Source: an uncultured Mycoplasmatota bacterium (lineage in GTDB: Bacteria; Bacillota_I; Bacilli_A; RF39; UBA660). From it: a stretch of DNA of 64,000 nucleotides. This document shows, in pieces, positions 1 through 64,000 of the stretch. The DNA lies in the NCBI GenBank assembly GCA_946488855.1, contig CAMLWC010000001.1, positions 2,688 through 66,687 of the forward strand, given 5' to 3'. Both the position numbers and the translations under genes were made by a program. Position 1 is the first letter of the stretch. The number at the start of each line of letters is the position of its first letter. The notes under the pieces are model-generated. The model saw nothing but the letters and a program-made list of their open reading frames with translations, searched no databases and was not told the origin of the DNA.

Positions 1-1121
1 TGATTTCTGATTATTTGGTATATCCAAATAAGTTTATGGAAAACCAATTTTTAGATGCTTATATGATTCGTGATTTATATAATGGAAAAATATTAAATGT
101 AGGCTATCCAAGAAATTCTGTTTTTTTTGATAGAAATCGTGAAAAAGAATTACGTGAACAATTGAATTTGAAAAACAAAAAAATATATATATATATGCCA
201 ACTTGGCGTGGAGTTATGACTAACAAAGAAAATGAAAAACAAATAAAAATTATTAACCAATATTTACAATATATAGATAATAATTTAGATGATAATCAAA
301 TTTTTTATGTAAAATTGCATTTATTTGTTAATAATCAGATTGATTTTACAAAATTTACAAAAATTAAACCTTTTCCGAAAAATTTAGAAACTTATGATTT
401 TTTAAACTTAGCGGATATTTTGATAACTGATTATTCAAGTGTATTTTTTGATTTTGCTAATACTGGCAAGAAAATTATATTATTTGCTTATGATGAAGAA
501 GAGTATTTATCATCAAGAGGTTTATATTTAAAATTTGGGGAATTGCCTTTTCCTATAGTGAAAAATGTTGAAGATTTAATTAAAGAATTAAAAAATGAAA
601 ATTATAAAAAATATAATGAATTTCAAAAAAAATATTGTGAATTTGATTCGTACGATGCTACTAAAAAATTATGCAATATTATATTTAATAAACATAATAA
701 TAAAGAGAGAAGAAATAAAAAATTCAATTTAGTTTATATAAGTGATGGTAATATTGAGTTAGCTGCTAATAATTATTTTACTTATTTGCTTAATAAAAAT
801 GACATTAATTGTTACTTCTTAATTGATCAACAAATATTAAAAAACAATTTAAATTTTGTAAAAATTTTAAACGAAAAAGTAAATTATATACCGTTGACAA
901 ATAAAATTTTTATTTCTTTAATAGAAAAAATAAGAATAAAAATTTTTAATGATAAAAAATTAATGGATAAATGTTTGTTTAGAGAAGCATTGCGTAATTT
1001 TGGCAATATATCTTTTAATAAAATAATTTATATAGGAAGAGAAAATAAGTATAAAAAAATAATAGAAAAAATTGACCATAATCAATTTGAGCATAAAAAT
1101 TTATATGAGGAGGATTTATGA
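1..1121 (+). CDS. CDP-glycerol glycerophosphotransferase (TagF/TagB/TarF family), 5'-truncated at window edge
   Basis: Open frame runs from the window start. The motif IYIYMPTWRG matches the conserved PTWR motif of teichoic-acid glycerophosphotransferases. The stop overlaps the tagD start. Confidence 0.75.
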   Translation, partial: ISDYLVYPNKFMENQFLDAYMIRDLYNGKILNVGYPRNSVFFDRNREKELREQLNLKNKKIYIYMPTWRGVMTNKENEKQIKIINQYLQYIDNNLDDNQIFYVKLHLFVNNQIDFTKFTKIKPFPKNLETYDFLNLADILITDYSSVFFDFANTGKKIILFAYDEEEYLSSRGLYLKFGELPFPIVKNVEDLIKELKNENYKKYNEFQKKYCEFDSYDATKKLCNIIFNKHNNKERRNKKFNLVYISDGNIELAANNYFTYLLNKNDINCYFLIDQQILKNNLNFVKILNEKVNYIPLTNKIFISLIEKIRIKIFNDKKLMDKCLFREALRNFGNISFNKIIYIGRENKYKKIIEKIDHNQFEHKNLYEEDL

Positions 1122-1561
1122 AAAGAATATTAACTTATGGAACATTTGATTTATTACATTATGGACATATTAGATTATTAAAAAGGGCAAAAGCATTGGG
1201 TGACTATTTAATAGTTGCATTAAGTACAGATGAATTTAACGAATTAAAAGGTAAAAAAGCATATCATAACTATGAAACAAGAAAAATGATGCTAGAGGCT
1301 ATTAGATATGTTGATTTAGTTATTCCTGAAGAAAATTGGGAACAAAAAATAAATGATATTAAAGAATATAAGGCTGATGTTGTTGTTATGGGAAGTGATT
1401 GGGCTGGCAGTGATAGATTTAATTATTTAACTGATTATTGTGAAGTTGTGTATTTAGATAGAACAGAAGGAATATCTACTACAAAAATTAAAGAAGAATT
1501 AAAGCTTCAAGAACCTATAAATGGTGTAAATCAAATTCCAGAGCCAAAAAGTACCAAATAG
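1118..1561 (+). CDS. tagD: glycerol-3-phosphate cytidylyltransferase
   Basis: The N-terminus ILTYGTFDLLHYGHIRLL is the HxGH cytidylyltransferase motif. Length is 147 aa and it is overlap-coupled to the upstream gene. Confidence 0.9.
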   Translation: MKRILTYGTFDLLHYGHIRLLKRAKALGDYLIVALSTDEFNELKGKKAYHNYETRKMMLEAIRYVDLVIPEENWEQKINDIKEYKADVVVMGSDWAGSDRFNYLTDYCEVVYLDRTEGISTTKIKEELKLQEPINGVNQIPEPKSTK

Positions 1562-1611
1562 TACTTTTTAATTATTAAAATATATGATAAAATGTTATTA
1601 TGGGTGATAAA

Positions 1612-2397
1612 ATGAAGAAATTTTTTAATGATATTAAAAAATATTATAAATATATAATTTATTCTACTAAATCTAACTTAAAGACTGAGGTAGCTAATTC
1701 ATATCTAAATTGGCTTTGGTGGATATTAGATCCTTTATGTTTTATGTTAGTATATACATTTATAGTAGAAATAGTATTTAAAACAAGAGAAGAAAATTTA
1801 CCTGTTTTTGTTTTAGTTGGTTTAACAGCATGGAATTTCTTTAATATTACGGTTAATTCGAGTGTTAAATTAATTGCTAACAATAAATCGATTGTTACTA
1901 AAGTATATATTCCTAAATATATATTATTACTAATTAAGATGTTTACTAATTTATTTAAAATGTTTATTTCTTGGGGATTAATATTAGTTATGATGTTGAT
2001 ATTTAAAGTGCCATATACACTTTATATGTTGCAATTCTTTCCGGTTTTAATTGTATTATTTGTACTGTCGTTTGGAATAGCCTGTATTTTAATGCATTTT
2101 GGTGTATTTGTTGAAGATTTGAGCAATGTTATGACGATATTACTTAAATTGACTTTTTATTTATCTGGTATATTTTATGCAATTTCAACAAGAGTACCTA
2201 GTCCTTATAACAGAATATTATTAAATTTAAATCCCGTTGCATTTATAATTGATTCATTTAGGAAAACTTTTTTAAATGCTCATTTAGTGAATTATCGAAT
2301 GTTAGGATTATGGCTTTTAGTTGGTGTATTTTTATCATTTATTGGTATTAAAACAATACAAAAATATGAAAATAGTTATGCGAAGGTGACAAAATGA
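1612..2397 (+). CDS. tagG: teichoic acid ABC exporter permease (ABC-2 type)
   Basis: Six predicted TM segments, about 260 aa, and positioned immediately before an ATPase gene. Start placed at MKKFF behind a GGGTGA RBS; the ORF-track start at 1600 has no RBS. Confidence 0.75.
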   Translation: MKKFFNDIKKYYKYIIYSTKSNLKTEVANSYLNWLWWILDPLCFMLVYTFIVEIVFKTREENLPVFVLVGLTAWNFFNITVNSSVKLIANNKSIVTKVYIPKYILLLIKMFTNLFKMFISWGLILVMMLIFKVPYTLYMLQFFPVLIVLFVLSFGIACILMHFGVFVEDLSNVMTILLKLTFYLSGIFYAISTRVPSPYNRILLNLNPVAFIIDSFRKTFLNAHLVNYRMLGLWLLVGVFLSFIGIKTIQKYENSYAKVTK

Positions 2398-3128
2398 GTA
2401 AAGATGCAATTACAGTTAAAGATTTACATATAAGTTATAGAACATTAAAGGGATTTTCAATAAAAAAATCATTATTGAAAATGAAAATGAGTAAAGCTGA
2501 AGTATTTGAGGCAGTTAGAGGAGTAACATTTAGTGTTGAAAAAGGTAAAATATTAGGAATTATTGGTAAAAATGGTAGTGGTAAATCAACAATGTTAAGA
2601 AGCATTGCGGGTATATTTTCTCCTGATTCAGGCACAATAGATTTACACGGCAATTCAGTTTCATTATTGTCAATTGGCGTTGGATTTCAAAACAAATTAA
2701 CTGGTTATGAAAATATATTTTTGTCTGGTATGTTATTAGGCTTTTCAGAAAAGGAAATAAAGGAAAGAGTAGATGAAATAATTGAATTTTCTGAGTTAGG
2801 TAAATTTATTTATAAACCAGTATCAAGTTACTCGAGTGGTATGTATTCTAAATTAGCTTTTTCTATAACCGCAATATTAGAAACTGATATTATGTTAATA
2901 GATGAAGTATTTAGTGTTGGTGATGTCAAATTTAAACAAAAAAGTTATAACAAAATGAAGGAATTAATATCTGATGAAAACAGAACTGTAGTAATAGTTT
3001 CACATAGTTTAGGAACGTTAAAAGAGTTATGTAATGAAGTATTATGGTTACACGATGGTAAAATTAAACAAATAGGTGAGCCTGAAAAAGTTATAGCTGC
3101 CTATGAAGAATTTATGAAAAAAGATTAA
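2394..3128 (+). CDS. tagH: teichoic acid ABC exporter ATP-binding protein (short TarH-like form)
   Basis: Walker A motif GKNGSGKST, signature SSGMYSKLAFS and Walker B LIDE are all present. It overlaps the end of the permease gene. Confidence 0.8.
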   Translation: MSKDAITVKDLHISYRTLKGFSIKKSLLKMKMSKAEVFEAVRGVTFSVEKGKILGIIGKNGSGKSTMLRSIAGIFSPDSGTIDLHGNSVSLLSIGVGFQNKLTGYENIFLSGMLLGFSEKEIKERVDEIIEFSELGKFIYKPVSSYSSGMYSKLAFSITAILETDIMLIDEVFSVGDVKFKQKSYNKMKELISDENRTVVIVSHSLGTLKELCNEVLWLHDGKIKQIGEPEKVIAAYEEFMKKD

Positions 3129-3167
3129 AAAAATAAAAAATTATGATATACTTATTAAGGTGAGAGA

Positions 3168-4949
3168 ATGAAAGAGTTAGAATATCCTTTTGATGGGGAA
3201 TATATATTAAAGAAAAAAAAGACTTTAAAAAAAGAATTGTTAAAACAGAATAAAAAATTTTTAGAAAAAAATATTGCAATATTAGGTGGTTCAACTACCA
3301 ATGATATAAAGCTAGTTTTAGAATTGTTTCTTTTAAATTATGGAATAAAAGCTAATTTTTATGAATCAGAATACAATAAATTTTGGGAAGATGCAATGTT
3401 CGAAAATAAAGAACTAGAAGAATTTAAACCAGATATTATTTATATATGTACTTCTAATAAAAATATCATCAACTATCCTAATTTAAATGATAGCAAAGAC
3501 GATGTGAAAGAAAAATTAAATTCAGAATATATTAGATTTGAAGATATGTGGCAAAATTTAAAAAACAAATACCAATGTCCAATTATTCAAAATAATTTTG
3601 ATTGCTTATCTTATCGTATTTTAGGAAATAAAGATGCGACTGATTATCGGGGAAAAACTAATTTTATTACTAAATTAAATTTGAAATTTTATGATTATGC
3701 TGAGAATAATGCTAATTTTTATATTTTAGATATCAATTATTTATCAAGTCAATACGGGTTAGATAAATGGCAAGATCCTTTTTATTGGTATATGTATAAA
3801 TATGCGATGGCGGTTCCTGCTATCCCATTATTATCCTTTAATCTTGCAAATATAATAAAAGCAATATATGGCAAAAATAAAAAAGGGTTAGTTTTAGATT
3901 TGGATAATACTTTATGGGGTGGAATCGTTGGTGATGATGGAGTAGACAATTTAATTATTGGTGAAGAAACTTCTGAAGGACAAGTCTACACTGATTTTCA
4001 AAAATATTTAAAAGAAATAAGCCAAATGGGAATATTATTAAATATTAATAGTAAAAATGATTTGGAAAATGCATTAGCAGGATTAAATCATATTGATGGA
4101 ATATTAAAGCCTGATGATTTTATCGTTATTAAAGCTAATTGGGAGCCTAAATCTAATAATATGTTAGCAATTGCTAGTGAATTAAATTTAGGCGTAGACA
4201 GTTTAGTATTTGTTGATGATAATCCAGCTGAACGAGCGATTGTTAAAGATTATATTAATGATGTGGCAGTTCCAGAAATGAATGAACCATATAAGTATAT
4301 TCAAGTTATTGATCATTCAGGATACTTTGAGAATATCAACTTATCAGGTGATGATGTCAAAAAAAATAAAATGTACAAGGATAATATTGAAAGAAATAAA
4401 ATGATATCATCCTTTGAAAATTATGATGATTATTTAAAATCATTAAATATGAAGGCAACAATTGATAAATTTGAACCAATTTATATGGCTAGAATTGCTC
4501 AATTAACCAATAAAAGCAATCAATTCAATTTAACTACTAAAAGATATACCCAAAATGAAATTGAAGATACTGCTAATAATGCTGAATATATTACTTTGTA
4601 TGGTAAATTGGAAGATAAATTTGGTGATAATGGAGTTGTATCAGTAGTAATTGGCAAAAAAACTAATGAAAAATTAGATATCGATTTATGGATTATGAGT
4701 TGTCGAGTTTTAAAACGAGATATGGAATTTGCAATGATGGATTCATTAATTAAAGAATGTATAAAACATAATATTAAAGAAGTTTATGGATATTATTATC
4801 CAACAGTTAAAAATGGTATGGTTAAGGATTTTTATAAAATTCAAGGCTTTACAAAAATTAGTGAAGATAAAGATGGTAATACTGTTTGGAAATTTGTTAT
4901 AAATGATTATAAAAATAAAAATAAATTTATAGATGTGGAGGAGAAATAA
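3168..4949 (+). CDS. FkbH-like HAD-superfamily (IIIC) protein, putative acyl-carrier-protein loading enzyme
   Basis: HAD motif I LVLDLDNTLWGG occurs mid-protein, preceded by an N-terminal extension of about 230 aa. An ACP gene follows directly. Confidence 0.6.
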   Translation: MKELEYPFDGEYILKKKKTLKKELLKQNKKFLEKNIAILGGSTTNDIKLVLELFLLNYGIKANFYESEYNKFWEDAMFENKELEEFKPDIIYICTSNKNIINYPNLNDSKDDVKEKLNSEYIRFEDMWQNLKNKYQCPIIQNNFDCLSYRILGNKDATDYRGKTNFITKLNLKFYDYAENNANFYILDINYLSSQYGLDKWQDPFYWYMYKYAMAVPAIPLLSFNLANIIKAIYGKNKKGLVLDLDNTLWGGIVGDDGVDNLIIGEETSEGQVYTDFQKYLKEISQMGILLNINSKNDLENALAGLNHIDGILKPDDFIVIKANWEPKSNNMLAIASELNLGVDSLVFVDDNPAERAIVKDYINDVAVPEMNEPYKYIQVIDHSGYFENINLSGDDVKKNKMYKDNIERNKMISSFENYDDYLKSLNMKATIDKFEPIYMARIAQLTNKSNQFNLTTKRYTQNEIEDTANNAEYITLYGKLEDKFGDNGVVSVVIGKKTNEKLDIDLWIMSCRVLKRDMEFAMMDSLIKECIKHNIKEVYGYYYPTVKNGMVKDFYKIQGFTKISEDKDGNTVWKFVINDYKNKNKFIDVEEK

Positions 4950-5189
4950 ATGACAAGAGAAGAAATTTATAAACAATTAGATGAGGTTTTTCAAGATGTA
5001 TTTGATGATGAAAGTATACAAGTAAATGATAGTACTACTGCTGATGATATTGAAGATTGGGATAGTTTAGAACATATTAATTTAGTTGTAGCTATTGAAA
5101 ATAGATTTGGTATTAAATTTAATATGAATGAAGTTACTTCAATGAAAAATGTTGGGGAAATGGTCGACATTATTTTAGAAAGAATATGA
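4950..5189 (+). CDS. acyl carrier protein
   Basis: 79 aa, acidic, with the DSL phosphopantetheine attachment motif in IEDWDSLEHINLV. Confidence 0.8.
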   Translation: MTREEIYKQLDEVFQDVFDDESIQVNDSTTADDIEDWDSLEHINLVVAIENRFGIKFNMNEVTSMKNVGEMVDIILERI

Positions 5190-5605
5190 AACATTTTAAT
5201 TTTGAAGAAATTGATGTAGGATATGAAGTAAGCTTTGATTATAATATTACCAATGATAAAATGCAAAAATTTTTAGAAATAACTGGAGATATTAATCCTT
5301 TGCATAATGATTTATCTTATGCAAAATCAAAAGGCTATTCTGAAAAAGTTGTTTATGGTATGCTTACTTCAGCAATATTATCAACACTAGCAGGAGTTTA
5401 TTTACCAGGAGAAAAAAGTTTAATTCACGAAGTATCGGTTAGCTTTGTTAAACCTGTTTTTATTTCAAATTGTCCTTTGTTAGTCAAAGGAAAAGTAGTT
5501 AAAAAAGATGAAAGGTTTAAACAAATTGAAATCAAATGTAGTATATTTGATAATAAAGACGATAAAGTGCTAAGAGGAAATATGAAAATTGGATTTGTTG
5601 ATTAG
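5186..5605 (+). CDS. MaoC-like (hot-dog fold) dehydratase
   Basis: 139 aa with hot-dog/MaoC-like features (NPLHND, GYSEKVVYGML). It overlaps the ACP stop. Confidence 0.55.
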   Translation: MKHFNFEEIDVGYEVSFDYNITNDKMQKFLEITGDINPLHNDLSYAKSKGYSEKVVYGMLTSAILSTLAGVYLPGEKSLIHEVSVSFVKPVFISNCPLLVKGKVVKKDERFKQIEIKCSIFDNKDDKVLRGNMKIGFVD

Positions 5606-5618
5606 GCGGGGTGTGTTT

Positions 5619-7121
5619 ATGCAAATTGTAAATTTTAGTTTTTTAATTTTTCTATTTATTAGTGTAATTGTATACTATGCTTTTTCTAAGAAGAATAGAT
5701 GGTTTGTTCTTCTTGTTTCTAGTATACTTTTTTTCTTGTTCGCAAGTTCTTGGAAATTATTATTATATTTAATTTTTGGTATTATAACGACCTTTTTAGG
5801 TACAAATTTAATGGGAAAATATTCTAAAAAAAGAAAATTAATTTTATTTTTAACATTGTTTTCTATTTTAGGGCCTTTATTTCTTTTAAAATATTTTAAT
5901 ATATTTCCTCTTACGATAAATGCTTTTAGTAAGCTATTTAGCCTTGATTTTAAAGTAGGTACATTATCTTTATTAGCACCATTGGGAATATCTTATTATA
6001 CCTTATCTTTAACAGGTTATGTTATTGATATTTATAGAAAAGCTTATAAGCCTCAAACAAACATCTTAAAGCATAGTTTATTTGCTTGTTATTATCCAAT
6101 TTTAATTTCTGGACCATTTGTTAGATATAATTATATGGAAAAAGAATTATTTGAAGAAAAGAAGTTTAATTTTGATAATATTTTTTTAGGGTTTTATAGA
6201 ATAATTTATGGTTTAATGAAAAAATTAGTCATTGCTGATCAGTTAGCGCTTGTAGTTAATACTATATTTGATAATTATACTACTTATACCGGTTTTTATA
6301 TTGTTTTTGCAGTTATATTGTACGCTATTCAAATTTATACTGATTTTTCTGGATGTATGGATATTATTTATGGGGCTTCAAAAATGTATGACATTAAATT
6401 AATCGAAAATTTTGATAGTCCATTTTTTTCAAAAAATTTAACTGAATTTTGGCGAAGATGGCATATATCATTAGGAACTTGGGCAAAAGATTATATTATG
6501 TATCCTTTGTTAAAATCAGAAATATTCCAAAAACTAGGTAAATCTTGTAAAAATAAATTTGGTAAAAAATACGGTAAATTAATTCCAACAGTTTTAGCAA
6601 TATTAATTCTTTGGTTATTAATTGGCTTATGGCACGGCGCGTCATTTAGATATATTTTTGCTGCTGGTGTTTTACCTTGGATTTATTTAACATTGGGACA
6701 AATATTCGATGATGATATAAAAAAACTTAATAAGAAATTACATATTAATACTGATTGCTTTAGTTTTAGATTATTTCAATCTTTACGAACTTTTGGCTTT
6801 ATGTGTATTATATGGCTAGTTGCATGTTCACCTAGTTTATTAGGAACTATAGATGTTATAAAAGAGATTTTTGTTTTCTTTGATTCAACACTTATAAAAA
6901 ATTTACCAGAAATACCAGTATTAATTATTTTAATATGTAGTATTTTAGTGATTATAGTTGATTATCTAAATTATAATAATATTAATGTTTTTGAAAAATT
7001 TAAAGATCAAAATTTATTTTTTAGATGGTTTGTTTTATTTGCCGTAATAATCATAATTTTAATTTTTGGTGCATATGGACCTGGATATAGCGCTAGCGAA
7101 TTTATATATGGAGGTTTTTAA
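5619..7121 (+). CDS. membrane-bound O-acyltransferase (MBOAT; DltB/AlgI-like)
   Basis: Polytopic membrane protein carrying the MBOAT motif FWRRWHISLGTW and a conserved His. Start placed at MQIVNF after the upstream stop. Confidence 0.8.
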   Translation: MQIVNFSFLIFLFISVIVYYAFSKKNRWFVLLVSSILFFLFASSWKLLLYLIFGIITTFLGTNLMGKYSKKRKLILFLTLFSILGPLFLLKYFNIFPLTINAFSKLFSLDFKVGTLSLLAPLGISYYTLSLTGYVIDIYRKAYKPQTNILKHSLFACYYPILISGPFVRYNYMEKELFEEKKFNFDNIFLGFYRIIYGLMKKLVIADQLALVVNTIFDNYTTYTGFYIVFAVILYAIQIYTDFSGCMDIIYGASKMYDIKLIENFDSPFFSKNLTEFWRRWHISLGTWAKDYIMYPLLKSEIFQKLGKSCKNKFGKKYGKLIPTVLAILILWLLIGLWHGASFRYIFAAGVLPWIYLTLGQIFDDDIKKLNKKLHINTDCFSFRLFQSLRTFGFMCIIWLVACSPSLLGTIDVIKEIFVFFDSTLIKNLPEIPVLIILICSILVIIVDYLNYNNINVFEKFKDQNLFFRWFVLFAVIIIILIFGAYGPGYSASEFIYGGF

Positions 7122-7122
7122 T

Positions 7123-8205
7123 ATGAGGGAATGTAAAAAAAATATTATTGACATTACTAAAATATTGATTTTTCTAATTTTATTTGTATTAATTTTTATA
7201 TTTTTAACTTATATTATGAAGCCTATAAATGTTAATTTAAAAAATATTGCTGGATTTTACAATGAAGAAAAGAATAGTTTAGATATGGTATATATTGGCG
7301 GAAGTGCAGCATTTGTTTATTGGCAGCCTTTAAAAGCTTATGAGGACGAAGGAATAGCTTCATATAATTTTGCTGTTAATAGTATTCAAGCGGAAAGTTA
7401 CAAATATATGATTAAAGAAGTCTTGGAATATCAAAATCCCAAATTAATTTTAATTGATGCGAGAGCATATAGCTATCGAGATAATGAAAAAAAAGGACCT
7501 CAATCGGCATATTATTATAATTTGACTACAGGTATGGCTTTTTCTAAAAATAGATATGATTTTATTAATGATAATGTTTTAAGTGTATTAGGTGATGATC
7601 CTATTAATTATCATTTCGATTTATTTAAATATCATACTAATCGAGATGGTATTGATGTAAAGAATTCTATAAAAATTATGTTAGGAATGTATGAAAATAT
7701 TTATAAAGGTTTTGGAATTTATCAACGCGTGCATCCAATTGTAAAACAAGATTTTCAAACTAATGAACAAACTCCAGTTTCTTTAGAAACGGAAAAGATT
7801 TTAATTGATTTGTTAGAATATATTAAAACAATTGATTGTGAAATATTATTTATTGTTTCACCATATTCGATGCCTAAAGAAGATAAAGAAATATATAATT
7901 ATATTGAAGAAAAAATTGTAAAAAATGGTTTTAATTTTTTAGATACTAATGAGTATTATGATGAATTAAATCTAAATTTTGATACTAATTTTTATAATAA
8001 TAATCATGTCAACATTTTTGGAGCAGAAAAATATACTAATTTTTTAGAAGGATATATTAAAGAAAATTATGATTTACCAGATAGAAGAAATGATGATAAC
8101 TATGATTCTTGGGATAAATTATTAACTAATTGGCATAAACAAGTTGATAAAACAAAAGATAAAATAAATATAATGATAGAAGAGGAAGATTGGTATGAAG
8201 CTTAA
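7123..8205 (+). CDS. DltD-like / SGNH-type membrane-anchored protein, putative MBOAT partner
   Basis: N-terminal TM anchor followed by an extracytoplasmic domain. Sits directly after the MBOAT gene, as DltD or AlgJ do. Start placed at MRECKK behind a GGAGG RBS. Confidence 0.45.
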   Translation: MRECKKNIIDITKILIFLILFVLIFIFLTYIMKPINVNLKNIAGFYNEEKNSLDMVYIGGSAAFVYWQPLKAYEDEGIASYNFAVNSIQAESYKYMIKEVLEYQNPKLILIDARAYSYRDNEKKGPQSAYYYNLTTGMAFSKNRYDFINDNVLSVLGDDPINYHFDLFKYHTNRDGIDVKNSIKIMLGMYENIYKGFGIYQRVHPIVKQDFQTNEQTPVSLETEKILIDLLEYIKTIDCEILFIVSPYSMPKEDKEIYNYIEEKIVKNGFNFLDTNEYYDELNLNFDTNFYNNNHVNIFGAEKYTNFLEGYIKENYDLPDRRNDDNYDSWDKLLTNWHKQVDKTKDKINIMIEEEDWYEA

Positions 8206-9031
8206 TAATGGAAATTTTATTCCTCCAATTGGTTTTGGAACTTGGAAATTAAAAAATAATGATGAAACTATCGATATAATAGTAGAAGCAATTAAATCTG
8301 GTTATCATCATATTGATACAGCTTTTGCATATGGCAATGAGGAAACTATCGGAAAAGGTATTAAAAAGGCTAATACAAAAAGAGAAGAATTATTTATAAC
8401 GGGTAAATTATGGAATGATGATAGAGGGTATGAAAATATTATAAATGCTTGTAAAAGAACAATTAAAAATTTAAACTGTGAATATTTAGATTTATACTTA
8501 ATCCATTGGCCAGCTTCTAAAGCAGTACATACTGATTGGATAGAGATTAATAATGAAACTTGGAAAGCATTTGAATATTTGTATGAACAAGGTTTAGTTA
8601 AAGCAATTGGAGTATGTAATTTTAAAATAAATCAATTAGAAGAATTAATAAAAAATGCTAAAATAAAACCGATGGTAAATCAAATTGAATTCCATATTGG
8701 TGCTTATAATAAAGATATATTAGAATATTGCAATAAAAATGATATTCTAGTAGAAGCTTGGAGCCCATTAGGCTCTGGCAAATTATTTAAAGTTAATGAA
8801 TTAAAAGATATGGCTTTAAAATATAATGTTTCAGTTGCGCAACTATGTATTAGATGGTGTATACAAAATAATACTTTACCATTACCTAAAAGCAAAAACA
8901 TTGAAAGAATTAAAAATAACTTAGATGTATTTGATTTTGAAATAGCAAAAGAAGATATGGAGTTTTTAAATAATTTTCGTGAAGTTGGTAATTCGGGTCT
9001 GGATTCAGAAACGATTACATTATTTAATTAA
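8195..9031 (+). CDS. aldo/keto reductase (2,5-diketo-D-gluconate reductase family)
   Basis: IGFGTWKL, IDTAFAYGNE and LIHWP motifs are present. Length 278 aa. Confidence 0.85.
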   Translation: MKLNNGNFIPPIGFGTWKLKNNDETIDIIVEAIKSGYHHIDTAFAYGNEETIGKGIKKANTKREELFITGKLWNDDRGYENIINACKRTIKNLNCEYLDLYLIHWPASKAVHTDWIEINNETWKAFEYLYEQGLVKAIGVCNFKINQLEELIKNAKIKPMVNQIEFHIGAYNKDILEYCNKNDILVEAWSPLGSGKLFKVNELKDMALKYNVSVAQLCIRWCIQNNTLPLPKSKNIERIKNNLDVFDFEIAKEDMEFLNNFREVGNSGLDSETITLFN

Positions 9032-9041
9032 GGAGGTCTAA

Positions 9042-9857
9042 ATGAATTATAGAAAAACGATTTTTTTAACAGCATATTCAGCTAGTATTGCACATATTGC
9101 ATCCGCTTTTTCCATTGTTGAAATACTTGAAGTCTTATATAAAGAAAAAGTTTTAAAGTACGATGCAAATAATCCTAATTGGGAAGATAGAGATAGATTT
9201 ATATTAAGTAAAGGTCATGGTAGTTTAGCACTTTACACAATGTTATCTGAAGTAGGATTTTTTAGCAAAGATTTATTGAAAACATTTTCTAAACCAAATA
9301 GCGTTTTAGGCGGCGAGCCTTGTATACCTAATATTCCTGGTGTTGAAGCAACTACTGGTTCTTTAGGTCATGGATTATCTTTAGCGGTTGGAATGGCTTT
9401 AGCTAAAAAAATAGACAATAAAAAAGAAAAAATATATGTTTTATTAGGTGATGGTGAATGTGAAGAAGGTACGATTTGGGAAGCTGTTATGTTTGCTGTG
9501 CATTATAAATTAGACAATTTAATTATAATTGTTGATTGTAATAAAATTCAAAAAATGGGGACTTTAAAAAGTATAATGAGTATAGATAGTTGGAAGGATA
9601 AATTCAATGCTTTTGGTTGTGAAGTAGTTGAAGTAGATGGACACAATACTTCAGAACTTAAATCTGCATTTAAGCAAAAAAACGTTAATAAACCATTAGT
9701 AATATTAGCGGACACAATTAAAGGAAAAGGAGTTTCAATTGTTGAGAATGATCCAAGATGGCATTGGCGATTACCAAATAAAAAAGAATTAAAAATTTTT
9801 ATGAAAGAATTAAACATTAGCGAGGAGGAAATTGAAGAATGCAAAAAGCTTATATAA
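9042..9857 (+). CDS. transketolase, N-terminal (TPP-binding) subunit
   Basis: GHGSLALY and GSLGHGLSLAVGMAL motifs; about 270 aa, typical of the split form. Confidence 0.85.
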   Translation: MNYRKTIFLTAYSASIAHIASAFSIVEILEVLYKEKVLKYDANNPNWEDRDRFILSKGHGSLALYTMLSEVGFFSKDLLKTFSKPNSVLGGEPCIPNIPGVEATTGSLGHGLSLAVGMALAKKIDNKKEKIYVLLGDGECEEGTIWEAVMFAVHYKLDNLIIIVDCNKIQKMGTLKSIMSIDSWKDKFNAFGCEVVEVDGHNTSELKSAFKQKNVNKPLVILADTIKGKGVSIVENDPRWHWRLPNKKELKIFMKELNISEEEIEECKKLI

Positions 9858-10753
9858 ATTCACTATATAAACTATTACAAAAAGATAAAAATGTCATTTC
9901 TTGTTTATCAGATAGTGGAACTGATTATGATGAAATGATTGCTCGTGAATTTCCCACTCAAGTCATCAATTTCGGGATAAGTGAAAATAATAAAGTGGCT
10001 GCAGCGGCAGGTCTAGCCAGTTGCGGTAAAATACCATTTGTTTATACGACTAGTGCTTTTTTGGTATACCGTTCTTATGAATTTATTAGAGACGATATTT
10101 GTTTACAAAATTATAATGTTAAATTAATAGGTATGGGAAGTGGCTTATCTTGGTCAACATTAGGACCAACTCATCATACAACAGAAGATATAGCTTTATT
10201 ATATCAATTACCTAATTTAACTATTTTGTCTCCTTGTTCTCCTAAAGAATTAGAACAATGTATAGATTATGCATATAACCATATAGGACCAGTGTATGTA
10301 AGAATGGGCATGAGTAATGAAAAAGAAATATATGATGAAAATTATAAATTCATTTTTGGTAAGAATAATTTAATAAAAGAAGGTAAAGATATATCTATTT
10401 ATGTAACTGGAAGTATTATTAATGAGGTAATAGAAGCAAGTAATAAATTAGAGTCTGATGGTTTTTCTATTAAAATAGTAAATGTTGCAACTATTAAACC
10501 TTTTGATAAAAATAGTATTATAAATGAAAAAAACAAGTATATTGTTACTGTTGAAGAACAAAATATACTTGGTGGTATAGGTAGTATTATAGGTAATATC
10601 ATTGCTGAAAATAATTTAGACATAAAATTATATAAAATTGGTTTGAATGATTCTTTTGCCAAAGGATACGGAACTTATAAAGAAATGTTAAAAATGAATA
10701 ATTTAGATGGTGACAGTATTTATAATATTATCAATTCAATATTATCGCAATAG
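9839..10753 (+). CDS. transketolase, C-terminal (pyrimidine-binding) subunit
   Basis: About 300 aa, overlap-coupled to the N-terminal subunit. The pairing is typical of two-subunit transketolases. Confidence 0.8.
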   Translation: MQKAYINSLYKLLQKDKNVISCLSDSGTDYDEMIAREFPTQVINFGISENNKVAAAAGLASCGKIPFVYTTSAFLVYRSYEFIRDDICLQNYNVKLIGMGSGLSWSTLGPTHHTTEDIALLYQLPNLTILSPCSPKELEQCIDYAYNHIGPVYVRMGMSNEKEIYDENYKFIFGKNNLIKEGKDISIYVTGSIINEVIEASNKLESDGFSIKIVNVATIKPFDKNSIINEKNKYIVTVEEQNILGGIGSIIGNIIAENNLDIKLYKIGLNDSFAKGYGTYKEMLKMNNLDGDSIYNIINSILSQ

Positions 10754-11060
10754 AAACTGTATAATTTATTTCGTGTGAAATAGATAATAAAATGTTATAA
10801 TTTTTAAAAATGGCAAATGGTGCGCCATTTTTTTTGTTTAATATTTCTATTTCCTTCATATGTGGATTTTCATTGTTTAATGCTTTAATTATTGCCTCTT
10901 TAGCTGTAAATCTACCACATAAAAATTCTATTTTTTTATGACCTTTTTTTCTTTTAAATATTTCTATTTCCTTGTCCGTTAAAACGCAATTTATAAAATT
11001 ACTATCATTTATGTCTATTCTTTTGTTTTCGATGATATCAATTCCTACATTATTAATCAT
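10731..11060 (-). CDS. acpS: holo-[acyl-carrier-protein] synthase (4'-phosphopantetheinyl transferase)
   Basis: Motifs VGIDIIENKRI, GRFTAKEAIIKAL and GAPF. Start placed at MINNVGIDI behind AGAGGAAA. It overlaps the stop of the upstream tagO-like gene. Confidence 0.8.
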   Translation of the reverse strand: MINNVGIDIIENKRIDINDSNFINCVLTDKEIEIFKRKKGHKKIEFLCGRFTAKEAIIKALNNENPHMKEIEILNKKNGAPFAIFKNYNILLSISHEINYTVSIAIILN

Positions 11061-12129
11061 TTTTTTTCCTCTTGAAATCAAATTTTTCTAAAATACTTTT
11101 TTTATGTTCTATTACAACGTTTGTATTTAAAATAAATATTAAAACTAACAACATTAATATGCCATACATTACATATCCAAGTTGTCTATCCACTAATACA
11201 TATACAATAGAAGTAAATGCAAATAAAGCATCTATTAAACAAATAATTCTTACTGTTTTTTGATGAGAAAATTTCATATTTAATAATTGATGATGAATGT
11301 GAAATTTATCAGGCTTAGTAATTTTTTCATTTTTTAAATATCTTCTTATGATAGCAAAGATAGTATCTAAAAATGGAATAGCTAATATCGCAAATGGTAT
11401 AATTATAGAAGTCATTGTTACATTTTTAAATCCCAATAGTGCAATTATACTTATAATATATCCTAAGAACATAGAACCAGTATCACCCATAAATATCGAA
11501 GCAGGATGACGATTATAGGTTAAAAATCCTAAACAACAACCTAACATTATAAAACATAATATAAAATTTAATCCTTGTGAACTTTTGAATACAGCAATAC
11601 ATCCGACCGTTAAAAAGAAGATACTACTAATGCCAGCAGCCAAGCCATCTAATCCATCTATTAAATTCATACAATTAATAAAAGATAAAATAAATATTAT
11701 TGTAATTGGATAAGCAAATATGCCAAAATTAATATATATACCAAAGGCACTAATACTTGATAATAAAATGTTGCCATAAATTACAACTACTAAAGTTGCT
11801 AAGAATTGCCCAATCAATTTTGTTTTTGCATCTAAAGGTTTAATATCATCGATCATTCCAGTAATTATAATAATAAAACTACCGATAAATATTGAATTCA
11901 TTAAATCGTTTGGTTGACAAAAAGCCATATAGCCAAAGAGAAAACCTAAGAATATTGCTAGACCACCTAATCTTGGAATAGGTACTTTGTGAACCTTTCT
12001 TTTATTTGGAATATCCATAGCTCCTATATGTTCAGCTATCTTTTTTACAAAAGGTACCAATAAATAAACAAATAAAAAACAACTAAAAGTCACTAATAAT
12101 ATTTTAATAAAAATTTCTGTTGACATCAT
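11053..12129 (-). CDS. tagO: UDP-GlcNAc:undecaprenyl-phosphate GlcNAc-1-phosphate transferase (MraY/WecA family)
   Basis: Polytopic membrane protein with DDIKPL and NLIDGLDGLA motifs of glycosyltransferase family 4, placed next to a WTA locus. Confidence 0.75.
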   Translation of the reverse strand: MMSTEIFIKILLVTFSCFLFVYLLVPFVKKIAEHIGAMDIPNKRKVHKVPIPRLGGLAIFLGFLFGYMAFCQPNDLMNSIFIGSFIIIITGMIDDIKPLDAKTKLIGQFLATLVVVIYGNILLSSISAFGIYINFGIFAYPITIIFILSFINCMNLIDGLDGLAAGISSIFFLTVGCIAVFKSSQGLNFILCFIMLGCCLGFLTYNRHPASIFMGDTGSMFLGYIISIIALLGFKNVTMTSIIIPFAILAIPFLDTIFAIIRRYLKNEKITKPDKFHIHHQLLNMKFSHQKTVRIICLIDALFAFTSIVYVLVDRQLGYVMYGILMLLVLIFILNTNVVIEHKKSILEKFDFKRKKND

Positions 12130-12261
12130 TACACCTCTAAATATAATTTTATCAAATTTTTAAAAAATAGTCCATAACTATAATTACCATATTTTCCCAT
12201 TATTCTAACACACAATTTCTACATTCATTAGTTATAATGTTTATAGAAGTGAGGTGATAAT

Positions 12262-12492
12262 ATAAACATAAAAATAATTGGAACCAATTGTAGTAATGGT
12301 ATGAAATTATCTAAAATGGTTGATAAAGCAGTAGAAGAAATAAATTGTAATGCTGTTATTGATAAATTAGATGATTCATCTAAAAATAAATATGGAATTA
12401 AAAATGTTCCGGGTCTTGTAATTAATGGCCAAATAGTTAGTCAAGGAAAGGTGTTGTCTATAAGAGAAATAAAAAAATTATTATTAGCTTAA
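12262..12492 (+). CDS. thioredoxin-like 'redox-active disulfide protein 2' homolog, apparently degenerate
   Basis: The C-terminus VPGLVINGQIVSQGKVLSIREIKKLL matches the small Trx-like family. In-frame upstream residues read IKIIGTNCSNG where GxGCxxC is expected. The first ATG (12301) lies after that motif, and ATA occupies the expected start position. Confidence 0.35.
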   Translation: MNIKIIGTNCSNGMKLSKMVDKAVEEINCNAVIDKLDDSSKNKYGIKNVPGLVINGQIVSQGKVLSIREIKKLLLA

Positions 12493-12518
12493 AAGATTCT
12501 AAAATGAATCTTTTTTTC
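12492..12518 (+). terminator. rho-independent terminator
   Basis: AAGATTC-TAAAATG-GAATCTT hairpin followed by T7. Confidence 0.55.
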
Positions 12519-12570
12519 TTGTTTTTTTATTTAATATAAAGTATAATTTATATTGTAGGAAGGTGAGTTT

Positions 12571-13080
12571 GTGGATAAAAGTAAGAAAAAAGAAATAGTT
12601 AAAATGTTATTAAAAAGTAAAGAAGAAATTGATGAAGAAGAATTAATGGAATTATTATTTGATCAACCAATAGCTGTTGATGTTGATAAGTTAGATAAAA
12701 ATAATTTAAAATTTTCTGATAAAGTTGCTGATAAAATCACAGAAATAGCTGGTAGCTGGTATTTTATAATTGGATTTTCATCATTTTTGATTATTTGGAT
12801 TCTTTTAAATATTTATTTATGGGATAATGTTGATCCTTATCCATTTATTTTACTAAACTTATTATTATCATGTATTGCTGCTTTACAAGCTCCTATCATT
12901 ATGATGAGTCAAAATAGACAATCAAAAAAAGATAGTTTAAGAAATCAAAATGATTATCGTATTGATTTGAAAAGTGAACTTATTTTAGAGCAACTTCATG
13001 ATCATATTGAATTAATTATTTCTAATCAACGAAAAATTATAAAAAAATTAGAAGAAAAAGATATTGACTTAAATAAATAA
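12571..13080 (+). CDS. DUF1003 domain membrane protein
   Basis: GTG start behind GGAAGGTGAG. Two TM segments followed by the conserved QNRQSKKDSLRNQNDYRIDLK segment typical of DUF1003. Confidence 0.6.
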   Translation: MDKSKKKEIVKMLLKSKEEIDEEELMELLFDQPIAVDVDKLDKNNLKFSDKVADKITEIAGSWYFIIGFSSFLIIWILLNIYLWDNVDPYPFILLNLLLSCIAALQAPIIMMSQNRQSKKDSLRNQNDYRIDLKSELILEQLHDHIELIISNQRKIIKKLEEKDIDLNK

Positions 13081-13132
13081 GTAGTATATAATTAAATAGA
13101 AGTAGGAATGATTACTACTTTTGAGGTGAGTC

Positions 13133-13498
13133 ATGAAATATTCTAAACAACGACAAAAAATACTTGAAATTATAAATAATAGTTATGATCATCCAACTGC
13201 TTATATGATTTATGAAAAAGTAAAAAATGATATACCTGATATTAGCTTAGGAACAGTTTATCGTAATTTAAATAGTTTAGTGGAAAATAAATTGGTTAAA
13301 AGAATTCCTTTATCTATTGATAGATATGATAAAAATACTAATCATTGTCATTTATGCTGTATAAAATGTGATAATATTATTGATATTAATTTATTAGATA
13401 TTGACAAAGTTATATTAGAAAAATATAATTTCGAAGTATTAAATAGTGATATTGTTTTATTTGGAATATGTAATGAATGTAAGGAAAGGAAGAATTAA
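13133..13498 (+). CDS. Fur-family transcriptional regulator (PerR-like)
   Basis: [17 protein letters not shown] and HxHLxC / CxxC metal sites. Immediately upstream of rubrerythrin. Confidence 0.8.
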
Positions 13499-13500
13499 TT

Positions 13501-14040
13501 ATGGAATTAAAAGGAAGTAAAACAGAACAAAATTTAATGGCTGCTTTTGCAGGAGAATCTCAAGCTAGAAATAAGTATACTTATTATGCTTCTAAAGCAA
13601 AAAAAGAAGGCTTTGAGCAAATTGCTGCTATATTTGAAGAAACAGCAGGAAATGAAAAAGAACATGCTAAAATATGGTTTAAATTATTACATGGTGGTAA
13701 TGTACCAAGTACTATCGAAAATTTAGAAGATGCTGCAGCAGGTGAAAATTATGAATGGACAGATATGTATGCAGGCTTTGCAAAAGAAGCTAAAGAAGAA
13801 GGCTTTGATCATATAGCATTTTTATTTGAAAGCGTTGGTAAAATTGAAAAAGAACACGAAGAAAGATATAAGGCTTTACTAGAAAATGTTAAAGCAGAAA
13901 AAGTATTCAATAAAGGTACAGATGAAATGTGGATTTGTCGTAATTGCGGTCATGTTCATTTTGGTAAATCTGCTCCTAAAGTATGCCCAGTTTGTGAACA
14001 TCCTCAAAGTTATTTCGAATTAAGAAAAATAAATTATTAA
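13501..14040 (+). CDS. rbr: rubrerythrin
   Basis: Ferritin-like diiron ExxH motifs (EKEH twice) plus a C-terminal rubredoxin-like CRNCG...CPVCEHP. Confidence 0.9.
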
Positions 14041-14065
14041 AAGCAATTTTTTGCTTTTTTTTTTT
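14041..14065 (+). terminator. rho-independent terminator
   Basis: AAGCAA-TTTT-TTGCTT hairpin followed by T9. Confidence 0.6.
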
Positions 14066-14161
14066 GATAAAATTTAAATTTAAATAAAGCATTTATAAAA
14101 ATGAAGCAAATACTTTAATTAAATAAGATATTTATTTTTTTCATATACTTTTACTTTACGC

Positions 14162-14189
14162 TTGACATTTGACAATAATGTGATAAAAT
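14162..14189 (+). promoter_or_regulatory. sigma-A type promoter (TTGACA-16-TGaTAAAAT, extended -10)
   Basis: Tandem TTGACATTTGACAA, then TGATAAAAT, then an AGGAGGG RBS 8 nt before the ATG at 14211. Confidence 0.6.
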
Positions 14190-14210
14190 TATTGTAGGAG
14201 GGTTAAGAGA

Positions 14211-14981
14211 ATGAACAAATTGAATGAATTATTACATGAACTTGGCATTTCTAAAGTAAAGTTAGCCAAATTTTTAGGAGTATCTAGACAAATGATATAC
14301 AATTATTTAGAACTAGATAATATTAATAAATGGCCAAAAGATAAAAAAGTATTATTGTTAAATTTATTAGGAGTAAAATCAGCTGAAGAAATTAATAAAA
14401 TTAAAATAACAACTGATTATATATATGAAGTAGACGATAGATTAAATTCATTAACAAAAACTGATGAAGGCGAAAATAGTTTAGTATTAGATGGTTTAGG
14501 AAAGAAACAAAAAATATTATTACAGGATATCATTGAATTATTAAAAGAAAAAGTAGAAGATGAAAACGATAGTGAAGGTTATTATATTTTATTATATTTA
14601 TATCATTATTTACAATCTTTAGATAATTCAAAAGAATTAAAGTATATTTTAGGTTATGTTTCTAAAGCTGCTGGTTTTACTAAGCCTATGGAGTTTGTTT
14701 TTGATGAAGAACAACAATTTACATTTGAAAGTATTTTATTTTCTGCATTTTCATTATATAATGGTGGTGGCGCATCTAAAACAAAATTAGCTGCTTCTCA
14801 TGAAAGATTTGTAGCACAAATTGAGCACAAAATAGAAGAAAAAATGAGTCGTACTATGGAATTAAATACTGTTAAAGTTCAAGCATTAAAAGAATTAGGC
14901 TATACTGAAATAAATGAAAATAATGCTACTGAAGTCTTTGAAAAAATAGCTGAAATACAGTCTAGAAAAGTAACAAATTAA
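14211..14981 (+). CDS. helix-turn-helix (XRE-family N-terminal domain) protein, function unknown
   Basis: N-terminal LGISKVKLAKFLGVSRQMIYNY matches an XRE HTH. The remaining ~190 aa show no recognisable motif. Confidence 0.6.
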   Translation: MNKLNELLHELGISKVKLAKFLGVSRQMIYNYLELDNINKWPKDKKVLLLNLLGVKSAEEINKIKITTDYIYEVDDRLNSLTKTDEGENSLVLDGLGKKQKILLQDIIELLKEKVEDENDSEGYYILLYLYHYLQSLDNSKELKYILGYVSKAAGFTKPMEFVFDEEQQFTFESILFSAFSLYNGGGASKTKLAASHERFVAQIEHKIEEKMSRTMELNTVKVQALKELGYTEINENNATEVFEKIAEIQSRKVTN

Positions 14982-15001
14982 AATTTTTTATTTATAGGGG
15001 T

Positions 15002-15406
15002 ATGTATATGAAAGCAGTAACAAAATTAATGATAAGAGAATTTAAGATAAAAGAGTTAGGTTATGATTTTATGGGTTATTCTTTACAGCAAGATGATATT
15101 TTTACTTTTCATCATTTAATTATTCCTAACAAATTAGGTGGAACTTCTACTATTGATAATGGTGCTGTTTTATTTAGAAGATCACATACGTATTTACATT
15201 TAATAGAATCAATTGATTATTTAAAATTTTGCTATATTACTAGTGAAATGATTAATATGAATATTAAAAGATGCTTAGATTTAAATAGCATTAAATTAAT
15301 CGACGAAATACTTTGTGAATTTGAATATGAAAATAAAGATAAAAAAAATATGAAAGATGAATTTTTAGTAAAAGACGAATATAAAATTAGACTATTAAGA
15401 AAATAA
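15002..15406 (+). CDS. small HNH-like nuclease-motif protein (putative)
   Basis: TFHHLIIPNKLGGTSTIDNGAVLFRRSHTYLH fits an HH..GG..N..H HNH pattern. It lies 20 nt after the HTH gene with its own RBS. Confidence 0.35.
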   Translation: MYMKAVTKLMIREFKIKELGYDFMGYSLQQDDIFTFHHLIIPNKLGGTSTIDNGAVLFRRSHTYLHLIESIDYLKFCYITSEMINMNIKRCLDLNSIKLIDEILCEFEYENKDKKNMKDEFLVKDEYKIRLLRK

Positions 15407-15477
15407 AATGTCTAAGTTAGATATTATTTTTTAATATCAATAGAAATGATTGAAATGTATTTTGAATATTAGTTGTA

Positions 15478-15505
15478 TTGACAATTAAATGAAATATGAT
15501 ATAAT
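15478..15505 (+). promoter_or_regulatory. near-consensus sigma-A promoter (TTGACA-16-TGaTATAAT)
   Basis: Exact TTGACA, extended -10 TGATATAAT, and an AGGAGAGG RBS before the ATG at 15536. Confidence 0.65.
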
Positions 15506-15535
15506 GTTTATTGTACATAGGAGAGGAAAAGATAT

Positions 15536-16102
15536 ATGAATAAATTGATAAATGAAGATTATTTTAAAAATATGGAACAAAAACTTGCTATTGAAAAAAT
15601 AACAGTAGAGAATTTTAAAGAGTATTATTTACGTTTAAAATTAGCTATAATTAATGGTAAATTAGAAAATCAATTGAGTTATGTTACTTCTTTAATGGGG
15701 GCTTTTATTTTCCCTGTTGAGTCAGCTGATGAAAGAGAAATAGTTGGATTAATGCTTAGTGATTTAGATAGTATAGCTACAACATTAGCACAAGAACAAA
15801 TTACAAGTATTAATTTAACTGAATATTATTCTAATTTTAAAAGTGTTTCAAGTAAACAAGCCGTTTCAAGTAAACAATTGATTGATTTTTATAATTTTTT
15901 TATGATAGCTTTTTTTGCAAAAACATCTGATGTTGATTTAGAGGAATGGCATAAATTATTGTCATCAACTAGATTAGAAAGTTGTAATTATGATGAAGTT
16001 GAAGAAGTATTTTTCTTAAGAAAGAAAATTAAAAATTTATTACGTCAAATTAAAAGAAATGATGAAATAAAGAAACCTTATATTAAAAATATAAGCAAAT
16101 AG
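15536..16102 (+). CDS. hypothetical protein
   Basis: Strong promoter and RBS. Contains an in-frame 18-bp tandem duplication (SVSSKQAVSSKQ). No recognisable domain. Confidence 0.55.
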   Translation: MNKLINEDYFKNMEQKLAIEKITVENFKEYYLRLKLAIINGKLENQLSYVTSLMGAFIFPVESADEREIVGLMLSDLDSIATTLAQEQITSINLTEYYSNFKSVSSKQAVSSKQLIDFYNFFMIAFFAKTSDVDLEEWHKLLSSTRLESCNYDEVEEVFFLRKKIKNLLRQIKRNDEIKKPYIKNISK

Positions 16103-16183
16103 TGTTAATCAAAGAGGAAAATTATATGATTGGTGATTAATATTATTTTGTCAAATTTAATGTAAAAAAATATATAAATTATA

Positions 16184-16211
16184 AAAGAATATTGAATATA
16201 TTCTTTTTTTT
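16184..16211 (+). terminator. rho-independent terminator
   Basis: AAGAATAT-TGAA-TATATTCTT hairpin followed by T8. Confidence 0.55.
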
Positions 16212-16271
16212 GATATACTAGGAAATAGTATTATTTAAAAAGACATATTATTAAGTAGTTGGAGGTATTGT

Positions 16272-17633
16272 ATGAAAAGGCATTTAAATAGAAGAGGAAA
16301 AATATTAGTTTTAAGTATGAGTTTAATCATTTTAATAAGTGGTATATTTGTAATAAAAGGATTAAATCAAAAGGAAGAGTTACATATATTAGAAAGTACA
16401 GATAATTATGATTTGAAAATTGATTATCCTAATATAGAAAATAAAAAAATAAAACAAAAAGTAGATGAATATGTAAAAAAACAAAAAGATGCTTTTCTTA
16501 ATAATGTTAAAGAAGTAGAAGATATTGAACAGCCTAAATATGATTTTAATTTGAGCGTTAATGTAAATGATTATAAAGATATTACTCATGTTTATATGTT
16601 AACATTTGCCTATACTGGAGGAGCACATTATACTAGAGATGACACAAGCTTATATTATGACAGCAAAACTAAAGAATTTGTGGATTTAAAATACTTCTTT
16701 AAAGATGAAGAATCATTTAAAAAACTATCTAGTATCGCTTATTATTATGTTTTAAAATTAGAAGATAAAAAATTTGATGAATTATGGGTTAAAAAAGGAA
16801 CTGATCCAACTATTGATAATTATAGACATTTTAATTTTAAAGATGAAGGATTAGAATTATTATTCCCACCTTATCAAGTAGCTTCATGGGCTGATGGAGA
16901 AATAAAAATTACTATACCTTATGAAGAAATAAATGATTTATTAAAAGAGGAATATAGAAATAAAAGTAAAGAAGAAGAAGTTGTAAGTATTATCCCTGAA
17001 GTAAGAGATTTAACTAAATATCAAGATAAAAAATTAATTGCTTTTACTTTTGATGATGGTCCTAGTGAAACTAATACTAATTATTTATTAGATAATTTAG
17101 ACAAGTATGATGCTAAAGTTACTTTCTTTGTTTTAGGTAGTAGGGTAAATAGTAATAAAGAAACAATTAAAAGAGCTTATTTAGAAGGTAATGATATTGG
17201 AAGTCATACATATAATCATAGAAATTTAAATTTATTAAGTGATGTTGCTTTAATGGATGAAGTTAAAAAAACAAATGATGCTATTAAAGGTGTAATTGGT
17301 AAAAGTCCAACTTTATTAAGACCTCCTTATGGTAATTTAACTGATCATGGAAAAGAACTAGCTAATATGAATATTGTTTTGTGGAATATTGATCCATTAG
17401 ATTGGAAATATAAAGATAAAAATAGAGTAGCTAATGAAATAATAGAACATGCTCATGATGGTGCTATTGTATTAGTTCATGATATATATAAATCATCAGT
17501 AGAAGGAGCTTTACTTGCTATGGAAGAATTACAAAAACAAGGTTATGCTTTTGTAACAATTAATGAAATGGCGCAATTAAGAGGTATTAAATTAGATACA
17601 ACAACATCATATTTTAGTATGAAAAAACAGTAA
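16272..17633 (+). CDS. polysaccharide deacetylase (NodB domain) with N-terminal anchor and DUF3298/DUF4163-like region (PdaC-like)
   Basis: N-terminal TM segment. C-terminal NodB motifs FTFDDGP, HTYNH and LRPPYG. Confidence 0.75.
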   Translation: MKRHLNRRGKILVLSMSLIILISGIFVIKGLNQKEELHILESTDNYDLKIDYPNIENKKIKQKVDEYVKKQKDAFLNNVKEVEDIEQPKYDFNLSVNVNDYKDITHVYMLTFAYTGGAHYTRDDTSLYYDSKTKEFVDLKYFFKDEESFKKLSSIAYYYVLKLEDKKFDELWVKKGTDPTIDNYRHFNFKDEGLELLFPPYQVASWADGEIKITIPYEEINDLLKEEYRNKSKEEEVVSIIPEVRDLTKYQDKKLIAFTFDDGPSETNTNYLLDNLDKYDAKVTFFVLGSRVNSNKETIKRAYLEGNDIGSHTYNHRNLNLLSDVALMDEVKKTNDAIKGVIGKSPTLLRPPYGNLTDHGKELANMNIVLWNIDPLDWKYKDKNRVANEIIEHAHDGAIVLVHDIYKSSVEGALLAMEELQKQGYAFVTINEMAQLRGIKLDTTTSYFSMKKQ

Positions 17634-17649
17634 AATTTTACTGTTTTTT
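17623..17649. terminator. bidirectional rho-independent terminator between convergent genes
   Basis: Palindrome AACAGTAAAA/TTTTACTGTT flanked by A6 on one side and T6 on the other. Confidence 0.6.
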
Positions 17650-19014
17650 GTATGTTATATCATAACAACTTGGTCCCATAATACAATTACCATCAATATC
17701 AAATCTTGAGCCATGACAAGGGCAATCCCAGGTTAATTCTACATCATTAAATAATAAATTGCACTTTAAGTGCGGACATTTATTATATACTATATGTTTT
17801 TTATTATCTTTATCAATATAAATACCTACATTATCATTATTAATTTTAGTAAATATGACATTTTTAGAATTCCATTTTTTATTAGGTATTAATTTATTTT
17901 CGATGAGTGTTTTAGAAACTGATAATAAATTATTAATATTATTTATTTTAAATATTAAGTTTCTTTTAGGAGAAAATAATTCATACTCTTTATCGTATAA
18001 AACGATATCACTTAATATTTTGCCTGCTATTGTACCATTAGTCATCCCCCATGTATTATAACCGGTTCCAATTAATAAATTATCTTTTAATTTTCCTATA
18101 ATAGGTAAATGATCTGCAGTCATAATATCATGATTAGACCAAATATATTCTATATCACCATAAATACTGGCTTCTTTAATTAAATCATTAAAATTTATAT
18201 TTTCATTATACTTATTAGTGATTTTATGTGATCCATTTAAATAAATTAAATTGTTATTATAGTATCGCATTGATATTGTTGGTATTTTAGATGTTATTGA
18301 AGATATTTTTTTGTTTTTAACATTTTTAACACTACACAAATAAGATCTTTCTAAATAACAATGAATTGGAGTTAATAATGGAAATAAGAAAAAAGGGTAG
18401 TGACAAGCTAATATGATTTTTTTAGCTTTTATTTTATATTTATCAGTATAAACTAAATCATGTATTTTAATAACATTTGTTTTTTCATATATTTCAATAT
18501 TATTTTTTAATAATATTTCTTTTAAATTTAATAAATATTTAATTGGATGAAATACATAAGTGTCTTTAACTGAAATAGAATTTTTATTAATATTTACTTT
18601 AATATTAAATGATTCTAATATTTCTTTTTCTTTTATTAAACTATCTTTATTTTTATCATAAACAAATGATTCTACTTGTTCTAAATCACAATCAATATTT
18701 TCTTTTTCTATTATATCTTTAATAATATTAATAGCTTGCAATTGATATTTTAAATATGGTAGTGCCTTATCTTTTAATTTTGTATATATTAATTCTTGCA
18801 AATAGGTTATTTTAGCAGTCGATTTTGATGTAACTCCGCATCCTATTTGATTTTTTTCTACTATAATCACTTTTAAATTTTTATTTATTAGCTGATAGGC
18901 TGTAGTTAAACCTGTTATCCCACCACCAATTATTAAAACATCGCATTCTATATCTTTATCTAATTTATTTACTTTATTTTGATAATCTTTTATCCAAATA
19001 CTTTGTTTTTTCAT
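17638..19014 (-). CDS. FAD-dependent oxidoreductase fused to a C-terminal Rieske [2Fe-2S] domain
   Basis: VLIIGGGITGLTTAY dinucleotide fold. C-terminal CPHLKC...CPCHGSRF Rieske motif. Start placed at MKKQSIW behind a GGTGATAGG RBS. Confidence 0.7.
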   Translation of the reverse strand: MKKQSIWIKDYQNKVNKLDKDIECDVLIIGGGITGLTTAYQLINKNLKVIIVEKNQIGCGVTSKSTAKITYLQELIYTKLKDKALPYLKYQLQAINIIKDIIEKENIDCDLEQVESFVYDKNKDSLIKEKEILESFNIKVNINKNSISVKDTYVFHPIKYLLNLKEILLKNNIEIYEKTNVIKIHDLVYTDKYKIKAKKIILACHYPFFLFPLLTPIHCYLERSYLCSVKNVKNKKISSITSKIPTISMRYYNNNLIYLNGSHKITNKYNENINFNDLIKEASIYGDIEYIWSNHDIMTADHLPIIGKLKDNLLIGTGYNTWGMTNGTIAGKILSDIVLYDKEYELFSPKRNLIFKINNINNLLSVSKTLIENKLIPNKKWNSKNVIFTKINNDNVGIYIDKDNKKHIVYNKCPHLKCNLLFNDVELTWDCPCHGSRFDIDGNCIMGPSCYDITYKKQ

Positions 19015-19051
19015 CCTATCACCAATATTAATATGCACAAAAAAAGCAAGA

Positions 19052-20260
19052 TTAATCATCTTGCAATTTATTTAATTTATCATAAACATTTTTTAATGCA
19101 GTTTCATATTTACTTGTTGTTTTAGGAATATAATATTTCCTATTTTTAATTTTATCTGGTAAGTATTGTTGTTTAACAAAAGCGTTAGGATAATCGTGAG
19201 GATATTTATAATCTTTTGAATTTGTTTTAATATGATTAGGAACATTACCAGTATTACCATTTCTAATATCCAATAAAGCATTATCTAAGGCAACATGAGC
19301 CGAATTAGATTTAGGAGATAAAGCTAACTCAACTACAACTGTAGCGAGTGGTATTCTTGCTTCAGGTAATCCTAATCGTTCACAAGCATTAATGCAAGCA
19401 TCTACTTTAGGCCCCATTGAAGGGTTAGCAAGTCCAATATCTTCATAAGCAATAACTGTCATTCGTCTATAAATGCTATCTAAATCTTCAGCTTCAATTA
19501 ATCTAGCTAGATAATGTAGACTAGCGTTAACATCACTACCTCTAATTGACTTTTGAAAAGCGGATAATACATCATAATGGCCATCTTCGTTTTTATCATG
19601 AAAGAATACAGGTTTACTATTTATTTTTTTAATATGTTCAACGTTCACTATTTTATCACTACTAGAATAATAAGATACTTCTAATAAATTATAAGCAAAT
19701 CTTAAATCTCCTCCAGATAATTTAACAATATAATTAATTGTTTCATCATCAATTTGAATATCTTCTAAATATTTAACACCTTTTTTTAAAGCTTCTTTAA
19801 TATCTTCATCGTTTAATTCTTTTAATTCAAATATTTGACATCTACTTCTAATTGCTGGATTTATTTTATGATATGGATTAGATGTAGTCATACCTATTAA
19901 GGTAATTAAACCATTTTCTAAATATGGTAATAATAAATCTTGTTTATCTTTATTTAATCTATGAATTTCATCCATAATGATAATATATTCATTATTATAT
20001 TTAGCTTCTTCTATAGCATCATCAAAATCTTTTTTATTATTTATAACAGCATTTAATAAAATATATTTATAGCCTAATTCATTTACAATAGCAGTAGCAA
20101 TACTAGTTTTGCCAATACCAGGTTTACCATATAAAATCATTGAAAATAACTTTTTATTTTTAACTAAATTAGTTAGTATTTTATCTTTACCAATCAAATG
20201 TTTTTGACCAACTATATCATCTAATTTAGTAGGTCTTAAAATATGTGCTAAAGGTTCCAT
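19052..20260 (-). CDS. rarA: replication-associated recombination protein A (AAA+ ATPase)
   Basis: Walker A GKPGIGKTSIA, Walker B IIMDEIHR and the MgsA C-terminal region. Start placed at MEPLAHILRP behind GGTGATTTAT. Confidence 0.85.
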   Translation of the reverse strand: MEPLAHILRPTKLDDIVGQKHLIGKDKILTNLVKNKKLFSMILYGKPGIGKTSIATAIVNELGYKYILLNAVINNKKDFDDAIEEAKYNNEYIIIMDEIHRLNKDKQDLLLPYLENGLITLIGMTTSNPYHKINPAIRSRCQIFELKELNDEDIKEALKKGVKYLEDIQIDDETINYIVKLSGGDLRFAYNLLEVSYYSSSDKIVNVEHIKKINSKPVFFHDKNEDGHYDVLSAFQKSIRGSDVNASLHYLARLIEAEDLDSIYRRMTVIAYEDIGLANPSMGPKVDACINACERLGLPEARIPLATVVVELALSPKSNSAHVALDNALLDIRNGNTGNVPNHIKTNSKDYKYPHDYPNAFVKQQYLPDKIKNRKYYIPKTTSKYETALKNVYDKLNKLQDD

Positions 20261-20335
20261 ATAAATCACCACATATTATTTTATCAAAATTATTAAAAAA
20301 TTAATAGAGTGTGATATAATTATATAGGTGATAAT

Positions 20336-21241
20336 ATGAATTTTATACCAAATAAAGATGAATTTAATAATAAAGCTTTAGAATTTAAAACATATTTATT
20401 AATAGATAAAAAATATAGCAACGAAACGATTAATTCTTATATGAATGATTTATATAAATATTATAAATATATTAGTAAAAAAAATTTAAATATCAATAGT
20501 ATTAAAAGAAAAGATATAATGGAATATACAAAATATTTAAGAGAACAACAATTATCTACTAGTTCTATAAATCATAATGTATCGGTTTTAAGAACTTTTT
20601 ATAAGTTTTTAGTATTATCTAATAGATTTGTAACAGATCCAATGGAATATTTGGAAGTACCAAAATTAAGGAAAACTTTACCTAAAGTATTATCACTTGA
20701 TGAAGTTAAAAATTTGTTAGATATTGATTTAGTTGACAAATATAGTTACCGAAATAAAGCAATGTTAGAATTAATGTACGCTACAGGACTTAGAGTAAGT
20801 GAATTAGTTAATTTAAAACTAAATGATATTGATTTAGATAGTGATTTAATAAGAACATTAGGTAAAGGTAGTAAAGAAAGAATAATCCCAATTGGTGATT
20901 ATGCTATATATTATTTAAAAAAGTATATATTGGAATATCGAAAAGAACTACTAAAAACTAATACCGATTATATATTTTTAAACAATCATGGTAAAAAATT
21001 ATCAAGACAAAGTTTTTATAAATTAGTAAAAGAATTAGCTATTAAAAAAAATATTAAAACAGAATTTTCTCCTCATACTTTAAGACATTCTTTCGCAACT
21101 CATTTACTTGATAGAGGCGCTGATATTGTAAGCATCAAAGAAATGTTAGGTCATAGTTCATTATCTACTACACAAATATATACTCATATATCAAATCAAA
21201 AATTAAAAGATGAATATACCAAATTCCATCCTCACGGATAA
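20336..21241 (+). CDS. xerD: site-specific tyrosine recombinase, XerD-like
   Basis: LRHSFATHLLDRGADIVSIKEMLGHSSLSTTQIYTH gives the R..H..R..Y catalytic tetrad. Length 301 aa. Confidence 0.75.
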   Translation: MNFIPNKDEFNNKALEFKTYLLIDKKYSNETINSYMNDLYKYYKYISKKNLNINSIKRKDIMEYTKYLREQQLSTSSINHNVSVLRTFYKFLVLSNRFVTDPMEYLEVPKLRKTLPKVLSLDEVKNLLDIDLVDKYSYRNKAMLELMYATGLRVSELVNLKLNDIDLDSDLIRTLGKGSKERIIPIGDYAIYYLKKYILEYRKELLKTNTDYIFLNNHGKKLSRQSFYKLVKELAIKKNIKTEFSPHTLRHSFATHLLDRGADIVSIKEMLGHSSLSTTQIYTHISNQKLKDEYTKFHPHG

Positions 21242-21905
21242 TGATGAATTAATTAAATATTTGTTTAGTATTAAAGATAATGAATATAGAAAATTTAATG
21301 AAAGAATTATTAAAACGAATAATATAATCGGAGTTAGAATTCCTATTTTAAAAAAAATAGCAAAAGAAATAACTAAAAATGATTATTTAACTTTTATTAA
21401 AAATAATAAGCATAAATATTATGAAGAAATTATGCTTCATGGATTAGTTATTACTTATTTAAAAGATTATAATAAATCAATCAAATTATTTGATCTTTAT
21501 ATTAATTATATTGATTCCTGGGCTACTTGTGATTCAGTTGTTTTAAATTATAAAATTATTAATAAAAACTTAGATAACTACTTAATTAAAATTAAAGAAT
21601 ATTTAAAAAATGATAAAGCCTTTGTTAATAGAGTAGGGATAGTATCATTATTTTACTATTTAAATGATGATTATATTGATGAAGTACTTGATATGGTAAA
21701 TTGTATTAAAAGTGATGAATATTACGTTAAAATGGCTGTTTCATGGCTTATTTCGATATGTTTAGTAAAATACTATGATAAAACATTACAATTTTTAAAA
21801 ACTTGTAATTTAGATGATTGGACATATAATAAATCATTACAAAAAGCAATTGAATCATATAAAATAAAAAATAAAGACTATTTAAGAAAATTAAAACGAA
21901 TTTGA
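21210..21905 (+). CDS. DNA alkylation repair protein (AlkD/AlkC HEAT-like family)
   Basis: GVRIPILKKIAKEI, WATCDSV and SWLISICLVKYY motifs. The start is uncertain because the ORF overlaps the xerD 3' end by 32 nt. Confidence 0.6.
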   Translation: MNIPNSILTDNDELIKYLFSIKDNEYRKFNERIIKTNNIIGVRIPILKKIAKEITKNDYLTFIKNNKHKYYEEIMLHGLVITYLKDYNKSIKLFDLYINYIDSWATCDSVVLNYKIINKNLDNYLIKIKEYLKNDKAFVNRVGIVSLFYYLNDDYIDEVLDMVNCIKSDEYYVKMAVSWLISICLVKYYDKTLQFLKTCNLDDWTYNKSLQKAIESYKIKNKDYLRKLKRI

Positions 21906-21946
21906 CATATATAATTATATTTGATACTATGTATTTAGGTGATGCT

Positions 21947-22264
21947 ATGAAAAAAATATTATTTTTATTTATCTGTTTGTTATTTATAACGGGATGTGGT
22001 ACTACTAAAGTATATGACTACAAAGTAGAAGATTGGAAAATGGAAGTAACTGAGTCAAGTGATAAGCAAGATAAAATTGTAAAAGAAATCATTAATATTT
22101 GGGAAGATAATGATGAAGTGTATACTGTTAATATGGAAGTAACTCAATCTTCTGTTAAAAGACATATTAATCTTTATATTGAAGAAAATCCTGATACAGA
22201 AAAAACTATATTTGAAATTGCTTGTGAAATAGTTGGCGTTGATTATAACAAATATAATAAATAA
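21947..22264 (+). CDS. small lipoprotein, function unknown
   Basis: MKKILFLFICLLFITGCG signal peptide with a lipobox. Confidence 0.55.
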   Translation: MKKILFLFICLLFITGCGTTKVYDYKVEDWKMEVTESSDKQDKIVKEIINIWEDNDEVYTVNMEVTQSSVKRHINLYIEENPDTEKTIFEIACEIVGVDYNKYNK

Positions 22265-22301
22265 TCTTTATATAAAAAAATATATTTTATTCATTATTTG
22301 T

Positions 22302-22329
22302 AACTTAATACTTGTTATTAAGTTTTTAT
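22302..22329 (+). terminator. weak AT-rich rho-independent terminator
   Basis: AACTTAATA-cttgt-TATTAAGTT hairpin followed by T4. Confidence 0.35.
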
Positions 22330-22349
22330 TTGGTCATATAATTTTATAG

Positions 22350-23093
22350 GTGATATCGATGAATAACATATCATTTGCTTTTATTTTGACTATTGTATCG
22401 GGATTGTCAACAATGATTGGATCAATATTTATATTTAAGAAAAAAAATGAAAATATAATTATAGCATCTTTAGCATTTGCTTCAGGAGTAATGTTTACAG
22501 TATCACTTACTGATCTAATTCCAGAATCATATAATTTATTAATTAATATTTTCCCTAAATTTCCCTCCTTTATTTATATGTTAATATTTGTTGTAAGTGG
22601 TATTTTGTTTTCTATGTTTATTGATAAATATATCCCAACCGATAATAATTTGTATAGAGTAGGAGTTTTTGCGATGTTAGCTATAATAATTCATAACATA
22701 CCTGAAGGTATTGCTACTTTCATGGCTACTAACACTAATATTGTGTTAGGTATTTCTTTAACTATAGCCATAGCGTTACATAATATACCAGAAGGTATTA
22801 GTATATCAATACCAATTTATTATGCTACTAACAGTAAATTTAAAGCTATTTTTTATACATTTATATCTGCTGTATCAGAACCTTTTGGAGCTTTATTAAC
22901 TTATCTTTTTTTAAGTAATTATATTAACGATAGAATTATGGGATTCTTATTTGGCGTTATAGCAGGTATTATGATTCATATTTCAATGTACGAATTGTTA
23001 CCAACTTCTAAAAGTTATAATAAATTAAATATAACATATTTGTTTTTTCTTTTAGGAGCAATATTGATGATAATAAATCATTTTGTTTTTTAA
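22350..23093 (+). CDS. zupT: ZIP-family zinc transporter
   Basis: Eight TM segments and the paired HNIPEGIA motifs. Confidence 0.8.
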   Translation: MISMNNISFAFILTIVSGLSTMIGSIFIFKKKNENIIIASLAFASGVMFTVSLTDLIPESYNLLINIFPKFPSFIYMLIFVVSGILFSMFIDKYIPTDNNLYRVGVFAMLAIIIHNIPEGIATFMATNTNIVLGISLTIAIALHNIPEGISISIPIYYATNSKFKAIFYTFISAVSEPFGALLTYLFLSNYINDRIMGFLFGVIAGIMIHISMYELLPTSKSYNKLNITYLFFLLGAILMIINHFVF

Positions 23094-23131
23094 ATTAATA
23101 TGCTATAATATTGCCTAATGGGGGAAATTAT

Positions 23132-24379
23132 ATGAAACTAATTAGGGAAATGAATCTAAAAGAAGTTTATTCAGAGTTATTATTAGATAAAAAGTACGAT
23201 TTAAAACTGATATATAAAGACTTTAATATTAGTGAATTATATGATAGAGCAAGAGAATTATATAAAACTGAAACAGGTAATGAAAATATTTCAGATAAAG
23301 AATTAGAAAAATGGTTGCATGATAAATGTTGTTATGAAGTTTTAAGTGATTTATTATGGTTAATGGTTACAAAATTAAAAGATAGTGATAATTATAAAGA
23401 TGAATTTATGTTCTATAATTTTCATGTAATAATGGATATGATGAATGAATTTCTTATTGATTGTCAAGTAGATGAACAATATGATATTAAAAATTTAACA
23501 AGTTTAACTGAAGACGAAATAAATAGATATATTTGTGAAATATTAAAAGAAATTGATCCTTCTATAGAATGGTTAAATATATATTTAAAAGCAAAAAAAG
23601 AAGGTAAAATAATAAATATTAATAATTATTCGAAAGAAGAGTTAGAAAAATTAAGAGTCAAATTAAAATTAGATAAAATTCCAAGTGGTAGTAATTGTGT
23701 TGTTATAGATGATGAAACTTATTATTTGTTTCTTACACTTAATAGCACACTATACGATATTATTAGTACAATTCACGAATTAATCCATTTCATTATCACA
23801 GATAATAATATTTATTTACCGCCAATTTTATCAGAGTTTTTTTCTATTTTTTATGAAATATATGCTGTATCTTATTTACATAAACAAGGTTTTGATATTA
23901 ACGAATTGTTTACCATCTATCAAAAAATTAGAATTATTGACTTATCCCTTATTTCTTTAACTCTCACACCATTATATAATTATTTAAAAGTTTTAGCAGA
24001 ACGAAGAAAAATATCTTTAGATGATGATATAAAGTACTACGTAGAAAGATTAAAATCTTTAAAAAGAATTAATAAGCTTCCCATTAAATATAGTAAAATA
24101 CAACCAATTGATTTAGCTTTTGAAAAATGTGATAAATATATAGAATTTTTATTAGATGATGAATTTTATAATTTATATCCATATGTTGTTGGTAGTGGTT
24201 TAGCTTTTGAAGCAATGAAAAAATATGATAAAAATTTATTGAATAAAATAAGAGGTTTTGTTAATCCAACAAGCTGTGTTGATCCATATGAAGTTTTTAG
24301 TATATGTGGTTTTATAGAAGAAGATTTAATAAGAGTAGGGGAAGGACTAAAAGAATTTCAAAAAGAAAAAAGACCTTAA
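23132..24379 (+). CDS. hypothetical HExxH protein (putative zincin-like metallopeptidase)
   Basis: TIHELIHFI HExxH with a downstream Glu. Start placed at MKLIREM behind GGGGGAAATTAT. Confidence 0.45.
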   Translation: MKLIREMNLKEVYSELLLDKKYDLKLIYKDFNISELYDRARELYKTETGNENISDKELEKWLHDKCCYEVLSDLLWLMVTKLKDSDNYKDEFMFYNFHVIMDMMNEFLIDCQVDEQYDIKNLTSLTEDEINRYICEILKEIDPSIEWLNIYLKAKKEGKIININNYSKEELEKLRVKLKLDKIPSGSNCVVIDDETYYLFLTLNSTLYDIISTIHELIHFIITDNNIYLPPILSEFFSIFYEIYAVSYLHKQGFDINELFTIYQKIRIIDLSLISLTLTPLYNYLKVLAERRKISLDDDIKYYVERLKSLKRINKLPIKYSKIQPIDLAFEKCDKYIEFLLDDEFYNLYPYVVGSGLAFEAMKKYDKNLLNKIRGFVNPTSCVDPYEVFSICGFIEEDLIRVGEGLKEFQKEKRP

Positions 24380-24393
24380 AATCGTCTTTTTTT
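24368..24393. terminator. bidirectional terminator
   Basis: AAAAGAC-CTTAAAATC-GTCTTTT hairpin followed by T6. Confidence 0.5.
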
Positions 24394-24407
24394 CTTGGGT
24401 TAAAACT

Positions 24408-24535
24408 TATTCAAAATCATAATTTGAAGAAGTATTAGCACTTGTATTTTCTTGTTTATTCATGTTAGAATTCATTTTGTTTTCTTTACATGATTTATTA
24501 GAATTACAATTTTTTGCTTGTTTATTCTTTTTCAT
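24408..24535 (-). CDS. small (42-46 aa) Lys/Asn/Ser-rich hydrophilic protein with two Cys; possible minor spore/small-protein gene
   Basis: Intact ORF MKKNKQAKNCNSNKSCKENKMNSNMNKQENTSANTSSNYDFE lying between convergent genes. A GGGTGA RBS-like element precedes the second ATG. Absent from the ORF track because of its size. Confidence 0.3.
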
Positions 24536-24654
24536 TTTATCACCCATTAATATTATTGACAGTTTATTTAAAAATATTTATTAAGATAATTGTTAAAATA
24601 TGGAATATTTGTTATAATAAAGTAAATAATAAAATTAAAAGTAGGTGTTTGAAA

Positions 24655-25644
24655 GTGAAATTTTCAAATAATTTAGATAAATTAGAACAAACTATATTTG
24701 ATAATTGCTATAATATGTTATTATCTTTATTCGATGAAAATAACAAGGAAAAAATTATTGCTAAGTTAAATAAGCAAAGTAAGAATATATTTAATTCAAT
24801 TAAAAAAATAATTAATAAAGAAAATAATTTAGAAAGCAATTATTTATATTTATATGAATTATTAAAATATTTAAGTATTCCTGATTTTGATTTTGTGGAA
24901 TTATATAATAAAGGAGCTAAAAAATTAGTTTATAATGGTTTAGTAATTGAAGAAAAAACTAAAGATAAATATAACTATTATGGTGAAGCATTTAATGAAA
25001 TAGGGTTAGATTTAATTACAAACATTTGTTTAATTAAAAAATATAATAATTCTAATATAAATTGTATAGATGATTTAATATTTGATTCTAATTGGTTATA
25101 TCAATCATTATCAAACCAATTTAATACAATCATTAGATTATTAGTATTTGCTATGAATAATGAATTTAATAATTCATATAGTAACTTAAATAAAAGTATT
25201 ATAGATACTAAAATAAATTTAAGAACTAATAAGGGATATTTATATCAAACTGTACCAATAAATGATTTTTTATATGGATTAATTTATGATGGATTACATA
25301 CAGAAAAACAGTTTGATAAATATAGTAGTATAGGTACATATAAATTATTATGTGATAGATTAGATGATTTATTTAATGATGTTATTAATAATGATAAATT
25401 AATTGATAATAATATTATTAAAGAACAAATAATTACAATTGCATCAATGTTTAATAATAAAATGTATTATTTAGATCATTATAATGTAATTACTAAAGAA
25501 ACCAAAAAAAGATTAATCCATGATTTTAATATTATATTTAAACAAGCTATCAAAGAATATAAATTACAATTTACTAATGAAGATTTATTAAAAATAAATG
25601 ATAATGTTAATAAATCTAAACAAAGATTAGAAAACATTAATTAG
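24655..25644 (+). CDS. hypothetical protein
   Basis: A TTGTTA-17-TATAAT promoter at about 24590-24624 and an AGTAGGTG RBS precede a GTG start (VKFSNNLDKLEQ). The ORF-track N-terminus from 24514 reads as non-coding low-complexity sequence. Confidence 0.5.
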   Translation: MKFSNNLDKLEQTIFDNCYNMLLSLFDENNKEKIIAKLNKQSKNIFNSIKKIINKENNLESNYLYLYELLKYLSIPDFDFVELYNKGAKKLVYNGLVIEEKTKDKYNYYGEAFNEIGLDLITNICLIKKYNNSNINCIDDLIFDSNWLYQSLSNQFNTIIRLLVFAMNNEFNNSYSNLNKSIIDTKINLRTNKGYLYQTVPINDFLYGLIYDGLHTEKQFDKYSSIGTYKLLCDRLDDLFNDVINNDKLIDNNIIKEQIITIASMFNNKMYYLDHYNVITKETKKRLIHDFNIIFKQAIKEYKLQFTNEDLLKINDNVNKSKQRLENIN

Positions 25645-25708
25645 TTAACATAATATATATTATCGGAAGTTGAATAATTATTAAAAAAGGCTTATATAAA
25701 TAGTCTTT

Positions 25709-26656
25709 TTATAGTGCTAAAATAAATAATTCCAACCCTAATTGTTTATCTATTTTACCTGTTTTAATAGATATATCTAAATCAGCTAATTGTTTTAAAT
25801 AATTTAGTAATATATTTGAATCATATTTTTTAGAATTTTGATTAGCTAATTTAACTCTATATGGATGTATTTTTAATATACTAGCGATATTATTCTCAGT
25901 GTATCCATTTAAATATAGTTGTTTAACTTGATACATTATCCTTATTTGATTTGCTAAAGCAATTATAATAGCAATCGGTTCTTCATTTAATTTGATTCGG
26001 TCTTGATATAACATTATAGCTTCATTTTTGTTTTTATTTATAATAGCATCAATCAATTTAAAATTATTTGATTCTAACGATTTAGTTATTAAATTAGTTA
26101 TATCTTCTTTAATTATATTCTTATCATTATCTTTATATATTTTTATTTTTTCAATTTCGGTAGCAAGTAGGGTGGTATCATCCCCTACTCGTTCTAATAA
26201 ATATTTTATATTATCGGCTGATATGTTATAATCATCAAATAATTCTTTTACTAATGAAATATTATCTATATTATTAAATTCTTTAGCAATTCCTATTTTC
26301 TTTATAAGTTTTGTTATTTTTTTTCTTTCATCTAATTTATCATTATTAACAATAAATATTAAAATTGTATTCTCATTTATATTGTTTAAATAATTTTCTA
26401 ATATTATTGGATCTTGTTCTAAAGCTTTTTTTGTAGTTCCAGTAAATATATAACTATTATTTACAATTATTATTTTTTTATCATCAAATAAAGACATACT
26501 ACTAGCATCATTAATTATATCTGTTAAATATGTATTAGTTAAATCATATTTAATAATATTGATTTCATCAATATTATTTACTTCTATTATTTTATTTATT
26601 TCCTTATTTATTAAATAATTAATAGTTCCATATAATATATATATCATACCACTCAC
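25709..26656 (-). CDS. holA: DNA polymerase III delta subunit
   Basis: 315 aa. The N-terminus YILYG...Y matches the HolA clamp-loader delta fold pattern. Confidence 0.6.
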   Translation of the reverse strand: MSGMIYILYGTINYLINKEINKIIEVNNIDEINIIKYDLTNTYLTDIINDASSMSLFDDKKIIIVNNSYIFTGTTKKALEQDPIILENYLNNINENTILIFIVNNDKLDERKKITKLIKKIGIAKEFNNIDNISLVKELFDDYNISADNIKYLLERVGDDTTLLATEIEKIKIYKDNDKNIIKEDITNLITKSLESNNFKLIDAIINKNKNEAIMLYQDRIKLNEEPIAIIIALANQIRIMYQVKQLYLNGYTENNIASILKIHPYRVKLANQNSKKYDSNILLNYLKQLADLDISIKTGKIDKQLGLELFILAL

Positions 26657-26743
26657 CTACTTTATTATACTATATTTTCAATGAAAATAAAAGTAAATTT
26701 ATAGTTGATAAAGGAAAGAAATAAAGGTGCAAATAATTAATGA

Positions 26744-27394
26744 TTATTTATTAAAACTAGGATGATGACCTAAACTTTTTTGAAATTCTTTTTCTTCATA
26801 AATATAAGGAATATCTTCAAGAAAATCTATAATATTTTTGTCTGTATTTGTATCATTTTTAATATTATTTAATAATTGTTCTTCTAAGTCATCAATATGA
26901 ATTAATGCTTGGATTTTTAAATCATTAAAAACAATTTGCATATTTTGTAATTCAAGAAAATCATTATTTTCTAGAACTTGTTCTATTGGAAAAGTTAAAT
27001 TTTCTTTTTTCAAATCAATAATTAAACGTGCTAAATTATATGTTAAAAAGCCAAGATAAATACTAAATATTATTGTATTTAAACCAAATATAAAACTAAA
27101 TAAAACTAAAATCATAGATTCTCTAAAATGTTTTTTTGAAAATTTATTAAATATTTTATTTTTATTTTTTTTAATATTTAAAAAATGATTATCTAAAATT
27201 TGAATATTTTTGTCTGCTTTTTCTTGGCATTCAATACGATAACGATGGATAAAGTAAGATATTCTTCTTAATAATTCTAAATTATTTGGATAATTATATT
27301 CAAAAGTTTCAGTCTTTGTATAAATTATTAATTTTTTCTCTGAAATTATAATTGATTTTATATCTTCTAATAAAATATCATCTAATTTTTTCAT
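26744..27394 (-). CDS. hypothetical membrane protein
   Basis: Two or three TM segments in the middle of the protein. No recognisable motif. Confidence 0.45.
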   Translation of the reverse strand: MKKLDDILLEDIKSIIISEKKLIIYTKTETFEYNYPNNLELLRRISYFIHRYRIECQEKADKNIQILDNHFLNIKKNKNKIFNKFSKKHFRESMILVLFSFIFGLNTIIFSIYLGFLTYNLARLIIDLKKENLTFPIEQVLENNDFLELQNMQIVFNDLKIQALIHIDDLEEQLLNNIKNDTNTDKNIIDFLEDIPYIYEEKEFQKSLGHHPSFNK

Positions 27395-27486
27395 CTTTTC
27401 ACCTCATTACGGATGAATATTGTAACAAGAACTTATACAAATGTCAAATTAAAAGCAATAAAATTTTATTGCTTTTTAGTGATAAA

Positions 27487-28128
27487 CTAATTTTTTCTTT
27501 TTCCAAGCACTCTTAAAAATTTTAAGAATAAGTTAATAAAGTCTAAATATAATTCTAATGCTCCATAAATAGCTAAATTTTCTTGTGGGAAAGAATCTAA
27601 CTGATATTTAACTTTTTGAATATCATAGGCTGTATAACCTAAGAAAACTACAATTCCTATTATAGTTAATATTAAATCAAATGTTTCATTGCCAATAAAC
27701 ATATTGATTAAACTGCAAATTATTATTGCAAATAAACTCATAAATAGAAATGTACTAATTTTACTTAAATCAATTTTAGTAAAATAACCAATTAATGCAA
27801 ATATACCAAATATAAATGCTGTTATTCCAAACACATAGATTAATGAATATAATTCATAAACTAAGAATAAAAATGAGAAAGTAAGACCGGTTACAAAAGA
27901 ATAAAGAATAAAACATATTTTAGCAGTTGTACTACTCATTGTTTTTATTTTTAATGAAAAAAATATAACTAATCCTATTTCAATAATTGCATAGACAATA
28001 AATGGTACTTGAACTACTAACAATAAAATATCATAACTATTAGATACTATGTAACCTGTTAAAAAAGTTACTAATAATCCCACAAACATCCAACCAAACA
28101 TTTTAGAATAAACTTCTCTTAATTCCAT
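27487..28128 (-). CDS. Bax inhibitor-1/YccA family membrane protein
   Basis: 213 aa with seven TM segments. The N-terminus VYSKMFGWMFVGLLVT resembles the BI-1 family start. Confidence 0.55.
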   Translation of the reverse strand: MELREVYSKMFGWMFVGLLVTFLTGYIVSNSYDILLLVVQVPFIVYAIIEIGLVIFFSLKIKTMSSTTAKICFILYSFVTGLTFSFLFLVYELYSLIYVFGITAFIFGIFALIGYFTKIDLSKISTFLFMSLFAIIICSLINMFIGNETFDLILTIIGIVVFLGYTAYDIQKVKYQLDSFPQENLAIYGALELYLDFINLFLKFLRVLGKRKN

Positions 28129-28191
28129 ATAAACTCCTCCTACTATTAATTATATCATATTATAATAAAAAAACATCTAATAAATGTTTTT

Positions 28192-29550
28192 TTATATTTC
28201 AAAATAAAATGTCGTACCTTTATTTATTTTACTTTCTACACCATATTTAAATTTATGACTTTCTAATATCGTTTTAACAATTGATAAACCAATACCTGTA
28301 CCAATAACATTTCTTTTATGTTTCTTCTTAGAATGATAATATTTTTCCCAAATATGTGGTAAATCTTCTTTTTTAATTCCTTTACCTGTATCTTTAATTT
28401 CAACTCTTATTTTTTTATCTTTAATTACATTTATAATTATTTTATTATCATCACCAGTATAATTAATAGCATTATTGATTAAATTATATATAACTTGCTC
28501 AATTTTCTTTTTATCAGCTTTTACAATAACCTCATTTGGTGTATTTACTTCAAATATATATCCTTCAGTTTCTTTATAAATACTATATCTTTTAATGATA
28601 TTATTAATTAATAACACTAAATCAAATTCTTCTTTGTTTAAAGTATCTTTATTTGCTTGAATTTTTGATAAAGTTAAAATGTCTTCAACCAAAATATTTA
28701 ATCTTTCTGTTTCTTCAATTATAACATTTAAATTTGCATTTCTTTTTTCTTCATTGTTATAATTTAAATCTCTAATCATTTCAGCATAACCTTTAATCAT
28801 AGTAAGTGGTGTTTTAAGATCATGTGAAACATTAGCTAATAAATCTCTTCTCAATTCATCAGTATGTTCTAATTCATTTTTAGCATAATTTAGTGTATTA
28901 GCTAATTCATCTATTTCTGATATTTTAGAATTATTATCAAATTTAAAATCATAATTACCATTAGCTAATTTTAAAGCATTTTCGTTCATTTTTTCAATTG
29001 GTTTACTAATTCTTTTAGATATAAAATAACCAATTATAAATGCTAAGAGAGAAACTATAATAGTTACAATAACTAATTGATTAGATAATATAGAAATGGT
29101 GTTATCTAATGGTTCTAGTGAGGCATTAACAAATATTACAACATCATCATTATATTTTTTAGCATATATTAATGTTTTAGTATCATATAACGGATTTATT
29201 AATTTATATGTTTTTTCATTAACATCACTATTATAAAAATCATTTTTATATTGATAATTGCTAATTAGACATCCCCTATTTGATTCATTAGAACTATAAA
29301 TAGTCATTCTATTTTTAACTATTTCAATACATACATTATCTTCATATGAAATTTTATCTAAATAAAGTGAGTCTTCATCATAATTTTTAATAATTTCTAA
29401 TGTAGTATGCTTTATTTGATCTGCTTTACTAAGTTCATAATATTTATTTATAAAAATTACTTGAAATAACCATAAAAATAAAACTATTATTAAGGTAAAT
29501 ACTATTAAATATAACCAAATATGTGATTTTAATGAATTATTTAAGTTCAA
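28192..29550 (-). CDS. two-component sensor histidine kinase
   Basis: Two TM segments with an extracytoplasmic loop. HisKA motif LLANVSHDLKTPLT and HATPase motifs NAINYT and GTGIGLSIVK. Confidence 0.85.
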   Translation of the reverse strand: MNLNNSLKSHIWLYLIVFTLIIVLFLWLFQVIFINKYYELSKADQIKHTTLEIIKNYDEDSLYLDKISYEDNVCIEIVKNRMTIYSSNESNRGCLISNYQYKNDFYNSDVNEKTYKLINPLYDTKTLIYAKKYNDDVVIFVNASLEPLDNTISILSNQLVIVTIIVSLLAFIIGYFISKRISKPIEKMNENALKLANGNYDFKFDNNSKISEIDELANTLNYAKNELEHTDELRRDLLANVSHDLKTPLTMIKGYAEMIRDLNYNNEEKRNANLNVIIEETERLNILVEDILTLSKIQANKDTLNKEEFDLVLLINNIIKRYSIYKETEGYIFEVNTPNEVIVKADKKKIEQVIYNLINNAINYTGDDNKIIINVIKDKKIRVEIKDTGKGIKKEDLPHIWEKYYHSKKKHKRNVIGTGIGLSIVKTILESHKFKYGVESKINKGTTFYFEI

Positions 29551-30193
29551 ATTTATATCCCATTCCTCTTACAGTTTGAATTAAATCTCGATAATCGCCT
29601 AAATTATTTCTTAGCATTTTAATATGTGTATCGATAGTCCTATCATCACCAAAAAAATCATAACCCCATATCTTTGATAATAATTCTTCTCTTGATAAAG
29701 CTACATTTTTATTGTTTATGAAATAAACCAATAAATCATATTCTTTAGGTGTTAATTTAACTTCTTCATCTTTAATATAAACAACATGTCCTTTAAAATC
29801 AACTTTTAAATCTTGATATATATATGTATCTGTTAAGTTATTAAATCTCTTTGTAACTGCTTTTATTCTAGCCATTAATTCTTTAGGACTAAATGGTTTA
29901 GTAACATAATCATCTACTCCCAAATTAAAGCCAATCAATTTATCATATTCTTCATTTCTTGCTGATAATATAATAGTTGGAATATTATATTTTTTAATTT
30001 CATTATAAGCAGTTAAGCCATCCATATTAGGCATCATTATATCTAGTATTACAATATCAATTTTATTATTTTTTATTATTTGTAGCGCTTGTTCACCATC
30101 AGATGCTTCTAAAATATCGTATCCCTCATTTAAACAATATTCTTTTATTAAAATTCTGATTCTTTCTTCATCATCAACAATTAAAACAGTCAT
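29537..30193 (-). CDS. OmpR-family response regulator
   Basis: Receiver motifs VLIVDDEE, ILDIMMP and D-K, plus a winged-helix C-terminus. Start placed at MTVLIVDDE behind AGAGGTGA. Confidence 0.85.
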   Translation of the reverse strand: MTVLIVDDEERIRILIKEYCLNEGYDILEASDGEQALQIIKNNKIDIVILDIMMPNMDGLTAYNEIKKYNIPTIILSARNEEYDKLIGFNLGVDDYVTKPFSPKELMARIKAVTKRFNNLTDTYIYQDLKVDFKGHVVYIKDEEVKLTPKEYDLLVYFINNKNVALSREELLSKIWGYDFFGDDRTIDTHIKMLRNNLGDYRDLIQTVRGMGYKFELK

Positions 30194-30264
30194 TAAATCA
30201 CCTCTATATTCATTATACACTAATAATGTGAAATATAAATGAAAAAAGATTTGAAAATTCAAAT

Positions 30265-30717
30265 CTATTTAGCTTTATTTAAGGCATCTTCTAGTGCTTT
30301 ATATAATGCATCAACCTTGATTGTGCAAGTACTCACAGCATCAGTATAACCATCTTCATCAACATGTAAGAAATCAATTCCTTGATTATCAATTACAGCT
30401 TGTTCTAATGCTTCAACTTGTTCAAACCATTCATAATCAGCTTGACCATAACTACTGTTGCCTTTTTTCATTCCATAATCTTTACCTAAAGTTTTTTTAG
30501 TTGTTTCTACTCCATCTTTTGTATAAGTAGTATCTAAATATACATCAGTAATTTTACCATTGTTATCAATAGTAACTTTGGCTGTAGCAGTATTTTCCTC
30601 ACCACCATAATTATCAATGGCACTACCTTCATATGTTCCTTCTTTTAAAGAATTAGATCCACATCCAGTAAGCATAACTGTGACTAATAATATACTTAAT
30701 AACTTCTTCATCTTCAT
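30265..30717 (-). CDS. FMN-binding domain lipoprotein
   Basis: LVTVMLTGCGS lipobox followed by an FMN-bind-like domain with Ser/Thr flavinylation context. Sits next to ApbE. Confidence 0.6.
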   Translation of the reverse strand: MKMKKLLSILLVTVMLTGCGSNSLKEGTYEGSAIDNYGGEENTATAKVTIDNNGKITDVYLDTTYTKDGVETTKKTLGKDYGMKKGNSSYGQADYEWFEQVEALEQAVIDNQGIDFLHVDEDGYTDAVSTCTIKVDALYKALEDALNKAK

Positions 30718-30746
30718 CCTCCTATTATCTTTATTATAATTAAAAT

Positions 30747-31250
30747 TTACTCAAATAACAATACTTCATCATAAAATTTGACTAATTGTTTACATATTAT
30801 ACCTACTAGTATTCCTGTAGGAATCGAAAACAATAATAACCATGGTAAATAATATACCATCGATGTCATCTGTAATAATATAATTGAAGTTATTACTTGT
30901 CCTGTACTATGAGCAATTGAACCTACTATACTTACTCCAATAATAGATAATTTGAAAACATTTTTAGATAAATACATACATATTATACTTAATAAAACTC
31001 CACTTAAACTAAAGAAAAAAGTAGTACTAAACAATCCAGTTCTTAAGATACCTACTAAAAATACTCTTAAAATACCTACATAAAAAGCATCTTTTAAATC
31101 AAATTTATATATTATAAATAATGTTACTATATTAGCTAAACCTAGTTTTAAACCTGGTATATAATCATTAAATAGAGGTAAACTTGCTTCTATTATATTT
31201 AAAGCAACAGATAATGCTAATAGCATAGATAATCTTGTAAATTTTTTCAT
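30747..31250 (-). CDS. Gx transporter family membrane protein (heptaprenyl diphosphate synthase component I-like)
   Basis: 167 aa, five TM segments, in the conserved position between NusG-II and the FMN-binding protein. Confidence 0.5.
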   Translation of the reverse strand: MKKFTRLSMLLALSVALNIIEASLPLFNDYIPGLKLGLANIVTLFIIYKFDLKDAFYVGILRVFLVGILRTGLFSTTFFFSLSGVLLSIICMYLSKNVFKLSIIGVSIVGSIAHSTGQVITSIILLQMTSMVYYLPWLLLFSIPTGILVGIICKQLVKFYDEVLLFE

Positions 31251-31610
31251 TTAACTCACCTCAGTATCTAATTCATTATTTGGTAATTCAATTATTATTT
31301 TATTTGGTAAACAAATAATAGATTCTCCACTTTTATCAATAAATCCTTGTTTAGAACATAAATGATAAGGACTATTTTCTTCAACTACTCTTATTTTATT
31401 ATTTAATACTTCAATAACAACTTTGCCATTATATCCTTCTACTTCATAAGTATTATTTATATTTAGATCTATTTTTAATATTAGATCATTTTCGTAATAA
31501 ACATTAGCAACATTAGCTTCTTTTCTAAGCAAAGATAAAGAAAATAATAAAATAACAATTAATAAAACAATAAATATTAATTTTATATCATTTTTATTCA
31601 TAATTATCAC
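31251..31610 (-). CDS. NusG domain II-containing (DUF1312) membrane-anchored protein
   Basis: 119 aa with an N-terminal TM segment and a beta-rich domain. Lies between ApbE and the Gx transporter as in the conserved cluster. Confidence 0.5.
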   Translation of the reverse strand: MIIMNKNDIKLIFIVLLIVILLFSLSLLRKEANVANVYYENDLILKIDLNINNTYEVEGYNGKVVIEVLNNKIRVVEENSPYHLCSKQGFIDKSGESIICLPNKIIIELPNNELDTEVS

Positions 31611-32514
31611 TTTTTATTATTTCATTATCATTAGTAAACCAAATAACTTTTACATCATAATTTTTAATAAATTCTTTTCCTTCATCAATATCCATTAAAA
31701 ATAATGTGGTAGATAATATATCACATAATCCACTATCTTCACCAATAACAGTTACGCTTTTCATATTATTTGCAGGATATAGTGTATTAGGATCTATTAT
31801 ATGATGATACATAACGCCATTATATTCATAAAATCTTTCATATCCGCCAGAAGTTACTACACTAATATTCTCATCTTGAACAATTTCAAATGTTTCATTA
31901 TTAATAGGGCTTGCTATACCAATATTATAATAACCTTTATTACTTTTTCCTGCTTTAACATTACCGCCTGCATTAATTAAATAATAATCTATTCCTATAC
32001 TTTCTAAATAATTTCCAGCTTTTTCAGTAACGTAGCCTTTAACTATAGATCCCAAATCAATAGTTACTTTATCATTTAATATTTTATTGTTTTCTATTTT
32101 TAATTTTTCAATTTTAACATTATCTAAATTGGGCAAATCAACTGGATTTTCTCTAAAATCATGCCATATTTTAGTTAAATTTCCAATGTTAATATTTAAT
32201 AATCCATCTGTTTTAAGGCTCCATTCATATCCTATTTTAATTAAATCGAACAATTCATTTGACATTTCATAATTAACATCTTTATTCAATTTAGATAATT
32301 CACTATTTTCATTATAAAAATTAGTCAAATTATCATATTTTTCATATAATTTTTCTATTTCATTAAAAGCTTCATTAGCTTTACTTTCACTTACATTATA
32401 TAATTTAATATTTATAATTGTATCCATATAAAATAAATTTTTACTATATTCTTGTTTACTACATCCACTTAATAATAATATTAAAATCAATAATATTTTC
32501 TTCATAATCATCAC
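31594..32514 (-). CDS. apbE: FAD:protein FMN transferase
   Basis: LLSGC lipoprotein signal. ApbE-family size, with the MDTIINIKLY start region and conserved Gly motifs. Confidence 0.75.
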   Translation of the reverse strand: MMIMKKILLILILLLSGCSKQEYSKNLFYMDTIINIKLYNVSESKANEAFNEIEKLYEKYDNLTNFYNENSELSKLNKDVNYEMSNELFDLIKIGYEWSLKTDGLLNINIGNLTKIWHDFRENPVDLPNLDNVKIEKLKIENNKILNDKVTIDLGSIVKGYVTEKAGNYLESIGIDYYLINAGGNVKAGKSNKGYYNIGIASPINNETFEIVQDENISVVTSGGYERFYEYNGVMYHHIIDPNTLYPANNMKSVTVIGEDSGLCDILSTTLFLMDIDEGKEFIKNYDVKVIWFTNDNEIIKSDNYE

Positions 32515-32571
32515 TACCTAATTATAACAAAAAAAGACAAAATTTTCTAGATAATTTCGTCTTTAATACTT

Positions 32572-33363
32572 TTAAATACCACCAGAGACTTGAATATTGT
32601 CATAATTTTTAATAAAAGTATAGTTTAACTTATTATTTTCAATAATTATTTTATACTCATTTATTGAATCAAAATTATTTTCTTTAATCGCTTCATCAAT
32701 TCCATAAATCATAATATAATTATTTTTAATTATAGTGAAGTTAAAAATGTCTTCATCATCACCATAATTAAATTTATTAGTAACATTTGAATTTTTTATT
32801 TGAACTACTTCAAGAGTGCTAGAACTATTAATAAAATTGCCTAATTCCAATCCATTTGAATTAAACACTTTTAAATAAGAATTAGTAGAACCACCAACAT
32901 AGTTATTAACAAAATAATAATAAGCAAATCCATTATCAATAGAGTAAAATTTTTCTTTATTCATCATATATGGTATATTTTTATTCTTAATAAATTCTTC
33001 TATAGAATCTTTTTTCAAAAGAAAATTATTTGAAAATGAATCTATTGTTTTACCATTGTACGTTAATTTAGTAATATATTCTACAACTATATCTTCATCA
33101 ACATTTCCAAAATTTTCATCAACATTTTCGTTTACATCAAAAATATATTGAATTGAAACTTTTTTATTGTCATCAATTTGGACAGTATCATCAATTTTTA
33201 ATTTTTTCAAATCTTCAATGTATTCTTCAGTAGTCTTATTTTCTTCTTCACTATCATTGTACCCTGGATTTTTATTATCTAGAGTATTAGTATTTATTGT
33301 ATTATTTTCTTCTTTTTTTCCTTCGGTATTATTTTTTATGACAACAAATATTATTATAATCAA
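32572..33363 (-). CDS. N/K-rich secreted or membrane-anchored hypothetical protein; N-terminus out of frame with its ATG/RBS
   Basis: The body ORF begins KIVKKNIIIATLIIVILIIIIFVV in frame 0 and is preceded by a stop. An ATG with a GGAGAAATAT RBS sits at 33415 in the +1 frame. The two are separated by an A9 run (33395-33403); A8 would fuse them. Confidence 0.5.
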   Translation of the reverse strand: MIIIIFVVIKNNTEGKKEENNTINTNTLDNKNPGYNDSEEENKTTEEYIEDLKKLKIDDTVQIDDNKKVSIQYIFDVNENVDENFGNVDEDIVVEYITKLTYNGKTIDSFSNNFLLKKDSIEEFIKNKNIPYMMNKEKFYSIDNGFAYYYFVNNYVGGSTNSYLKVFNSNGLELGNFINSSSTLEVVQIKNSNVTNKFNYGDDEDIFNFTIIKNNYIMIYGIDEAIKENNFDSINEYKIIIENNKLNYTFIKNYDNIQVSGGI

Positions 33364-33428
33364 TATTACTATAATTAAAGTTGCTATTATTATATTTTTT
33401 TTTACTATTTTTCATATATTTCTCCTTT

Positions 33429-34619
33429 TTAAATAATTTCATCTTTAATATTTTTATTGTTTAAAACTTTTACTAAATAATCAATTTCTTCTTTAGTATT
33501 ATAAAAATATAAACTTATTCTACATGTGTTTTTAATACCTAATTCATCTTTTAATATTTTGGCGCAATGATTACCTGCTCTTACACAAATATTATATTTA
33601 TTAAGATAAATAGCTAAATCTTGAGAAAATATATCTTTAATATTGAAAGTTATAATTCCACTTTCACTGTTTTCATTGTAAATAATAATATCTTTTACAT
33701 TTTTTAATTTATCAATAGCATATTTTTTTAATTCTAATTCATATTTAGAAATATTACCCATTCCAATTTTATTCAAATATTTAATGGCCTCACCTAAACC
33801 AATTACACCAGCTATATTAGGTGTTCCTGCTTCTAATAAAGATGGTAATTCGTTATAAACTCTAGTCCCATCAAATTGAAAGCTAGCGTTCATACCACCA
33901 CCAAATATAATTGGTTTAATATTATTTAATAATTCTTCTTTACCATATAAAACACCAACACCAGTAGGCCCTAACATTTTATGTGCAGAAAAAGCTAAAA
34001 AATCAATATCTAAATCTTGTACATCAATTTTAGTATGAGCAACACTTTGAGCTCCATCAATAACAACTAAAATTTTTTTACTATGAGCATATTCTATTAT
34101 TTCTTTAATAGGTCTAATATCTCCTACTACATTTGTAATATGAGCTATACTAATAACTTTAGTTTTAGAAGTAATACTATTTTTAACATTATCTAAAGTA
34201 ACTTCTAAATTTTTTAAAGGTATATAATTTACTTTTATTTTTAATTCATCTTGTAATTCAAACCATGGCAATATATTAGAAGCATGTTCACTTTTAGTAA
34301 TTAATACTTCATCATCTGGTTTTAGATAATTTTTAAAATAACCAAATATTATTTTATTTAATGAATCTGTGGCTCCACTTGTAAAGATAATTTCTTTATT
34401 TTTTTTAGCATTTATAAATTCTTTTACTAAAGTTCTAGTTCCTTCATATTTATTATCAACTTCTAGTGATAAATCATAATCACCACGATGCGCATTAGCA
34501 CTATAATTATTATAATAAAGAGACACACTATTAGCTATACACATTGGTTTTAAAGAAGTAGCTCCATTATCAAAATAAACAATATTTTTAGTTAATATAT
34601 TAAAATCTTCCCTATTCAT
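33429..34619 (-). CDS. sufS: cysteine desulfurase (SufS)
   Basis: PLP-Lys motif SAHKMLGPTGVGVLYGK and the active-site region. Length 396 aa. Confidence 0.85.
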   Translation of the reverse strand: MNREDFNILTKNIVYFDNGATSLKPMCIANSVSLYYNNYSANAHRGDYDLSLEVDNKYEGTRTLVKEFINAKKNKEIIFTSGATDSLNKIIFGYFKNYLKPDDEVLITKSEHASNILPWFELQDELKIKVNYIPLKNLEVTLDNVKNSITSKTKVISIAHITNVVGDIRPIKEIIEYAHSKKILVVIDGAQSVAHTKIDVQDLDIDFLAFSAHKMLGPTGVGVLYGKEELLNNIKPIIFGGGMNASFQFDGTRVYNELPSLLEAGTPNIAGVIGLGEAIKYLNKIGMGNISKYELELKKYAIDKLKNVKDIIIYNENSESGIITFNIKDIFSQDLAIYLNKYNICVRAGNHCAKILKDELGIKNTCRISLYFYNTKEEIDYLVKVLNNKNIKDEII

Positions 34620-34624
34620 TTATA

Positions 34625-35374
34625 TCACCTCCAATATTTTTTAAAATAATTTGCTAAATTTTTATTTATTTTATTTTTAATAAAACCTTCGATTAATAGT
34701 TTATTTGCTGTATTTTGATCAATACCTAATCTTTCCATATAAAATAATTCTTCATCTTTAAATGATCCTATTAAAGCGCTATGATTAGCAATAACATCAA
34801 CTTCATCTATTAATAAATTAGGCCTTATTAAACATTCTTTGTCTGTTAAATTGATTATTCTATTTTGTTGATTTACTATACAATTTTTATTGCCATTTGG
34901 AACATATGATGTAACTGTAAAAAATAAATTTCCACTAATATTAACACCATTTGTTATAATATTACTTTCTGTATTTTTACAATTATGATTAACAACAATA
35001 TCATATTTTTCTACATTTTTACATACAGTTTTTAAAATAAAATTTAATTTAGAATGTTCTCCATTTAAATTAAATATATTTCTTTCGTTAATATTGTCAC
35101 TAACACTTATTTCTGTAATATTTAAAATACTATTAGTATTTAATTTATATTTAGTTAATATTTTTACTTTTTCTTTTTTTATAATAATTAGATCTAATTT
35201 AACATTATCTAATAATTCGAATAAAACATCTAATTTTATTTCTTTATCTATTACCAATTCTAGTTTTGTATTTTTTTTAATTTTAATTTTTAATTTATTA
35301 ATAACGTCTTCTACATATGAATACTCAATATCATTCAAATCAAAATTATTATCAGACAATATTATTTTATTCAT
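34625..35374 (-). CDS. sufD: Fe-S cluster assembly protein, short SufD/SufB-family
   Basis: The C-terminus ANHSALIGSFKDEELFYMERLGI matches the SufBD signature. Only 249 aa. Confidence 0.6.
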   Translation of the reverse strand: MNKIILSDNNFDLNDIEYSYVEDVINKLKIKIKKNTKLELVIDKEIKLDVLFELLDNVKLDLIIIKKEKVKILTKYKLNTNSILNITEISVSDNINERNIFNLNGEHSKLNFILKTVCKNVEKYDIVVNHNCKNTESNIITNGVNISGNLFFTVTSYVPNGNKNCIVNQQNRIINLTDKECLIRPNLLIDEVDVIANHSALIGSFKDEELFYMERLGIDQNTANKLLIEGFIKNKINKNLANYFKKYWR

Positions 35375-36140
35375 TATTATTATTTTCCTTCATAACAAAA
35401 TCACTAGAATTTATAAAATTATATCCATTATTTTCTATTTCCTTAACTAAAGTTTTATCACCACTTTTAATAATATGACCATTTTTTAAAATATGGACAT
35501 AATCAGGTTTTATATAATCTAATAGTCTTTGATAATGGGTTATAACTATTAAACCTGGTTTAAATTCATCAAAATAATTCATAACGTTATTTCCTACTAT
35601 TTTTAAACTGTCAACATCTAAGCCAGAATCAATTTCATCTAAAATTACCATATTAGGTTTTAACATATACATTTGTAAAATTTCATTTTTCTTTCTCTCA
35701 CCACCAGAGAATCCCACATTAACACTTCTATGAATCATTTCTTTATCCATTTTTAGTTTTGAAACGTTATTTTCTAGTTTTTTAATAAAATCAAATAGTT
35801 TAAAATCATTACCTTCTTTTAAATGAACAGCTGTTCTTAGTAAATCAGCATTTGTTACTCCCTCAATTTCTAAAGGCATTTGCATACTTAAAAATAGACC
35901 TAGTCTAGCTCTTTCATCAGTAGTATATTCATTAATTACGATACCATCAAATTTGATAAAACCACTAACTATTTTATAATTAGAATCTCCCATTATAACT
36001 TTTGATAGTGTTGATTTACCAGTTCCATTTGGCCCCATAATAGCATGTATTTCTCCAGATTTAATTTCTAAATTAAAATCTTTTAAAATAATTTTATTTT
36101 CTATTTCAACTGTCAAATTTTCTATTTTTAATATATGCAT
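35367..36140 (-). CDS. sufC: Fe-S cluster assembly ATPase
   Basis: Walker A GPNGTGKSTL, SufC-type FSGGERKK and LDEIDSGLD. Start placed at MHILKIENL. Confidence 0.85.
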   Translation of the reverse strand: MHILKIENLTVEIENKIILKDFNLEIKSGEIHAIMGPNGTGKSTLSKVIMGDSNYKIVSGFIKFDGIVINEYTTDERARLGLFLSMQMPLEIEGVTNADLLRTAVHLKEGNDFKLFDFIKKLENNVSKLKMDKEMIHRSVNVGFSGGERKKNEILQMYMLKPNMVILDEIDSGLDVDSLKIVGNNVMNYFDEFKPGLIVITHYQRLLDYIKPDYVHILKNGHIIKSGDKTLVKEIENNGYNFINSSDFVMKENNNNE

Positions 36141-36250
36141 AAATATCACCAATATAATTATACACTAAAATTAATTATTTTTTAAGATAAACTGAATAAT
36201 TTTAGTAATAATTTATCAATATAATTATAGAATATTCGCAGATATTCACA

Positions 36251-36277
36251 AAATCTAGATAAACTAGATTTTTTTTG
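36251..36277. promoter_or_regulatory. perfect 8-bp inverted repeat (AAATCTAG-5-CTAGATTT) plus T6 in the divergent suf/hit intergenic region
   Basis: Palindrome read directly from the sequence. It abuts the -35 position of a TATAAT element upstream of hit. Confidence 0.4.
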
Positions 36278-36302
36278 ATATAATTATAATGGAGGTAATG
36301 AT

Positions 36303-36662
36303 ATGGATTGTTTATTTTGTAAAATTATTAATAATGAAATACCATCTTATAAAATATATGAAGATGATATAGTTTATGCTTTTTTAGATGTTAACCCAGA
36401 TAGTACAGGGCATACATTAATTGTACCTAAAAAGCATTATTCAGATTTAATGGATATTGATGAAGAAACTTTATCTCATATTTTTAAGATAACTAAAATA
36501 TTAAAATTAAGAATTGAAGAAAGATTAAATTGTGACGGATTAACTTTAATTCAAAATAATGGTGCAGTACAGGAAATAAAACATTTTCATTTACATTTAA
36601 AACCATTTTATAAAAATAAAAAAGATAAAACTTTAGAAGAAGTATATGAATTATTAAAATAA
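36303..36662 (+). CDS. HIT-family (histidine triad) hydrolase
   Basis: HTLIVPKKH and the HFHLHL histidine triad. Confidence 0.85.
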   Translation: MDCLFCKIINNEIPSYKIYEDDIVYAFLDVNPDSTGHTLIVPKKHYSDLMDIDEETLSHIFKITKILKLRIEERLNCDGLTLIQNNGAVQEIKHFHLHLKPFYKNKKDKTLEEVYELLK

Positions 36663-36663
36663 T

Positions 36664-37527
36664 TTATACTTCTTTTAATTTTATCTTTATTTCACGTGAA
36701 ACTAATGTTTCATATAATTTTTCAATTTCACTCTTTAAAATCATATCATTAGTTTCATATTCTAAAAAATCAGTAATTATAATTTCAATTAAATTTGGAG
36801 AACATGTTAATAAATATATAATATTTTCAATAGAATTGTTTTCAACAATTTCTAATATTTCATCTTCTAAGCCAAAAGTTAATTCTGGTTTAGTAATTTG
36901 AAGTACTTTTTTCCATTTATAAAAAACTTTTAACATCTCTAATAATAATTTAGAGAAACCATTTATATTCCCTATAAACATAACATCCATAATATTTAAA
37001 ATTTCATAAATTTTTTCTTCTTTTTTTAATTTATCTTTTTTTAAATAAATGTTTATAATATCATCTTTACTTCGATCTTTAAACATTTCATATTTTTCAA
37101 AGAAATAAAATTTATTAAATTTATATGATTTATCATCAGGTAATTGTAATAACATATTGGCTTGACCTTTTAAATTTAATCTTTTAAATTTAATTGATCC
37201 TAGTAAAATAGAGTTAATAACATTAGGATTTTCTTCTAATAAAAACATTAAATCATCAATATCTTCTACTTTTTCAAATAAATTTAAAAATTCTAATTCA
37301 TTTGCAGTTAAATTATTATAGTTCTTTTTATCTGTTAACAAACGATAACTATCTAAAAAAGATAATCCTATTATAGTTTTATAAAAATCATAATTTTCTA
37401 ATTTAATATTTTCTATTATTTCATACAACTTAATATTTTTATCTTTTTTAAATTTATCACTTAAAATGATATATGTATTATTTAATAATTCTCTTATTAC
37501 ATCGTTAAAATTATAAAAACTAACCAT
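36664..37527 (-). CDS. hypothetical protein
   Basis: 287-aa ORF with an RBS and no recognisable motif. Confidence 0.45.
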   Translation of the reverse strand: MVSFYNFNDVIRELLNNTYIILSDKFKKDKNIKLYEIIENIKLENYDFYKTIIGLSFLDSYRLLTDKKNYNNLTANELEFLNLFEKVEDIDDLMFLLEENPNVINSILLGSIKFKRLNLKGQANMLLQLPDDKSYKFNKFYFFEKYEMFKDRSKDDIINIYLKKDKLKKEEKIYEILNIMDVMFIGNINGFSKLLLEMLKVFYKWKKVLQITKPELTFGLEDEILEIVENNSIENIIYLLTCSPNLIEIIITDFLEYETNDMILKSEIEKLYETLVSREIKIKLKEV

Positions 37528-37537
37528 ACTACCACTC

Positions 37538-39661
37538 CTATTTTAAAGCTTCTTTACGAGATAAATTAAGTCTACCTTTCTTATCATATCCTAAAGATTT
37601 AACAATTATTTCATCGCCTACTTTAACAACATCACTTGGTTTTTCAACTCTTTCTTTAGCCAAATGTGAAACGTGAACTAATCCTTCAACTCCTGGCCAA
37701 AGTTCAACAAAGCAACCAAAATCTTCTACTTTTACAACTTTGCCAGTATATATTTTACCAGTTTCTACCTCTTTAACTACATCTTTTATCATATTAGCTG
37801 TTTTTTCAATTATATCTTTATCAGTATGATAAATGATTACTCTACCATCATCTTCTAAATCAACTTTAACAGCATTAATATCTGTTACAGCATTTACATT
37901 ACTAGCTTCTAAAATAATTTTAGTAATCATTTCTCCACCTTTACCAATTACATCTTTTATTTTGTTTGGATCAATAGTAAAAGTCATCATCTTAGGAGCA
38001 TATTTGCTTACTTCTTTACGAGGTTCTTTAATTTGTTTAGCAATTACATCTAATATTTCTAATCTTGCTTTATGGGCTTGTGCTAAAGCTTCTTTTAGAA
38101 TTTCTTTAGTTATACCTTTAATTTTAATATCCATTTGTAATGCACAGATACCATTTTTAGTACCAGCTACTTTAAAATCCATATCACCTAAATGATCTTC
38201 TAATCCTTGAATATCGGTTAAAATAGTATAATCTTCACCACTTGTAATTAATCCCATGGCAATACCTGCTACTGGAGCTTTTATAGGAACTCCTGCTGCC
38301 ATTAAACTCATACATCCTGCACAAATACTTGCTTGACTACTACTACCATTAGATTCTAATATTTCAGATACAACTCTTATTGTATAAGGAAATTCTTCTT
38401 CAGAAGGTATTACTTGTAATAAAGCTCTCTCACCTAAAGCACCATGACCAATTTCTCTTCTACCTGGAGCACCATATCTTCCAGTTTCACCTACAGAAAA
38501 TTGAGGAAAATTGTAATGTAATATAAATCTTTTAGAATCTTCTATCCCTAAGCCATCTAATATTTGATGTTCACCTAAAGCACCTAAAGTAGTTACAGAT
38601 AAACTTTGAGTTTCTCCTCTTGTAAATAATGCTGAACCATGCGTTCTAGGTAATAAATCAATAGCAGTAGATAAAGGTCTTATTTCGGTCATCTTTCTAC
38701 CATCAGCTCTTATCTTTTCTTTAACTACAATATTTCTAAACACATCATATTTAACTTGTTCAAATATATTAGCAACTTTTGTTAATAATTCTTTTAATTC
38801 ATCTTCTTTTAATGATTCATCAGTATATTTTTCTAATAATTTTTCTTTTATTTCATCTAATTTAGCGTATTTTTCTAATTTTTCTTTAATTCTTAGAGCT
38901 TTATCGATATCATCTTTAATTAAATTAGTTACTTCATTAGTTAATTCTAAAGATATTTCTAATTTTGGATAATCATATTTTTCTACACCAATTTCAGCAA
39001 TAATTTTTTCTTGAAATTCAATTAATTCTTTAATTGCTTCGTGGCCAAACATAAGTGCTTCTAACATATCTTCTTCACTAACTTCTTTTGCTCCTGCTTC
39101 AACCATATTAATAGCTTCTTTAGTACCAGATACAGTTAAATCAATATCTGATTTTTCAGTTTCTTCAACAGATGGATTAATAATAAATTTACCATCCACT
39201 CTTCCTACTTTAACACCAGCTACTGGGCCATTAAATGGTACTTGACTTATACAAGTAGCTAAAGATGAACCAAATAAAGCTGTTATTTCTGGACTATTAT
39301 CTTGATCAACTGATAAAACTGTATTTACTATTTGAACTTCGTTTTTAAAATCTTCTGGGAATAATGGTCTCATTGGTCTATCTATCATACGAGCAGCTAA
39401 AGTTGCATTTTCAGTAGGTCTTCCTTCTCTTTTAATAAATCCACCCGGAATTTTACCAACTGAATATAGTTTTTCATTATATAATACCATTAAAGGAAAG
39501 AAATCAGCTAATAAGTTAACATTTTTTGACATTACAACAGTTGATAAAACAACTGTGTCTCCATATCTTACTAATATAGATCCATGTGCTTGTTTAGCAA
39601 GTTCACCATTTTCAACTATTATTTTTCTTCCTCTAAAATCTAATTCAAATGTTTTTTTCAT
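37538..39661 (-). CDS. pnp: polynucleotide phosphorylase
   Basis: Two RNase PH domains followed by KH and S1 domains ([15 protein letters not shown]). Start placed at MKKTFELDF behind GGGAGGATTT. Confidence 0.95.
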
Positions 39662-39698
39662 AAATCCTCCCATAATAAAAGGCACTTAAAAAGAGTGC

Positions 39699-39968
39699 CT
39701 ACTTTCTTAAATTTAATTCTTTAATTACTTTTCTGTATCTTGTTACATCATGTTTTAATAAGTAATTTAATAAACTTCTTCTTTGACCTACTTTTTTAAG
39801 TAAACCACGTCTTGAATGAAAATCGTGAGTGTGTTCTTTTAAATGTTCAGTTAAAGTGTTTATTTCATCAGTTAAGATAGCGATTTGAACTTCAACACTA
39901 CCAGTATCTTGGTCATTTTTACCAAATTTCTTAACTAATTCTGCTTTTCTTTCTTTAGTTAAAGCCAT
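39699..39968 (-). CDS. rpsO: 30S ribosomal protein S15
   Basis: 89 aa with conserved GSVEVQIA and [10 protein letters not shown] segments. Confidence 0.95.
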
Positions 39969-40310
39969 TTTATATTCTCCTTTCTTTATATATTAGCTTA
40001 TATCCAAGAAATAAACCGGAGAAGATTTAATTCCTAGAAATAAGTACTATTTAATAATACACTATATTTTATAAAAAGTAAATAGTTTAAGTAAATTTTT
40101 AATATATTATTTTACTATATTCTTTTTTGGAATTCTTTTTTACTATTTATAAATAATTTTAATGATACAATCTGAACTTTGGATAATCCTTTAAAAATAA
40201 TATTATACTTGTCAAAACAAATATCGTTTAAATTATCAAGGTTTGTAATAATATTTTCATAAACAACAATTCCATTTTCTACACAAAAGACTTTAATAAT
40301 ATTATTTTCT

Positions 40311-41171
40311 CTATTTAAACATTTTATAAGGTTTTAATTTGTTTCCTTCTTTTTTATATAGCCCAATTACATCATCATCTATAAATAATACATACTCTTG
40401 ATTATAAATATTATCTAATATTTGACCATTTATAACTTTAAATTTTAAATCTCTATCTACTTTAACAGTAAAATAATCTTTTAAAGCTTCTTTGATTGGT
40501 ATTATTTTATAATTATTGTTTTTAATATCTTCTAAAGTATAAGAATTTTTAATGTTAAAATTACCTTGTTCTAATCTTACTAAATTTTTCATAGTTCCAA
40601 TAGTATTTAATTTGGTAGCAATATCATTAATTAAACTTCTAATGTAAGTTCCTTTGCTAACTTTACAAGTAAATTTAAATGTTGTTTTATTATCAATATA
40701 ATTTAATTCATCTAATTTAATTTCTTTAATAGTTACCATTCTTTTAGGTAAAGTTACTTCTTCATTATTTCTAGCATATTCATATAATTTTTTACCATTT
40801 ATTTTAACAGCAGAATAAATAGGCACTTCTTGATTATATGATCCAGTAAAAGAATCTAATACTTTAATAATTTCTTCTTTTGTATAATTAGCATTACATT
40901 CTTCTAAAATATTCCCAGTTATATCTAAAGTATCCGTTTTAATACCTAAAATAACCTCTGCTTGATAAACTTTTTCTTCGCTAGTTATTATTTCACTTAA
41001 TTTAGTAGCCTTATTAATAGTTAAAACTAAAACACCAGTAGCAATAGGATCTAAAGTACCTGTATGTCCTATTTTTTTAGTTTTAAATATTTTTGATACT
41101 TCATTAACTACATCTCTACTTGTTATATCTTTTGGTTTATTAACAACTAATAATCCGCTAGTCTCTATCAT
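40311..41171 (-). CDS. truB: tRNA pseudouridine(55) synthase
   Basis: GHTGTLDPIATGVL catalytic Asp motif. Confidence 0.9.
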   Translation of the reverse strand: MIETSGLLVVNKPKDITSRDVVNEVSKIFKTKKIGHTGTLDPIATGVLVLTINKATKLSEIITSEEKVYQAEVILGIKTDTLDITGNILEECNANYTKEEIIKVLDSFTGSYNQEVPIYSAVKINGKKLYEYARNNEEVTLPKRMVTIKEIKLDELNYIDNKTTFKFTCKVSKGTYIRSLINDIATKLNTIGTMKNLVRLEQGNFNIKNSYTLEDIKNNNYKIIPIKEALKDYFTVKVDRDLKFKVINGQILDNIYNQEYVLFIDDDVIGLYKKEGNKLKPYKMFK

Positions 41172-41835
41172 TTAATATTAAAACTAATCTTAATAATTGT
41201 AATAAGTTAGAAATTAATCCTGCTACATATGTCATAGCAGCAGCAAATAAGACTTTACTTACTTGTTCATGTTCAGAGTCATCAATTAAACCTAAAGAAA
41301 TTAGTTGTTCTTTCGCTCTTTTCGAAGCATCAAACTCAACTGGTAAAGTAACCAATTGAAATAAAATAGTAACACCTAAAACTAAAATACTTATTTTTAA
41401 ATAACCAGTTAGTCCAGCAAAAATAGATATAAACAATCCAAAATAACCTAAATATGAAACTAAATTAACAAATGGAACTAAAGCAGATCTAATTCTCATA
41501 AATGTATATCCTTCTTTATCTTGAATAGCGTGACCACATTCATGAGCTGCAACACCAACAGAAGAAATAGAATCTTCGTGGAAAATTGCACTAGATAATC
41601 TTACAACTTTTCTAGTTGGATCATAGTGATCAGTTAATTCTCCTTTTGTTTCAACTACATAAACATCTTTTAATCCATTAGCATCTAATATCTTTCTTGC
41701 TACTTCTTGACCAGTTAATTTTGATTTAACTGTATATTCTTTATATTTTTTGTAATTACCTGTTACATTAAATTGTGCCCATAAAACAATTATAAAACCT
41801 AAAATTCCTAATCCATAATATATAAATAAATCCAT
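41158..41835 (-). CDS. membrane zinc metallopeptidase (Zn_peptidase_2 / YpfJ-like)
   Basis: HECGHAIQ HExxH motif, TM segments at both ends, 225 aa. Confidence 0.65.
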   Translation of the reverse strand: MDLFIYYGLGILGFIIVLWAQFNVTGNYKKYKEYTVKSKLTGQEVARKILDANGLKDVYVVETKGELTDHYDPTRKVVRLSSAIFHEDSISSVGVAAHECGHAIQDKEGYTFMRIRSALVPFVNLVSYLGYFGLFISIFAGLTGYLKISILVLGVTILFQLVTLPVEFDASKRAKEQLISLGLIDDSEHEQVSKVLFAAAMTYVAGLISNLLQLLRLVLILNDRD

Positions 41836-43226
41836 TAAATCACCTCGTATATTGTACCTTCTCTGGTATCTTTTATTTTAATATTTTTACTTTCTAATTC
41901 TTTTCTTATATTATCAGCTTTTTCATAATCTTTATTTTCTTTAGCTAATTTTCTTTCTTCAATTTTTTCATTAATATATTTTATTAATTCTTCATCTAAT
42001 TCTTTTTCATTATCTAACAAATTTAATGATAAAACTTTATCGAAATCATTAATTATTTCTAACTTAGTATTACCATTTACATCTTCTTTTAAAACATCAT
42101 ATAAACAAGTTAACATTAAAGATGTATTTAAATCATTACTAATTGCTTCTTTAAATTTTTCTTGATATTTTTTAACAATATCATTGTCAACATTTCCTTC
42201 TTCTTTAATATTTTTTATTTTATTTAATAATTTATTATATGTATTAGTTGCTTTATCCAAAGCTTCATAACTAAATACTAATTGATTTCGATAATGAGAT
42301 TGTAAGCAAAAAAATCTATAAGCTAAAGGATTATAACCTTTACTTTCTAATAAAGAAACAGTTAAAAATTCACCTTTACTTTTACTCATTTTTCCAGTAG
42401 CATCATTTAAATGTTCACCATGTAACCAATAATTACACCATTTATGCCCTAAATAAGCTTCTGATTGCGCTATTTCATTAGTATGGTGAGGAAATATATT
42501 ATCAACACCACCACAGTGAATATCTAAATGTTCACCTAAATAATTAATTGAAATTCCAGAACATTCTATATGCCAGCCTGGATATCCAACTCCCCATGGA
42601 CTATCCCATTTCATAGCTTGATTTTCAAACTTACTAATTGTAAACCACAAACCAAAATCACAAGGATTTTTTTTGTGAACATCTTCGGTAACATCTTCTC
42701 TTGCACCTATTATTAATTCATCAGGATTTTTACCAGATAATTTATAATAATCTTTTGCTTTAGAAATATCAAAATAAACATTACCATTAGATATATATGC
42801 ATATCCATTTTCTAATAATTTTTTAATCATTTTTATATACATATCAATATGGTCTGATGCTTTTTCAACTATTTTAGGTTTTCTAATATTAAGTTTTTTA
42901 GAATCTTCAAAAAATGCTTTTGTGTAGAAATCAGCTATTTCATAAACAGTTTTATTTTCTCTAATAGCTCCTTTAATCATTTTATCTTCGCCTGTATCTG
43001 CATCACTAGACATATGACCAACATCAGTTATATTCATACATCTTTTTACATTATAACCAACATATTCTAAACCTTTTTCTAATATATCTTCAAATATATA
43101 TGTTCTTAAATTTCCTATATGAGCATAATGATAAACTGTTGGTCCACATGTATATAAAGTAACTAAATCCTTATTATATGGTTTAAATTCTTCTATTTCC
43201 TTATTTAATGTATTATATAATTTCAT
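41835..43226 (-). CDS. cysS: cysteine--tRNA ligase
   Basis: HIGNLRTY (HIGH) and KMSKS motifs plus a Zn-binding Cys. Confidence 0.95.
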   Translation of the reverse strand: MKLYNTLNKEIEEFKPYNKDLVTLYTCGPTVYHYAHIGNLRTYIFEDILEKGLEYVGYNVKRCMNITDVGHMSSDADTGEDKMIKGAIRENKTVYEIADFYTKAFFEDSKKLNIRKPKIVEKASDHIDMYIKMIKKLLENGYAYISNGNVYFDISKAKDYYKLSGKNPDELIIGAREDVTEDVHKKNPCDFGLWFTISKFENQAMKWDSPWGVGYPGWHIECSGISINYLGEHLDIHCGGVDNIFPHHTNEIAQSEAYLGHKWCNYWLHGEHLNDATGKMSKSKGEFLTVSLLESKGYNPLAYRFFCLQSHYRNQLVFSYEALDKATNTYNKLLNKIKNIKEEGNVDNDIVKKYQEKFKEAISNDLNTSLMLTCLYDVLKEDVNGNTKLEIINDFDKVLSLNLLDNEKELDEELIKYINEKIEERKLAKENKDYEKADNIRKELESKNIKIKDTREGTIYEVI

Positions 43227-43284
43227 AATTAATCACCTATTTATATTATATCATAATGTACTATAAATTAAAACAAAAAACGCA

Positions 43285-44520
43285 TTATTGCGTTTTTGTT
43301 AAAGTTTTTTCAGCTTCCATTTCAGAAGTATCTTCTAAACATTTTAATGATTCATGATTTATTATAGATCCTAAATATTTAGACCCATTAACAACAGCAT
43401 CAGTTCCATCAGTTCCGTATGATAAAGTTTTTATATCAACTTTATTTTCAGCTGTAATGTATTCACTATCAGCATATACAACTGAGAACATTGGCCAATA
43501 TTGTTCAGACAATAATCCACCACCTGATGTTAAAGAATAATTAGAATATTCTGTTCCATTTGTTACTATATCATTTCTACCAGTATAGAATTCAGTAACA
43601 TATTTAAATGATTCTTGAAATTCTTCACTAGTCATTTCTTTATTTTTTAATCCATTTGCTAAATCAACAAATTCAGTATTTAATTCTTCTAAAATTGTTT
43701 TATCTTCTGAATCATAAGCTAAAGGTGCTAAAGAGATATATTGTCCTTCTTCTTGTCCTAAAGCAACATTATTGTTATGTGTACCTACTGCTGAAGTATA
43801 ATTATACATATTTTGAATTTCTTCTATCATATTTAAATCTGTATTAGCATATAACGTTTTAATATCTTCTTGATCTAAATAATCAATATTAGTTATAAAT
43901 AAAGCAGATTTAATAAATATTGGATCAATATTCAATCCTTTTGATTGGTTATCAGCTAAAATTTCTTGTGCCTTTTGTTCAATATTTTCAGCTGTTAATA
44001 ATTTATTTTCTTGTTCTATATTAGAATCGATAGTATCATCTTCATCGACAACAGAAGTTTCCATAGGTACATTATTATTTAAAGCTTTTCCAATTTTATA
44101 TCCTGCTACTAAAGAAGCTATAATTAAGCCACCAACAATTAATTTGTATTTATGTTTACCTAATACTTCTTTTGCTTTTGGATATACATTTAATTTGCTT
44201 TTGTTGCTTTTGGTAGTTTGTTTAATATTTGATTCAGAAACTTTATTTACATCATGTTTTTTATCTTCATATTCAAACGTATCGACATCTTCAAATAATT
44301 TTCTATCATATTTTTTTCTTTTTGAAACATTGCTTAAAGTTTCATAAGCTTTTCTTGCCTTTAAAAAATATTCTGCTTTTTCATCACTTAAATCAGAAAC
44401 TTTCTCTGGATTATAGTATTCATCAATTTGTTTGAATGAATCTTCAATCTCTTGTTGACTAGCTGAATCACTAACCCCTAAAATTTCATAATAATTCTTT
44501 TTTTCTTTAAATAAATTCAT
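43285..44520 (-). CDS. J-domain (DnaJ N-terminal domain) membrane protein with large extracytoplasmic domain
   Basis: YYEILGVSDSASQQEIEDSFKQ J-domain start, though the catalytic HPD tripeptide is not evident. One TM segment at about residue 130, followed by an acidic domain. Confidence 0.6.
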   Translation of the reverse strand: MNLFKEKKNYYEILGVSDSASQQEIEDSFKQIDEYYNPEKVSDLSDEKAEYFLKARKAYETLSNVSKRKKYDRKLFEDVDTFEYEDKKHDVNKVSESNIKQTTKSNKSKLNVYPKAKEVLGKHKYKLIVGGLIIASLVAGYKIGKALNNNVPMETSVVDEDDTIDSNIEQENKLLTAENIEQKAQEILADNQSKGLNIDPIFIKSALFITNIDYLDQEDIKTLYANTDLNMIEEIQNMYNYTSAVGTHNNNVALGQEEGQYISLAPLAYDSEDKTILEELNTEFVDLANGLKNKEMTSEEFQESFKYVTEFYTGRNDIVTNGTEYSNYSLTSGGGLLSEQYWPMFSVVYADSEYITAENKVDIKTLSYGTDGTDAVVNGSKYLGSIINHESLKCLEDTSEMEAEKTLTKTQ

Positions 44521-44599
44521 AATAAATTCCCCCTTCTTTTTTCATGATTAAACTATCATAAAATATAAATTTGTACTATTTCTTCAGTTGTTGCCATAT

Positions 44600-44627
44600 A
44601 TTATAACATATTTTTTTATTTTGTCAA
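44600..44627 (-). promoter_or_regulatory. consensus sigma-A promoter (TTGACA-16-TGtTATAAT), copy A of a duplicated cassette
   Basis: Minus-strand read: TTGACAaaataaaaaaatatgtTATAAT. The RBS AAGAAGGGGGAATTTAT is identical to that of copy B. Confidence 0.65.
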
Positions 44628-44662
44628 ATTAATAAATTTTTTAATTTTTTTATAAAAACATC

Positions 44663-44691
44663 TTGCATAAAACAATTAAATGTGTTATTAT
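44663..44691 (+). promoter_or_regulatory. tRNA promoter (TTGCAT-17-TGtTATTAT)
   Basis: The -35 and -10 hexamers and spacing were read directly from the sequence. Position is 20 nt upstream of the first tRNA. Confidence 0.5.
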
Positions 44692-44710
44692 GTAGAAGTA
44701 TTAGTTACAT

Positions 44711-44787
44711 GGACCCTTAGCTCAGTTGGTTAGAGCATCCGGCTCATAACCGGGCGGTCGTAGGTTCGAGTCCTACAGGGTCCACCA
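44711..44787 (+). tRNA. tRNA with CAU anticodon (elongator-type; likely tRNA-Ile2/lysidine or tRNA-Met), CCA encoded
   Basis: Cloverleaf GGACCCT/AGGGTCC acceptor, CTCATAA anticodon loop and a TTCGAGT T-loop. G1:C72 and the absence of three GC pairs in the anticodon stem argue against initiator tRNA. Confidence 0.85.
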
Positions 44788-44793
44788 TATAAT

Positions 44794-44878
44794 GCGGATG
44801 TGGCGAAATTGGCAGACGCACTAGACTTAGGATCTAGCGCCTTATGGCATGGGGGTTCAAGTCCCTTCATCCGCACCA
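44794..44878 (+). tRNA. tRNA-Leu (anticodon UAG), CCA encoded
   Basis: GCGGATG/CATCCGC acceptor, anticodon loop CTTAGGA and a long variable arm (class II). Confidence 0.85.
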
Positions 44879-44893
44879 GTAAGCTTAAAATAT

Positions 44894-44914
44894 CAACCAT
44901 AATGGTTGTTTTTT
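44894..44914 (+). terminator. rho-independent terminator after tRNA pair
   Basis: CAACC-ATAAT-GGTTG hairpin followed by T6. Confidence 0.5.
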
Positions 44915-44957
44915 CATATTTAATACTACATCAATAAATGCTAAGGAGGAATAAAAA

Positions 44958-45803
44958 ATGAATTTTATTGATTTAAATGAACAACATAACAAAATAAGAA
45001 CTAAAAAAGAATTAATTGAAATGCTAAAAATATATAAAGGAATATTAAATAAATCAATGATTAGCTATTTAACATCATTAATAAATTTAGAATTTTCAGT
45101 TATAAGAGATTATATTGAAGATAACGAAAGAATCGCTTTATCAGAATTAGAAATATATAAAAATGCAGCAATATATAATATTTGCAAGAGAACTATAAAT
45201 ATTGTTAAGCAAAAAGATTTAAAACTTTCCATAAATAATTATAATGATGGTTCAGGATTTTTAACTATATATGGATTAATTGGGAAAAAAAGCATTCAAT
45301 TATTTGATTTTAATTATAGAGAAGGTCCTATCGGTTTTGAAACTACAATTCCTAGAGGATATAAAACTATGAATATTGGAGAAATATCACTATATCAAAC
45401 GTTAGAAAATGAAGAATTAAGAAATGTTGAATTATTAAAAATAATGGGAAAATTAGAAAAATTGTATGATCAAAAAAATCCATATACATCTCGTCAAGAA
45501 GTTTGTGGTGGACCTAATTCAATTTGGGATTTTGAACGTTTTAAAAAAATTCAAGAATACGAAAGAAGGTTTAACCAATTAGATAGTAAAAAAGGACTAG
45601 ATGATGATGATAAAAAAGAAATAGAAATGACAAAAATAGTTTATGATGCATTATTAGAAGATTATGGATTAACTAATGAAAGTTTTAGTGAAGAAAAACA
45701 ATCTTTAACTTTATTATCTCGTGAATATAGTACAGAATTACAAAAAAAATTAGTAAAAAAGATGCCAAATATAAAAATTGAAAATAATATTAAATATATT
45801 TGA
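44958..45803 (+). CDS. hypothetical protein
   Basis: 281 aa with a GGAGG RBS and no recognisable motif. Confidence 0.5.
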   Translation: MNFIDLNEQHNKIRTKKELIEMLKIYKGILNKSMISYLTSLINLEFSVIRDYIEDNERIALSELEIYKNAAIYNICKRTINIVKQKDLKLSINNYNDGSGFLTIYGLIGKKSIQLFDFNYREGPIGFETTIPRGYKTMNIGEISLYQTLENEELRNVELLKIMGKLEKLYDQKNPYTSRQEVCGGPNSIWDFERFKKIQEYERRFNQLDSKKGLDDDDKKEIEMTKIVYDALLEDYGLTNESFSEEKQSLTLLSREYSTELQKKLVKKMPNIKIENNIKYI

Positions 45804-45898
45804 TTTTATAAAACAATGATATAAATTATTATTTCATTAAAAAATATTTTCAACCATTTAGGTTGTTTTTTTATAATAAAAAATCCTTATTTAAGGAT

Positions 45899-46318
45899 TT
45901 ATTTTTGTAACATTTTTAATAAGTTTATTTTAAACATATCTTTTTCTTGATTTTCTTTAGATACCATAACGCCTTTATAAGTTGTTAGTTCTGATTGATG
46001 TCCTTCTCCTAATATTCCTTCAGGAGTTATTTTATCTAACATTACAATTTTTTCATTAAAATATACAGTATAATGTAGTTTAATATCACCATGAACTTTA
46101 GAAAACATAGTATCAGTTGGTAATTTTAATTCATAATTTTTAGAATTATTTTGATCATTTGTACTTATAATTTCACCTAAAAAATTACCTTCTTTAAATG
46201 ATGGATAAAATGAAAAATATAATTTTTTATAAGCCAACATATTATATTTTTTTAAGGATCTTTCATACTTTCTAAATTCATTTTCGTTTACATATTCAAA
46301 TAAGTAACTATCTTTCAT
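45899..46318 (-). CDS. hypothetical protein
   Basis: 139 aa with a GGAGG RBS (revcomp of cctccgat) and no recognisable motif. Confidence 0.45.
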   Translation of the reverse strand: MKDSYLFEYVNENEFRKYERSLKKYNMLAYKKLYFSFYPSFKEGNFLGEIISTNDQNNSKNYELKLPTDTMFSKVHGDIKLHYTVYFNEKIVMLDKITPEGILGEGHQSELTTYKGVMVSKENQEKDMFKINLLKMLQK

Positions 46319-46398
46319 ATATCCACCTCCGATTCTCTCCTATTCTTTATTCATTTTAACATAATAATATGCAAAAGTCAAACATAAAAAGAAGAAGT

Positions 46399-47850
46399 TT
46401 ACACTTCTCTTTTTCTACCAGTTAATTCGTAACCTAAACTTAATAAATTTTGATCATTTTTGCTAGTACTCCATTTATAATAAGTACCTGCAACTGTCAA
46501 TTGTTTACGAGTTCTATATCTATAATAAGTTATATCCTTATAAACTGGAATTTTTCTTGTTTTTTCAACTTTTTTAGTAACTTCAACTGGTACTGTAGTT
46601 GTTACATCTTTATATACTGGAACATCTTCATAAACAGTAACAGTTTTAACACAATTTGAACCACTTAATTTATAACTGCTACCATATGTTGAACAAGATA
46701 ATGTTCCTGAACCACTTGTTACATATTTATAACATTTTGTATTAGCACCACTACCTTCTTTTGTATATCCAGTTGGACATGAATAAGTAGTTGTTCCTGC
46801 ATTATATTTTCTAGTATATTTTTTATATGTATAAGTAGTAACATTTTGACATACATTTGTACAATCAACTGTAGTTTTATGACTTACATATTCATATTTT
46901 ACAGTATTACTTGAAGATAAAGCGTATTTAGATGTTGTATAGCCTTGATATACCCAACTTCCATAACTTCCTGATGTAGTATTTTTAATTGCATTAGTGT
47001 ATTGTTTTTTACTTGTACTTCCACCAGTAGCAGGTTTAGTATCAATTACTTTTGTACCAACCGGTTTAGAAGTAGTACCAACTTGAACTTTAGTAGTTTG
47101 TTCACGATATTCGATAGTTGTTTCATAATCATAATAAGTTTCGGTTTTATATCCTGTTAACTCATTACGTTTATCAATTTCAACTTGTCTTAATGTATCC
47201 GCTGTAACTTTAGTTGTAGACCAATTAGACCATGGGCCCCAATTAGAATAAGTATTTTTTGTAACTAATTTATATTCATATTCATATTTCTTATTAACAA
47301 CAGGTGTTTCTGGTTCAGATGGTGTTACTGGTTTTGAAGGTGTTGTAGTTTCAGGCTTTTCTTCACATATTGCACCATCACAATAATCATAACATCCCAT
47401 ATAAACTATGATGTAGTCAGAGTAATCTGAACAAGTTAATTGAACTTTCATTTGATATTCATCACTCATTTTAGTAACTTGAACATAAGATTTGTTAATA
47501 TCACATGATTGATTATTACTATCTTTAAATGGAATAACTAATTTCTTTTCTTCCATTTCTTCTAATGTTATAGTAACGGAATCACCTATTTTTTTAGGTA
47601 ATCTTTCATTTGTAAAATATCCTTGTGCTGCATCACGCATACTTTCAACATTATCAGTAAATAATCTACCATATAATGGTTGCAATTGCATAGCAATTTC
47701 ACTTGTTAATTCTTCTTTTCCAACAAAATTTTCTTTTAAATAATTTTTAGTAGGAAATAACCAAATCATTACAAAAACAAATAAAACTACTAACATTAAT
47801 TGTAAAATAACGTCTTTGAATGAAAAATCATTTCTTCTTTCTTCGTACAT
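46399..47850 (-). CDS. membrane-anchored Thr/Tyr/Ser-rich, Cys-rich surface protein
   Basis: N-terminal signal-anchor VILQLMLVVLFVFVMIWLF. More than 20 Cys, a NWGPWSNWS Trp ladder, and repeated VPVYKDV / IPVYKDI segments. Confidence 0.6.
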   Translation of the reverse strand: MYEERRNDFSFKDVILQLMLVVLFVFVMIWLFPTKNYLKENFVGKEELTSEIAMQLQPLYGRLFTDNVESMRDAAQGYFTNERLPKKIGDSVTITLEEMEEKKLVIPFKDSNNQSCDINKSYVQVTKMSDEYQMKVQLTCSDYSDYIIVYMGCYDYCDGAICEEKPETTTPSKPVTPSEPETPVVNKKYEYEYKLVTKNTYSNWGPWSNWSTTKVTADTLRQVEIDKRNELTGYKTETYYDYETTIEYREQTTKVQVGTTSKPVGTKVIDTKPATGGSTSKKQYTNAIKNTTSGSYGSWVYQGYTTSKYALSSSNTVKYEYVSHKTTVDCTNVCQNVTTYTYKKYTRKYNAGTTTYSCPTGYTKEGSGANTKCYKYVTSGSGTLSCSTYGSSYKLSGSNCVKTVTVYEDVPVYKDVTTTVPVEVTKKVEKTRKIPVYKDITYYRYRTRKQLTVAGTYYKWSTSKNDQNLLSLGYELTGRKREV

Positions 47851-47930
47851 ATAAATTCCCCCTTCTTTTTATGGCTCATATATTACCATAAACTTATATT
47901 TTTGTCAATATTATCTCCGTTGTTGCCATT

Positions 47931-47958
47931 ATTATAGCATATTTTTTTATTTTGTCAA
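47931..47958 (-). promoter_or_regulatory. consensus sigma-A promoter (TTGACA-16-TGcTATAAT), copy B of duplicated cassette
   Basis: Minus-strand read: TTGACAaaataaaaaaatatgcTATAAT. The same RBS as copy A follows about 75 nt downstream. Confidence 0.65.
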
Positions 47959-48219
47959 ATTAATATTAACTATGGTACATCCTACATTAAACGGATGAAT
48001 TTTATATTCTAAAACATTCTTATTATTAGATAATACAATTTTAGTAGTTTCCTTTAATATTCCAGTTCCTATTCCATGAATTATAACGATAAATTTATTC
48101 TTCATTTTGATATTATCATTAATAAAATCATTAATCGCAACTCGTGCTGTTTCTCTATCAAAACCATGTAAATCTAAAGATGGTAAATTATCTATAAATA
48201 TTATATCATTTAAATTCAT
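47947..48219 (-). CDS. Smr-domain protein
   Basis: LDLHGFDRETARVAI...IIHGIGTGILK matches the Smr motif pattern. Length 90 aa. Confidence 0.7.
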   Translation of the reverse strand: MNLNDIIFIDNLPSLDLHGFDRETARVAINDFINDNIKMKNKFIVIIHGIGTGILKETTKIVLSNNKNVLEYKIHPFNVGCTIVNINLTK

Positions 48220-49093
48220 TATATACTGCTTCCATCTCTTCTTTTAAAGGAATTGAATTTCTAGTTCCTATTCTACTTACCGATATAGCCCCAGCATAAT
48301 TAGCCAATTGAAGAGCAAATTTTGGATCATATCCATTAGCTAAATAATATGTTAAAGCTCCATGAAATATGTCGCCTGCTCCTGTAGAATCAACTGATTT
48401 TAATCTGATAGATTTAATAATTTCATAATTATATAAACAGCCTTTATCTTCTAATGTTACCACAATTTCATTATTAAATATTTGTTTTAATTTTGAATAA
48501 ACATTTTTTAAAGTTTCAAAATTATTGTAGTCAATTTCCATATTAGTTACTTTTTCAGCAAATTCTTTTGAACATGCAACCCATTTAACCATTTTACATA
48601 ACTCAATTACTTCATTAGTGTCTCTTCCGGCATCAATTATACTTAAAGCAGCTGGATATTTATTTAAAATATCTTTGCTCATTTCATATTCCTGACCATC
48701 AATTAATATGACATCTGGAATAAAATTCAATTCAAATTTATTCATTTCTACTTTTTTAGGTTTATAAGCAAAAGTAGTTCTTGAACCATTCTGTTTATTA
48801 GCTAAAACAAAACTAGATGTTGTTTCGTGTCCTTCTCTTAATTCTAAGTAATCAGTATTTACATTTACTTTAGCAAATTCTTCTTTTATTTTATGACCAT
48901 AAAAATCATTTCCTACTATACCAGCAAAGTATACATCACTACCCCAACTTCCTAATAAATAAGCAGCTGTACTAGCAGGACCACCTCCACACTCAATTCT
49001 TTCTTGAACTCTATTTTTAGTATTTTCAACAGGATATTCTTCTAAAGGGAGTGTAACATCATAAGTAGCATGTCCTAAACATAATATTTTCAT
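48206..49093 (-). CDS. PfkB-family carbohydrate kinase (ribokinase-like)
   Basis: N-terminal GG motif (CGGGPAS) and the C-terminal DSTGAGDIFHGAL anion-hole motif. Confidence 0.8.
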   Translation of the reverse strand: MKILCLGHATYDVTLPLEEYPVENTKNRVQERIECGGGPASTAAYLLGSWGSDVYFAGIVGNDFYGHKIKEEFAKVNVNTDYLELREGHETTSSFVLANKQNGSRTTFAYKPKKVEMNKFELNFIPDVILIDGQEYEMSKDILNKYPAALSIIDAGRDTNEVIELCKMVKWVACSKEFAEKVTNMEIDYNNFETLKNVYSKLKQIFNNEIVVTLEDKGCLYNYEIIKSIRLKSVDSTGAGDIFHGALTYYLANGYDPKFALQLANYAGAISVSRIGTRNSIPLKEEMEAVYNEFK

Positions 49094-49151
49094 TTATATC
49101 ACCTATATTAATTTTAGCATTTTTTTTATTTAAAAACAAGAAAAAAGACAA

Positions 49152-51776
49152 TTAAATTGTCTCTTTTACAACTGCTTGAGCAGCAGCAAGTCTAGCAATA
49201 GGCACTCTAAATGGAGAACAAGACACATAATTTAGTCCTACTCTATGACAAAATTCAACACTTGATGGATCGCCACCATGCTCACCACAAATACCTAAAC
49301 TTATGTCTGGTCTAGTGGATTTTCCTTTTCTTACAGCCATTTCAACTAATTGTCCAACACCAGTTTGATCTAGTTTAGCAAATGGGTCATTTTCAAATAT
49401 TTTTTTATCATAGTAATCATTTAAGAATTTACCAGCATCATCTCTTGAAAAACCATAAGTCATTTGTGTTAAATCATTAGTTCCAAAACTAAAGAATTCA
49501 GCTTGTTTAGCTATTTCATCAGCAGTTAAAGCAGCTCTTGGTATTTCAATCATTGTACCAATTTCATATTTCATTGTAACTTTATTTTCTTTTAAAATTT
49601 TATCTGCTGTTTCAACTACTATTTTTTTAACATATTCTAATTCTTTAACATCTCCAACTAATGGTATCATTATTTCAGGAGTTACATTCATTCCTTTTTT
49701 ATTTACATTGATTGCAGCTTCTATTACAGCTCTAGTTTGCATTTTAGCTATTTCAGGGTAAGTGATTGCTAATCTACAACCACGATGTCCCATCATTGGA
49801 TTAAATTCTTTTAAAGCATCTATTCTATTTTGAATAATTTCTAAACTAACATTTAAACTTTTAGCTAATGGTTCCATTTCTTCTTTTGTATGTGGCAAGA
49901 ATTCATGTAATGGTGGATCTAGATATCTAATAACTACTGGATCACCTTCCATAGCTTCAAATAATTTTTCAAAGTCATCTCTTTGATAAGGTAAAATTTT
50001 ATCTAAAGCTTCTTCTCTTTGTTCTAAAGTATCAGCTAAAATCATTCTTCTAAAATTAAAGATTCTATCAGTTTCAAAGAACATGTGTTCTGTACGACAT
50101 AAACCAATTCCTTCAGCACCAAATTTTCTAGCTTGAGTAGCATCTTTTGGTGTATCAGCGTTAGCTCTAACTTTTAATTTTCTAGTTTCATCAGCCCATT
50201 TCATAAATGTTTCAAAATCGCCACTGATACTAGCTTCAACAGTTTTTACTTTTTCACCATATACATTTCCAGTTGAACCATCAATTGATAAATAATCTCC
50301 TTCTTTAAATACTAAACCATCTTTAGTTTTTAAAGTTTTCTTTTCTTCATCAATTATTAATTCACCGCAACCAGATACGCAACATCTACCCATACCACGA
50401 GCAACAACTGCAGCATGTGAAGTCATACCACCTCTAATAGTTAAAATACCATTAGCATCATTCATACCTTGAATATCTTCAGGTGATGTTTCTAATCTTA
50501 CTAATAAAGTATCTTCACCTCTTTTTTTTGCTTCACTTACATCACTTGCAGTAAAATAAATCTTACCAGCACCGGCTCCAGGTGAAGCAGCTAATCCTTT
50601 AGCTATTACTTTGGCATTTTTTAAAGATTCATTGTCAAACATAGGATGTAATAATTGATCTAGTTGTTTAGGTTCAACTTTTAATAATGCTTCTTTAGGA
50701 GTAATCATACCTTCATTTACTAAATCAACAGCAACTTTTAAAGCAGCATGAGCAGTTCTTTTTCCATTTCTTGTTTGTAACATAAACAATTTACCATTTT
50801 CAATTGTGAATTCCATATCTTGCATATCTTTATAGTGATTTTCTAATGTTTTAGCTATTTCACTAAATTGTTTATAAACATCTGGCATAACATCTTTTAA
50901 AGTAGAAATAGGTTGAGGTGTTCTAATACCTGCAACAACATCTTCTCCTTGCGCATTAATTAAATATTCGCCATATAATTTATTTTCTCCGGTTGCAGGA
51001 TTTCTTGTAAATGCAACACCAGTACCTGATTTATCACCACTATTACCATAAACCATTTCTTGAACATTAACAGCAGTACCCCAACTACCAGGAATATCAT
51101 TCATTCTTCTATAAATAATAGCTCTTTCATTATTCCAAGATCTAAATACAGCAGTAACTGCTTCAATCAATTGAACTTTTGGATCTTGTGGAAATTCTTC
51201 ACCAGCTAATTTTTTATAAATTTTTTTAAATTTATTAGTAATTTCTTTCATATCATCAGCATTTAAATCTGTATCATATGAAACACCTTTTTTTTCTTTA
51301 AATTCATCTAAAACTCTTTCAAAACTTGATTTTGGATATCCTTTTACAACATCAGCAAACATTTGAATAAATCTTCTATATGAATCATAAACAAATCTAG
51401 GATTATTTATTTTTTCACTAAAATTTTTAGCCACTTCATCATTTAAACCTAAATTTAATACGGTATCCATCATACCAGGCATACTAGCTCTAGCACCACT
51501 TCTTACTGATACTAATAATGGATTATTTAAATCGCCCATTTTTTTACCAGAAGTTTTTTCCAAATTAGCTAATTTGGCCATAATTTGATCAATTACTTCA
51601 TCAGCTATTTTTTCTCCATCATCATAATATTTATTACATGCTTCTGTTGTAACAGTAAATCCATCAGGTACAGGTAAACCAATACTTTTCATTTCTGCTA
51701 AGTTAGCACCTTTACCACCTAATAGATTTCTCATATCTTTGTTTCCTTCACTAAATGAATAAACATATTGTGTCAT
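49152..51776 (-). CDS. ppdK: pyruvate, phosphate dikinase
   Basis: About 875 aa with a PEP-utilising domain, phospho-His domain GGMTSHAAVVARGMG and a C-terminal TIM barrel. Start placed at MTQYVYSF behind GAGGAGGG. Confidence 0.95.
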   Translation of the reverse strand: MTQYVYSFSEGNKDMRNLLGGKGANLAEMKSIGLPVPDGFTVTTEACNKYYDDGEKIADEVIDQIMAKLANLEKTSGKKMGDLNNPLLVSVRSGARASMPGMMDTVLNLGLNDEVAKNFSEKINNPRFVYDSYRRFIQMFADVVKGYPKSSFERVLDEFKEKKGVSYDTDLNADDMKEITNKFKKIYKKLAGEEFPQDPKVQLIEAVTAVFRSWNNERAIIYRRMNDIPGSWGTAVNVQEMVYGNSGDKSGTGVAFTRNPATGENKLYGEYLINAQGEDVVAGIRTPQPISTLKDVMPDVYKQFSEIAKTLENHYKDMQDMEFTIENGKLFMLQTRNGKRTAHAALKVAVDLVNEGMITPKEALLKVEPKQLDQLLHPMFDNESLKNAKVIAKGLAASPGAGAGKIYFTASDVSEAKKRGEDTLLVRLETSPEDIQGMNDANGILTIRGGMTSHAAVVARGMGRCCVSGCGELIIDEEKKTLKTKDGLVFKEGDYLSIDGSTGNVYGEKVKTVEASISGDFETFMKWADETRKLKVRANADTPKDATQARKFGAEGIGLCRTEHMFFETDRIFNFRRMILADTLEQREEALDKILPYQRDDFEKLFEAMEGDPVVIRYLDPPLHEFLPHTKEEMEPLAKSLNVSLEIIQNRIDALKEFNPMMGHRGCRLAITYPEIAKMQTRAVIEAAINVNKKGMNVTPEIMIPLVGDVKELEYVKKIVVETADKILKENKVTMKYEIGTMIEIPRAALTADEIAKQAEFFSFGTNDLTQMTYGFSRDDAGKFLNDYYDKKIFENDPFAKLDQTGVGQLVEMAVRKGKSTRPDISLGICGEHGGDPSSVEFCHRVGLNYVSCSPFRVPIARLAAAQAVVKETI

Positions 51777-51865
51777 ATATCTTGCCCTCCTCATTATCTA
51801 ACACAATTAAATTATAACATGAAAAAAACAAAAAAAGAATAAAAATTATTCTTTTTTACAATTTT

Positions 51866-53509
51866 TTAACGACTTCCACCGCCGCCACCACCGAAGGAGC
51901 CTCCTCCTCCTCCGCCTGATGAAAAACCTCCACCACCAGAAGAATAAGACTCTGCTCTACTTCTAGCAGTTGATGCAGCAGATACTGACCTAGTTGAAAT
52001 TGTATTTAAAAATATAACTGTATCAAAATCAATATTATCTAAATTTTCAATATATTCAGGATATAATTTTTTAAATTGTTTAGCCACTTTATCAGCAATT
52101 CCAAACAAGTATGCAAACATTAAATATTCATCCCATAATTTTACTTCAATTGCTTCTTTTGTATCTATAGAAGAAAATTCCTCTAAAAACAATTTCAATC
52201 CATATAATTTTTTAGAATCTTCATATAAAATGTCATCCATAACATTTTTATATTTACATTCTTTTCTATCAGTTCTTTTATGAATATGACCTTGTTCTTT
52301 CAATTCTTTTATTTTATTATTTTTAATTTTATCAAATAAATTTAAATATTTACTATAATTCTTCTTTGCCCATTTTTCTAATTCTTTTGCTTCTAATACT
52401 CCATCACCACTTGCTTTATACATCATGTCATATAATTCTTTTTCTTCTTGATTATTTAAAGATATATTAGGATTAAGAATAATACTTAAATCTTTATCTT
52501 TCTTAATTGTTATTTTATCTTCTTTAATCCATTTAAGCAATATAGCCCCTAAAATACTAGAATTAGATTTAGTCCATTTATTTAAATTAATTAATGCATT
52601 AGCATAATATATATCTTTATTGCAAGGAATATCTCTAAAAAATGGTGTATTTTTTTTAGTAATTGTTTTGTTATCTTTATAACCATATAAAGAACCACGT
52701 GCTATAACAAAAACCATAATAAAAGGAATAAAAAATATAATCATATTTAAAATATTAAAAACAAATGTTGCAAAATTAAATGAGTTATTTGAATAATTAT
52801 AATCAAAAGTTCCTTCTTCTGCTTTCTGATAAACATCATCAAATGTATCAAATTGCGATACTTTATTAGTAGTTTTAAATGTATTTAGTGGAAATTTAGC
52901 TAACAATACTGCATAATTACCATTCATACTATCTTCATTAGACATATATATTTTTCCATCATAAACATAAGCTAAACCTTTATATCCATATCCCCATACA
53001 TCTAAAGTGTCAAGAAATTCATAATAACTTGATATTTCTAATGTAAAATTTTCAAAATTAACATTAGATAATCTATCAATAAAATTATAGTAAATAACTT
53101 GTGCATCTTCAGTATTAAATACAAAGTTACTTAATTCATATTCTAATTTAAAAGTATGCTTTTTATAATCATATTTACCAAAACATAGCTCTAATCCATT
53201 ATAAGTTTTATTGATACCATAATACCCTTTTTTTTGTGATAAAGATTCATCAACATCCCATGTTTTATATTTTAAATCAGTTCCATCCATCGATACTTTA
53301 AAGTTAGATAATTCCATATTTCCTAAATTATTTAAAACCTTGTACCATTCAGTACCATCCGATCCTTTGACATCCCACACTTCAGTAATATTAGCATTGC
53401 CATCTTCATCTAAATAAACTTTGATATCAATACTATAAATATTATTTTTTGCTGATACAACACTGATACTAAATAAAAATGTAACAATTAAAAATAAAAT
53501 TTTTTTCAT
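51866..53509 (-). CDS. DUF2207 membrane protein with C-terminal Gly-rich tail
   Basis: Signal peptide, an extracellular domain, a TM pair and a GGGGFSSGGGGGGSFGGGGGG tail characteristic of DUF2207. Confidence 0.65.
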   Translation of the reverse strand: MKKILFLIVTFLFSISVVSAKNNIYSIDIKVYLDEDGNANITEVWDVKGSDGTEWYKVLNNLGNMELSNFKVSMDGTDLKYKTWDVDESLSQKKGYYGINKTYNGLELCFGKYDYKKHTFKLEYELSNFVFNTEDAQVIYYNFIDRLSNVNFENFTLEISSYYEFLDTLDVWGYGYKGLAYVYDGKIYMSNEDSMNGNYAVLLAKFPLNTFKTTNKVSQFDTFDDVYQKAEEGTFDYNYSNNSFNFATFVFNILNMIIFFIPFIMVFVIARGSLYGYKDNKTITKKNTPFFRDIPCNKDIYYANALINLNKWTKSNSSILGAILLKWIKEDKITIKKDKDLSIILNPNISLNNQEEKELYDMMYKASGDGVLEAKELEKWAKKNYSKYLNLFDKIKNNKIKELKEQGHIHKRTDRKECKYKNVMDDILYEDSKKLYGLKLFLEEFSSIDTKEAIEVKLWDEYLMFAYLFGIADKVAKQFKKLYPEYIENLDNIDFDTVIFLNTISTRSVSAASTARSRAESYSSGGGGFSSGGGGGGSFGGGGGGSR

Positions 53510-53510
53510 A

Positions 53511-54116
53511 TTAACTCCTTTTTAATATTTTTTGAAATTCTTTAGAATGTGGAATTAAAACTTTATCTAAAAAGCAATTTTCACATAAAGGGTCATAACT
53601 CTCATCAGCGCCAATTACTACTTGTTCACCATCAAAAACATATTCTCCATTTATTTTTCTAGCATTAAACCGAGCTTTTTTACCACAATTACAAATTGCA
53701 ACCATTTCTTTCAAAGAATCTGCATATCTAAATAGTGCTTCACTACCTGGAAATAAATTACCTTTAAAATCAACTTTTAAACCAAAACAAACTGCTGGAA
53801 TATCAAGTTTTTTTGTTATAATAACTAATTCGTATACTTGTCTTTCTGTTAAAAATTGTGCTTCATCTATTACCAAACAAGTTATATTATCATATTTTTT
53901 AATATATTCTATTAAACTATCCTCTGGTTTTAAAAGAATATCCACTTCCTTTTCCATTCCAATTCTTGATGTAACTTTTTTATTACCTTTTGTATCAATA
54001 GATGGTTTTATTAACAATGCCTTCATACCACGTGAATTATATTTATAAGCAGTTGTAATAACATCAATCGTTTTTCCTGCACTCATTGCACCATAATTAA
54101 AATATAATTTTGCCAT
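53511..54116 (-). CDS. tdk: thymidine kinase
   Basis: P-loop YGAMSAGKT and C-terminal Zn ribbon CNCG...CENC. Start placed at MAKLYF behind AAGGAGTAA. Confidence 0.9.
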   Translation of the reverse strand: MAKLYFNYGAMSAGKTIDVITTAYKYNSRGMKALLIKPSIDTKGNKKVTSRIGMEKEVDILLKPEDSLIEYIKKYDNITCLVIDEAQFLTERQVYELVIITKKLDIPAVCFGLKVDFKGNLFPGSEALFRYADSLKEMVAICNCGKKARFNARKINGEYVFDGEQVVIGADESYDPLCENCFLDKVLIPHSKEFQKILKRS

Positions 54117-54120
54117 AATA

Positions 54121-54990
54121 TTACTCCTTTTTTGCTCTTGGATGAGCATCTAAATAAACTTTTCTTAAATGTTCATTAGAAACGTGAGTGTATATACCAG
54201 TAGTCGATATATTTTCATGTCCTAATAATTCTTGTACTATTTTTAAATCCGCACCTTCATTTAATAAATGTGTTGCGAAAGTATGTCTTAATGTATGTGG
54301 TGATATATTTAATTTTAAACTACTTTTTTTAACTATATCATCAATAATCATTCTAATTGCTCTATCAGTTATCTTATTACCAAATTTATTTAATAATAGA
54401 TAATCGCTATTCTTATTTAATTTATTTTTACTTTTTTCTAAATATTCCATTAATATATCATTGCATATTTTGCCGAATAAAACATATCTTTCTTTATTTC
54501 CTTTACCCAAAATATAAATTCGTTTATTGTCAAAATCAATATCATCTAATTTAATATTAACTAATTCACTCACTCTTATTCCAGTTGAATATAAAAGTTC
54601 TAAAATAAGTAAATTTCTTAATCCTAAAATATCATCTTTATCTGGAATATTAAATAATATTTCTAAATCATTATAATTAATATAATTAGGTAATTTTTTT
54701 TCAATTTTAGGATTACTTAATAATAAACATGGATTATCTTTAACAATCTCATTTTTAGTTAAATATTTATAAAAACTTTTTAAACTACTAATATGTCTAG
54801 CAATACTTTTATTAGTATATTTTTTATTATGCAGAAATTGCAAATAAGATCTAATAAAACTATAATCAACATCAATTTTACATTTTGAAAATTTTATAAA
54901 TTGATTTAAATCTTTTTTATAACTTGAAATCGTATTGCTAGAATAACCTTTACTATCCAAATATTTATAAAAATTATCTAATTCTTTCAT
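54121..54990 (-). CDS. xerC: site-specific tyrosine recombinase, XerC-like
   Basis: LRHTFATHLLNEGADLKIVQELLGHENISTTGIYTH. Lies downstream of topA, in a position like xerC/codV of Bacillus. Confidence 0.75.
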   Translation of the reverse strand: MKELDNFYKYLDSKGYSSNTISSYKKDLNQFIKFSKCKIDVDYSFIRSYLQFLHNKKYTNKSIARHISSLKSFYKYLTKNEIVKDNPCLLLSNPKIEKKLPNYINYNDLEILFNIPDKDDILGLRNLLILELLYSTGIRVSELVNIKLDDIDFDNKRIYILGKGNKERYVLFGKICNDILMEYLEKSKNKLNKNSDYLLLNKFGNKITDRAIRMIIDDIVKKSSLKLNISPHTLRHTFATHLLNEGADLKIVQELLGHENISTTGIYTHVSNEHLRKVYLDAHPRAKKE

Positions 54991-55759
54991 CAGGACCTAA
55001 TCCATCTGGTTTATATTCTGAATCTAAATTTTTTAATTGATCTAAGTCAAAAGGTATATCATCAATAGGATATGAAAAACCATCAATTAAATAAAAATCT
55101 TTAATTGTTGCTTCACAATTAGGAAATGATTTTGTAAGATTGTTTTTATTTTTTTTATAAATCTCATCAATTGTTGGAAGATTTCTTTTTTTTCTTTCAA
55201 TCTCATATGCCTTGATTATTATTCTTAGAATATCATAAAAATTCTTTTTATTCTTTTTTATTTCTATTCTAATAAAATCTACTCTACTTTTGACTTTGTA
55301 ATTAGTCGTAATTATTTCTCTTGTTAAAAATGGTGATATTAATTTTCTAAACCCATATTTATTAAAACCTATTTTTTCTAACTGTAAAAATTTTAACATT
55401 GTAGCTTTATCATTAACCATTTCTTTAAAAGCAACTAAATGTTTTTTATACAAAACTCTTTTTTCTATAAAATAAAGTGATGAATCTTTTTCATTTGCTT
55501 CTAAAATAACAATTCTTCCTCTAAATTTTTTACCTGTTTGATTAGTAACAGCTTCTACATAATTTTTATTTTCTTCTAAATATTTTTCAATTTCCTTTTG
55601 ATAATATTTTCTAATTTGTTCCGAATCCTCAAATTTTTTGATTGTAAAATCATCTATTTCAATACTATCTGCTTTCATCAAAGTTAAACTTTTATATCCG
55701 TCACTATCTAAAACTAGACTTAATGTTCTTTCCATACTATCACCATTTAAAGTATACAA
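54974..55759 (-). CDS. hypothetical protein
   Basis: 261-aa ORF between topA and xerC with no recognisable motif. Confidence 0.45.
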   Translation of the reverse strand: MYTLNGDSMERTLSLVLDSDGYKSLTLMKADSIEIDDFTIKKFEDSEQIRKYYQKEIEKYLEENKNYVEAVTNQTGKKFRGRIVILEANEKDSSLYFIEKRVLYKKHLVAFKEMVNDKATMLKFLQLEKIGFNKYGFRKLISPFLTREIITTNYKVKSRVDFIRIEIKKNKKNFYDILRIIIKAYEIERKKRNLPTIDEIYKKNKNNLTKSFPNCEATIKDFYLIDGFSYPIDDIPFDLDQLKNLDSEYKPDGLGPDERIR

Positions 55760-55794
55760 AAATAATATTATATAGTCAAGAAAAAAAGAAGAAT

Positions 55795-57825
55795 TTAATC
55801 TTCTTTAACATAATCACAACTAGAACATTTAATTTTTTTGCCTTTAATAGTTAATAAACTATTACATTTTGGACATTTCTCATTAATAGGCATATCCCAA
55901 AAAGCAGTTTTACATTTAGGAAAATTATTACATCCATAAAATACTTTTCCTTTTTTGCTTTTTTTCTCAATTATCTTACCATCACAATTAGGGCAATCGA
56001 TAATTTCTTTTACTTCACTTGGCTTAATATATTTACAATTTGGATAATTACTACAAGCAGTAAATTCACCATATTTTCCTTTTCTAATTACTAAATCACT
56101 ACCACACTCTGGACATACTTCACCTGTTTTAGTTGCTTCTTTTTTAGGTAATAAATCAAAAGCATTTTTTAAAGCTGGTTCAAAATCATTATAAAAATCT
56201 CTTAAAGTTTTAACCCAATTTTCTTTACCTTCAGCGATTTTATCTAAATCATTTTCCATATTAGCAGTATATTCAACATTGATTAAATGACTAAAGCATT
56301 CTTGTAATTTATCAGTTATTTCAATACCAATATCTGTTGGAATAAATTTTTTATCTTCAATTGTTACATAATTTCTTTGTTTTAATGTTTCCATAGTTGT
56401 CGCATAAGTACTAGGTCTCCCTATACCTAATTTTTCCATTTCCTCAATTAATTTTGCTTCAGTATATCTACTTGGAGGATTAGTAAAATGTTGTTCCTTA
56501 GTTATTTCATTAGATACCAATACATTTGAATTATAAGTTTCTAAAGGTGGTAATATCTTATCTTTAGTATCTTCATAATCACTATAAACTTTTAAATACC
56601 CATCAAAATCAATGATTTGTCCTGTTGCTTTAAATTGATAATTATTATTATCTAAAATGACAGTAGTATTAATAGTAGTTGCATCTTTCATCAAACTAGC
56701 TAAAGCACGATAATAAATCATTTTATATAATTTATATTCATCATTAGATAAATAAGGTTTAACTGATTCAGGTGTTCTATTTATACTAGTTGGTCTAATA
56801 GCTTCATGAGCATCTTGAACGTTATCCATACTTTTGTTAGATTTAACATAACCAATATATTCTTCACCAAATTTATCTTTAATATAACCATATGTTGACT
56901 TAATAAATTCATCAGATAATCTTACAGAATCAGTTCTCATATAAGAAATAAGTCCAACTGTTTCGTCTTTAAGTTCGATACCTTCATATAATTTTTGGGC
57001 TAAAGACATAGTTTTTTTCGCATTAAATCCTAGTTTATTAGAAGCTAATCTTTGTAATGTACTTGTAATAAAAGGTGGATTAGATTTTTTATTCTTATTT
57101 TTCTTATCAACACTAACTATTTTAAATGTATTACCTAATTTATCTAATATTTCGTTAGCTTCTGCTTCATTTTTTATTTTTATATCTTTATTATTATAAT
57201 TAAATAAATCTGCTTCAAAATCTTTAAATACACCTGTAATTGTCCAATATTCTTCTGGATTAAATTTATTAATTTCACGTTCTTTATCGACAATTAATTT
57301 AAGTGCTACACTTTGTACTCTACCAGCGCTAGTACCATCAGTTTTTGCTTGCATTAATTTACTTAACCTAAAACCGATTATTCGATCTAATATTCTTCTT
57401 GTTTCTTGACTATTAACTAAATCTTGATCAATTTTTCTAGCATGTTTAAAAGAATTAATAACTGCATCTTTAGTTATTTCATTAAATACTATTCTTTGAT
57501 AATTTTCATCTTTTAATTTTAATGTGTCAAATAAATGCCAAGATATTGCTTCTCCTTCACGATCGGGATCGGTTGCAAGATAGACAAAATCAGCTTTTTT
57601 AACTTCTTTTTTTAAATCATTTATTAATTTGGATTTACCTTTAATTGTAATATAATCAGGTTTAAAATCATTTTCAATATCAACACCTAATCCATATTTT
57701 CCTTTTGTAGATAAATCTCTTATATGACCTTTACTAGATAATACTTCATAATCTTTACCTAGATATTTTTCAATTGTTTTACTTTTACTTGGGGACTCAA
57801 CAATAACTAATTTCAATATCATCAC
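55795..57825 (-). CDS. topA: DNA topoisomerase I
   Basis: Toprim LVIVESPSKSKTI, an active-site Tyr region, and three C-terminal C4 zinc ribbons. Confidence 0.95.
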   Translation of the reverse strand: MMILKLVIVESPSKSKTIEKYLGKDYEVLSSKGHIRDLSTKGKYGLGVDIENDFKPDYITIKGKSKLINDLKKEVKKADFVYLATDPDREGEAISWHLFDTLKLKDENYQRIVFNEITKDAVINSFKHARKIDQDLVNSQETRRILDRIIGFRLSKLMQAKTDGTSAGRVQSVALKLIVDKEREINKFNPEEYWTITGVFKDFEADLFNYNNKDIKIKNEAEANEILDKLGNTFKIVSVDKKNKNKKSNPPFITSTLQRLASNKLGFNAKKTMSLAQKLYEGIELKDETVGLISYMRTDSVRLSDEFIKSTYGYIKDKFGEEYIGYVKSNKSMDNVQDAHEAIRPTSINRTPESVKPYLSNDEYKLYKMIYYRALASLMKDATTINTTVILDNNNYQFKATGQIIDFDGYLKVYSDYEDTKDKILPPLETYNSNVLVSNEITKEQHFTNPPSRYTEAKLIEEMEKLGIGRPSTYATTMETLKQRNYVTIEDKKFIPTDIGIEITDKLQECFSHLINVEYTANMENDLDKIAEGKENWVKTLRDFYNDFEPALKNAFDLLPKKEATKTGEVCPECGSDLVIRKGKYGEFTACSNYPNCKYIKPSEVKEIIDCPNCDGKIIEKKSKKGKVFYGCNNFPKCKTAFWDMPINEKCPKCNSLLTIKGKKIKCSSCDYVKED

Positions 57826-57878
57826 TCCTCGAATATAATTTATACACTATTATTAATTCCTTGTCAAGAGAAAAAGAC

Positions 57879-58562
57879 TTAACTATTTATTCTTTTAAGT
57901 CTCCTGATAACCTTTTTTTCTATTCTAGAAATATATGATTGCGATATACCTAACATTTCAGCAACTTCTTTCTGTGTTTTTTCTTCATTGTCGTACAATC
58001 CATATCTTAAAATCATTATTTCTTTATCTCTTTTATTTAAATTATTTATTTCATTATATAATAATTTTTTATTAGTTTCTTCTTCTAAACCTTTAGTCAC
58101 TATATCAGGTTCAGTACCTAAGATATCTTCTAAGTGAAGTTCATTTCCTTCCGCATCATAGCTCAAACTATCTTCAAAACTAACTTCACCTTTTCTTTTT
58201 TTATTTTTTCTTAAAAACATCAATATTTCATTATCAATACAACGTGAAGCATAAGTAGCTAATTTAATATTTTTATCTAATTTATAAGTGTTAACACCTT
58301 TAATTAAGCCGATAGTACCAATACTTACTAAATCTTCTAAATCGACTTTGGTATTTTCATATTTTTTAGCTAAAAAAACTACTAACCTTAAATTATGTTC
58401 AATCAATTTAGCACGAGCGAATTCATCACCATCCATCGATTTAGTAACATATAATATTTCTTCTTCTTTTGATAAAGGAGCTGGTAATTTATCTGCACTA
58501 CCAACATAAAAAACTTCTTGTGTAAATAATTTTATAATTAAATTCTTTAATTTTGTTAACAA
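57879..58562 (-). CDS. sigE: sporulation sigma factor E (pro-sigma-E)
   Basis: N-terminal pro-sequence ending YVGSADKLPAPLSKEEE. Regions 2 to 4 (LIEHNLRLVV, KLATYASRCIDNEILM, QKEVAEMLGISQSYISRIEK) are near-identical in pattern to Bacillus SigE. Confidence 0.9.
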   Translation of the reverse strand: MLTKLKNLIIKLFTQEVFYVGSADKLPAPLSKEEEILYVTKSMDGDEFARAKLIEHNLRLVVFLAKKYENTKVDLEDLVSIGTIGLIKGVNTYKLDKNIKLATYASRCIDNEILMFLRKNKKRKGEVSFEDSLSYDAEGNELHLEDILGTEPDIVTKGLEEETNKKLLYNEINNLNKRDKEIMILRYGLYDNEEKTQKEVAEMLGISQSYISRIEKKVIRRLKRINS

Positions 58563-58563
58563 T

Positions 58564-59307
58564 TTATCCCTCCAATATTTTTTTATTTAAAAGACAATCA
58601 ACACCATCAATTTTTATTTTATCTGTTAATATACCAACAATAACATTATTTTTAACCATTCCTTCTATTTCGATTTTATCTACTTTAAAACATTTTATTA
58701 ATCCATCACCTTTCACACATTTATAAGGAATATAAAAAAAATTATCTATTTTTATTTCTTTATCAATTAAGATAACTGGTTTATTTGTTATAGGTGTAAC
58801 TAAATTATTACCGGTATCTAAAAATGAATTAAATAAATATTTTTTATTTTTATAGTAAATATTTATTTTATAATAATTACTATAATTATTTTTCAGCCAT
58901 AATCCTTGTTTAATATAAATATATATAATAATTGGACTAAATATGATTAAAAAAATAAAATTAATTGATAAACCATTATTTATAAATATAATACCATATT
59001 GCTTATATGAAAACTCGACATTTAAAAAATATAAAAATCCACCTAAAACAATACTAGTCATATATAGATATAATATATTTTTTAAAGTATACTTAATATT
59101 TTTATAACCAAAACTTATTATAACCATAACAATACTTATAATTATTTTATATAAGAATAATAATAACGAATTACTCACAAATAAAAACAAAATACTAATT
59201 CCGCCTACAAAAGATCCACTTATTATTTTATAAATACTTACATTTCTTCTAAGTAATATAGAAATAGCAAGTAATAACAAAAAATCAAATATAAAATTTA
59301 AAATCAT
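58564..59307 (-). CDS. spoIIGA: sigma-E processing aspartic peptidase
   Basis: Five TM segments in the N-terminal half. C-terminal FLDTGNNL D-S/T-G aspartic protease motif. Immediately upstream of sigE. Confidence 0.85.
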   Translation of the reverse strand: MILNFIFDFLLLLAISILLRRNVSIYKIISGSFVGGISILFLFVSNSLLLFLYKIIISIVMVIISFGYKNIKYTLKNILYLYMTSIVLGGFLYFLNVEFSYKQYGIIFINNGLSINFIFLIIFSPIIIYIYIKQGLWLKNNYSNYYKINIYYKNKKYLFNSFLDTGNNLVTPITNKPVILIDKEIKIDNFFYIPYKCVKGDGLIKCFKVDKIEIEGMVKNNVIVGILTDKIKIDGVDCLLNKKILEG

Positions 59308-59386
59308 TATTAAATCTAAATATATTTTCGTATAATTATCACCTCTATTTAAATTATAAAAAAAAAATCATCAAAATTTTGTCATT

Positions 59387-60565
59387 TTAATGATTTAATT
59401 TAAATTTTTCTATTTTATTTTCTATATGTACTCTTTGAACAACAGCTAAAGAGCACATTAAACTAATTGCGAATGTTCCACCATAAGATAAAAATGGAAG
59501 CGGTACTCCTGTTAATGGAATTATACCAAATAAACCACCTAAATTAATAAATATATGTAAGAATATATATGTAGCAATACCTAAACAAATATATCTTCCT
59601 CTAATTGTTGTTGCATTAGTAGAAATTTTAAGTATTCTAAATAAAACAAATATATAAGCCAAAAATATAAAACTACATTTTATTGCACCATATTCTTCAC
59701 CAATAATAGCAAATATACTATCTGTATGAGGTTCTGGAATATATGAATATTTTTGTTTACTTTTTCCAATTCCTAATCCAAATAAACCACCATCATTTAA
59801 AGCAATAAAACCATTACATATTTGATAACCAGTAGTTTCATACTTTGAACAAGGATTAAAAAAATCAAATCTTGACGTTTGAGCGTCACTCAATAAATAT
59901 CCTTGCTTCATAACTACTGCTGACATACCTACTATACAAAGTCCAAACATTAAACCAATTATTTTTAATTTATCAATCCTTCTAATGGGACTAGCTAAAA
60001 ATAAAACCCCAAATATTCCCATCATAATTAAGGCCCCGCCTAAATCTTTTTGACTAAAAGTTAATACAGGAATTAATCCAGCAATTAATAAAATTAAACT
60101 TATTTTAGACCATCTTTTTGGATTATCAGAATTTAAGATTCGATAATTTTGTTCAAATAATATAGAAAATAAAACTATCATTACTGGTTTAGCAAATTCA
60201 CTAGGTTGCAACGTTCCAAATCCTGGAATTGGTAACCAGTTAGTCGCACCATTGACCTCTTTTCCAAATGGAAATAACAATATTACTAATCCTAAAACAA
60301 ATATATAAGCAAACCATATTAAATTTTTATATACTTTTGTTTTCATATTTAAAATAATATAGGAACCAATAAGACCAGCTATTAACATTTGTAATTGTTT
60401 AAAGAAATAATGATAAGCCGAAACTTCATATCTAACTACAGCTTCACGACTTGAAGCTGTAACTATATTTAATAAACCAAACAAGAAAAATAAAATAGTA
60501 ACAACAAATAAAAGTTTATCCATTTTACTAAATAAATCTTTAAGGTTTTTTAAGAACTTTTTCAT
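59387..60565 (-). CDS. SEDS-family peptidoglycan glycosyltransferase (FtsW/RodA/SpoVE)
   Basis: Ten TM segments with the conserved C-terminal GGTS...L motif. Start placed at MKKFLKNL behind AGGTGGAAGG. Confidence 0.8.
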   Translation of the reverse strand: MKKFLKNLKDLFSKMDKLLFVVTILFFLFGLLNIVTASSREAVVRYEVSAYHYFFKQLQMLIAGLIGSYIILNMKTKVYKNLIWFAYIFVLGLVILLFPFGKEVNGATNWLPIPGFGTLQPSEFAKPVMIVLFSILFEQNYRILNSDNPKRWSKISLILLIAGLIPVLTFSQKDLGGALIMMGIFGVLFLASPIRRIDKLKIIGLMFGLCIVGMSAVVMKQGYLLSDAQTSRFDFFNPCSKYETTGYQICNGFIALNDGGLFGLGIGKSKQKYSYIPEPHTDSIFAIIGEEYGAIKCSFIFLAYIFVLFRILKISTNATTIRGRYICLGIATYIFLHIFINLGGLFGIIPLTGVPLPFLSYGGTFAISLMCSLAVVQRVHIENKIEKFKLNH

Positions 60566-60617
60566 ACCTTCCACCTTATAATATAATATCACATATTTAT
60601 TAATTTGAAAATACAAA

Positions 60618-60663
60618 TGTTTAAATTTAGGTATTTTAAATGTTTAAATTTAGGTATTTTAAA
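60618..60663. repeat. perfect 23-bp tandem direct repeat x2 (TGTTTAAATTTAGGTATTTTAAA)
   Basis: Read directly from the sequence in the divergent intergenic region between the SEDS gene and the YjcZ-like gene. Confidence 0.9.
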
Positions 60664-60717
60664 TGAACAAATTATCTAAATAATAATAAAATATATTAGC
60701 TAGAAGGAGGTAATTAT

Positions 60718-60900
60718 ATGTATTACTACGGAGGATATAGCGGCTATGGATATGGTCAACCATACAGCTATGGAAACGGTTCTGGATATGGAGCTGCTAT
60801 TATTTTAGTTTTATTTATTTTATTAGTAATAATCATTGGTGCTCGAGCATTTGAAAACAACTGTGGCTGCCACACTCAATCACCATGTCAAGGAAGATAA
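60718..60900 (+). CDS. YjcZ-like tiny Gly/Tyr-rich sporulation membrane protein
   Basis: Strong RBS AGAAGGAGGTAATTAT. MYYYGGYSGYGYGQPYSYGNGSGYGAAIILVLFILLVIIIG resembles the Bacillus YjcZ / tiny_TM_bacill family. It has an extra C-terminal CGCHTQSPC. Confidence 0.55.
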   Translation: MYYYGGYSGYGYGQPYSYGNGSGYGAAIILVLFILLVIIIGARAFENNCGCHTQSPCQGR

Positions 60901-60966
60901 TCTTCCTTTTATTTTGATTTTTTTTAATTTTGTGGTAAAATACTTGTTGTTATTGGAGTTGGTCTT

Positions 60967-61515
60967 ATGTTTAAAAAATTAAATATATTAGATGAAAAAG
61001 ATAAAAGATTAAGAATGATTAGTAAAGATGCCACTTTTCCTTTATCAAATGAAGATAAAGATTTAATAAAAAGAGCTATCGATGAATTGACTTATAGTCA
61101 AATAGAAAACTTAGCTGAAAAATATGAATTAAGACCAGGTATGGGTCTAGCATTTCCACAATTAGGCTTAAATAAAAGAATAATAATTATAGTTCATGAA
61201 GTTGAAGATGGCGTTTTTGATGAATATGTCTTTGTTAATCCTAAGATAATATCTTATTCAAATGAAATGATTGCTGCTGATGTTGGTGAAGGATGTCTTT
61301 CAGTTAATCGTGAAGTAGAAGGACATGTCCCAAGATATGCAAGAGTTACAGTTGAAGGATATGATATTGATGGTAATAAAATAAAAGTAAGAGCAAGAGA
61401 AGAATTATCGATAGCTTTCCAACACGAAATAGATCATTTAAACGGAATATTATTTTATGATAGAATTAATAAAGATAAACCATTCTTTAATGAAAATGAA
61501 ATTAGATTAATTTAA
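60967..61515 (+). CDS. def: peptide deformylase
   Basis: GLAFPQLG, EGCLSV and QHEIDHLNG, the three Def motifs. Confidence 0.9.
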   Translation: MFKKLNILDEKDKRLRMISKDATFPLSNEDKDLIKRAIDELTYSQIENLAEKYELRPGMGLAFPQLGLNKRIIIIVHEVEDGVFDEYVFVNPKIISYSNEMIAADVGEGCLSVNREVEGHVPRYARVTVEGYDIDGNKIKVRAREELSIAFQHEIDHLNGILFYDRINKDKPFFNENEIRLI

Positions 61516-61551
61516 AATTATATATATATTAATCATTAACAAAAATCATAT

Positions 61552-61580
61552 AAAAAAGAGAAAAATATTTTTCTCTTTTT
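61552..61580. terminator. bidirectional terminator between def and smc
   Basis: AAAAGAGAAAAATA/TATTTTTCTCTTTT palindrome. Confidence 0.55.
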
Positions 61581-61651
61581 GCGTATATTAATTTTATAAA
61601 TTATAATTTTGTTGATATATTATTATATTTTTAGAATAAAAAAGAAGAAAC

Positions 61652-64000
61652 TTATTTTATTTCTTCTAATTTAACACTTACTAATTTACTAACACCAGAT
61701 TCTTGCATTGTAATACCATACAAAGTATCGACATATTCCATCGTTTTTTTCTTATGTGTAATTATAATAAATTGGGTTTTGTCTTTTAAATTACATACAT
61801 ATTTACCAAATGAATCAACATTAACATCATCTAAAGCAGCTTCTACTTCATCTAATATACAAAATGGAACTGGTTTTGATTTTAATATAGCAAATAATAA
61901 ACTGATTGCTGTAAATGTTTTTTCGCCACCTGATAATAATGAAATAGTGGTTAATTTTTTTCCTGGAGGTGAAGCAATTATTTCAATACCTGTTTCTAAA
62001 ATATTATTTGGATCAGTTAATTTTAAATCGGCAGTACCACCTTTAAATAATTCTTTAAAAGTGATATTAAAATTTTCTTTAATAACTTTAAATGTTTTAA
62101 TAAATTCTTTTTCCATTACTTTATCCATTTCAGATATAATTTCTAATAAAGTGTTTTCTGCTTTAGTTAAATCATCCCTTTGACTAATTAAAAATTCATA
62201 TCTTTCATTAACTGTATCAAATTCTTCAATAGCTCCTAAATTAACCATTCCAATTTCTTTAATTTGTCTTTTTAAACTATTAACTTTGTTTCTAGCAATT
62301 TCAATATCCATATCTAATTTATATCTAGTTATAGCTGTATCATAAGTAATAGAATAATTTTCAGATAAAGTATTTAATAGATTGTCTATTTTAACATCTA
62401 ACCTATTAACAGATATTTCTAATCCATTTAATTCTTCTTTCTTTTCATTAAATAAACTATTTTCTTTTTTTACAGTTAATTCATAATCAGATAATTCACT
62501 ATTCAATTCTTCTTTTTTCTTTAATAAACTATTTAAATATAAACTAACTTTATTTTTATTTTCTAAAGTTTCATAATATTCTTTCAATACTTGTTGTTCT
62601 TCATCTTTTAATTTGTTATCTAATATATTATTATTACCCATTATTTCATAAGTTGTTTCTTTTAAATTTTCTTCTTTAGTTATTATTTCTTTTTTATAAT
62701 TATCTAATAGTACATCTTTATTTAATTTTTCTTTATTAACTAAATAAATTTTATCTTCTATTTCTTTATATTTATTATCAATATCATTTAATTTTTCTTC
62801 TATTTTACTTATATTATCAGAAATTATTTTAGCATCTTTTATTTTATTTTCTAACTCATATTTTTCTAAAATAATATTCCTTGATTTAATTGTATTACCA
62901 CCTGTTAATGAACCACCAACATGTAATAATTCACCATCTAAAGTAACTATTCTATATCTATAATTAATATGTTTAGCAATTATATTTGCATTATCAATAT
63001 TATCTACAACTAACACATTACCTAATTGATTTAATATTATATTAGAATATTTTGAATCATATTTAATTAAATTACTGGCAATATCAATAAAGCCAGGTAA
63101 ATTTATTTCCATATCAATTCCTTTAGGATTAATAATATTTAAAGGAAAAAAAGTGGCTCGACCTAATTTATTTTCTTTTAAATAATTAATTGCTTCTTTA
63201 GCACACACTTCATTATCAACAACAATATTAGTAGAAGAAACACCTAACACTGTAGAAATGGCTAAAGAATATTTTTCAGAAACATCAAATAAATTACCAA
63301 TTATATCGTGAATTCCTCTTAATTTAGGATTATCTAATACTTTTTTAACTGATATTGGTAAACTACTATTATTATCAATACTATATTTTAATGATTCAAT
63401 TTGTAAATTTAAATTATTTTGATTTTTTAAATTATTTTGTAAATCTATATTTAATTTATTTTTACTATTTTTAACATTATTTAACTCAATATTTAAATTA
63501 TCAATTTTTTTATTTAATTCAATTATTTCATTTTCAATTATTATTTTTTCATTTTTAATATTGTTTAATTCAGTATTTAGTTTTAATTCTTTTTCTTTTA
63601 ACAATACTAAATTTTCATGAACTTTACTATTTTCGACATTATATTTTTGTCTTTCCAAAATAATAGCTTTACGACTATTTATTTTTTCGACATCAGTAGT
63701 TAATTTAATTAAATAATCTTGATATTTTTTTATTTCAACATCTAAATTAATAATGTTTTTCTTATACTCTTCTATTTTTACTTCATGAGTACTATTATCA
63801 GTTGTTAATTTAGATATTTCTAATTTTAAATCTTCAATTTTATTTTTATTATTTTGATAATCAAAATTTAAATTAGTTATATCTTCACTTATCAAAGCTA
63901 TTTCAATATTTTCTAAATCTATATTTAATTCTTTATATTTTAATGCTTTTTCTTTTTGTTCTTTTAATGGTTCAATTCTATCTTCTAATTCATTAATAAT
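61652..64000 (-). CDS. smc: chromosome segregation protein SMC, 5'-truncated at window edge
   Basis: C-terminal ABC-type signature LSGGEKTFTAISLLFAI and Walker B ILDEVEAALD, with long coiled coils. The reading frame continues past position 64000. Confidence 0.9.
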   Translation of the reverse strand: MINELEDRIEPLKEQKEKALKYKELNIDLENIEIALISEDITNLNFDYQNNKNKIEDLKLEISKLTTDNSTHEVKIEEYKKNIINLDVEIKKYQDYLIKLTTDVEKINSRKAIILERQKYNVENSKVHENLVLLKEKELKLNTELNNIKNEKIIIENEIIELNKKIDNLNIELNNVKNSKNKLNIDLQNNLKNQNNLNLQIESLKYSIDNNSSLPISVKKVLDNPKLRGIHDIIGNLFDVSEKYSLAISTVLGVSSTNIVVDNEVCAKEAINYLKENKLGRATFFPLNIINPKGIDMEINLPGFIDIASNLIKYDSKYSNIILNQLGNVLVVDNIDNANIIAKHINYRYRIVTLDGELLHVGGSLTGGNTIKSRNIILEKYELENKIKDAKIISDNISKIEEKLNDIDNKYKEIEDKIYLVNKEKLNKDVLLDNYKKEIITKEENLKETTYEIMGNNNILDNKLKDEEQQVLKEYYETLENKNKVSLYLNSLLKKKEELNSELSDYELTVKKENSLFNEKKEELNGLEISVNRLDVKIDNLLNTLSENYSITYDTAITRYKLDMDIEIARNKVNSLKRQIKEIGMVNLGAIEEFDTVNERYEFLISQRDDLTKAENTLLEIISEMDKVMEKEFIKTFKVIKENFNITFKELFKGGTADLKLTDPNNILETGIEIIASPPGKKLTTISLLSGGEKTFTAISLLFAILKSKPVPFCILDEVEAALDDVNVDSFGKYVCNLKDKTQFIIITHKKKTMEYVDTLYGITMQESGVSKLVSVKLEEIK

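Follow-up and report, generated by a model that had tools for sequence, protein, structure and literature searches.

A putative FkbH-loaded, carrier-protein-dependent MBOAT-SGNH acylation cassette in a wall teichoic acid locus

The stretch of DNA analysed here (64,000 nucleotides, hereafter the window) carries a group of teichoic acid genes at its left end. The list of open reading frames (ORFs) begins at base 15, beside that end, with a partial TagF-like CDP-glycerol glycerophosphotransferase gene (15-1121, + strand; PF04464, E 3.2e-44), followed by genes for a TagD-like cytidylyltransferase (1118-1561, +; PF01467, E 1e-26), a TagG-like ABC-2 permease (1600-2397, +; PF01061) and a TagH-like ATPase (2394-3128, +; PF00005), the last of which scores 209 bits against the TagH model NF010066 and does not reach its cutoff of 320. 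Directly 3' of tagG and tagH lie genes for an FkbH-like loader, an ACP, a MaoC-type dehydratase, an MBOAT, and a membrane-anchored partner with an SGNH fold, P5. An earlier note had described these as five co-oriented genes placed 3' of tagGH in a teichoic acid locus, and every ORF was recovered where the note had put it. The term "overlap-coupled" that it applied to them fits the ACP and MaoC genes, which overlap by 4 bp, whereas the other junctions abut or leave gaps of 1-13 bp. The five genes between 3168 and 8205 are real, but the conserved unit reaches 10753, or 11060 (- strand) with AcpS, so that three to four further genes had been missed. These encode an aldo-keto reductase (8195-9031, +; 278 aa; PF00248, E 3.7e-57), the N-terminal (9042-9857, +; PF00456) and C-terminal (9839-10753, +; PF02779 and PF02780) subunits of a transketolase-like thiamine-diphosphate enzyme, and an AcpS-type phosphopantetheinyl transferase (10731-11060, -; PF01648), whose gene is convergent with the transketolase-like gene and overlaps its end. 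The only further teichoic acid gene on the 3' side is tagO, which encodes a TagO/WecA-type GT4 initiating transferase (11053-12126, -; PF00953, E 5.5e-39). Bases 3168-10753, together with AcpS at 10731-11060 (-), probably constitute one cassette of eight or nine genes.

The first gene (3168-4949, +) encodes a 593-aa protein that scores 264.7 bits against TIGR01686, above the curated cutoff of 146.65, and also matches PF21211 (FkbH_N), in agreement with its earlier description as FkbH-like. The protein comprises FkbH_N, a HAD-IIIC phosphatase domain and a C-terminal acyl-transfer domain, and a match to PDB 3slr spans its residues 20-392. The catalytic residues of FkbH, on which the earlier note had made its reading depend, are all present (D244xD246xT248, D350-D351 and S511-C512-R513), and at least 97% of 50 homologues share them. 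A separate five-sequence alignment shows no difference in the DxDxT, DD and SCR columns from the FR901464 FkbH domain or from a B. cereus homologue of FkbH that adjoins an NRPS. Following reported work on OzmB, we take the Cys of SCR (C512) to be the catalytic Cys of the acyl-transfer domain. One base past the FkbH stop codon begins the gene for a 79-aa ACP (4950-5189, +), an adjacency that is conserved. The identity of the ACP is supported by a PF00550 match (PP-binding, 26 bits) and a DSL serine motif; general ACP models give it up to 38.8 bits, versus 16.6 bits for the DltC model NF003464 (cutoff 68). It is the most conserved protein of the module, with 53-98% identity among the loci in which it was detected.

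The next protein (5186-5605, +; 139 aa) had rightly been named a MaoC dehydratase. This MaoC-type (R)-hydratase/dehydratase matches PF01575 at 50 bits, contains the GDxNPLH motif, and has HTD2 and PhaJ as its best PDB matches. Moreover, it shares 27% identity (E 2e-10) with the N-terminal MaoC domain in the loading region of the FR901464 PKS from Burkholderia sp. FERM BP-3421, which begins MaoC-SDR-FkbH-ACP. He et al. (Angew. Chem., 2014) are said to have found that this module turns glyceryl-ACP into pyruvoyl-ACP and then into lactyl-ACP. Lactyl-ACP formed by FkbH loading modules is on record (PMC7901079). The reductase is interchangeable between families: complete modules carry an aldo-keto reductase in 30 cases and an SDR instead in seven, and an SDR occupied its place in all five loci tested that have no aldo-keto reductase. 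A Subdoligranulum locus contains an FkbH-ACP-MaoC-SDR set with no transketolase-like enzyme and no MBOAT nearby; the thiamine enzyme thus appears dispensable for the basic dehydration and reduction.

Both halves of the transketolase-like enzyme have kept residues for thiamine binding and catalysis. The N-half retains the thiamine motif GDG...N as well as H26, H66 and H261 (E. coli TktA numbering), and the C-half retains the cofactor-activating Glu, E411, and H473. In all 46 module copies, however, H100 of TktA is replaced by Glu and I189 by Lys in the N-half, and R358 is replaced by Q or N, H461 by G and D469 by L in the C-half; R520 is replaced by M in 45 of the 46 and by Asn in the remaining copy (L044). 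The sugar-phosphate residues R358, H461 and R520 are therefore lost in every module copy, as is the acceptor-binding D469, whereas in 6yak/6yaj, a split transketolase of the genuine kind, the canonical residues are intact wherever they can be aligned, two of its ten C-half columns being gaps. With these losses, the enzyme cannot be an ordinary pentose-phosphate transketolase, and an annotation as transketolase (EC 2.2.1.1) would be wrong.

The MBOAT (5619-7121, +; 500 aa) starts at ATG 5619 by the choice of the gene callers; a TTG is found at 5589. Its earlier assignment is upheld by the WRRWHISL motif and by homology to DltB, although PF03062 (MBOAT) stayed below reporting in hmmscan for the window protein, its homologues reaching that model. 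Against the DltB model TIGR04091, it scores 130.5 bits (E 8.6e-38) and does not reach the equivalog cutoff of 375, being homologous across the whole DltB core and not a DltB equivalog. Against the DltB structure 6bug (E 2.8e-14), WRRWHISL aligns with WNRWHMSL and the catalytic His is matched. The DltB-homologous core is followed by two extra hydrophobic segments and then by FIYGGF (7101-7118). A C-terminal F[IV]YxxF is found in nearly all of about 60 MBOAT ORFs, and those without it show evident truncation or disruption. FxYxxF is the acyl-Tyr shuttle motif, and the MBOATs for which a fused tail of this kind is described so far all use acetyl-CoA (PMC12148441). Since the motif is fused to the MBOAT C-terminus, as in PatA, DltX would be superfluous; a rough regex scan of the module, whose length column is unreliable, returned no ORF fragment of at least 30 aa ending in FxYxxF. 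This MBOAT, with its PatA-like tail, nevertheless adjoins a carrier protein.

In P5 (7123-8205, +; 360 aa), a GGS nucleophile-type motif (Ser62 of the fold model) and His296 of the model are invariant, and the model is consistent with an extracytoplasmic SGNH-fold partner bearing a Ser nucleophile-type residue and a His. The protein had been called DltD-like and anchored; it is membrane-anchored and SGNH-fold, but it matches no Pfam family, DltD (PF04914) included, and belongs to a separate SGNH family. P5 is the fastest-diverging component of the cassette, which may reflect different acceptors.

A census took in 63 genomes, at species level, that encode the SGNH partner. In nearly all of them, the MBOAT adjoins that partner. 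At least 42 of the 63 have FkbH and ACP genes beside those of the MBOAT/SGNH pair, minimal four-gene units included, and the full set of FkbH, ACP, MaoC, transketolase-like enzyme and reductase accompanies the pair in 37 loci, in three gene orders. In each order, the ACP and MBOAT genes either adjoin or have no more than the MaoC or reductase gene between them. An AcpS gene adjoins 11 of the 63 loci, in the same position after the transketolase-like genes. With contig-truncated or otherwise anomalous loci set aside, MaoC and the transketolase-like genes are either both present or both absent, and they co-occur across phyla. Self-contained FkbH-ACP-MBOAT-SGNH units are found at L038, L054, L062 and L064. 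At L033 and L068, FkbH is replaced, and an AMP-binding ligase and a PP-binding protein accompany the MBOAT and SGNH partner; an adenylation core motif was found in no ORF of the 64-kb window or of 61 of the 63 related loci, consistent with the earlier statement that DltA is absent from the locus. L044 and L071 possess the ACP, MaoC, transketolase-like and reductase genes, with no FkbH within 10 kb, and type II thioesterase genes follow the SGNH gene at L037 and L041. Five to eight loci have the MBOAT and SGNH partner only, with no ACP; their MBOATs cluster among the ACP-linked ones, so that acyl-CoA might serve this MBOAT family as donor. The surroundings are of teichoic acid type in the window, of Wzx/Wzy type with LCP genes at L006, and of neither type at L005. 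Because the surrounding locus varies in this way, it is the cassette that forms the conserved unit; in the window and its closest relatives, it is inserted between tagGH and tagO. In S. meliloti, an analogous MBOAT-partner-ACP-FkbH unit lies beside KPS genes; its MBOAT ends in FLYQGF, and its partner protein has no detectable relation to the SGNH protein of the window.

We consider it likely that the cassette builds an acyl group on a dedicated carrier and that a glycopolymer of the cell surface is esterified with it, in a carrier-protein-dependent form of MBOAT-SGNH acylation. In the window, the wall teichoic acid specified by the neighbouring genes, of poly(glycerol-phosphate) type, is the presumed acceptor. 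No description of such a D-alanylation-like route with different chemistry was found in the literature. As its family suggests, AcpS would convert the 79-aa ACP to the holo form. FkbH would then take 1,3-bisphosphoglycerate, its HAD domain removing the 3-phosphate and Cys512 holding the glyceryl group for transfer to the ACP, as family membership and the conserved catalytic residues imply. By analogy with the same domain families in the FR901464 loading module, MaoC would remove the 3-hydroxyl to give 2-hydroxyacryloyl-ACP, tautomerising to pyruvoyl-ACP. More speculatively, the transketolase-like enzyme, with Q/G/L/M in place of a sugar-phosphate pocket, might form a carbon-carbon bond on the tethered keto or enoyl group from a non-phosphorylated donor such as pyruvate, either by acetolactate-synthase-like addition to the alpha-keto form or by Stetter-type addition to the enoyl form. 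The interchange of reductase families points to reduction of a keto group by the aldo-keto reductase, or by an SDR in other genomes. The MBOAT His would next move the acyl group from the phosphopantetheine of the ACP to the Tyr of its own FIYGGF tail at the outer face, as homology to DltB/DltX and PatA suggests, and the anchored SGNH protein would take it on Ser and esterify the polymer.

We propose that the final group is a small hydroxy-acyl, lactyl-like if the thiamine-dependent step is accessory; otherwise it is probably a C5 dihydroxy- or keto-hydroxy-acyl. The earlier idea that FkbH stands in for DltA, with a small hydroxy- or keto-acyl group replacing D-alanine, is strengthened at its core by the FkbH catalytic residues, the frequency of FkbH-ACP pairs in the census, the S. 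meliloti analogue and the ligase-containing sister loci. It does need amending: the aldo-keto reductase, the remodelled split transketolase-like enzyme and AcpS imply an acyl group more elaborate than glyceryl or pyruvoyl.

Two systems might instead lie side by side, the MBOAT/SGNH pair O-acetylating from acetyl-CoA in the manner of PatA/PatB, and the acyl group made by FkbH, ACP, MaoC, the thiamine enzyme and the reductase going to a sugar precursor through a cytoplasmic transferase encoded elsewhere. The fused tail, the pairs with no ACP whose MBOATs group with ACP-linked ones, and the Subdoligranulum set with no MBOAT nearby would all suit such a division. We nonetheless find it unlikely, because the conserved block holds no other acyltransferase, the four-gene unit stands alone at L062 with no polysaccharide genes around it, and an analogous unit recurs in S. 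meliloti; moreover, the ligase-ACP-MBOAT-SGNH loci repeat the Dlt logic with the same MBOAT family, and ACP and MBOAT genes stay close together in all three gene orders.

Nor do we expect the acceptor to be something other than wall teichoic acid, such as lipoteichoic acid, a glycolipid, a capsule or a protein, or the pathway to yield a released small molecule. The varied contexts of the cassette, including loci with no teichoic acid genes, and the rapid divergence of P5 could be read that way, but the position between tagGH and tagO and the further copies inside polysaccharide loci with LCP ligases speak against it. All characterised bacterial MBOAT-SGNH pairs, too, acylate envelope glycopolymers (PMC12148441).

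A plain glyceryl or lactyl transfer, with the aldo-keto reductase and split transketolase being ordinary sugar-metabolism neighbours, is very improbable. Split transketolases and aldo-keto reductases are indeed common in low-GC Firmicutes, and FkbH, MaoC and a reductase suffice for lactyl-ACP in the FR901464-type module; the transketolase-like genes, however, track MaoC through three gene orders and across phyla, and each copy lacks all three residues that bind phosphate as well as the Asp that binds the acceptor. Conventional D-alanylation, with a DltA encoded elsewhere loading this carrier, can be set aside almost entirely: the absence of DltA covers the 64-kb window only and DltB is the sole curated sequence relative of the MBOAT, but the carrier scores as an ACP and not as DltC, FkbH accompanies it in at least 42 genomes, ligase-using relatives encode their ligase in the same locus, the shuttle motif is part of the MBOAT, in place of a DltX, and the dehydratase, reductase and thiamine enzyme would be left with no role.

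A bolder proposal can be offered tentatively. The transketolase-like heterodimer could be a new kind of ThDP enzyme whose substrate is tethered to the carrier, namely pyruvoyl- or 2-hydroxyacryloyl-ACP derived from glycerate, to which it would add two carbons. Reduction would then yield a branched or deoxy C5 hydroxy-acid. Many gut Firmicutes, and some Saccharibacteria, might carry this acid on their wall teichoic acids and further surface polysaccharides, attached by a carrier-protein-dependent MBOAT-SGNH pathway that exists as a second one alongside Dlt. A transketolase-dependent loading of glycolyl onto ACP is reportedly known from quinocarcin and naphthyridinomycin biosynthesis (Peng et al., PNAS, 2012), where a transketolase-family thiamine enzyme is likewise said to be encoded with a free-standing ACP. 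Those systems are said to use ketose phosphates and to need a lipoyl-bearing E2-like transferase, whereas the window cassette contains no E2 or lipoyl protein and its phosphate-binding residues are gone.

FkbH-type glyceryl-ACP systems, such as those for FK520 methoxymalonyl-ACP, tetronates and zwittermicin, share the DxDxT, DD and SCR residues and have FkbH beside an ACP. The FR901464 loading module corresponds domain for domain to the FkbH, MaoC, reductase and ACP families of the window. Its product passes to a ketosynthase, however, whereas that of the cassette would pass to an MBOAT and a surface polymer; in addition, the cassette divides its enzymes among separate proteins, most often has an aldo-keto reductase in the reducing role, and includes the extra transketolase-like enzyme, for which the FR901464-type module has no counterpart. 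At the membrane, the cassette resembles PatA/PatB, AlgI/AlgJ/AlgX and WssH/WssI in having an MBOAT that ends, after extra helices, in a fused FxYxxF, and in having the SGNH partner as a second protein. Those types take acetyl-CoA as donor and lack a carrier protein (PMC12148441), whereas the window MBOAT is genomically coupled to a dedicated ACP and to the enzymes that would load this ACP and tailor its acyl group. In Dlt, the loader charges the carrier, the MBOAT His passes the acyl group to the Tyr of FxYxxF, and an anchored SGNH protein esterifies the polymer (PMC12148441). The cassette shares this loader/carrier/MBOAT/SGNH logic, L033 and L068 even with an AMP-binding ligase, but it is not the plain mirror of DltC/DltB/DltD that the earlier note had seen in it. 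It departs from Dlt in having FkbH in place of an adenylating ligase, an ACP-like carrier in place of DltC, a PatA/AlgI-type shuttle fused on two hydrophobic segments in place of the DltX microprotein, and an SGNH partner with no sequence match to DltD. In addition, a dehydratase, a thiamine enzyme and a reductase are proposed to tailor the acyl group while it is still on the carrier.

The five genes that the earlier note had described as a Dlt-like module lacking DltA are all present and were correctly identified. In the window, which has a G+C content of about 23%, a partial TagF-like glycerophosphotransferase, a TagD-like cytidylyltransferase and a TagG/TagH-like ABC exporter (15-3128, + strand) are directly followed by eight tightly packed genes of the same orientation. 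These encode an FkbH-like protein (3168-4949), an ACP (4950-5189), a MaoC dehydratase (5186-5605), an MBOAT (5619-7121), the membrane-anchored SGNH-fold protein P5 (7123-8205), an aldo-keto reductase (AKR; 8195-9031), and a transketolase-like enzyme split over two genes (9042-9857 and 9839-10753), all on the + strand. The unit thus extends past 8205, where it had been thought to end. An AcpS gene (10731-11060, - strand) is convergent with the transketolase-like gene, their 3' ends overlapping by 23 bp (10731-10753), and shares 8 bp (11053-11060) with the gene of a TagO-type initiating transferase (11053-12126, - strand). Past tagO, the genes have no teichoic-acid link; they encode, among others, Fur, rubrerythrin, a recombinase and a PdaC-type deacetylase. 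A promoter and terminator scan of positions 1-12600 gave counts not above those of shuffled sequence. The window's only RNA-family matches are adjacent tRNA-Met (CAT) and tRNA-Leu (TAG) genes at 44711-44878.

A search with the P5 family, taking one genome per species, yielded 63 loci (loci from other genomes are given L-numbers below), nearly all of them from gut or rumen bacteria: uncultured Bacilli, Lachnospiraceae, Oscillospiraceae, Acutalibacteraceae, two Saccharibacteria, one Sphaerochaetaceae metagenome-assembled genome (MAG) and one Verrucomicrobiota MAG. The presence of the cassette or a minimal form of it in MAGs labelled as the last three groups (L016, L025, L038 and L045) reflects either cross-phylum horizontal transfer or binning errors. 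MBOAT adjoins P5 in nearly all loci, and 37 of the 63 contain FkbH, ACP, MaoC, both transketolase-like genes and a reductase. Three gene orders recur: FkbH-ACP-MaoC-MBOAT-P5-AKR-Tkt, Tkt-FkbH-ACP-MaoC-MBOAT-P5-AKR and FkbH-AKR-Tkt-MaoC-ACP-MBOAT-P5, where Tkt denotes the transketolase-like genes. MaoC and Tkt occur together or not at all, except in contig-truncated or otherwise anomalous loci. The neighborhood varies, from the teichoic-acid genes of the window to a Wzx/Wzy locus with LCP ligases (L006) or neither (L005). The unit is a mobile cassette, larger than the five genes. An AcpS gene comes after the transketolase-like pair in 11 of the 63 loci, and two loci have a type II thioesterase gene after P5; such adjacent genes are hallmarks of carrier-protein pathways. 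Two loci, L044 (5220-11014) and L071, possess the transketolase-like genes, MaoC, ACP, reductase, MBOAT and SGNH partner, with no FkbH found within 10 kb.

The FkbH-like protein scored 264.7 bits against the curated FkbH model (cutoff, 146.65 bits) and also contains an FkbH_N domain; the Bacteroides structure 3slr matches its N-terminal two-thirds. Residues D244xD246xT248 and D350-D351 of the HAD domain and S511-C512-R513 of the C-terminal domain are kept in at least 97% of 50 homologues, which bears out the proposal of a loader with its catalytic residues. By alignment, the same residues are common to the FkbH domain of the FR901464 polyketide synthase (PKS) and to a Bacillus cereus homologue that adjoins an NRPS gene. 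The carrier protein has the DSL serine, and its model scores are those of an ACP, not of DltC. The MaoC protein contains the hydratase-2 motif GDxNPLH, its nearest relatives being HTD2 and PhaJ.

Where AKR is absent, an SDR ketoreductase adjoins P5 or ACP (all five loci tested, and seven loci in the census); therefore ketoreduction belongs to the pathway, carried out by either enzyme family. In the transketolase-like enzyme, the thiamine-diphosphate motif and the Glu that activates the cofactor are preserved, as are His26, His66, His261 and His473 (Escherichia coli TktA numbering). All 46 module-linked copies have Glu in place of His100, Lys in place of Ile189, and Leu in place of Asp469, the residue that binds the acceptor 2-hydroxyl; the phosphate-binding residues Arg358, His461 and Arg520 are replaced in these copies by Gln or Asn, Gly, and Met (Asn in L044 only), respectively. 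The genuine split transketolase of Carboxydothermus (6yak/6yaj) keeps the canonical residues where alignable. The module enzyme is not a pentose-phosphate transketolase, and its pocket, now apparently uncharged and more open, would fit a phosphopantetheine-tethered substrate. A housekeeping transketolase was dropped as a candidate because the phosphate-binding residues are lost, and a quinocarcin-type glycolyl loader for want of a lipoyl or E2 protein.

Precedents for the acyl chemistry are found elsewhere. In Burkholderia sp. FERM BP-3421, which produces FR901464, the PKS starts with a MaoC dehydratase, an SDR, FkbH and an ACP, followed by a ketosynthase, and its MaoC domain is homologous to that of the window (27% identity, E 2e-10). 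This module reportedly converts glyceryl-ACP to pyruvoyl-ACP and then to lactyl-ACP. A database paper describes the FkbH loading module as forming D-lactate-ACP from 1,3-bisphosphoglycerate (PMC7901079). In Subdoligranulum variabile (OY725877.1; L083 10001-13418), a free-standing FkbH-ACP-MaoC-SDR set precedes an unannotated soluble ORF, and no MBOAT, SGNH partner or transketolase-like gene was found within 10 kb; the sub-module evidently serves a different consumer there. Thus, the FR901464 module, the database description and the Subdoligranulum set without Tkt suggest that, as its base chemistry, the cassette would take glycerate through a pyruvoyl to a lactyl group on the carrier. A further change would be added to this by the thiamine enzyme. 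The best-precedented options would be that a thiamine-bound two-carbon unit is joined to the alpha-keto group, in the manner of acetolactate synthase or YerE, or that the 2-hydroxyacryloyl form undergoes a Stetter-type addition, with reduction following in either case.

Whether the MBOAT is the client of the ACP can be judged from simpler loci. Self-contained FkbH-ACP-MBOAT-P5 units occur in L038, L054, L062 and L064, some without polysaccharide genes nearby. In L064, a glyoxalase/VOC-family protein of 133 aa (7993-8394), which may be an epimerase-type tailoring step, lies between ACP and MBOAT of an otherwise minimal locus. An analogous unit on pSymB of Sinorhizobium meliloti (L084 5482-10517; CP140955.1 1048481-1053516), a few kilobases upstream of rkp genes for capsule export, consists of an MBOAT ending in FLYQGF, a 409-aa partner, an ACP and an FkbH-like protein. 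The FkbH-like gene occurs in at least 40 S. meliloti records, in one of which the four-gene unit was inspected; in strain 1021 the FkbH match is in two pieces, possibly owing to a frameshift. The 409-aa partner, which carries an LVGGSTT motif, is annotated as a "TonB-dependent receptor", an annotation that looks wrong, and comparing it by profile with the SGNH family gave no significant match. Moreover, in L033 (1122-6531) and L068 (9980-16296), relatives of the MBOAT and P5 are accompanied, in the manner of Dlt, by a PP-binding protein and an AMP-binding ligase. L033 also contains a formyltransferase-domain protein, and in L068 a sodium:solute symporter lies between ligase and carrier; different acyl groups may thus be in use, possibly N-formyl amino acids or acids taken up from outside. 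The MBOAT/SGNH pair and the FkbH/ACP acyl pathway might instead be two independent systems, since five to eight loci have MBOAT and P5 only, with MBOATs that cluster among the ACP-linked ones; either these loci recruit an ACP in trans, or this MBOAT family can use an acyl-CoA. However, the self-contained units, the S. meliloti arrangement and the ligase-type loci all argue for coupling, and the conserved block contains no acyltransferase besides the MBOAT/SGNH pair, so that independence appears improbable. We consider it reasonably likely, from gene content and homology, that the cassette directs carrier-protein-dependent MBOAT-SGNH acylation, placing a small glycerate-derived hydroxy-acyl ester on wall teichoic acid or on the polymer of the host locus. 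The loader and tailoring enzymes were quite probably borrowed from polyketide-type chemistry. The interpretation in the earlier note is thus supported in part, but it has to be extended, the unit being larger than was envisaged, with AKR, the transketolase-like enzyme and AcpS as further members.

The window MBOAT aligns over the entire DltB core, and its catalytic His is retained, but it is not a DltB equivalog, nor is the carrier a DltC. The MBOAT has two additional hydrophobic segments (residues 432-450 and 466-484) and ends in SEFIYGGF. Of about 60 MBOAT ORFs examined, nearly all end in F[IV]YxxF, and those that do not are visibly truncated or disrupted. When a DltX-like microprotein was sought by regular expression, with much noise in this AT-rich DNA, no sizeable module ORF fragment except the MBOAT ended in the motif. 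Of the HMM searches that had been proposed, the FkbH model was passed, but neither the MBOAT (PF03062 included) nor P5 gave a usable Pfam match, even at E 10. For the MBOAT this is probably a filter effect of its very AT-rich, hydrophobic sequence; the L005 and L006 MBOATs, 56-58% identical to it, carry a precomputed PF03062 match.

P5 (360 aa) had no NCBIfam match either, and its profile gave only chance matches to PDB sequences; at E up to 1e-3, the family is large, with 7857 representative clusters. A candidate MBOAT-SGNH fusion (P0315, 868 aa) was rejected, its N-terminal half being unrelated to MBOAT. Nucleotide identity to the closest genome (L009, an uncultured Bacilli MAG) is 98-99% over the stretch from FkbH through MBOAT and in the N-subunit of the transketolase-like enzyme, and falls to 75-80% within the SGNH partner gene (7432-8031). 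The sole extracytoplasmic protein is thus a local hotspot of divergence, which points to recombination or diversifying selection. The gene also seems prone to duplication: L070 has three SGNH-partner ORFs or fragments in tandem (8849-11106), and L066 an additional copy (about 10004) some 3 kb upstream of the FkbH cluster.

A full-text literature search on FkbH, MBOAT, teichoic acid, SGNH and related topics found no description of the cassette. The cassette points to a second, widespread carrier-protein route in which the loader can be exchanged: FkbH, with or without tailoring enzymes, or an adenylating ligase. If so, surface polymers of gut and rumen bacteria would bear a non-amino hydroxy-acyl ester, which could alter surface charge, recognition by phages or antibodies, and resistance to cationic peptides. 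New enzymology is offered by a large SGNH family without a Pfam or other family match and by a remodelled transketolase family, and the idea is open to direct testing through the S. meliloti four-gene unit and through cultured Lachnospiraceae that have the full module (Lachnospiraceae bacterium 47-T17 and X68). In Butyrivibrio sp. AC2005, a short contig showed the MBOAT/SGNH pair only.

Apart from D-alanylation of teichoic acids, no route has been described in which an MBOAT-SGNH pair is supplied by a carrier protein. In Dlt, the MBOAT moves D-Ala from DltC to the Tyr of an FxYxxF motif in the microprotein DltX; in PatA-type MBOATs, the motif is fused at the C-terminus on two extra helices and acetylated from acetyl-CoA, and MBOAT-SGNH systems other than Dlt are stated to be without a carrier protein (PMC12148441). 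The window MBOAT is a hybrid of the two: unlike Dlt, its motif is fused to the MBOAT on extra segments, as in PatA-type proteins, to which it adds a genomically coupled carrier protein. MaoC, reductase, FkbH and ACP are of the same families as in the FR901464 loading module, where they feed a ketosynthase instead. The cassette is of a known kind, from which it differs by its FkbH loader and tailoring enzymes.

Follow-up and report, generated by a model that had tools for sequence, protein, structure and literature searches.

A fixed one-base insertion in a 5' poly-A tract, probably an early step in the loss of an accessory gene of an uncultured gut Mycoplasmatota bacterium

Behind sufS, on the minus strand of the window (the whole stretch of DNA analysed, 64 kb in length), a gene is found whose start codon and body lie in different reading frames, with a run of nine adenines (A9) between them. 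This raises the question whether the locus is a switch, a site of recoding, a sequencing error or a gene that is being lost. As read directly on the minus strand, the codons AAA AAT AGT stand between the ATG and the A9 run, which begins 12 nt past the first base of the ATG. The ATG frame stops at 33331-33329, after 28 codons. The body frame, one base later, translates as KIVKKNIIIATLIIVILIIIIFVVIKNN... and follows a TGA (33414-33412) that overlaps the ATG (33415-33413). This arrangement, in which the ATG frame closes early and the body continues in the next frame, had been described by the sequence-only reading and is present as it said. Since the first canonical start (ATG, GTG or TTG) in the body frame is TTG 33363, ORF callers report a product of 263 aa. 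When one A is removed in a computed repair (A8), the locus reads MKNSKKNIIIATLIIVILIIIIFVVIKNN..., with a length of 280 aa. The features are collected in Table 1. A 37-aa ORF from an upstream ATG within sufS was also considered and rejected, since it merely shares the frame of the real ATG and has no ribosome binding site (RBS). An alternative genetic code was likewise discarded, as table 11 yields around 93% coding sequence and full-length Suf proteins.

Table 1. Position of the features of the locus in the window
Feature	Position	Strand	Remark
sufS stop codon TAA	33431-33429	minus	Direct reading
Left copy of the 31-nt direct repeat (sufS 3' end)	33426..33456	minus	Spacing 882
Shine-Dalgarno AGGAG	33422..33426	minus	6-nt spacer before the ATG; direct reading
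Authentic start codon ATG	33413..33415	minus	Intact orthologue begins at the equivalent ATG
A9 homopolymer (T9 on the plus strand), frameshift site	33395..33403	minus	Intact allele is A8
28-codon dead-end ORF MKNSKKKYNNSNFNYSNIDYNNICCHKK from the ATG, stop included	33329..33415	minus	Direct reading and ORF list
Body reading frame	32572..33411	minus	Opens right after TGA 33414-33412, ends at stop 32574-32572
Signal-anchor (single transmembrane) coding segment IIIATLIIVILIIIIFVVI	33337..33393	minus	Body frame; common to the three lineages
8-bp frameshifting deletion in strain L001 (A9 lineage)	33071..33078	minus	Two called ORFs, 95 and 148 aa
Right copy of the 31-nt direct repeat	32544..32574	minus	Overlaps the stop codon of the gene
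Terminator-like hairpin, 12-bp stem followed by a U run	32529..32564	minus	MFE -11.1 kcal/mol, z = -2.0

To follow the A9 run through public assemblies, the neighbouring SufS was looked up by exact protein match, which makes the choice of contigs blind to tract length. Eight contigs from eight assemblies were obtained and A9 is present in 8/8. A look-up of the 263-aa product gave eight further loci, seven with A9 read directly and one with A9 inferred by alignment. Together, A9 is found in 16/16 public contigs of the lineage that cover the site (that one being inferred from the alignment), from at least 13 samples. These 16 loci come from SPAdes-style and other scaffold assemblies as well as from Logan contigs. 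Two of them, L001 and L003, which carry SNPs within the gene and next to it and represent a slightly divergent sub-lineage, have A9 as well. A sequencing or assembly indel, one of the two origins proposed by the sequence-only reading, does not stand up to this result, as A9 is reproduced in all 16 independent contigs, by several assemblers and in several projects. A9 is a genuine one-base insertion that is fixed in the lineage of the window. Among 15 billion public proteins, none of the in-frame alleles of this lineage (A5, A8 and A11, on both backbones) was found, and its 90% cluster consists of three members, each of 263 aa.

Next, related genes were searched for. The family consists of three 90% clusters among 5.8 billion proteins. 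An HMM search of 1.84 billion representatives gave nothing beyond the family itself, and a protein alignment search of the GTDB species genomes gave 459 pattern hits and no relative. A scan of the JGI metagenomes with the junction pattern for all three lineages resulted in 0 matches. The sister lineage (lineage 2, P0002) is 74-78% identical, and its intact orthologue has an ATG and then A8, reading MKKNIIIIGLIIIILVMLIFVIV... (MKKNIIIIGL...). The proposal that an A8 tract would fuse the signal anchor to the body is thereby borne out, as in this orthologue A8 keeps the ATG in frame with a signal anchor of the same type. The homologue comparison also showed that the signal-anchor segment is conserved in the three lineages. 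In lineage 2, A8 alleles are found in L017, L018 and L107, and A7 alleles arose independently on an L017-like backbone (L106) and on an L107-like backbone (L108). L106 reads ATG AAA AAA ATA TAA. L108 has, besides A7, three more lesions: a second A run that slipped by +1, a nonsense codon (TCA to TAA) and a deletion of 127 bp. In lineage 3 (P0003, 79% identical, taking in the NCBI MAG GCA_944331815.1), the tract is interrupted. Here, L025 reads ATG GAA AAT AAT TAA AAA TAT ATA..., with the in-frame length and a nonsense TAA at codon 5, and L019-L024 have the same nonsense codon together with a 1-nt deletion. The 28-residue dead-end peptide MKNSKKKYNNSNFNYSNIDYNNICCHKK is without conservation, with A7 strains reading MKKI followed by a stop.

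Since the in-frame length is 8 in lineage 2 and in L025, A9 would be the derived state. The slipped homopolymer is indeed the lesion, as the sequence-only reading suspected, and tract length varies between A7, A8 and A9 among related strains. The tract has slipped at least three times independently, and this length variation among strains has the look of a genomic signature of slipped-strand switching. In-frame and out-of-frame lengths coexist in the sister lineage (A8 and A7), and the window's own lineage has A9 only.

The surroundings of the tract were then compared with the rest of the window, which has a GC content of 23.7% and is around 93% coding. In these 64 kb, there are 102 A/T runs of length 7, 31 of length 8 and three of at least 9. 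The two other runs of at least 9, T11 (14055) and A10 (59358), lie between genes, making A9 at 33395-33403 the sole coding run longer than 8. The T11 run comes after a hairpin, which itself lies past a stop codon. Twenty-four coding-strand A8 runs are located in ordinary genes of the window, sufS and sufD included, and all of these are in frame. Based on the decay ratio from length 7 to length 8, around 11 coding runs of at least 9 are expected and one is observed (P ~2e-4 for one or fewer). No other frame-breaking coding homopolymer was found within the 64 kb. The genome of the window tolerates A8 inside genes and not A9, and the lone exception breaks a frame, which is what an A8-to-A9 slip in a losable gene would look like. 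Because A8 runs are common and in frame in ordinary genes, A8 is regarded as ordinary lysine coding here and not as a designed switch.

The A8 product has a Lys-rich start and one hydrophobic segment of 19 residues (residues 8-26) with a Kyte-Doolittle mean of 3.87. No Cys, no lipobox and no second hydrophobic stretch were found when this product was scanned. Following the positive-inside rule, the protein is predicted to be membrane anchored with an extracytoplasmic body. Pfam gave sub-threshold hits to the hydrophobic N-terminus only and no domain. The AlphaFold model has a mean pLDDT of 63 and is confident for residues 41-180, which are mostly beta. A Foldseek comparison of this model to the PDB gave nothing at E <= 0.001, with TM-scores of at most 0.27.

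Whether the gene can be missed was studied in 80 sufS-anchored loci fetched from GTDB species representatives. A tblastn search of the protein against these loci from related species gave no match. In 20 of the 80, from 20 congeneric species, apbE is retained nearby; here sufS adjoins apbE with a gap of 36-111 nt, and no trace of a gene remnant was found between the two. A tree of sufS and apbE does not group the three gene-bearing lineages into a single clade. The gene is dispensable: it is missing from close relatives, including L030 (Ca. Faecisoma merdavium), of which the flanks are 96% identical to those of the gene-bearing L017. Where present, it is carried on an 882-bp unit between two 31-nt direct repeats (family D2, 87% identity). 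The right repeat copy equals the sufS 3' end (with TAG) at the empty sites of relatives and is the left arm of the terminator-like hairpin, a hairpin that was not picked up by a stricter consensus terminator scan of 32529..32564. Since the right repeat forms an arm of this hairpin, the gene would be the last cistron of the suf transcript in filled loci. The dS of the body is 0.51-0.66, in line with that of the flanking genes (0.34-1.27). Therefore, an old presence followed by repeated loss is favoured over recent transfer, and this repeated loss probably took place by recombination between the direct repeats.

The dN/dS of the body between lineages is 0.17-0.25. With a value of around 0.2, the body was once a real protein-coding gene. 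A three-taxon comparison gives branch values of 0.23 and 0.27 in the A9 and the nonsense lineage, respectively, compared to 0.14 in the intact one. Compared to the window, L003 has three changes in the body, all of them nonsynonymous. Within the A9 lineage, the body thus counts 0 synonymous and 3 nonsynonymous differences versus 11 synonymous and 3 nonsynonymous in the flanks (Fisher P = 0.03, on small numbers). The flank count omits sufS (as contigs were conditioned on its identity), low-coverage contigs and a block of the FMN-binding gene that looks recombinant. Differences seen in one contig only were not scored as polymorphisms where coverage was very low or where they lay at the end of a contig (L005, L013, L014 and P0001). 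These three SNPs and the one deletion in a metagenome assembly (that of L001, Table 1) point toward a constraint that may have been relaxed after the slip. In 15/16 A9 contigs, the body ORF is still intact. The RBS and ATG are fully conserved, with AGGAG being identical across every contig of the A9 lineage. Two OFF (out-of-frame) strains have further lesions, L001 with A9 in an early and L108 with A7 in an advanced state of decay. The combination of intactness and purifying selection in OFF strains, as expected of a phase-variable gene, was not found in these small numbers. What is found are the marks of a frameshift pseudogene, i.e. a fixed disruption compared to an intact orthologue, dispensability, and secondary lesions or relaxed selection, the latter being a weak signal (P = 0.03).

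Taking these results together, the locus is rather probably an accessory gene of which the OFF allele is fixed and early decay has begun. The gene would have evolved under purifying selection and would now be in the course of being lost in this gut Mycoplasmatota group (Ca. Faecisoma-like). During replication, a +1 slipped-strand insertion (A8 to A9) would have occurred in a poly-A that codes for the Lys-rich start of the signal anchor. Ribosomes would still initiate at the RBS and ATG, read Lys-Lys-Lys across the tract and terminate after 28 codons. The anchor and the beta-rich body of around 250 aa, located in the +1 frame, would then remain unmade except for rare slippage products. As for the order of loss, a slip of the tract may be the usual first hit, followed by more lesions and finally by deletion of the whole unit. 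We infer the direction from A8 to A9, replication slippage as its cause, the membrane topology, the lack of the protein and the relaxed selection. An intact body, RBS and ATG would be equally expected of a gene that was switched off recently or in a reversible manner. Moreover, recurrent independent slips together with a consensus OFF state in all samples could reflect selection on a switch and not neutral loss.

Several known systems resemble this locus. In Mycoplasma hominis, vaa has a 5' poly-A in which 8 A's are ON and 7 or 9 are OFF, with switching at 1e-3 to 1e-4 (PMC524362); this poly-A switch goes back to Zhang & Wise 1997, as summarised in PMC524362 and PMC2831843. Both cases have a poly-A in the 5' coding end of a (here predicted) surface protein gene of an AT-rich bacterium from a wall-less lineage, with A8 in frame and A7 and A9 out of frame, and all three lengths occur in the present gene family. 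However, reversible vaa switching was measured in clonal cultures, whereas here the differences are fixed between strains and the OFF strains are further lesioned. There is also no sequence homology, Vaa being a lipoprotein adhesin and the present protein an uncleaved-looking signal anchor. In Bacillus subtilis, swrA changes from A9 to A8 at ~1e-4 and from A8 to A9 at ~1e-5 (PMC2831843), and in Listeria monocytogenes, inlA has a 5' A6/A7 tract (PMC2831843). Like the present gene, these are Bacillota genes with a 5' poly-A in which a one-base slip inactivates a non-essential gene, and OFF is fixed in some lineages (laboratory B. subtilis strains and L. monocytogenes lineage II). In contrast to those conserved genes with known functions and measured reversion rates, the present gene has no homologues outside the three lineages, is variably present and is often deleted outright. 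By analogy, the locus may resemble vaa and swrA in that tract length would decide expression and that both OFF lengths occur in nature. Poly-A frameshifts are also known from the AT-rich endosymbionts Buchnera and Blochmannia, and rescue by slippage from T. thermophilus dnaX, Shigella mxiE/spa13 and C. rodentium tssM1 (PMC5009743, PMC4256274, PMC5574713, PMC3017870). The present locus shares with these a very AT-rich genome and a frameshift in an A run of 9, the length of the RNA-DNA hybrid, which permits slippage. Unlike here, where the out-of-frame arrangement is lineage-specific, it is conserved in known cases of programmed slippage and both products matter; in addition, a rescue would need -1 or +2 here and not the favoured +1.

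A working contingency locus, in which A8 (ON) and A7 or A9 (OFF) interconvert by slipped-strand mispairing and OFF cells dominate the samples, is a possible reading that we consider doubtful, and the same doubt applies to the idea that this dominance results from, e.g., antibody or phage pressure on the surface protein. It fits the position of the tract at the 5' end of a gene for a predicted membrane-anchored extracytoplasmic protein, the occurrence of A7, A8 and A9 in related strains with at least three independent slips, and the placement of the genus in the Mycoplasmatota by NCBI. The vaa and swrA precedents (PMC524362, PMC2831843) also speak for it, as do the intact RBS, ATG and body ORF in nearly all A9 contigs. 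However, no length heterogeneity is seen in 16 contigs from at least 13 samples, all of them consensus assemblies, and no ON allele of the lineage is present among the 15 billion proteins. Further inactivating lesions occur in the OFF strains L001 and L108, there is a nonsynonymous excess within the A9 lineage, the tract is destroyed by a nonsense codon in the third lineage, and most relatives have the gene deleted in its entirety. Also, A8 is commonplace in housekeeping genes, so no adaptive explanation is needed. In its fullest form, this would be a Vaa-like A7/A8/A9 switch of a lineage-restricted surface protein, with A9 maybe being leaky and with OFF alleles and deletions recording selection by antibody or phage, an account to which we give roughly one chance in four. 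Neither MutS nor MutL was found in the ten window ORFs scanned (most of the largest included), a result that concerns window ORFs only and not the rest of the genome.

Recoding, in which RNA polymerase slippage gives A11 or A8 mRNAs or ribosomes shift +1 on A AAA AAA, so that anchored protein would be made in a lowered but still functional quantity and A9 would be an expression-tuning allele, seems improbable to us. Nine A/T are reported to cause efficient slippage of bacterial RNA polymerase, with one to several bases being added (PMC5009743), and the tssM1 frameshift of C. rodentium is rescued in this way on A11, at 20-25% (PMC4256274). Exactly MKNSKKNIII would result if tRNA-Lys shifted by +1 on the run, and A9 is the sole coding run of at least 9 in the window. 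Against this, the out-of-frame arrangement is not conserved, with orthologues having A8 in frame, A7 or a nonsense codon, and programmed transcriptional slippage thus finds here the required run length (~9 A/T, PMC5009743) without the conserved arrangement. A rescue requires -1 or +2, whereas slippage at A/T runs is dominated by insertions of one base, with deletions being rarer, and no transcripts with a restored frame were observed in Buchnera (PMC5574713). As to the ribosome, there is no +1 stimulator: neither a stop nor a rare codon is present in the 0-frame at the run, and the RBS, the only Shine-Dalgarno sequence, is located 18 nt before it. Past the tract, the 0-frame reads AAA TAT AAT and a stop is reached only at codon 29, unlike a +1 frameshift of the prfB type, for which a 0-frame stop or hungry codon at the shift site and a Shine-Dalgarno-like stimulator some 3 nt before it are required. 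The signs of relaxed constraint and the 8-bp deletion within the A9 lineage do not agree with recoding either. Finally, it is very improbable that the ninth A is an error or that translation starts at TTG 33363 or ATA 33408, and this artefact or alternative-start reading is essentially refuted. Homopolymers are classic error sites, and gene callers do give the 263-aa product from TTG 33363. Nevertheless, the run recurs across independent contigs, assemblers and projects, and no other coding homopolymer breaks a frame in 64 kb. TTG 33363, which had been put forward as a possible alternative start, lacks an RBS, and a product begun there would keep only 9 hydrophobic residues, not enough to span a membrane; the intact orthologue uses the upstream ATG. 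ATA 33408 is located 13 nt from the RBS and 4 nt past the last base of a perfect ATG.

We therefore return to the fixed OFF allele of an accessory gene as the preferred reading. As the lineage is homogeneous, the OFF strains are further lesioned and A8 is ordinary Lys-Lys-Asn coding, the locus was not filed as phase-variable; active phase variation is plausible but unproven. For annotation, this means a frameshifted gene with its authentic start at ATG 33415 and the frameshift in the A run 33395-33403. A 263-aa protein from TTG 33363 is the wrong record, and 'correcting' the tract as a sequencing error would be wrong too.

The locus also illustrates a sharp ceiling of 8 for coding homopolymers. 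If mixtures of A8 and A9 were true at the read level, Vaa-type poly-A switching would be extended to uncultured gut Mycoplasmatota. Here, almost all stages by which a reduced, AT-rich gut bacterium loses an accessory gene are represented in public metagenomes, from the intact gene (A8), via a slip only (A7 and A9) and a slip with further lesions, to precise excision between direct repeats.

The accessory gene between sufS and apbE, which is split from its ATG by an A9 tract, is carried by a unit bounded by two copies of the sufS 3' end (see table). At the empty sites of relatives that do not carry the gene (L026-L033 and L037), only a single copy of the repeat is found, the one that ends in TAG, and the region upstream of apbE that comes after it is the same. 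The gene is present in L017 of the sister lineage and absent in L030 (Ca. Faecisoma merdavium), though the genomes are 96% identical. Taken together, the repeats, the one-copy empty sites and this difference suggest that the unit may have been excised via recombination between the repeats or, alternatively, have been added by a cassette-like insertion. The left arm of the terminator-like hairpin 3' of the gene is duplicated sufS 3' coding sequence; at the empty sites, the same arm is formed by the final sufS codons themselves.

Features of the accessory unit and its surroundings (window coordinates)
Feature	Position	Strand	Remark
31-nt direct repeats, sufS 3' end	33426-33456 and 32544-32574		flank the 882-bp unit carrying the accessory gene
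Terminator-like hairpin	32529-32564	minus	3' of the accessory gene
Promoter-like TAGAAA-17-TGnTATAAT for apbE	32549-32521		after the accessory gene
Lipoprotein-like gene	30265-30717		150 aa

In L108 (2575-3340, sample SRR14620898), the sister-lineage orthologue is an advanced pseudogene: its 5' tract is A7, another A run some 80 nt further downstream has slipped by +1, a TCA codon has become a TAA nonsense codon, and 127 bp are deleted close to the 3' end. Both sufC and sufD are located upstream of sufS in the window and the sister lineage, but not at that position in L019-L021 (lineage 3, GCA_944331815.1), where sufS directly follows a HIT-family gene.

Within the window's own lineage, the window differs from L001/L003 at only about 20 positions over approximately 7 kb outside one dense block (30598-30712), which holds eight nonsynonymous and eight synonymous differences in about 115 nt. 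This block covers the 5' end of the lipoprotein-like gene, where the signal peptide is encoded, and looks like either a tract of recombination or an N-terminus that evolves quickly. Mismatches are clustered in L005 and L013, whose coverage is about 2.6x and 4.4x respectively; many lie near contig ends, and some give apparent nonsense codons in the sufD and apbE genes. Assembly errors probably account for them, which makes such low-coverage contigs unfit for polymorphism counts.

Only two other long homopolymers occur in the window, a T11 (within 14020-14066) and an A10 (59358-59367). The former is likely a terminator, being located immediately 3' of a short GCAATTTTTTGC hairpin that lies beyond the stop codon of a gene with its end at 14040; the latter lies in a 79-nt spacer between genes ending at 59307 and 59387. 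Window-wide, 24 coding-strand A8 runs were counted, and the frameshift site is the only coding run of at least 9, with about 11 such runs expected from the length-decay ratio. This sharp upper limit on coding homopolymers is consistent with selection against tracts of RNA-DNA hybrid length.

Follow-up and report, generated by a model that had tools for sequence, protein, structure and literature searches.

Promoter sequences shared by unrelated genes have been described before, as putative mobile promoters. The survey by Matus-Garcia, Nijveen and van Passel (NAR 2012; PMC3575422) reports more than 4000 families, mostly pairs, whose members are about 92% identical across 50 nt or more. To qualify, sequences must be at least 80% identical across 50 nt or more within -150 to -50 of the start codons of non-paralogous genes (PMC3575422). 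Here, we analyse two similar cassettes, copy A and copy B, on the minus strand of a 64-kb stretch of DNA (hereafter the window; G+C = 23.7%). Between the two, 47 of 50 columns are identical from ATTAATTTGACA to CAACAACkGA, at about -112 to -62, and the downstream coding sequences are non-paralogous (BLASTP E 0.89), which places the pair within this definition. Unlike mobile promoters, however, the cassettes show no movement; they occupy two orthologous positions fixed across a deep clade, and their similarity runs on through a second promoter and the ribosome-binding site (RBS). In addition, copy B overlaps the 3′ end of the upstream gene, and the filter used in the survey would exclude it.

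The rRNA promoters offer a second point of comparison. The rrnB P1 promoter of Bacillus subtilis starts at a G and combines a TGn-extended -10 with an A/T-rich discriminator (PMC3113569). In the iNTP(GTP)-sensing type of rRNA promoter, the +1 G lies about 7–8 bp after the -10, and a T at -5, the third base after the hexamer, is reported to be necessary for the sensing (PMC3113569). Like the rRNA P1–P2 promoters of B. subtilis and E. coli, the cassettes appear to carry a tandem sigma-A/sigma-70 pair, with TGn, an A/T-rich stretch and Gs at the likely start. Unlike those promoters, they drive membrane-protein genes, and the P1 spacer is 16 nt. Set against the B. subtilis iNTP-sensing type, they do have an ATAT discriminator and GG, whereas the Gs come 5–6 nt after the hexamer and the third base after it is A.

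In Mycoplasma, the variable surface lipoprotein genes vlp, vsp and vsa share conserved 5′ expression regions, with a homopolymeric A run in the promoter spacer. These genes are paralogous, have common signal-peptide regions, and switch by slippage or inversion. The likeness to the present pair lies in a Mollicutes-like low-GC host, surface-protein genes with a near-identical promoter and 5′ region, and the A run. In contrast, the cassettes precede coding regions that bear no relation to each other, their spacer does not vary in length, and neither a recombinase site nor polymorphism was seen.

Finally, dispersed repeats can evolve in concert by gene conversion, as rrn operons do (PMC8022953). 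Here too, derived changes are common to the copies of one genome and different from one genome to the next. The cassette repeats are unlike rrn operons in being about 115 nt long, non-coding and two in number, and their homogenisation appears episodic, because orthologues stay nearest neighbours among close species.

Layout of the two cassettes

The first-pass annotation had reported two near-identical cassettes, at 44521-44640 and 47851-47967. Pairwise alignment shows that the pair is real: the promoter/+1 block is identical at 46/48 positions (E 2.5e-15, blastn-short) and the RBS block at 20/20 (E 9e-6), and the next best match within the window after these two blocks has an E of only 0.009. 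The reported positions are off by no more than a few bases; homology extends over 44632-44521 in copy A and 47963-47851 in copy B (Table 1). Each cassette reads TTGACA, a 16-nt A-rich spacer ending in TGy, TATAAT and (AT)ATGGCAACAAC, followed by a middle part, then AAAAAGAAGGGGGAATTTAT and (T)ATG. The two lie in direct orientation, 3.3 kb apart. Their identity exceeds what AT-rich DNA gives by chance, as had been argued: the 28-nt P1 string occurs exactly twice in the 64-kb window as against 0.00 times expected from shuffles, and the 20-nt RBS string exactly twice as against 0.08. With a cassette profile built from 27 copies, no third copy was found in the window (third best E about 4), and a search over 426 kb returned exactly two copies per locus. 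Two candidates for a third copy were rejected. The sequence at 16147-16157 has only AATTTGACAAAATAA in common with the cassettes, and gene 23132 has only the extended -10 and a Shine-Dalgarno (SD) sequence with five Gs (G5; nhmmer E 5).

Table 1. Positions of cassette elements, genes and neighbouring signals in the window
Feature	Position	Strand	Basis or remark
Cassette copy A, whole	44521..44632	-	nhmmer cassette-profile match 44632..44522, E 3.1e-16; 5′ of gene A
Copy A, P1	44600..44627	-	-35 TTGACA (44627-44622), 16-nt A-rich spacer ending TGT, -10 TATAAT (44605-44600); exact pattern, 12/12 consensus with TG
Copy A, conserved box ATATGGCAACAAC after P1 -10	44587..44599	-	shared with copy B; 85% mean conservation across species
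Copy A, decayed P2	44550..44576	-	GTACAA replaces -35 TTGACA, TGATAGTTT replaces TGGTAGTAT; alignment with P2-bearing orthologues
Copy A, tentative hairpin/inverted repeat UUUUAUGA-N8-UCAUGAAA, just 5′ of SD	44540..44563	-	MFE and centroid fold; 8-bp stem, weak
Copy A, SD AAGGGGGAA of gene A	44527..44535	-	20/20 block common to copy B; GGGGG invariant in orthologues; start codon 44520-44518
Gene A, 411 aa	43285..44520	-	N-terminal J-like domain, disordered and membrane-spanning middle, C-terminal all-alpha domain (Pfam DnaJ 1.6e-12; structure model)
Terminator-like hairpin overlapping gene A stop codon	43276..43297	-	9-bp stem, then T-rich tail
Putative cysS extended -10 promoter TGATATAAT	43245..43253	-	sequence; equivalent 5′ of cysS in L044 and L045
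Cassette copy B, whole	47851..47963	-	nhmmer match 47963..47848, E 2.6e-22; 5′ of gene B
Copy B, P1	47931..47958	-	-35 TTGACA (47958-47953), 16-nt spacer, -10 TATAAT (47936-47931); 12/12 with TG
Copy B, conserved box AATGGCAACAAC after P1 -10	47919..47930	-	comparison with copy A
Copy B, P2	47880..47908	-	-35 TTGACA (47908-47903), 17-nt spacer, TGG + TAATAT (47888-47880); 10/12 match with TG
Copy B, hairpin UUUAUGG-N11-CCAUAAA around P2 -10	47868..47892	-	folding, stem comparison
Copy B, SD AAGGGGGAA of gene B	47856..47864	-	sequence, RBS-string match; start codon 47850-47848
Gene B, 483 aa	46399..47850	-	N-terminal TM helix, small alpha/beta domain, very long beta-ribbons, Cys-rich (structure model)
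Weak terminator-like hairpin AGAAGT-GTAA-ACTTCT, then TCTTTTT, gene B end	46393..46408	-	sequence; clearer equivalent in L044
Putative promoter of 139-aa gene, TTGACT-17-TAAAAT	46381-46353	-	promoter scan

A promoter scan of 12.5 kb returned only two sites with a 12/12 consensus match and TG, namely the P1 elements of copies A and B. In copy B, the -35 and the first bases of the spacer double as codons for the last residues (L-T-K) and the stop of an Smr ORF at 47947-48219. The second promoter, P2, has the design TTGACA-17-TGGTAATAT. Copy B contains two -35/-10 pairs at 16–18 nt spacing on the same strand, and copy A contains P1 only. P2 of copy A has decayed in L012 and L020, the two closest relatives, as well, and a metagenome relative, L041, has an A-equivalent without P2 altogether. 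Within the window, the P2 parts of the two copies are only 58% identical. At first pass, each cassette had been read as a TTGACA-16-TGtTATAAT promoter followed by a leader of about 50 nt whose middle was homologous but diverged. The promoter stands. The leader does not: its supposed middle is P2, which copy B retains and which has decayed in copy A, and it is this decay that made the middles look diverged.

Comparison with relatives supports the same layout. Orthologous loci of uncultured 'Bacilli bacterium' MAGs were fetched via both proteins and two pattern scans, yielding 27 copies from 15 genomes, 12 of them with both copies. The parts come in a fixed order: P1; the box ATATGGCAACAAC(T/G)GAG; a variable insert; and P2 (TTGACA, 17 nt, TGG TAGTAT) with an A-run, GGGGG and ATG. 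The -35 and -10 of P1 are 100% conserved, as is the -35 of P2; the TGn and -10 of P2 are conserved at 96% and 94%. The P1 spacer is always 16 nt, and that of P2 is 17 nt in all copies, with a sequence only 71% conserved. Fixed spacing and conserved hexamers around a variable spacer are the signature of a promoter and not of an RNA. In one distant relative, L044, the two promoters of copy B are near-identical duplicates in tandem (39/50), with identical -35, spacer, TG and -10. The extended -10 of other genes in the window lies only about 15–30 nt 5′ of the ATG, which puts P2 at the usual promoter position for this genome. Judged by these features, the cassette is a pair of tandem sigma-A-type promoters followed by a strong AAGGGGG SD, not a structured leader. 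The box downstream of the P1 -10, which across species reads ATATGGCAACAAC(T/G)GAG and is 85% conserved, probably contains the P1 start site. We infer promoter activity and start sites from the consensus only; expression strength is inferred as well.

The most probable account, in which we have reasonable though not full confidence, is that each cassette is a compact module for the expression of a single gene, built of tandem promoters and an SD, and that the two form an ancient pair maintained by selection and, probably, by conversion. RNA polymerase would start at the upstream P1, a perfect-consensus sigma-A-type promoter (TTGACA, 16-nt A-rich spacer, TGn-extended TATAAT), to give a 5′UTR of about 75–80 nt, or at P2 (TTGACA, 17 nt, TGG-TAGTAT/TAATAT), some 50–90 nt downstream of P1, to give one of about 20–25 nt, a normal length in this genome. 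The third component is an A-rich stretch with the strong SD AAGGGGG, 7 nt 5′ of the ATG. Copy B keeps both promoters; copy A, in this species and its two closest relatives, probably depends on P1. The pair predates the diversification of this clade of uncultured low-GC gut Bacilli. The copies would have been kept alike by purifying selection on the promoter and SD elements, with occasional gene conversion probably helping, and the consequence would be similar, probably strong, constitutive expression of two membrane-anchored proteins.

Candidate regulatory elements

A plain promoter-plus-SD model does not account for three features: the conserved box that follows the P1 -10, the G5 that never varies, and an inverted repeat that persists. 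Together they allow some scope for a dedicated regulator. It has to be asked, then, whether the cassette is instead a cis-regulatory site, in DNA or RNA, for a lineage-specific trans-acting factor, with A, B and a few distant G5-SD genes forming a small regulon of exported proteins. We consider this unlikely, though it is the alternative with most to be said for it. Candidate sites for the factor are the +1 box CAACAAC-GAG (85% conserved), the hairpin 5′ of the SD, and the invariant A-rich/GGGGG region. The last of these is distinctive. In more than 40 A/B copies, GGGGG has not once reverted to GGAGG or AGGTGA, the usual forms in this genome; only 3/59 genes in the window use it, and among the 234 genes examined it belongs mostly to A/B orthologues. 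The distant relatives L044 and L045 have one or two more neighbouring genes, of unknown function, with a single promoter of this type and a G5 SD, as a regulon might predict. The blocks near the 3′ end of the cassette that are genome-specific and common to A and B (see below) could likewise mean co-evolution with a factor.

The evidence from the hairpin cuts both ways. The stem around the P2 -10 is kept with compensatory changes and is longer, at 5.8 bp, than the 4.5 bp around 56 control promoters (p 1.4e-4, from sequences that are non-independent), while stems of 4–5 bp are already common around control promoters in such AT-rich DNA. Relative to copy B, the copy A hairpin shows a G-C to A-U change. 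When a 7-bp hairpin is specified by hand, 87% of cells are paired, and the GC to AU change occurs in 3 sequences of one clade; 4–9 of 500 shuffles do as well. Covariation confined to one clade amounts to a single event, the clade in question is the one that lost P2, and relatedness among the sequences inflates the p-values. The arms differ in deep branches (GUGCUA/UAGCAC and GUGUU/AACAC in L044; UUGUG/CACAA in L036), and the register of the hairpin shifts between species. The inverted repeat ends a few bases 5′ of the SD and persists even where P2 has decayed; the A-equivalent of L041 has neither P2 nor the hairpin. We regard the hairpin around the P2 -10 as a possible element.

Searches for a known RNA found nothing in the cassettes, and automatic prediction gave no consensus fold. 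Rfam at the gathering threshold gave no match to the cassettes, finding only two tRNAs, and at E up to 1 over 39900-48100 it gave nothing in either cassette. RNAalifold predicted 0 pairs for 27 leaders, and the fold energies of the two leaders in the window do not beat those of shuffles (z -0.13 and -0.70). By eye, the 27 aligned leaders contain no SD complement and no U-tailed GC hairpin. These results do not bear out a leader that folds or binds a ligand; the first-pass annotation had proposed testing whether it folds or binds a regulator. The copies also have no operator-like dyad in common, and no candidate regulator was found.

Several more specific devices were considered and dropped. 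AUGGCA in the P1 +1 box could pair at long range with UGCCAU 5′ of the SD, but L014_B, L036, L037 and L038 do not conserve this pairing. A leader peptide starting at the ATG in ATGGCAACAAC would begin too near the -10, and this ATG is missing in L014, L015 and L038; the TTG-initiated uORF of L012_B stops after 4 codons in its window version. CIRCE and CtsR operators were rejected on sequence, since the CIRCE core is missing from the inserted palindrome TTAGAnAnTTnTCTAA and tandem GTCAAA heptads are absent.

A narrower proposal is that an undescribed, lineage-specific regulator, either a protein or a small RNA, recognises the GGGGG region, the box and the compensating hairpin together. We regard this as improbable. 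If it were true, the regulator would couple the synthesis of two exported proteins of unknown function, or of three or more in the distant relatives, in genome-reduced gut Bacilli, and the genome-specific co-variation of A and B would reflect co-evolution with the factor instead of gene conversion.

Common descent, age and homogenisation

That the two upstream regions lack common descent and converged independently on a consensus promoter, an A-rich spacer and a strong SD is, in our judgement, very unlikely, even though P1 taken by itself would permit it. In an exact scan of 185,579 species genomes, the P1 string was found at 19 loci. Ten of these are in the clade, all 5′ of A or B orthologues. 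The other nine are in unrelated MAGs (hosts include Clostridia, Ruminococcus, Treponema, Eubacteriales, Acutalibacteraceae and a Mollicutes MAG), which match over the 28-mer only, have nothing else in common with the cassettes and carry unrelated genes downstream. P1 alone is a near-ideal promoter that turns up repeatedly, and it does not prove homology. Shuffled AT-rich 110-mers, for their part, align at 63% identity. The earlier appeal to 25 of 26 matching promoter positions is therefore weaker evidence than it seems. The caution is a general one: unrelated bacteria arrive by convergence at near-perfect consensus promoters with A-rich spacers, and identity alone does not establish common origin.

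The case for homology of the cassettes comes from the +1 box, the RBS block and comparative data. Although non-consensus, the +1 box and the 20-nt RBS block do not differ between the copies, and the G5 SD is atypical for the genome. An exact scan of a metagenome collection for the RBS block gave 5 loci, all 5′ of A or B orthologues. The same four-part order is found at both loci in all species, and genome-specific multi-nucleotide changes and an inserted palindrome are common to A and B, all of which tells against convergence. In the window, and within the clade in the two exact-pattern collection scans, no copies or further cassette targets were found besides A, B and their orthologues.

The age of the pair can be read from its distribution. 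The cassette is present at both sites in 12/12 related genomes with both loci readable, across A proteins down to 40% identity and B proteins down to 49%, and at every such locus in genomes where one is readable. Even in the more distant L044 (B 47% identical), a recognisable cassette is found at both sites; there, the positional equivalent of gene A bears a cassette and is a remote homologue of the A C-terminal domain (hhalign E 9e-5), without the J domain. As all 12 of these relatives carry the cassette at both loci, the duplication, if there was one, predates the clade, and by this comparison the pair is ancient. Conservation should not be overstated. Over 110 nt, the cassette is no more conserved across species than other upstream regions, and the rpsO upstream region is more so; the idea of an unusually conserved cassette is not borne out at this scale, and any claim of strong constraint rests on the conservation of individual elements.

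Recent capture or duplication of the promoter by recombination in this genome is hard to reconcile with such a distribution, and we think it highly improbable. The 46/48 identity of the P1 block within the genome is what one would expect of it. However, the window copy A has an identity of 0.94 over the P1 block and 0.91 overall to L012 copy A, and one of 0.92 and 0.64, respectively, to the copy B beside it, and among close species generally each copy is nearest to its orthologue and not its paralogue, with a locus-specific mark, CTGAG in A and CGGAG in B. There is one trace in the subclade of the window that would be compatible with a conversion tract over the P1 block: immediately 5′ of the -35, Smr has a synonymous Ile codon that agrees with copy A in each of three close genomes (ATT/ATT in the window, ATC/ATC in L012 and L020). 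The first-pass annotation had offered co-regulation or promoter capture as the alternatives; a shared expression signal, and with it a common expression behaviour, remains a reasonable reading, and a recent or special capture does not.

The two copies have not evolved independently. Identity between A and B is 0.716 within genomes as against 0.658 between genomes (permutation p 5e-5). For example, in L037, 8 departures from the clade consensus fall within 28 nt and are common to A and B; in L044, both copies have the block CACAAATTGAAAGAGGGGGAA; and in L024 and L035, an identical palindrome is inserted in both copies. This likeness suggests occasional gene conversion between the direct repeats. 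Conversion must be rare, because orthologues are nearest among close species and the locus-specific mark persists. Parallel selection could mimic it, and co-evolution of the A and B copies with a shared factor could be an alternative to it. Nine metagenome assemblies gave 11/11 same-species loci with identical cassettes and no length polymorphism.

The remaining alternative, a mobile or repetitive intergenic element (MITE, Correia, ERIC or BOX-like) with an outward promoter, or a phase-variable promoter with a slipping A-tract, is the least probable of all and can be set aside: promoter-bearing intergenic repeats are known (PMC3575422), and an A7 run does lie in the P1 spacer in front of surface-protein genes of a Mollicutes-like lineage, but the copies share no terminal inverted repeats and are just two, at fixed orthologous positions in all genomes, phage and plasmid collections give only AT-rich noise, and the spacer is 16 nt in every copy, those of the same species included.

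Promoter reuse and tandem promoters are known phenomena, and the cassette pair involves no new mechanism. What it does provide is a clean, dated natural example, in which two promoters and an RBS have long been shared by unrelated genes, with signs of occasional homogenisation.

Genes downstream of the cassettes

The J-like domain of the gene A product has NPE in place of HPD. The gene B product has no Pfam or NCBIfam family and no significant fold match in the PDB. Sequence and fold searches of the PDB with both proteins returned the J domain only, and NCBIfam added nothing. The proteins show no significant BLASTP similarity, as given above, and structure models predict entirely different architectures, which together led us to reject hidden paralogy. 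The view that two non-homologous envelope proteins share a promoter, a +1 region and an RBS is thus upheld.

Downstream of gene A lie cysS, a Zn-peptidase gene, truB, rpsO and pnp, and downstream of gene B a 139-aa ORF; between the A and B units, the opposite strand carries a 281-aa ORF and genes for tRNA-Met and tRNA-Leu. Copy A had been placed upstream of an operon of the J-domain protein, cysS and truB. This grouping has to be given up, as a terminator-like hairpin at 43297-43276 closes gene A and cysS has its own putative extended -10, TGATATAAT. Separate promoters and terminator-like hairpins after both genes imply that each cassette serves one gene.

If these assignments hold, two conserved envelope proteins of unknown function can be flagged as probably co-expressed, and the cassette may offer a ready strong promoter/RBS design for uncultured low-GC gut Bacilli, one that could aid both annotation and the development of genetic tools. 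The layout of hairpin and promoter is seen in the distant relatives as well: in L044 and L045, it recurs 5′ of cysS and 5′ of the 139-aa gene.

Promoter sequences inside and outside the cassette

The exact 28-nt P1 promoter string common to cassette copies A and B, TTGACAAAWTAAAAAAANATGYTATAAT, also occurs in unrelated MAGs (loci L017, L021, L025, L027, L029 and L031-L034) labelled Clostridia, Ruminococcus, Treponema, Eubacteriales, Acutalibacteraceae and Mollicutes. The genes that lie 3′ of the string in these MAGs are unrelated. Two Eubacteriales loci are near-identical and carry the same ORF of 71-79 aa, and one locus has a GC-rich, structured-looking leader. Judged from sequence, the P1 string is a convergent "ideal" promoter.

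Within the window, most of the 59 called genes have their own extended -10 element (TGnTAnnnT) just ~15-30 nt 5′ of the ATG. This arrangement implies that 5′ UTRs are very short and that transcription is nearly gene by gene in this genome of 23.7% G+C. Outside genes A and B, which lie downstream of the respective cassette copies, a GGGGG Shine-Dalgarno is found at only one of these 59 genes, the ORF encoding a 415-aa product. The sequence upstream of this ORF, ATGCTATAATATTGCCTAATGGGGGAAATTATATG, looks like a compact, single-promoter form of the 3′ half of the cassette; the nhmmer match to the cassette here is not significant (E 5), and searches of Pfam and NCBIfam assigned the product to no family.

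Coordinates of features discussed in this part
Feature	Position	Strand	Remark
ORF with GGGGG Shine-Dalgarno	23132-24379	plus	415-aa product; upstream region 23094-23134
rpsO	39699-39968	minus	upstream region of interest within 39912-40310
Gene A	43285-44520		
Promoter-like site of the tRNA-Met/tRNA-Leu genes	within 44640-44710	plus	5′ of copy A P1
139-aa ORF	45899-46318		downstream of gene B
Gene B	46399-47850		

Surroundings of copy A

Divergent from P1 of copy A is the promoter-like site of the tRNA-Met/tRNA-Leu genes (TTGCAT-17-TATTAT, with TG). Given its location, the A/T-rich upstream stretch is common to both divergent promoters. The motif ATGCAAG, which is the TTGCAT -35 element in reverse complement, is kept 5′ of copy A in relatives. 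On the 1.13-Mb contig of one relative (locus L038), genes for a serine recombinase (Resolvase/Recombinase) and a Mob_Pre relaxase are inserted at 2505-6017 of this locus, immediately 5′ of the A cassette, parting it from the B locus. The A cassette itself is intact.

Proteins encoded by genes A and B

The "J domain" of gene A lacks the catalytic HPD motif and has NPE instead (residues ~34-40). HPD is present in just one of the 31 homologues that retain the domain, which is absent altogether from 9 of 40. The gene A product probably does not act as a canonical Hsp70 co-chaperone. Its C-terminal all-alpha domain is predicted with pLDDT above 90 and has no match in the PDB.

The structure model of gene B has a TM helix at the N terminus, one small alpha/beta domain, and beta-hairpin ribbons that are ~50 residues long and carry conserved Cys pairs. 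Compared with the PDB, it gave no significant match, the top hits being the stems of pore-forming toxins (E 0.07). The adjacent 139-aa ORF, which belongs to no known family, is far better conserved than gene B, at 92-97% in most of the clade and at 78-82% in the two most distant genomes.

Upstream region of rpsO

Among all upstream regions tested, that of rpsO is the most conserved, its 110 nt 5′ of the gene showing 92-95% identity in most related genomes compared. A sub-threshold match to the Rfam S15 leader (26.2 bits, E 0.0076; gathering score 39.5) falls at 39912-40027, where an autoregulatory S15 leader of divergent sequence probably lies.

Follow-up and report, generated by a model that had tools for sequence, protein, structure and literature searches.

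The window analysed here is a stretch of 64,000 nucleotides from an uncultured Mycoplasmatota bacterium, with a G+C content of 23.7%, and all coordinates are positions within it. Read along minus-strand transcription, the locus of interest comprises the genes for PPDK, a pfkB-family kinase and a stand-alone 90-aa Smr-domain protein (47947..48219, minus strand), followed by a noncoding cassette (copy B) with gene B and then by a 139-aa gene. Next come, all three on the other strand, a 281-aa gene, tRNA-Leu and tRNA-Met, and then a second cassette (copy A) with gene A, downstream of which lie cysS, a Zn peptidase gene and truB.

Gene B (46399..47850, minus strand) encodes a protein of 483 aa with an N-terminal TM helix and an extracytoplasmic, beta-rich region rich in Cys, Thr and Tyr. 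Its product had no sequence match in Pfam, NCBIfam, PHROG or PDB, and its AF2 model (pLDDT 77), made up of the TM helix, a small alpha/beta domain and very long beta-hairpins, had no significant fold match in PDB. The 411-aa product of gene A (43285..44520, minus strand) has a J domain at its N terminus, and it also contains a TM segment and an extracytoplasmic domain that is conserved. The J domain is dispensable, since the A proteins of four related loci (L016, L030, L048 and L019) have a lipoprotein-type signal (…LSASGC…) instead and that of L041 has a bare TM segment in its place, with the extracytoplasmic domain and the cassette retained. Both A and B are membrane- or lipid-anchored extracytoplasmic proteins. 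A duplication of one gene together with its promoter was rejected as an origin of the arrangement when comparison of the two proteins revealed no homology. In NCBIfam and PHROG scans of the genes of the segment, the only matches were to the J and Smr domains.

The 139-aa gene downstream of B (45899-46318, minus strand) has no family match. Its product, for which there are more than 5000 database homologues, is 74 to 98% identical across species whose B proteins are 37 to 90% identical. Its AF2 model (pLDDT 87) came nearest to the RelE/HigB/YoeB toxins, with a probability of up to 1.0 but E values of only 0.01 to 0.1, and no antitoxin-like partner of this RelE-fold gene was evident. The 80-nt spacer between gene B and the 139-aa gene (46319-46405, minus strand) is conserved in both length and sequence. 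It contains a weak terminator over the stop codon of gene B (GAAGT..ACTTC and a T-run), a promoter (TTGACT-17-TGTTAAAAT) and an SD, which makes the 139-aa gene a transcription unit of its own, with a different promoter.

The tRNA-Met(CAT) and tRNA-Leu(TAG) genes (44711..44878, plus strand) are divergent from cassette A. They have an apparent divergent promoter of their own, TTGCAT-17-TGtTATTAT (44628-44710, plus strand), which lies back to back with that cassette, the −35 box of which is only about 30 nt away. Elsewhere in the window, a 415-aa ORF (23132-24379, plus strand) with no Pfam match is preceded by a short leader resembling that of P2 (the second promoter of the cassette, described below), TGCTATAATATTGCCTAATGGGGGAAATTATATG, at 23090-23134. 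This ORF also has one of the three G5 Shine-Dalgarno sites found among the 64 window ORFs of at least 100 aa.

Structure of the two cassette copies

Copy B (47848..47967, minus strand) consists of a promoter (P1), a leader, a second promoter (P2), a predicted hairpin, an SD block and the start codon of gene B, and it scored 71 to 76 bits against an nhmmer model of the cassette. P1 (47931..47958, minus strand) matches the consensus at 12 of 12 positions and has the TG of an extended −10 element. Its −35 box, TTGACA (47958-47953), and its −10 box, TATAAT (47936-47931), are both perfect, and the 16-nt spacer between them is A-rich and carries a TATG −16 motif, ending in TATGc. Downstream lies GGCAACAACG (47927-47918), and the start of the P1 leader (47915..47927, minus strand) reads GGCAACAAC followed by an SD-like GGAG (47918-47915). 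We infer that the P1 start site is located at this leader start.

P2 of copy B (47880..47908, minus strand) is also an extended −10 promoter. It matches the consensus at 10 of 12 positions, again with the TG, and consists of TTGACA (47908-47903), a 17-nt spacer and TGgTAATAT (47888-47880); it is kept in relatives. Overlapping it is a predicted leader hairpin (47868..47892, minus strand; −6.5 kcal/mol, z = −2.9) with an 8-bp stem, the 5′ arm of which is TTTATGGT (47892-47885) and the 3′ arm GCCATAAA (47875-47868). The leader behind the promoters is short and rich in A, and the hairpin sits immediately 5′ of the SD. The SD block, AAGAAGGGGGAATTTAT (47867-47851), contains a run of five G residues (47862-47858) and is a strong SD, set at an optimal spacing of 7 nt from the ATG of gene B (47850-47848), so that the block and the start codon together occupy 47848..47867 on the minus strand.

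Copy A (44518..44640, minus strand) has the same design. Its P1, with TTGACA at 44627-44622 and TATAAT at 44605-44600, likewise matches at 12 of 12 positions with a 16-nt spacer, and it is followed by GGCAACAAC (44595-44587), with no SD-like box after it. The predicted hairpin has a 9-bp stem, TTTTATGAT (44563-44555) pairing with ATCATGAAA (44548-44540), and the same 17-mer SD block as in copy B (44538-44522) precedes the ATG of gene A at 44520. The −35 box of P2 has been lost from this copy. Common to the two copies are TTGACA-16-TGnTATAAT, ATGGCAACAAC and AAGAAGGGGGAATTTAT; the −16 motif reads TATGc or TATGt at P1 of the two copies and TATGg at P2 of copy B.

A repeat finder reported copies A and B as a direct repeat of 36 nt with 97% identity, 3331 nt apart, and the two copies can be aligned across about 120 nt, the similarity running from a few bases upstream of the −35 box to the ATG. 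When up to 3 mismatches were allowed, the 28-nt promoter pattern occurred at two sites in the 64 kb, copies A and B, and in none of 100 shuffled sequences. Copies A and B were also the only promoters in the region to combine a 12/12 match with TG. The two short motifs taken alone are weaker evidence, as at least two matches to them turned up in 8 to 10 of the 100 shuffles. No third gene in the 64-kb window carries the cassette.

The 3′ end of the Smr gene lies within copy B. The stop codon of the Smr ORF (47949-47947) falls inside P1, and its final codons, TTG ACA AAA TAA (47947-47958, minus strand), double as the −35 box and the first bases of the spacer. The same 12-mer is present in copy A, where no ORF runs over it. 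Likewise, copy A carries TTGACAAAATAA, a sequence that in copy B encodes the Smr end, and this fits copying between the two sites.

Much of this had been recognised in an earlier, sequence-only reading of the DNA. The TTGACA-16-TGcTATAAT promoter and the identical RBS that it placed before the ATG at 47850 can be read directly on the minus strand. We likewise found the overlap of copy B with the end of the Smr gene (47947-48219) and, between the copies, the three uncharacterised genes and two tRNAs that it described; they are the genes of 483, 139 and 281 aa, tRNA-Met and tRNA-Leu. That reading had not reported P2 of copy B, the hairpin adjacent to the SD, or the loss of the second −35 box from copy A.

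Terminator-like sites, hairpins with a U-run and SD-sequestering structures were all absent from both copies. An attenuator or terminator in the leader was therefore rejected; in addition, the palindromes seen between the promoters vary, and the stretch that they occupy is missing from copy B of the window. Mini-ORFs of 3 to 7 codons open at the RTG of the P2 TRTG motif, an example in copy B being ATG GTA ATA TAT GAG CCA TAA. A leader peptide was also rejected: these mini-ORFs have no SD, vary in length and are unclosed in the B copy of L029, and we judged them to be a by-product of the −16 motif.

Occurrence and concerted evolution in relatives

Searches for exact protein matches placed the same species in several gut metagenomes obtained independently of one another. 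Contigs of this species that spanned the locus had an identical organisation, with cassettes that gave identical model scores, and several other contigs broke at the tRNA pair, an ordinary assembly break. Homologues of B with 71, 68, 59, 49 and 47% identity led to five further loci (L016 to L020), in each of which the cassette stands before both the A and the B homologue. The relatives with a cassette on both genes number at least 14 genomes, all of them uncultured gut Bacilli/Mycoplasmatota-like MAGs.

In the relatives, P1 is laid out as ATTTGACAAA, an A-rich spacer and TGnTATAATA. It is followed by GCAACAAC and a variable stretch and then by P2, which consists of TTGACAAA, 17 nt and TGGTAGTAT; after this come the stem and AAAAAGAGGGGGAATTTATATG. 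Most relatives have both P1 and P2, at A copies as well as B copies. In L021, where the B protein is 41% identical to that of the window, the cassette has a single promoter, and GCAACAA is still kept after the −10 box; the adjacency of Smr and B is conserved even there.

The gene order (Smr, B, 139-aa gene, tRNA pair, A) is unchanged in other species, which have both cassettes, and the placement of the tRNA-Met/tRNA-Leu pair next to cassette A is also conserved. Among the relatives compared, only the closest one shares the 281-aa gene with the window species. On the 1.13-Mb contig of L016, the 139-aa gene and the tRNA pair are separated by an inserted mobile island (13743-19687), which encodes a serine recombinase (Resolvase/Recombinase domains) as well as a Mob_Pre relaxase. 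L019 has an extra gene for a 194-aa TM protein directly after the tRNA-Leu terminator, and this gene carries a single-promoter version of the cassette (L019:10114-10201). The P1 spacer of this third cassette is identical to that of copy A in L019, which suggests local copying of a promoter. Every one of these differences in gene content between species lies at the tRNA site, with no end at a repeat, and wherever a relative covers the locus, it has both cassette copies.

We then looked at how widely the cassette is distributed. The P1 pattern, ATTTGACAAAWHAWWWAAWNRTGNTATAATA, was scanned against one genome for each of 185,579 species and matched 61 stretches, nearly all of them in gut MAGs labelled "uncultured Bacilli bacterium"; one of the matching genomes is Candidatus Faecisoma merdavium, assigned by NCBI to Mycoplasmatota incertae sedis. 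The genes downstream of these matches were B (18), A (8), that for ribosomal protein L10 with its leader (17) and an assortment of others. P1 alone thus also serves rplJ (L10) in sister species, which indicates that P1 is the clade's form of a strong housekeeping promoter. At the stringency used, genomes with the cassette on A and B had no other match to the P1 pattern. The G-rich SD is found at other genes as well. The complete cassette, searched with nhmmer, gave about 39 matches above 40 bits, all before A or B, in addition to the extra copy in L019. A metagenome scan with the 3′ leader block returned 16 matches in 15 stretches (9 at B, 2 at A and 5 in unrelated chance contexts), and it added B homologues of only 36 to 38% identity that retain the whole two-promoter cassette. 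Neither the genome nor the metagenome scans revealed a third cassette-bearing gene other than that with the single-promoter version in L019.

In a Rfam 15 cmscan of positions 43000-49500 (E ≤ 10), neither cassette had a match; the output consisted of the two tRNAs and three subthreshold matches, of which one lay antisense to tRNA-Met and the others at different places in the region. A plasmid collection contained no match to the cassette. A phage collection gave marginal, partial matches only (E = 2e-3), to bajarodmic viruses 394 and 555 from rodent gut. These two virus records, of 5.5 kb, match the part from P1 to GGAG with 78% identity over 61 nt. The phage matches may merely reflect host-like promoters.

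Compared with the window's copy B, the cassettes are 81 to 96% identical in aligned columns, or 64 to 88% when gaps are counted, while the identity of protein B in the same comparisons falls from 90% to 38%. The noncoding cassette thus outlasts its gene product and is under strong constraint, with stronger purifying selection on it than on the proteins. The GGGG of the SD block and the TG of the −10 element were invariant in 35 distinct cassettes.

Copies A and B evolve in concert. In the 14 genomes with both copies, the mean A-B identity was 0.73 within a genome and 0.65 between genomes (10,000 permutations, p < 1e-4), and the mean orthologous identities were 0.64 for A-A and 0.69 for B-B. 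The excess of within-genome over between-genome A-B identity was largest in the poorly conserved inter-promoter stretch (0.55 versus 0.42), and in a neighbour-joining tree the cassettes of A and B clustered by lineage and not by gene. Homogenisation is incomplete: AAC-G-GAG(G) is the usual reading in B copies, and AAC-T-GAG is that in A copies. The window's copy B has lost the inter-promoter stretch, as have L034, L040 and L054, and the stretch can therefore be regarded as dispensable. P2 is itself an internal copy of P1 that has diverged; in the B copy of L019 the two hardly differ, and in L064 the P1 pattern is matched at two places 91 nt apart.

The most likely cause of the concerted evolution would be gene conversion between the invariant end blocks, the P1 core and AAAAAGAGGGGGAATTTATATG. 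These blocks, of about 19 to 22 nt each, could provide the homology for converting the sequence between them. Selection for the same optimal signals may also contribute to the likeness of A and B.

Minimum-free-energy folding places a hairpin at the corresponding position in most of the 35 distinct cassettes, with a mean z of −1.8 and a median of −2.1 against dinucleotide shuffles; it was predicted in about 26 of them, and about 9 have another fold or only a remnant of 3 to 4 bp. In a MAFFT alignment, 78.5% of cells were paired, compared with 34 to 60% when the partner was slid. One stem pair was GC in 19 sequences, AU in 4, CG in 2 and UA in 1, with 7 double changes; the covariation is modest, but its score was reached by none of 500 shuffles of these related sequences. 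The 5′ arm coincides with the −16/−10 region of P2, so part of its conservation may reflect promoter constraint. Because the sequences are related and the 5′ arm is shared with the TRTG/−10 of P2, we rate the evidence for the hairpin as moderate. The best argument for an RNA role comes from three A copies that have no P2 −35 box and only a degenerate −10, in which a longer stem of 8 to 9 bp is kept and the loop varies freely.

The predicted hairpin can form solely in transcripts that start at P1. An SD-like core 4 nt or more in length lies where the P1 leader begins in 15 of 21 distinct B leaders and in 4 of 14 distinct A leaders. No start codon follows the SD-like GGAG at SD spacing, except for the TTG of the P2 −35 box in short forms.

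Explanations for the shared cassette

Taken together, the comparisons argue that this is a real, functional expression cassette shared throughout the lineage. We consider it probable that it is a conserved expression module for two envelope genes, one that gives them strong and matched expression. P1 and P2, as tandem sigma-A (sigma-70-type) promoters of the Gram-positive extended −10 (TRTG) kind, would transcribe both A and B. Because the same signals start transcription and translation of both genes, we infer that they would be expressed strongly and in a fixed ratio. Transcripts from P1 would carry the hairpin and, in copy B, also the 5′-proximal SD-like GGAG, both of which would be likely to guard the A/U-rich leader against decay; transcripts from P2 would have a leader of only about 20 to 25 nt, fully open for ribosomes. 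A and B are accordingly predicted to be major cell-surface components that are co-expressed. Selection for strength alone does not obviously explain the likeness of A and B within lineages in the inter-promoter stretch and GCAACAAC, the persistent gene-specific G/T difference or the absence of a third gene with the P1 pattern, and protein B shows no recognisable likeness to surface proteins known to be abundant.

These points bear on whether the cassette might instead be the cis-target of a dedicated, co-evolving trans-acting regulator that switches a two-gene regulon. Such a regulator could be a DNA-binding protein acting on the repeated ATTTGACAAA boxes or on the inter-promoter palindromes, or an RNA-binding protein or sRNA acting on the GCAACAAC/GGAG box and the SD-proximal hairpin. 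It would account for the conservation of nonconsensus positions, which co-vary between A and B within lineages, for the failure of the P1 pattern to match any third gene in genomes with both copies, for the fact that even L021, distant and with a single promoter, keeps GCAACAA downstream of the −10 box and for the covariation in the hairpin. AT-rich palindromes are also often seen by eye just upstream of the P2 −35 box, but these differ in sequence and could arise by chance in DNA of 24% GC, and the stretch that holds them is missing from the window's copy B and from L034, L040 and L054. Moreover, neither the window nor the relatives show a candidate regulator gene linked to the locus, the leader has neither an SD-sequestering or terminator structure nor an Rfam match, and gene conversion accounts for the co-variation without a trans factor. 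We therefore regard a dedicated regulator as unlikely. A further proposal, that the leader GCAACAAC/GGAG box and the hairpin, possibly with the ATTTGACAAA boxes, make up the site recognised by a putative clade-specific protein or sRNA, which would co-evolve with them and set the output of a dedicated two-gene envelope regulon, and hence an undescribed cis-regulatory element of the lineage, seems to us quite doubtful. Such an element might act with the flanking genes that resemble mRNA nucleases, Smr upstream and the RelE-fold 139-aa gene downstream.

The sequence-only reading had seen in the two copies a duplicated regulatory cassette bracketing a 3.3-kb segment that could vary by strain. The duplication of promoter and RBS stands and is conserved before the same two genes, whereas the bracketed segment does not hold up as a unit. 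Direct repeats 3331 nt apart with tRNA genes between them could be the product of a 3.3-kb insertion or duplication, or att-like borders of a mobile element beside the tRNA genes, and in L016 the tRNA site is indeed an insertion hot spot, with its serine recombinase and Mob protein. Nevertheless, both copies are found in all relatives covering the locus, each before the same gene; Pfam, NCBIfam and PHROG scans of the genes in the window's segment identified no recombinase, transposase or integrase; plasmid matches are lacking and the phage matches are marginal and partial. Same-species contigs spanning both ends are identical, with no polymorphism, and the indels that do exist between species avoid the repeats. 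The comparison with relatives that the reading had proposed thus bore out a conserved organisation but not the repeats as indel ends, and we hold the copies very improbable as borders of this sort. Nor are the promoters of A and B independent, as the reading had allowed, given that they evolve in concert. It is more improbable again that the similarity has no function, whether as a recent local duplication yet to decay or as a chance likeness of strong promoters. The DNA is AT-rich and in part of low complexity, and the short motifs do recur in 8 to 10% of shuffles; however, the 28-mer recurred in none, and the cassette is kept on both genes where the B proteins are only 36 to 50% identical, making it more conserved than the protein it precedes.

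Related systems and significance

The expression module that we favour has parallels among known systems. They include the Gram-positive sigma-A promoters with an extended −10 (the "−16 region", TRTG) and the tandem P1-P2 promoters of Bacillus subtilis rRNA operons. The cassette resembles these in its TTGACA, its 16- to 17-nt spacers, its TRTG and TATAAT elements and the tandem pairing, as well as in the probable initiation within a G-containing context, ATATGGC/ATATGCC. It differs from the rRNA promoters in driving protein-coding envelope genes.

In Firmicutes, STAB-SD sequences and 5′ stem-loops stabilise mRNA; the STAB-SD of Bacillus thuringiensis cry3A and the 5′ stem-loops of ermC and aprE are said to be examples. 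Most B copies similarly have an SD-like GGAG(G) far from the start codon, about 10 nt away from where the P1 transcript presumably begins, but the box is missing from most A copies. A stem-loop in the leader is shared with ermC and aprE, although in the cassette it adjoins the real SD and not the 5′ end.

Concerted evolution by gene conversion is known in bacteria from rrn operons and from tufA/tufB, where, as here, the paralogous copies within a genome are more alike than orthologues are between lineages. In the cassette, by contrast, the homogenised unit is not a gene or an operon but a noncoding module of about 120 nt on unrelated genes. Concerted evolution between two unrelated genes is the unusual property of the cassette.

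The S-layer (slpA) genes of Lactobacillus offer a further comparison. Two promoters and a stabilising 5′ UTR have been documented for them, and the secondary structure of the 5′ UTR is credited with a long mRNA half-life and very efficient expression (PMC3666127). The likeness lies in the tandem promoters before a single envelope-protein gene and in the hairpin in the leader, the stabilising role of which is here only predicted. The cassette differs from the slpA arrangement in that it serves two nonhomologous genes and evolves in concert, in that its leader is much shorter, with one small hairpin, and in that neither protein A nor protein B has any similarity to S-layer proteins in Pfam, NCBIfam or PDB.

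The cassette shows, in a picture validated by comparison, what a strong promoter and translation start look like in a gut lineage with no cultured member. This lineage has a G+C content of about 24% and genomes that are probably small (one relative is on a 1.13-Mb contig), and it includes MAGs resembling Ca. Faecisoma. The arrangement flags A and B as likely major, co-expressed components of the cell surface, and if a trans factor were involved, the two genes would represent a new small regulon. The cassette is a clean natural example of a noncoding module that is shared by unrelated genes, homogenised, and more conserved than the proteins it would drive. As such, it could be used for studying promoter conversion and co-evolution and, if the clade is ever cultured, as an expression part.
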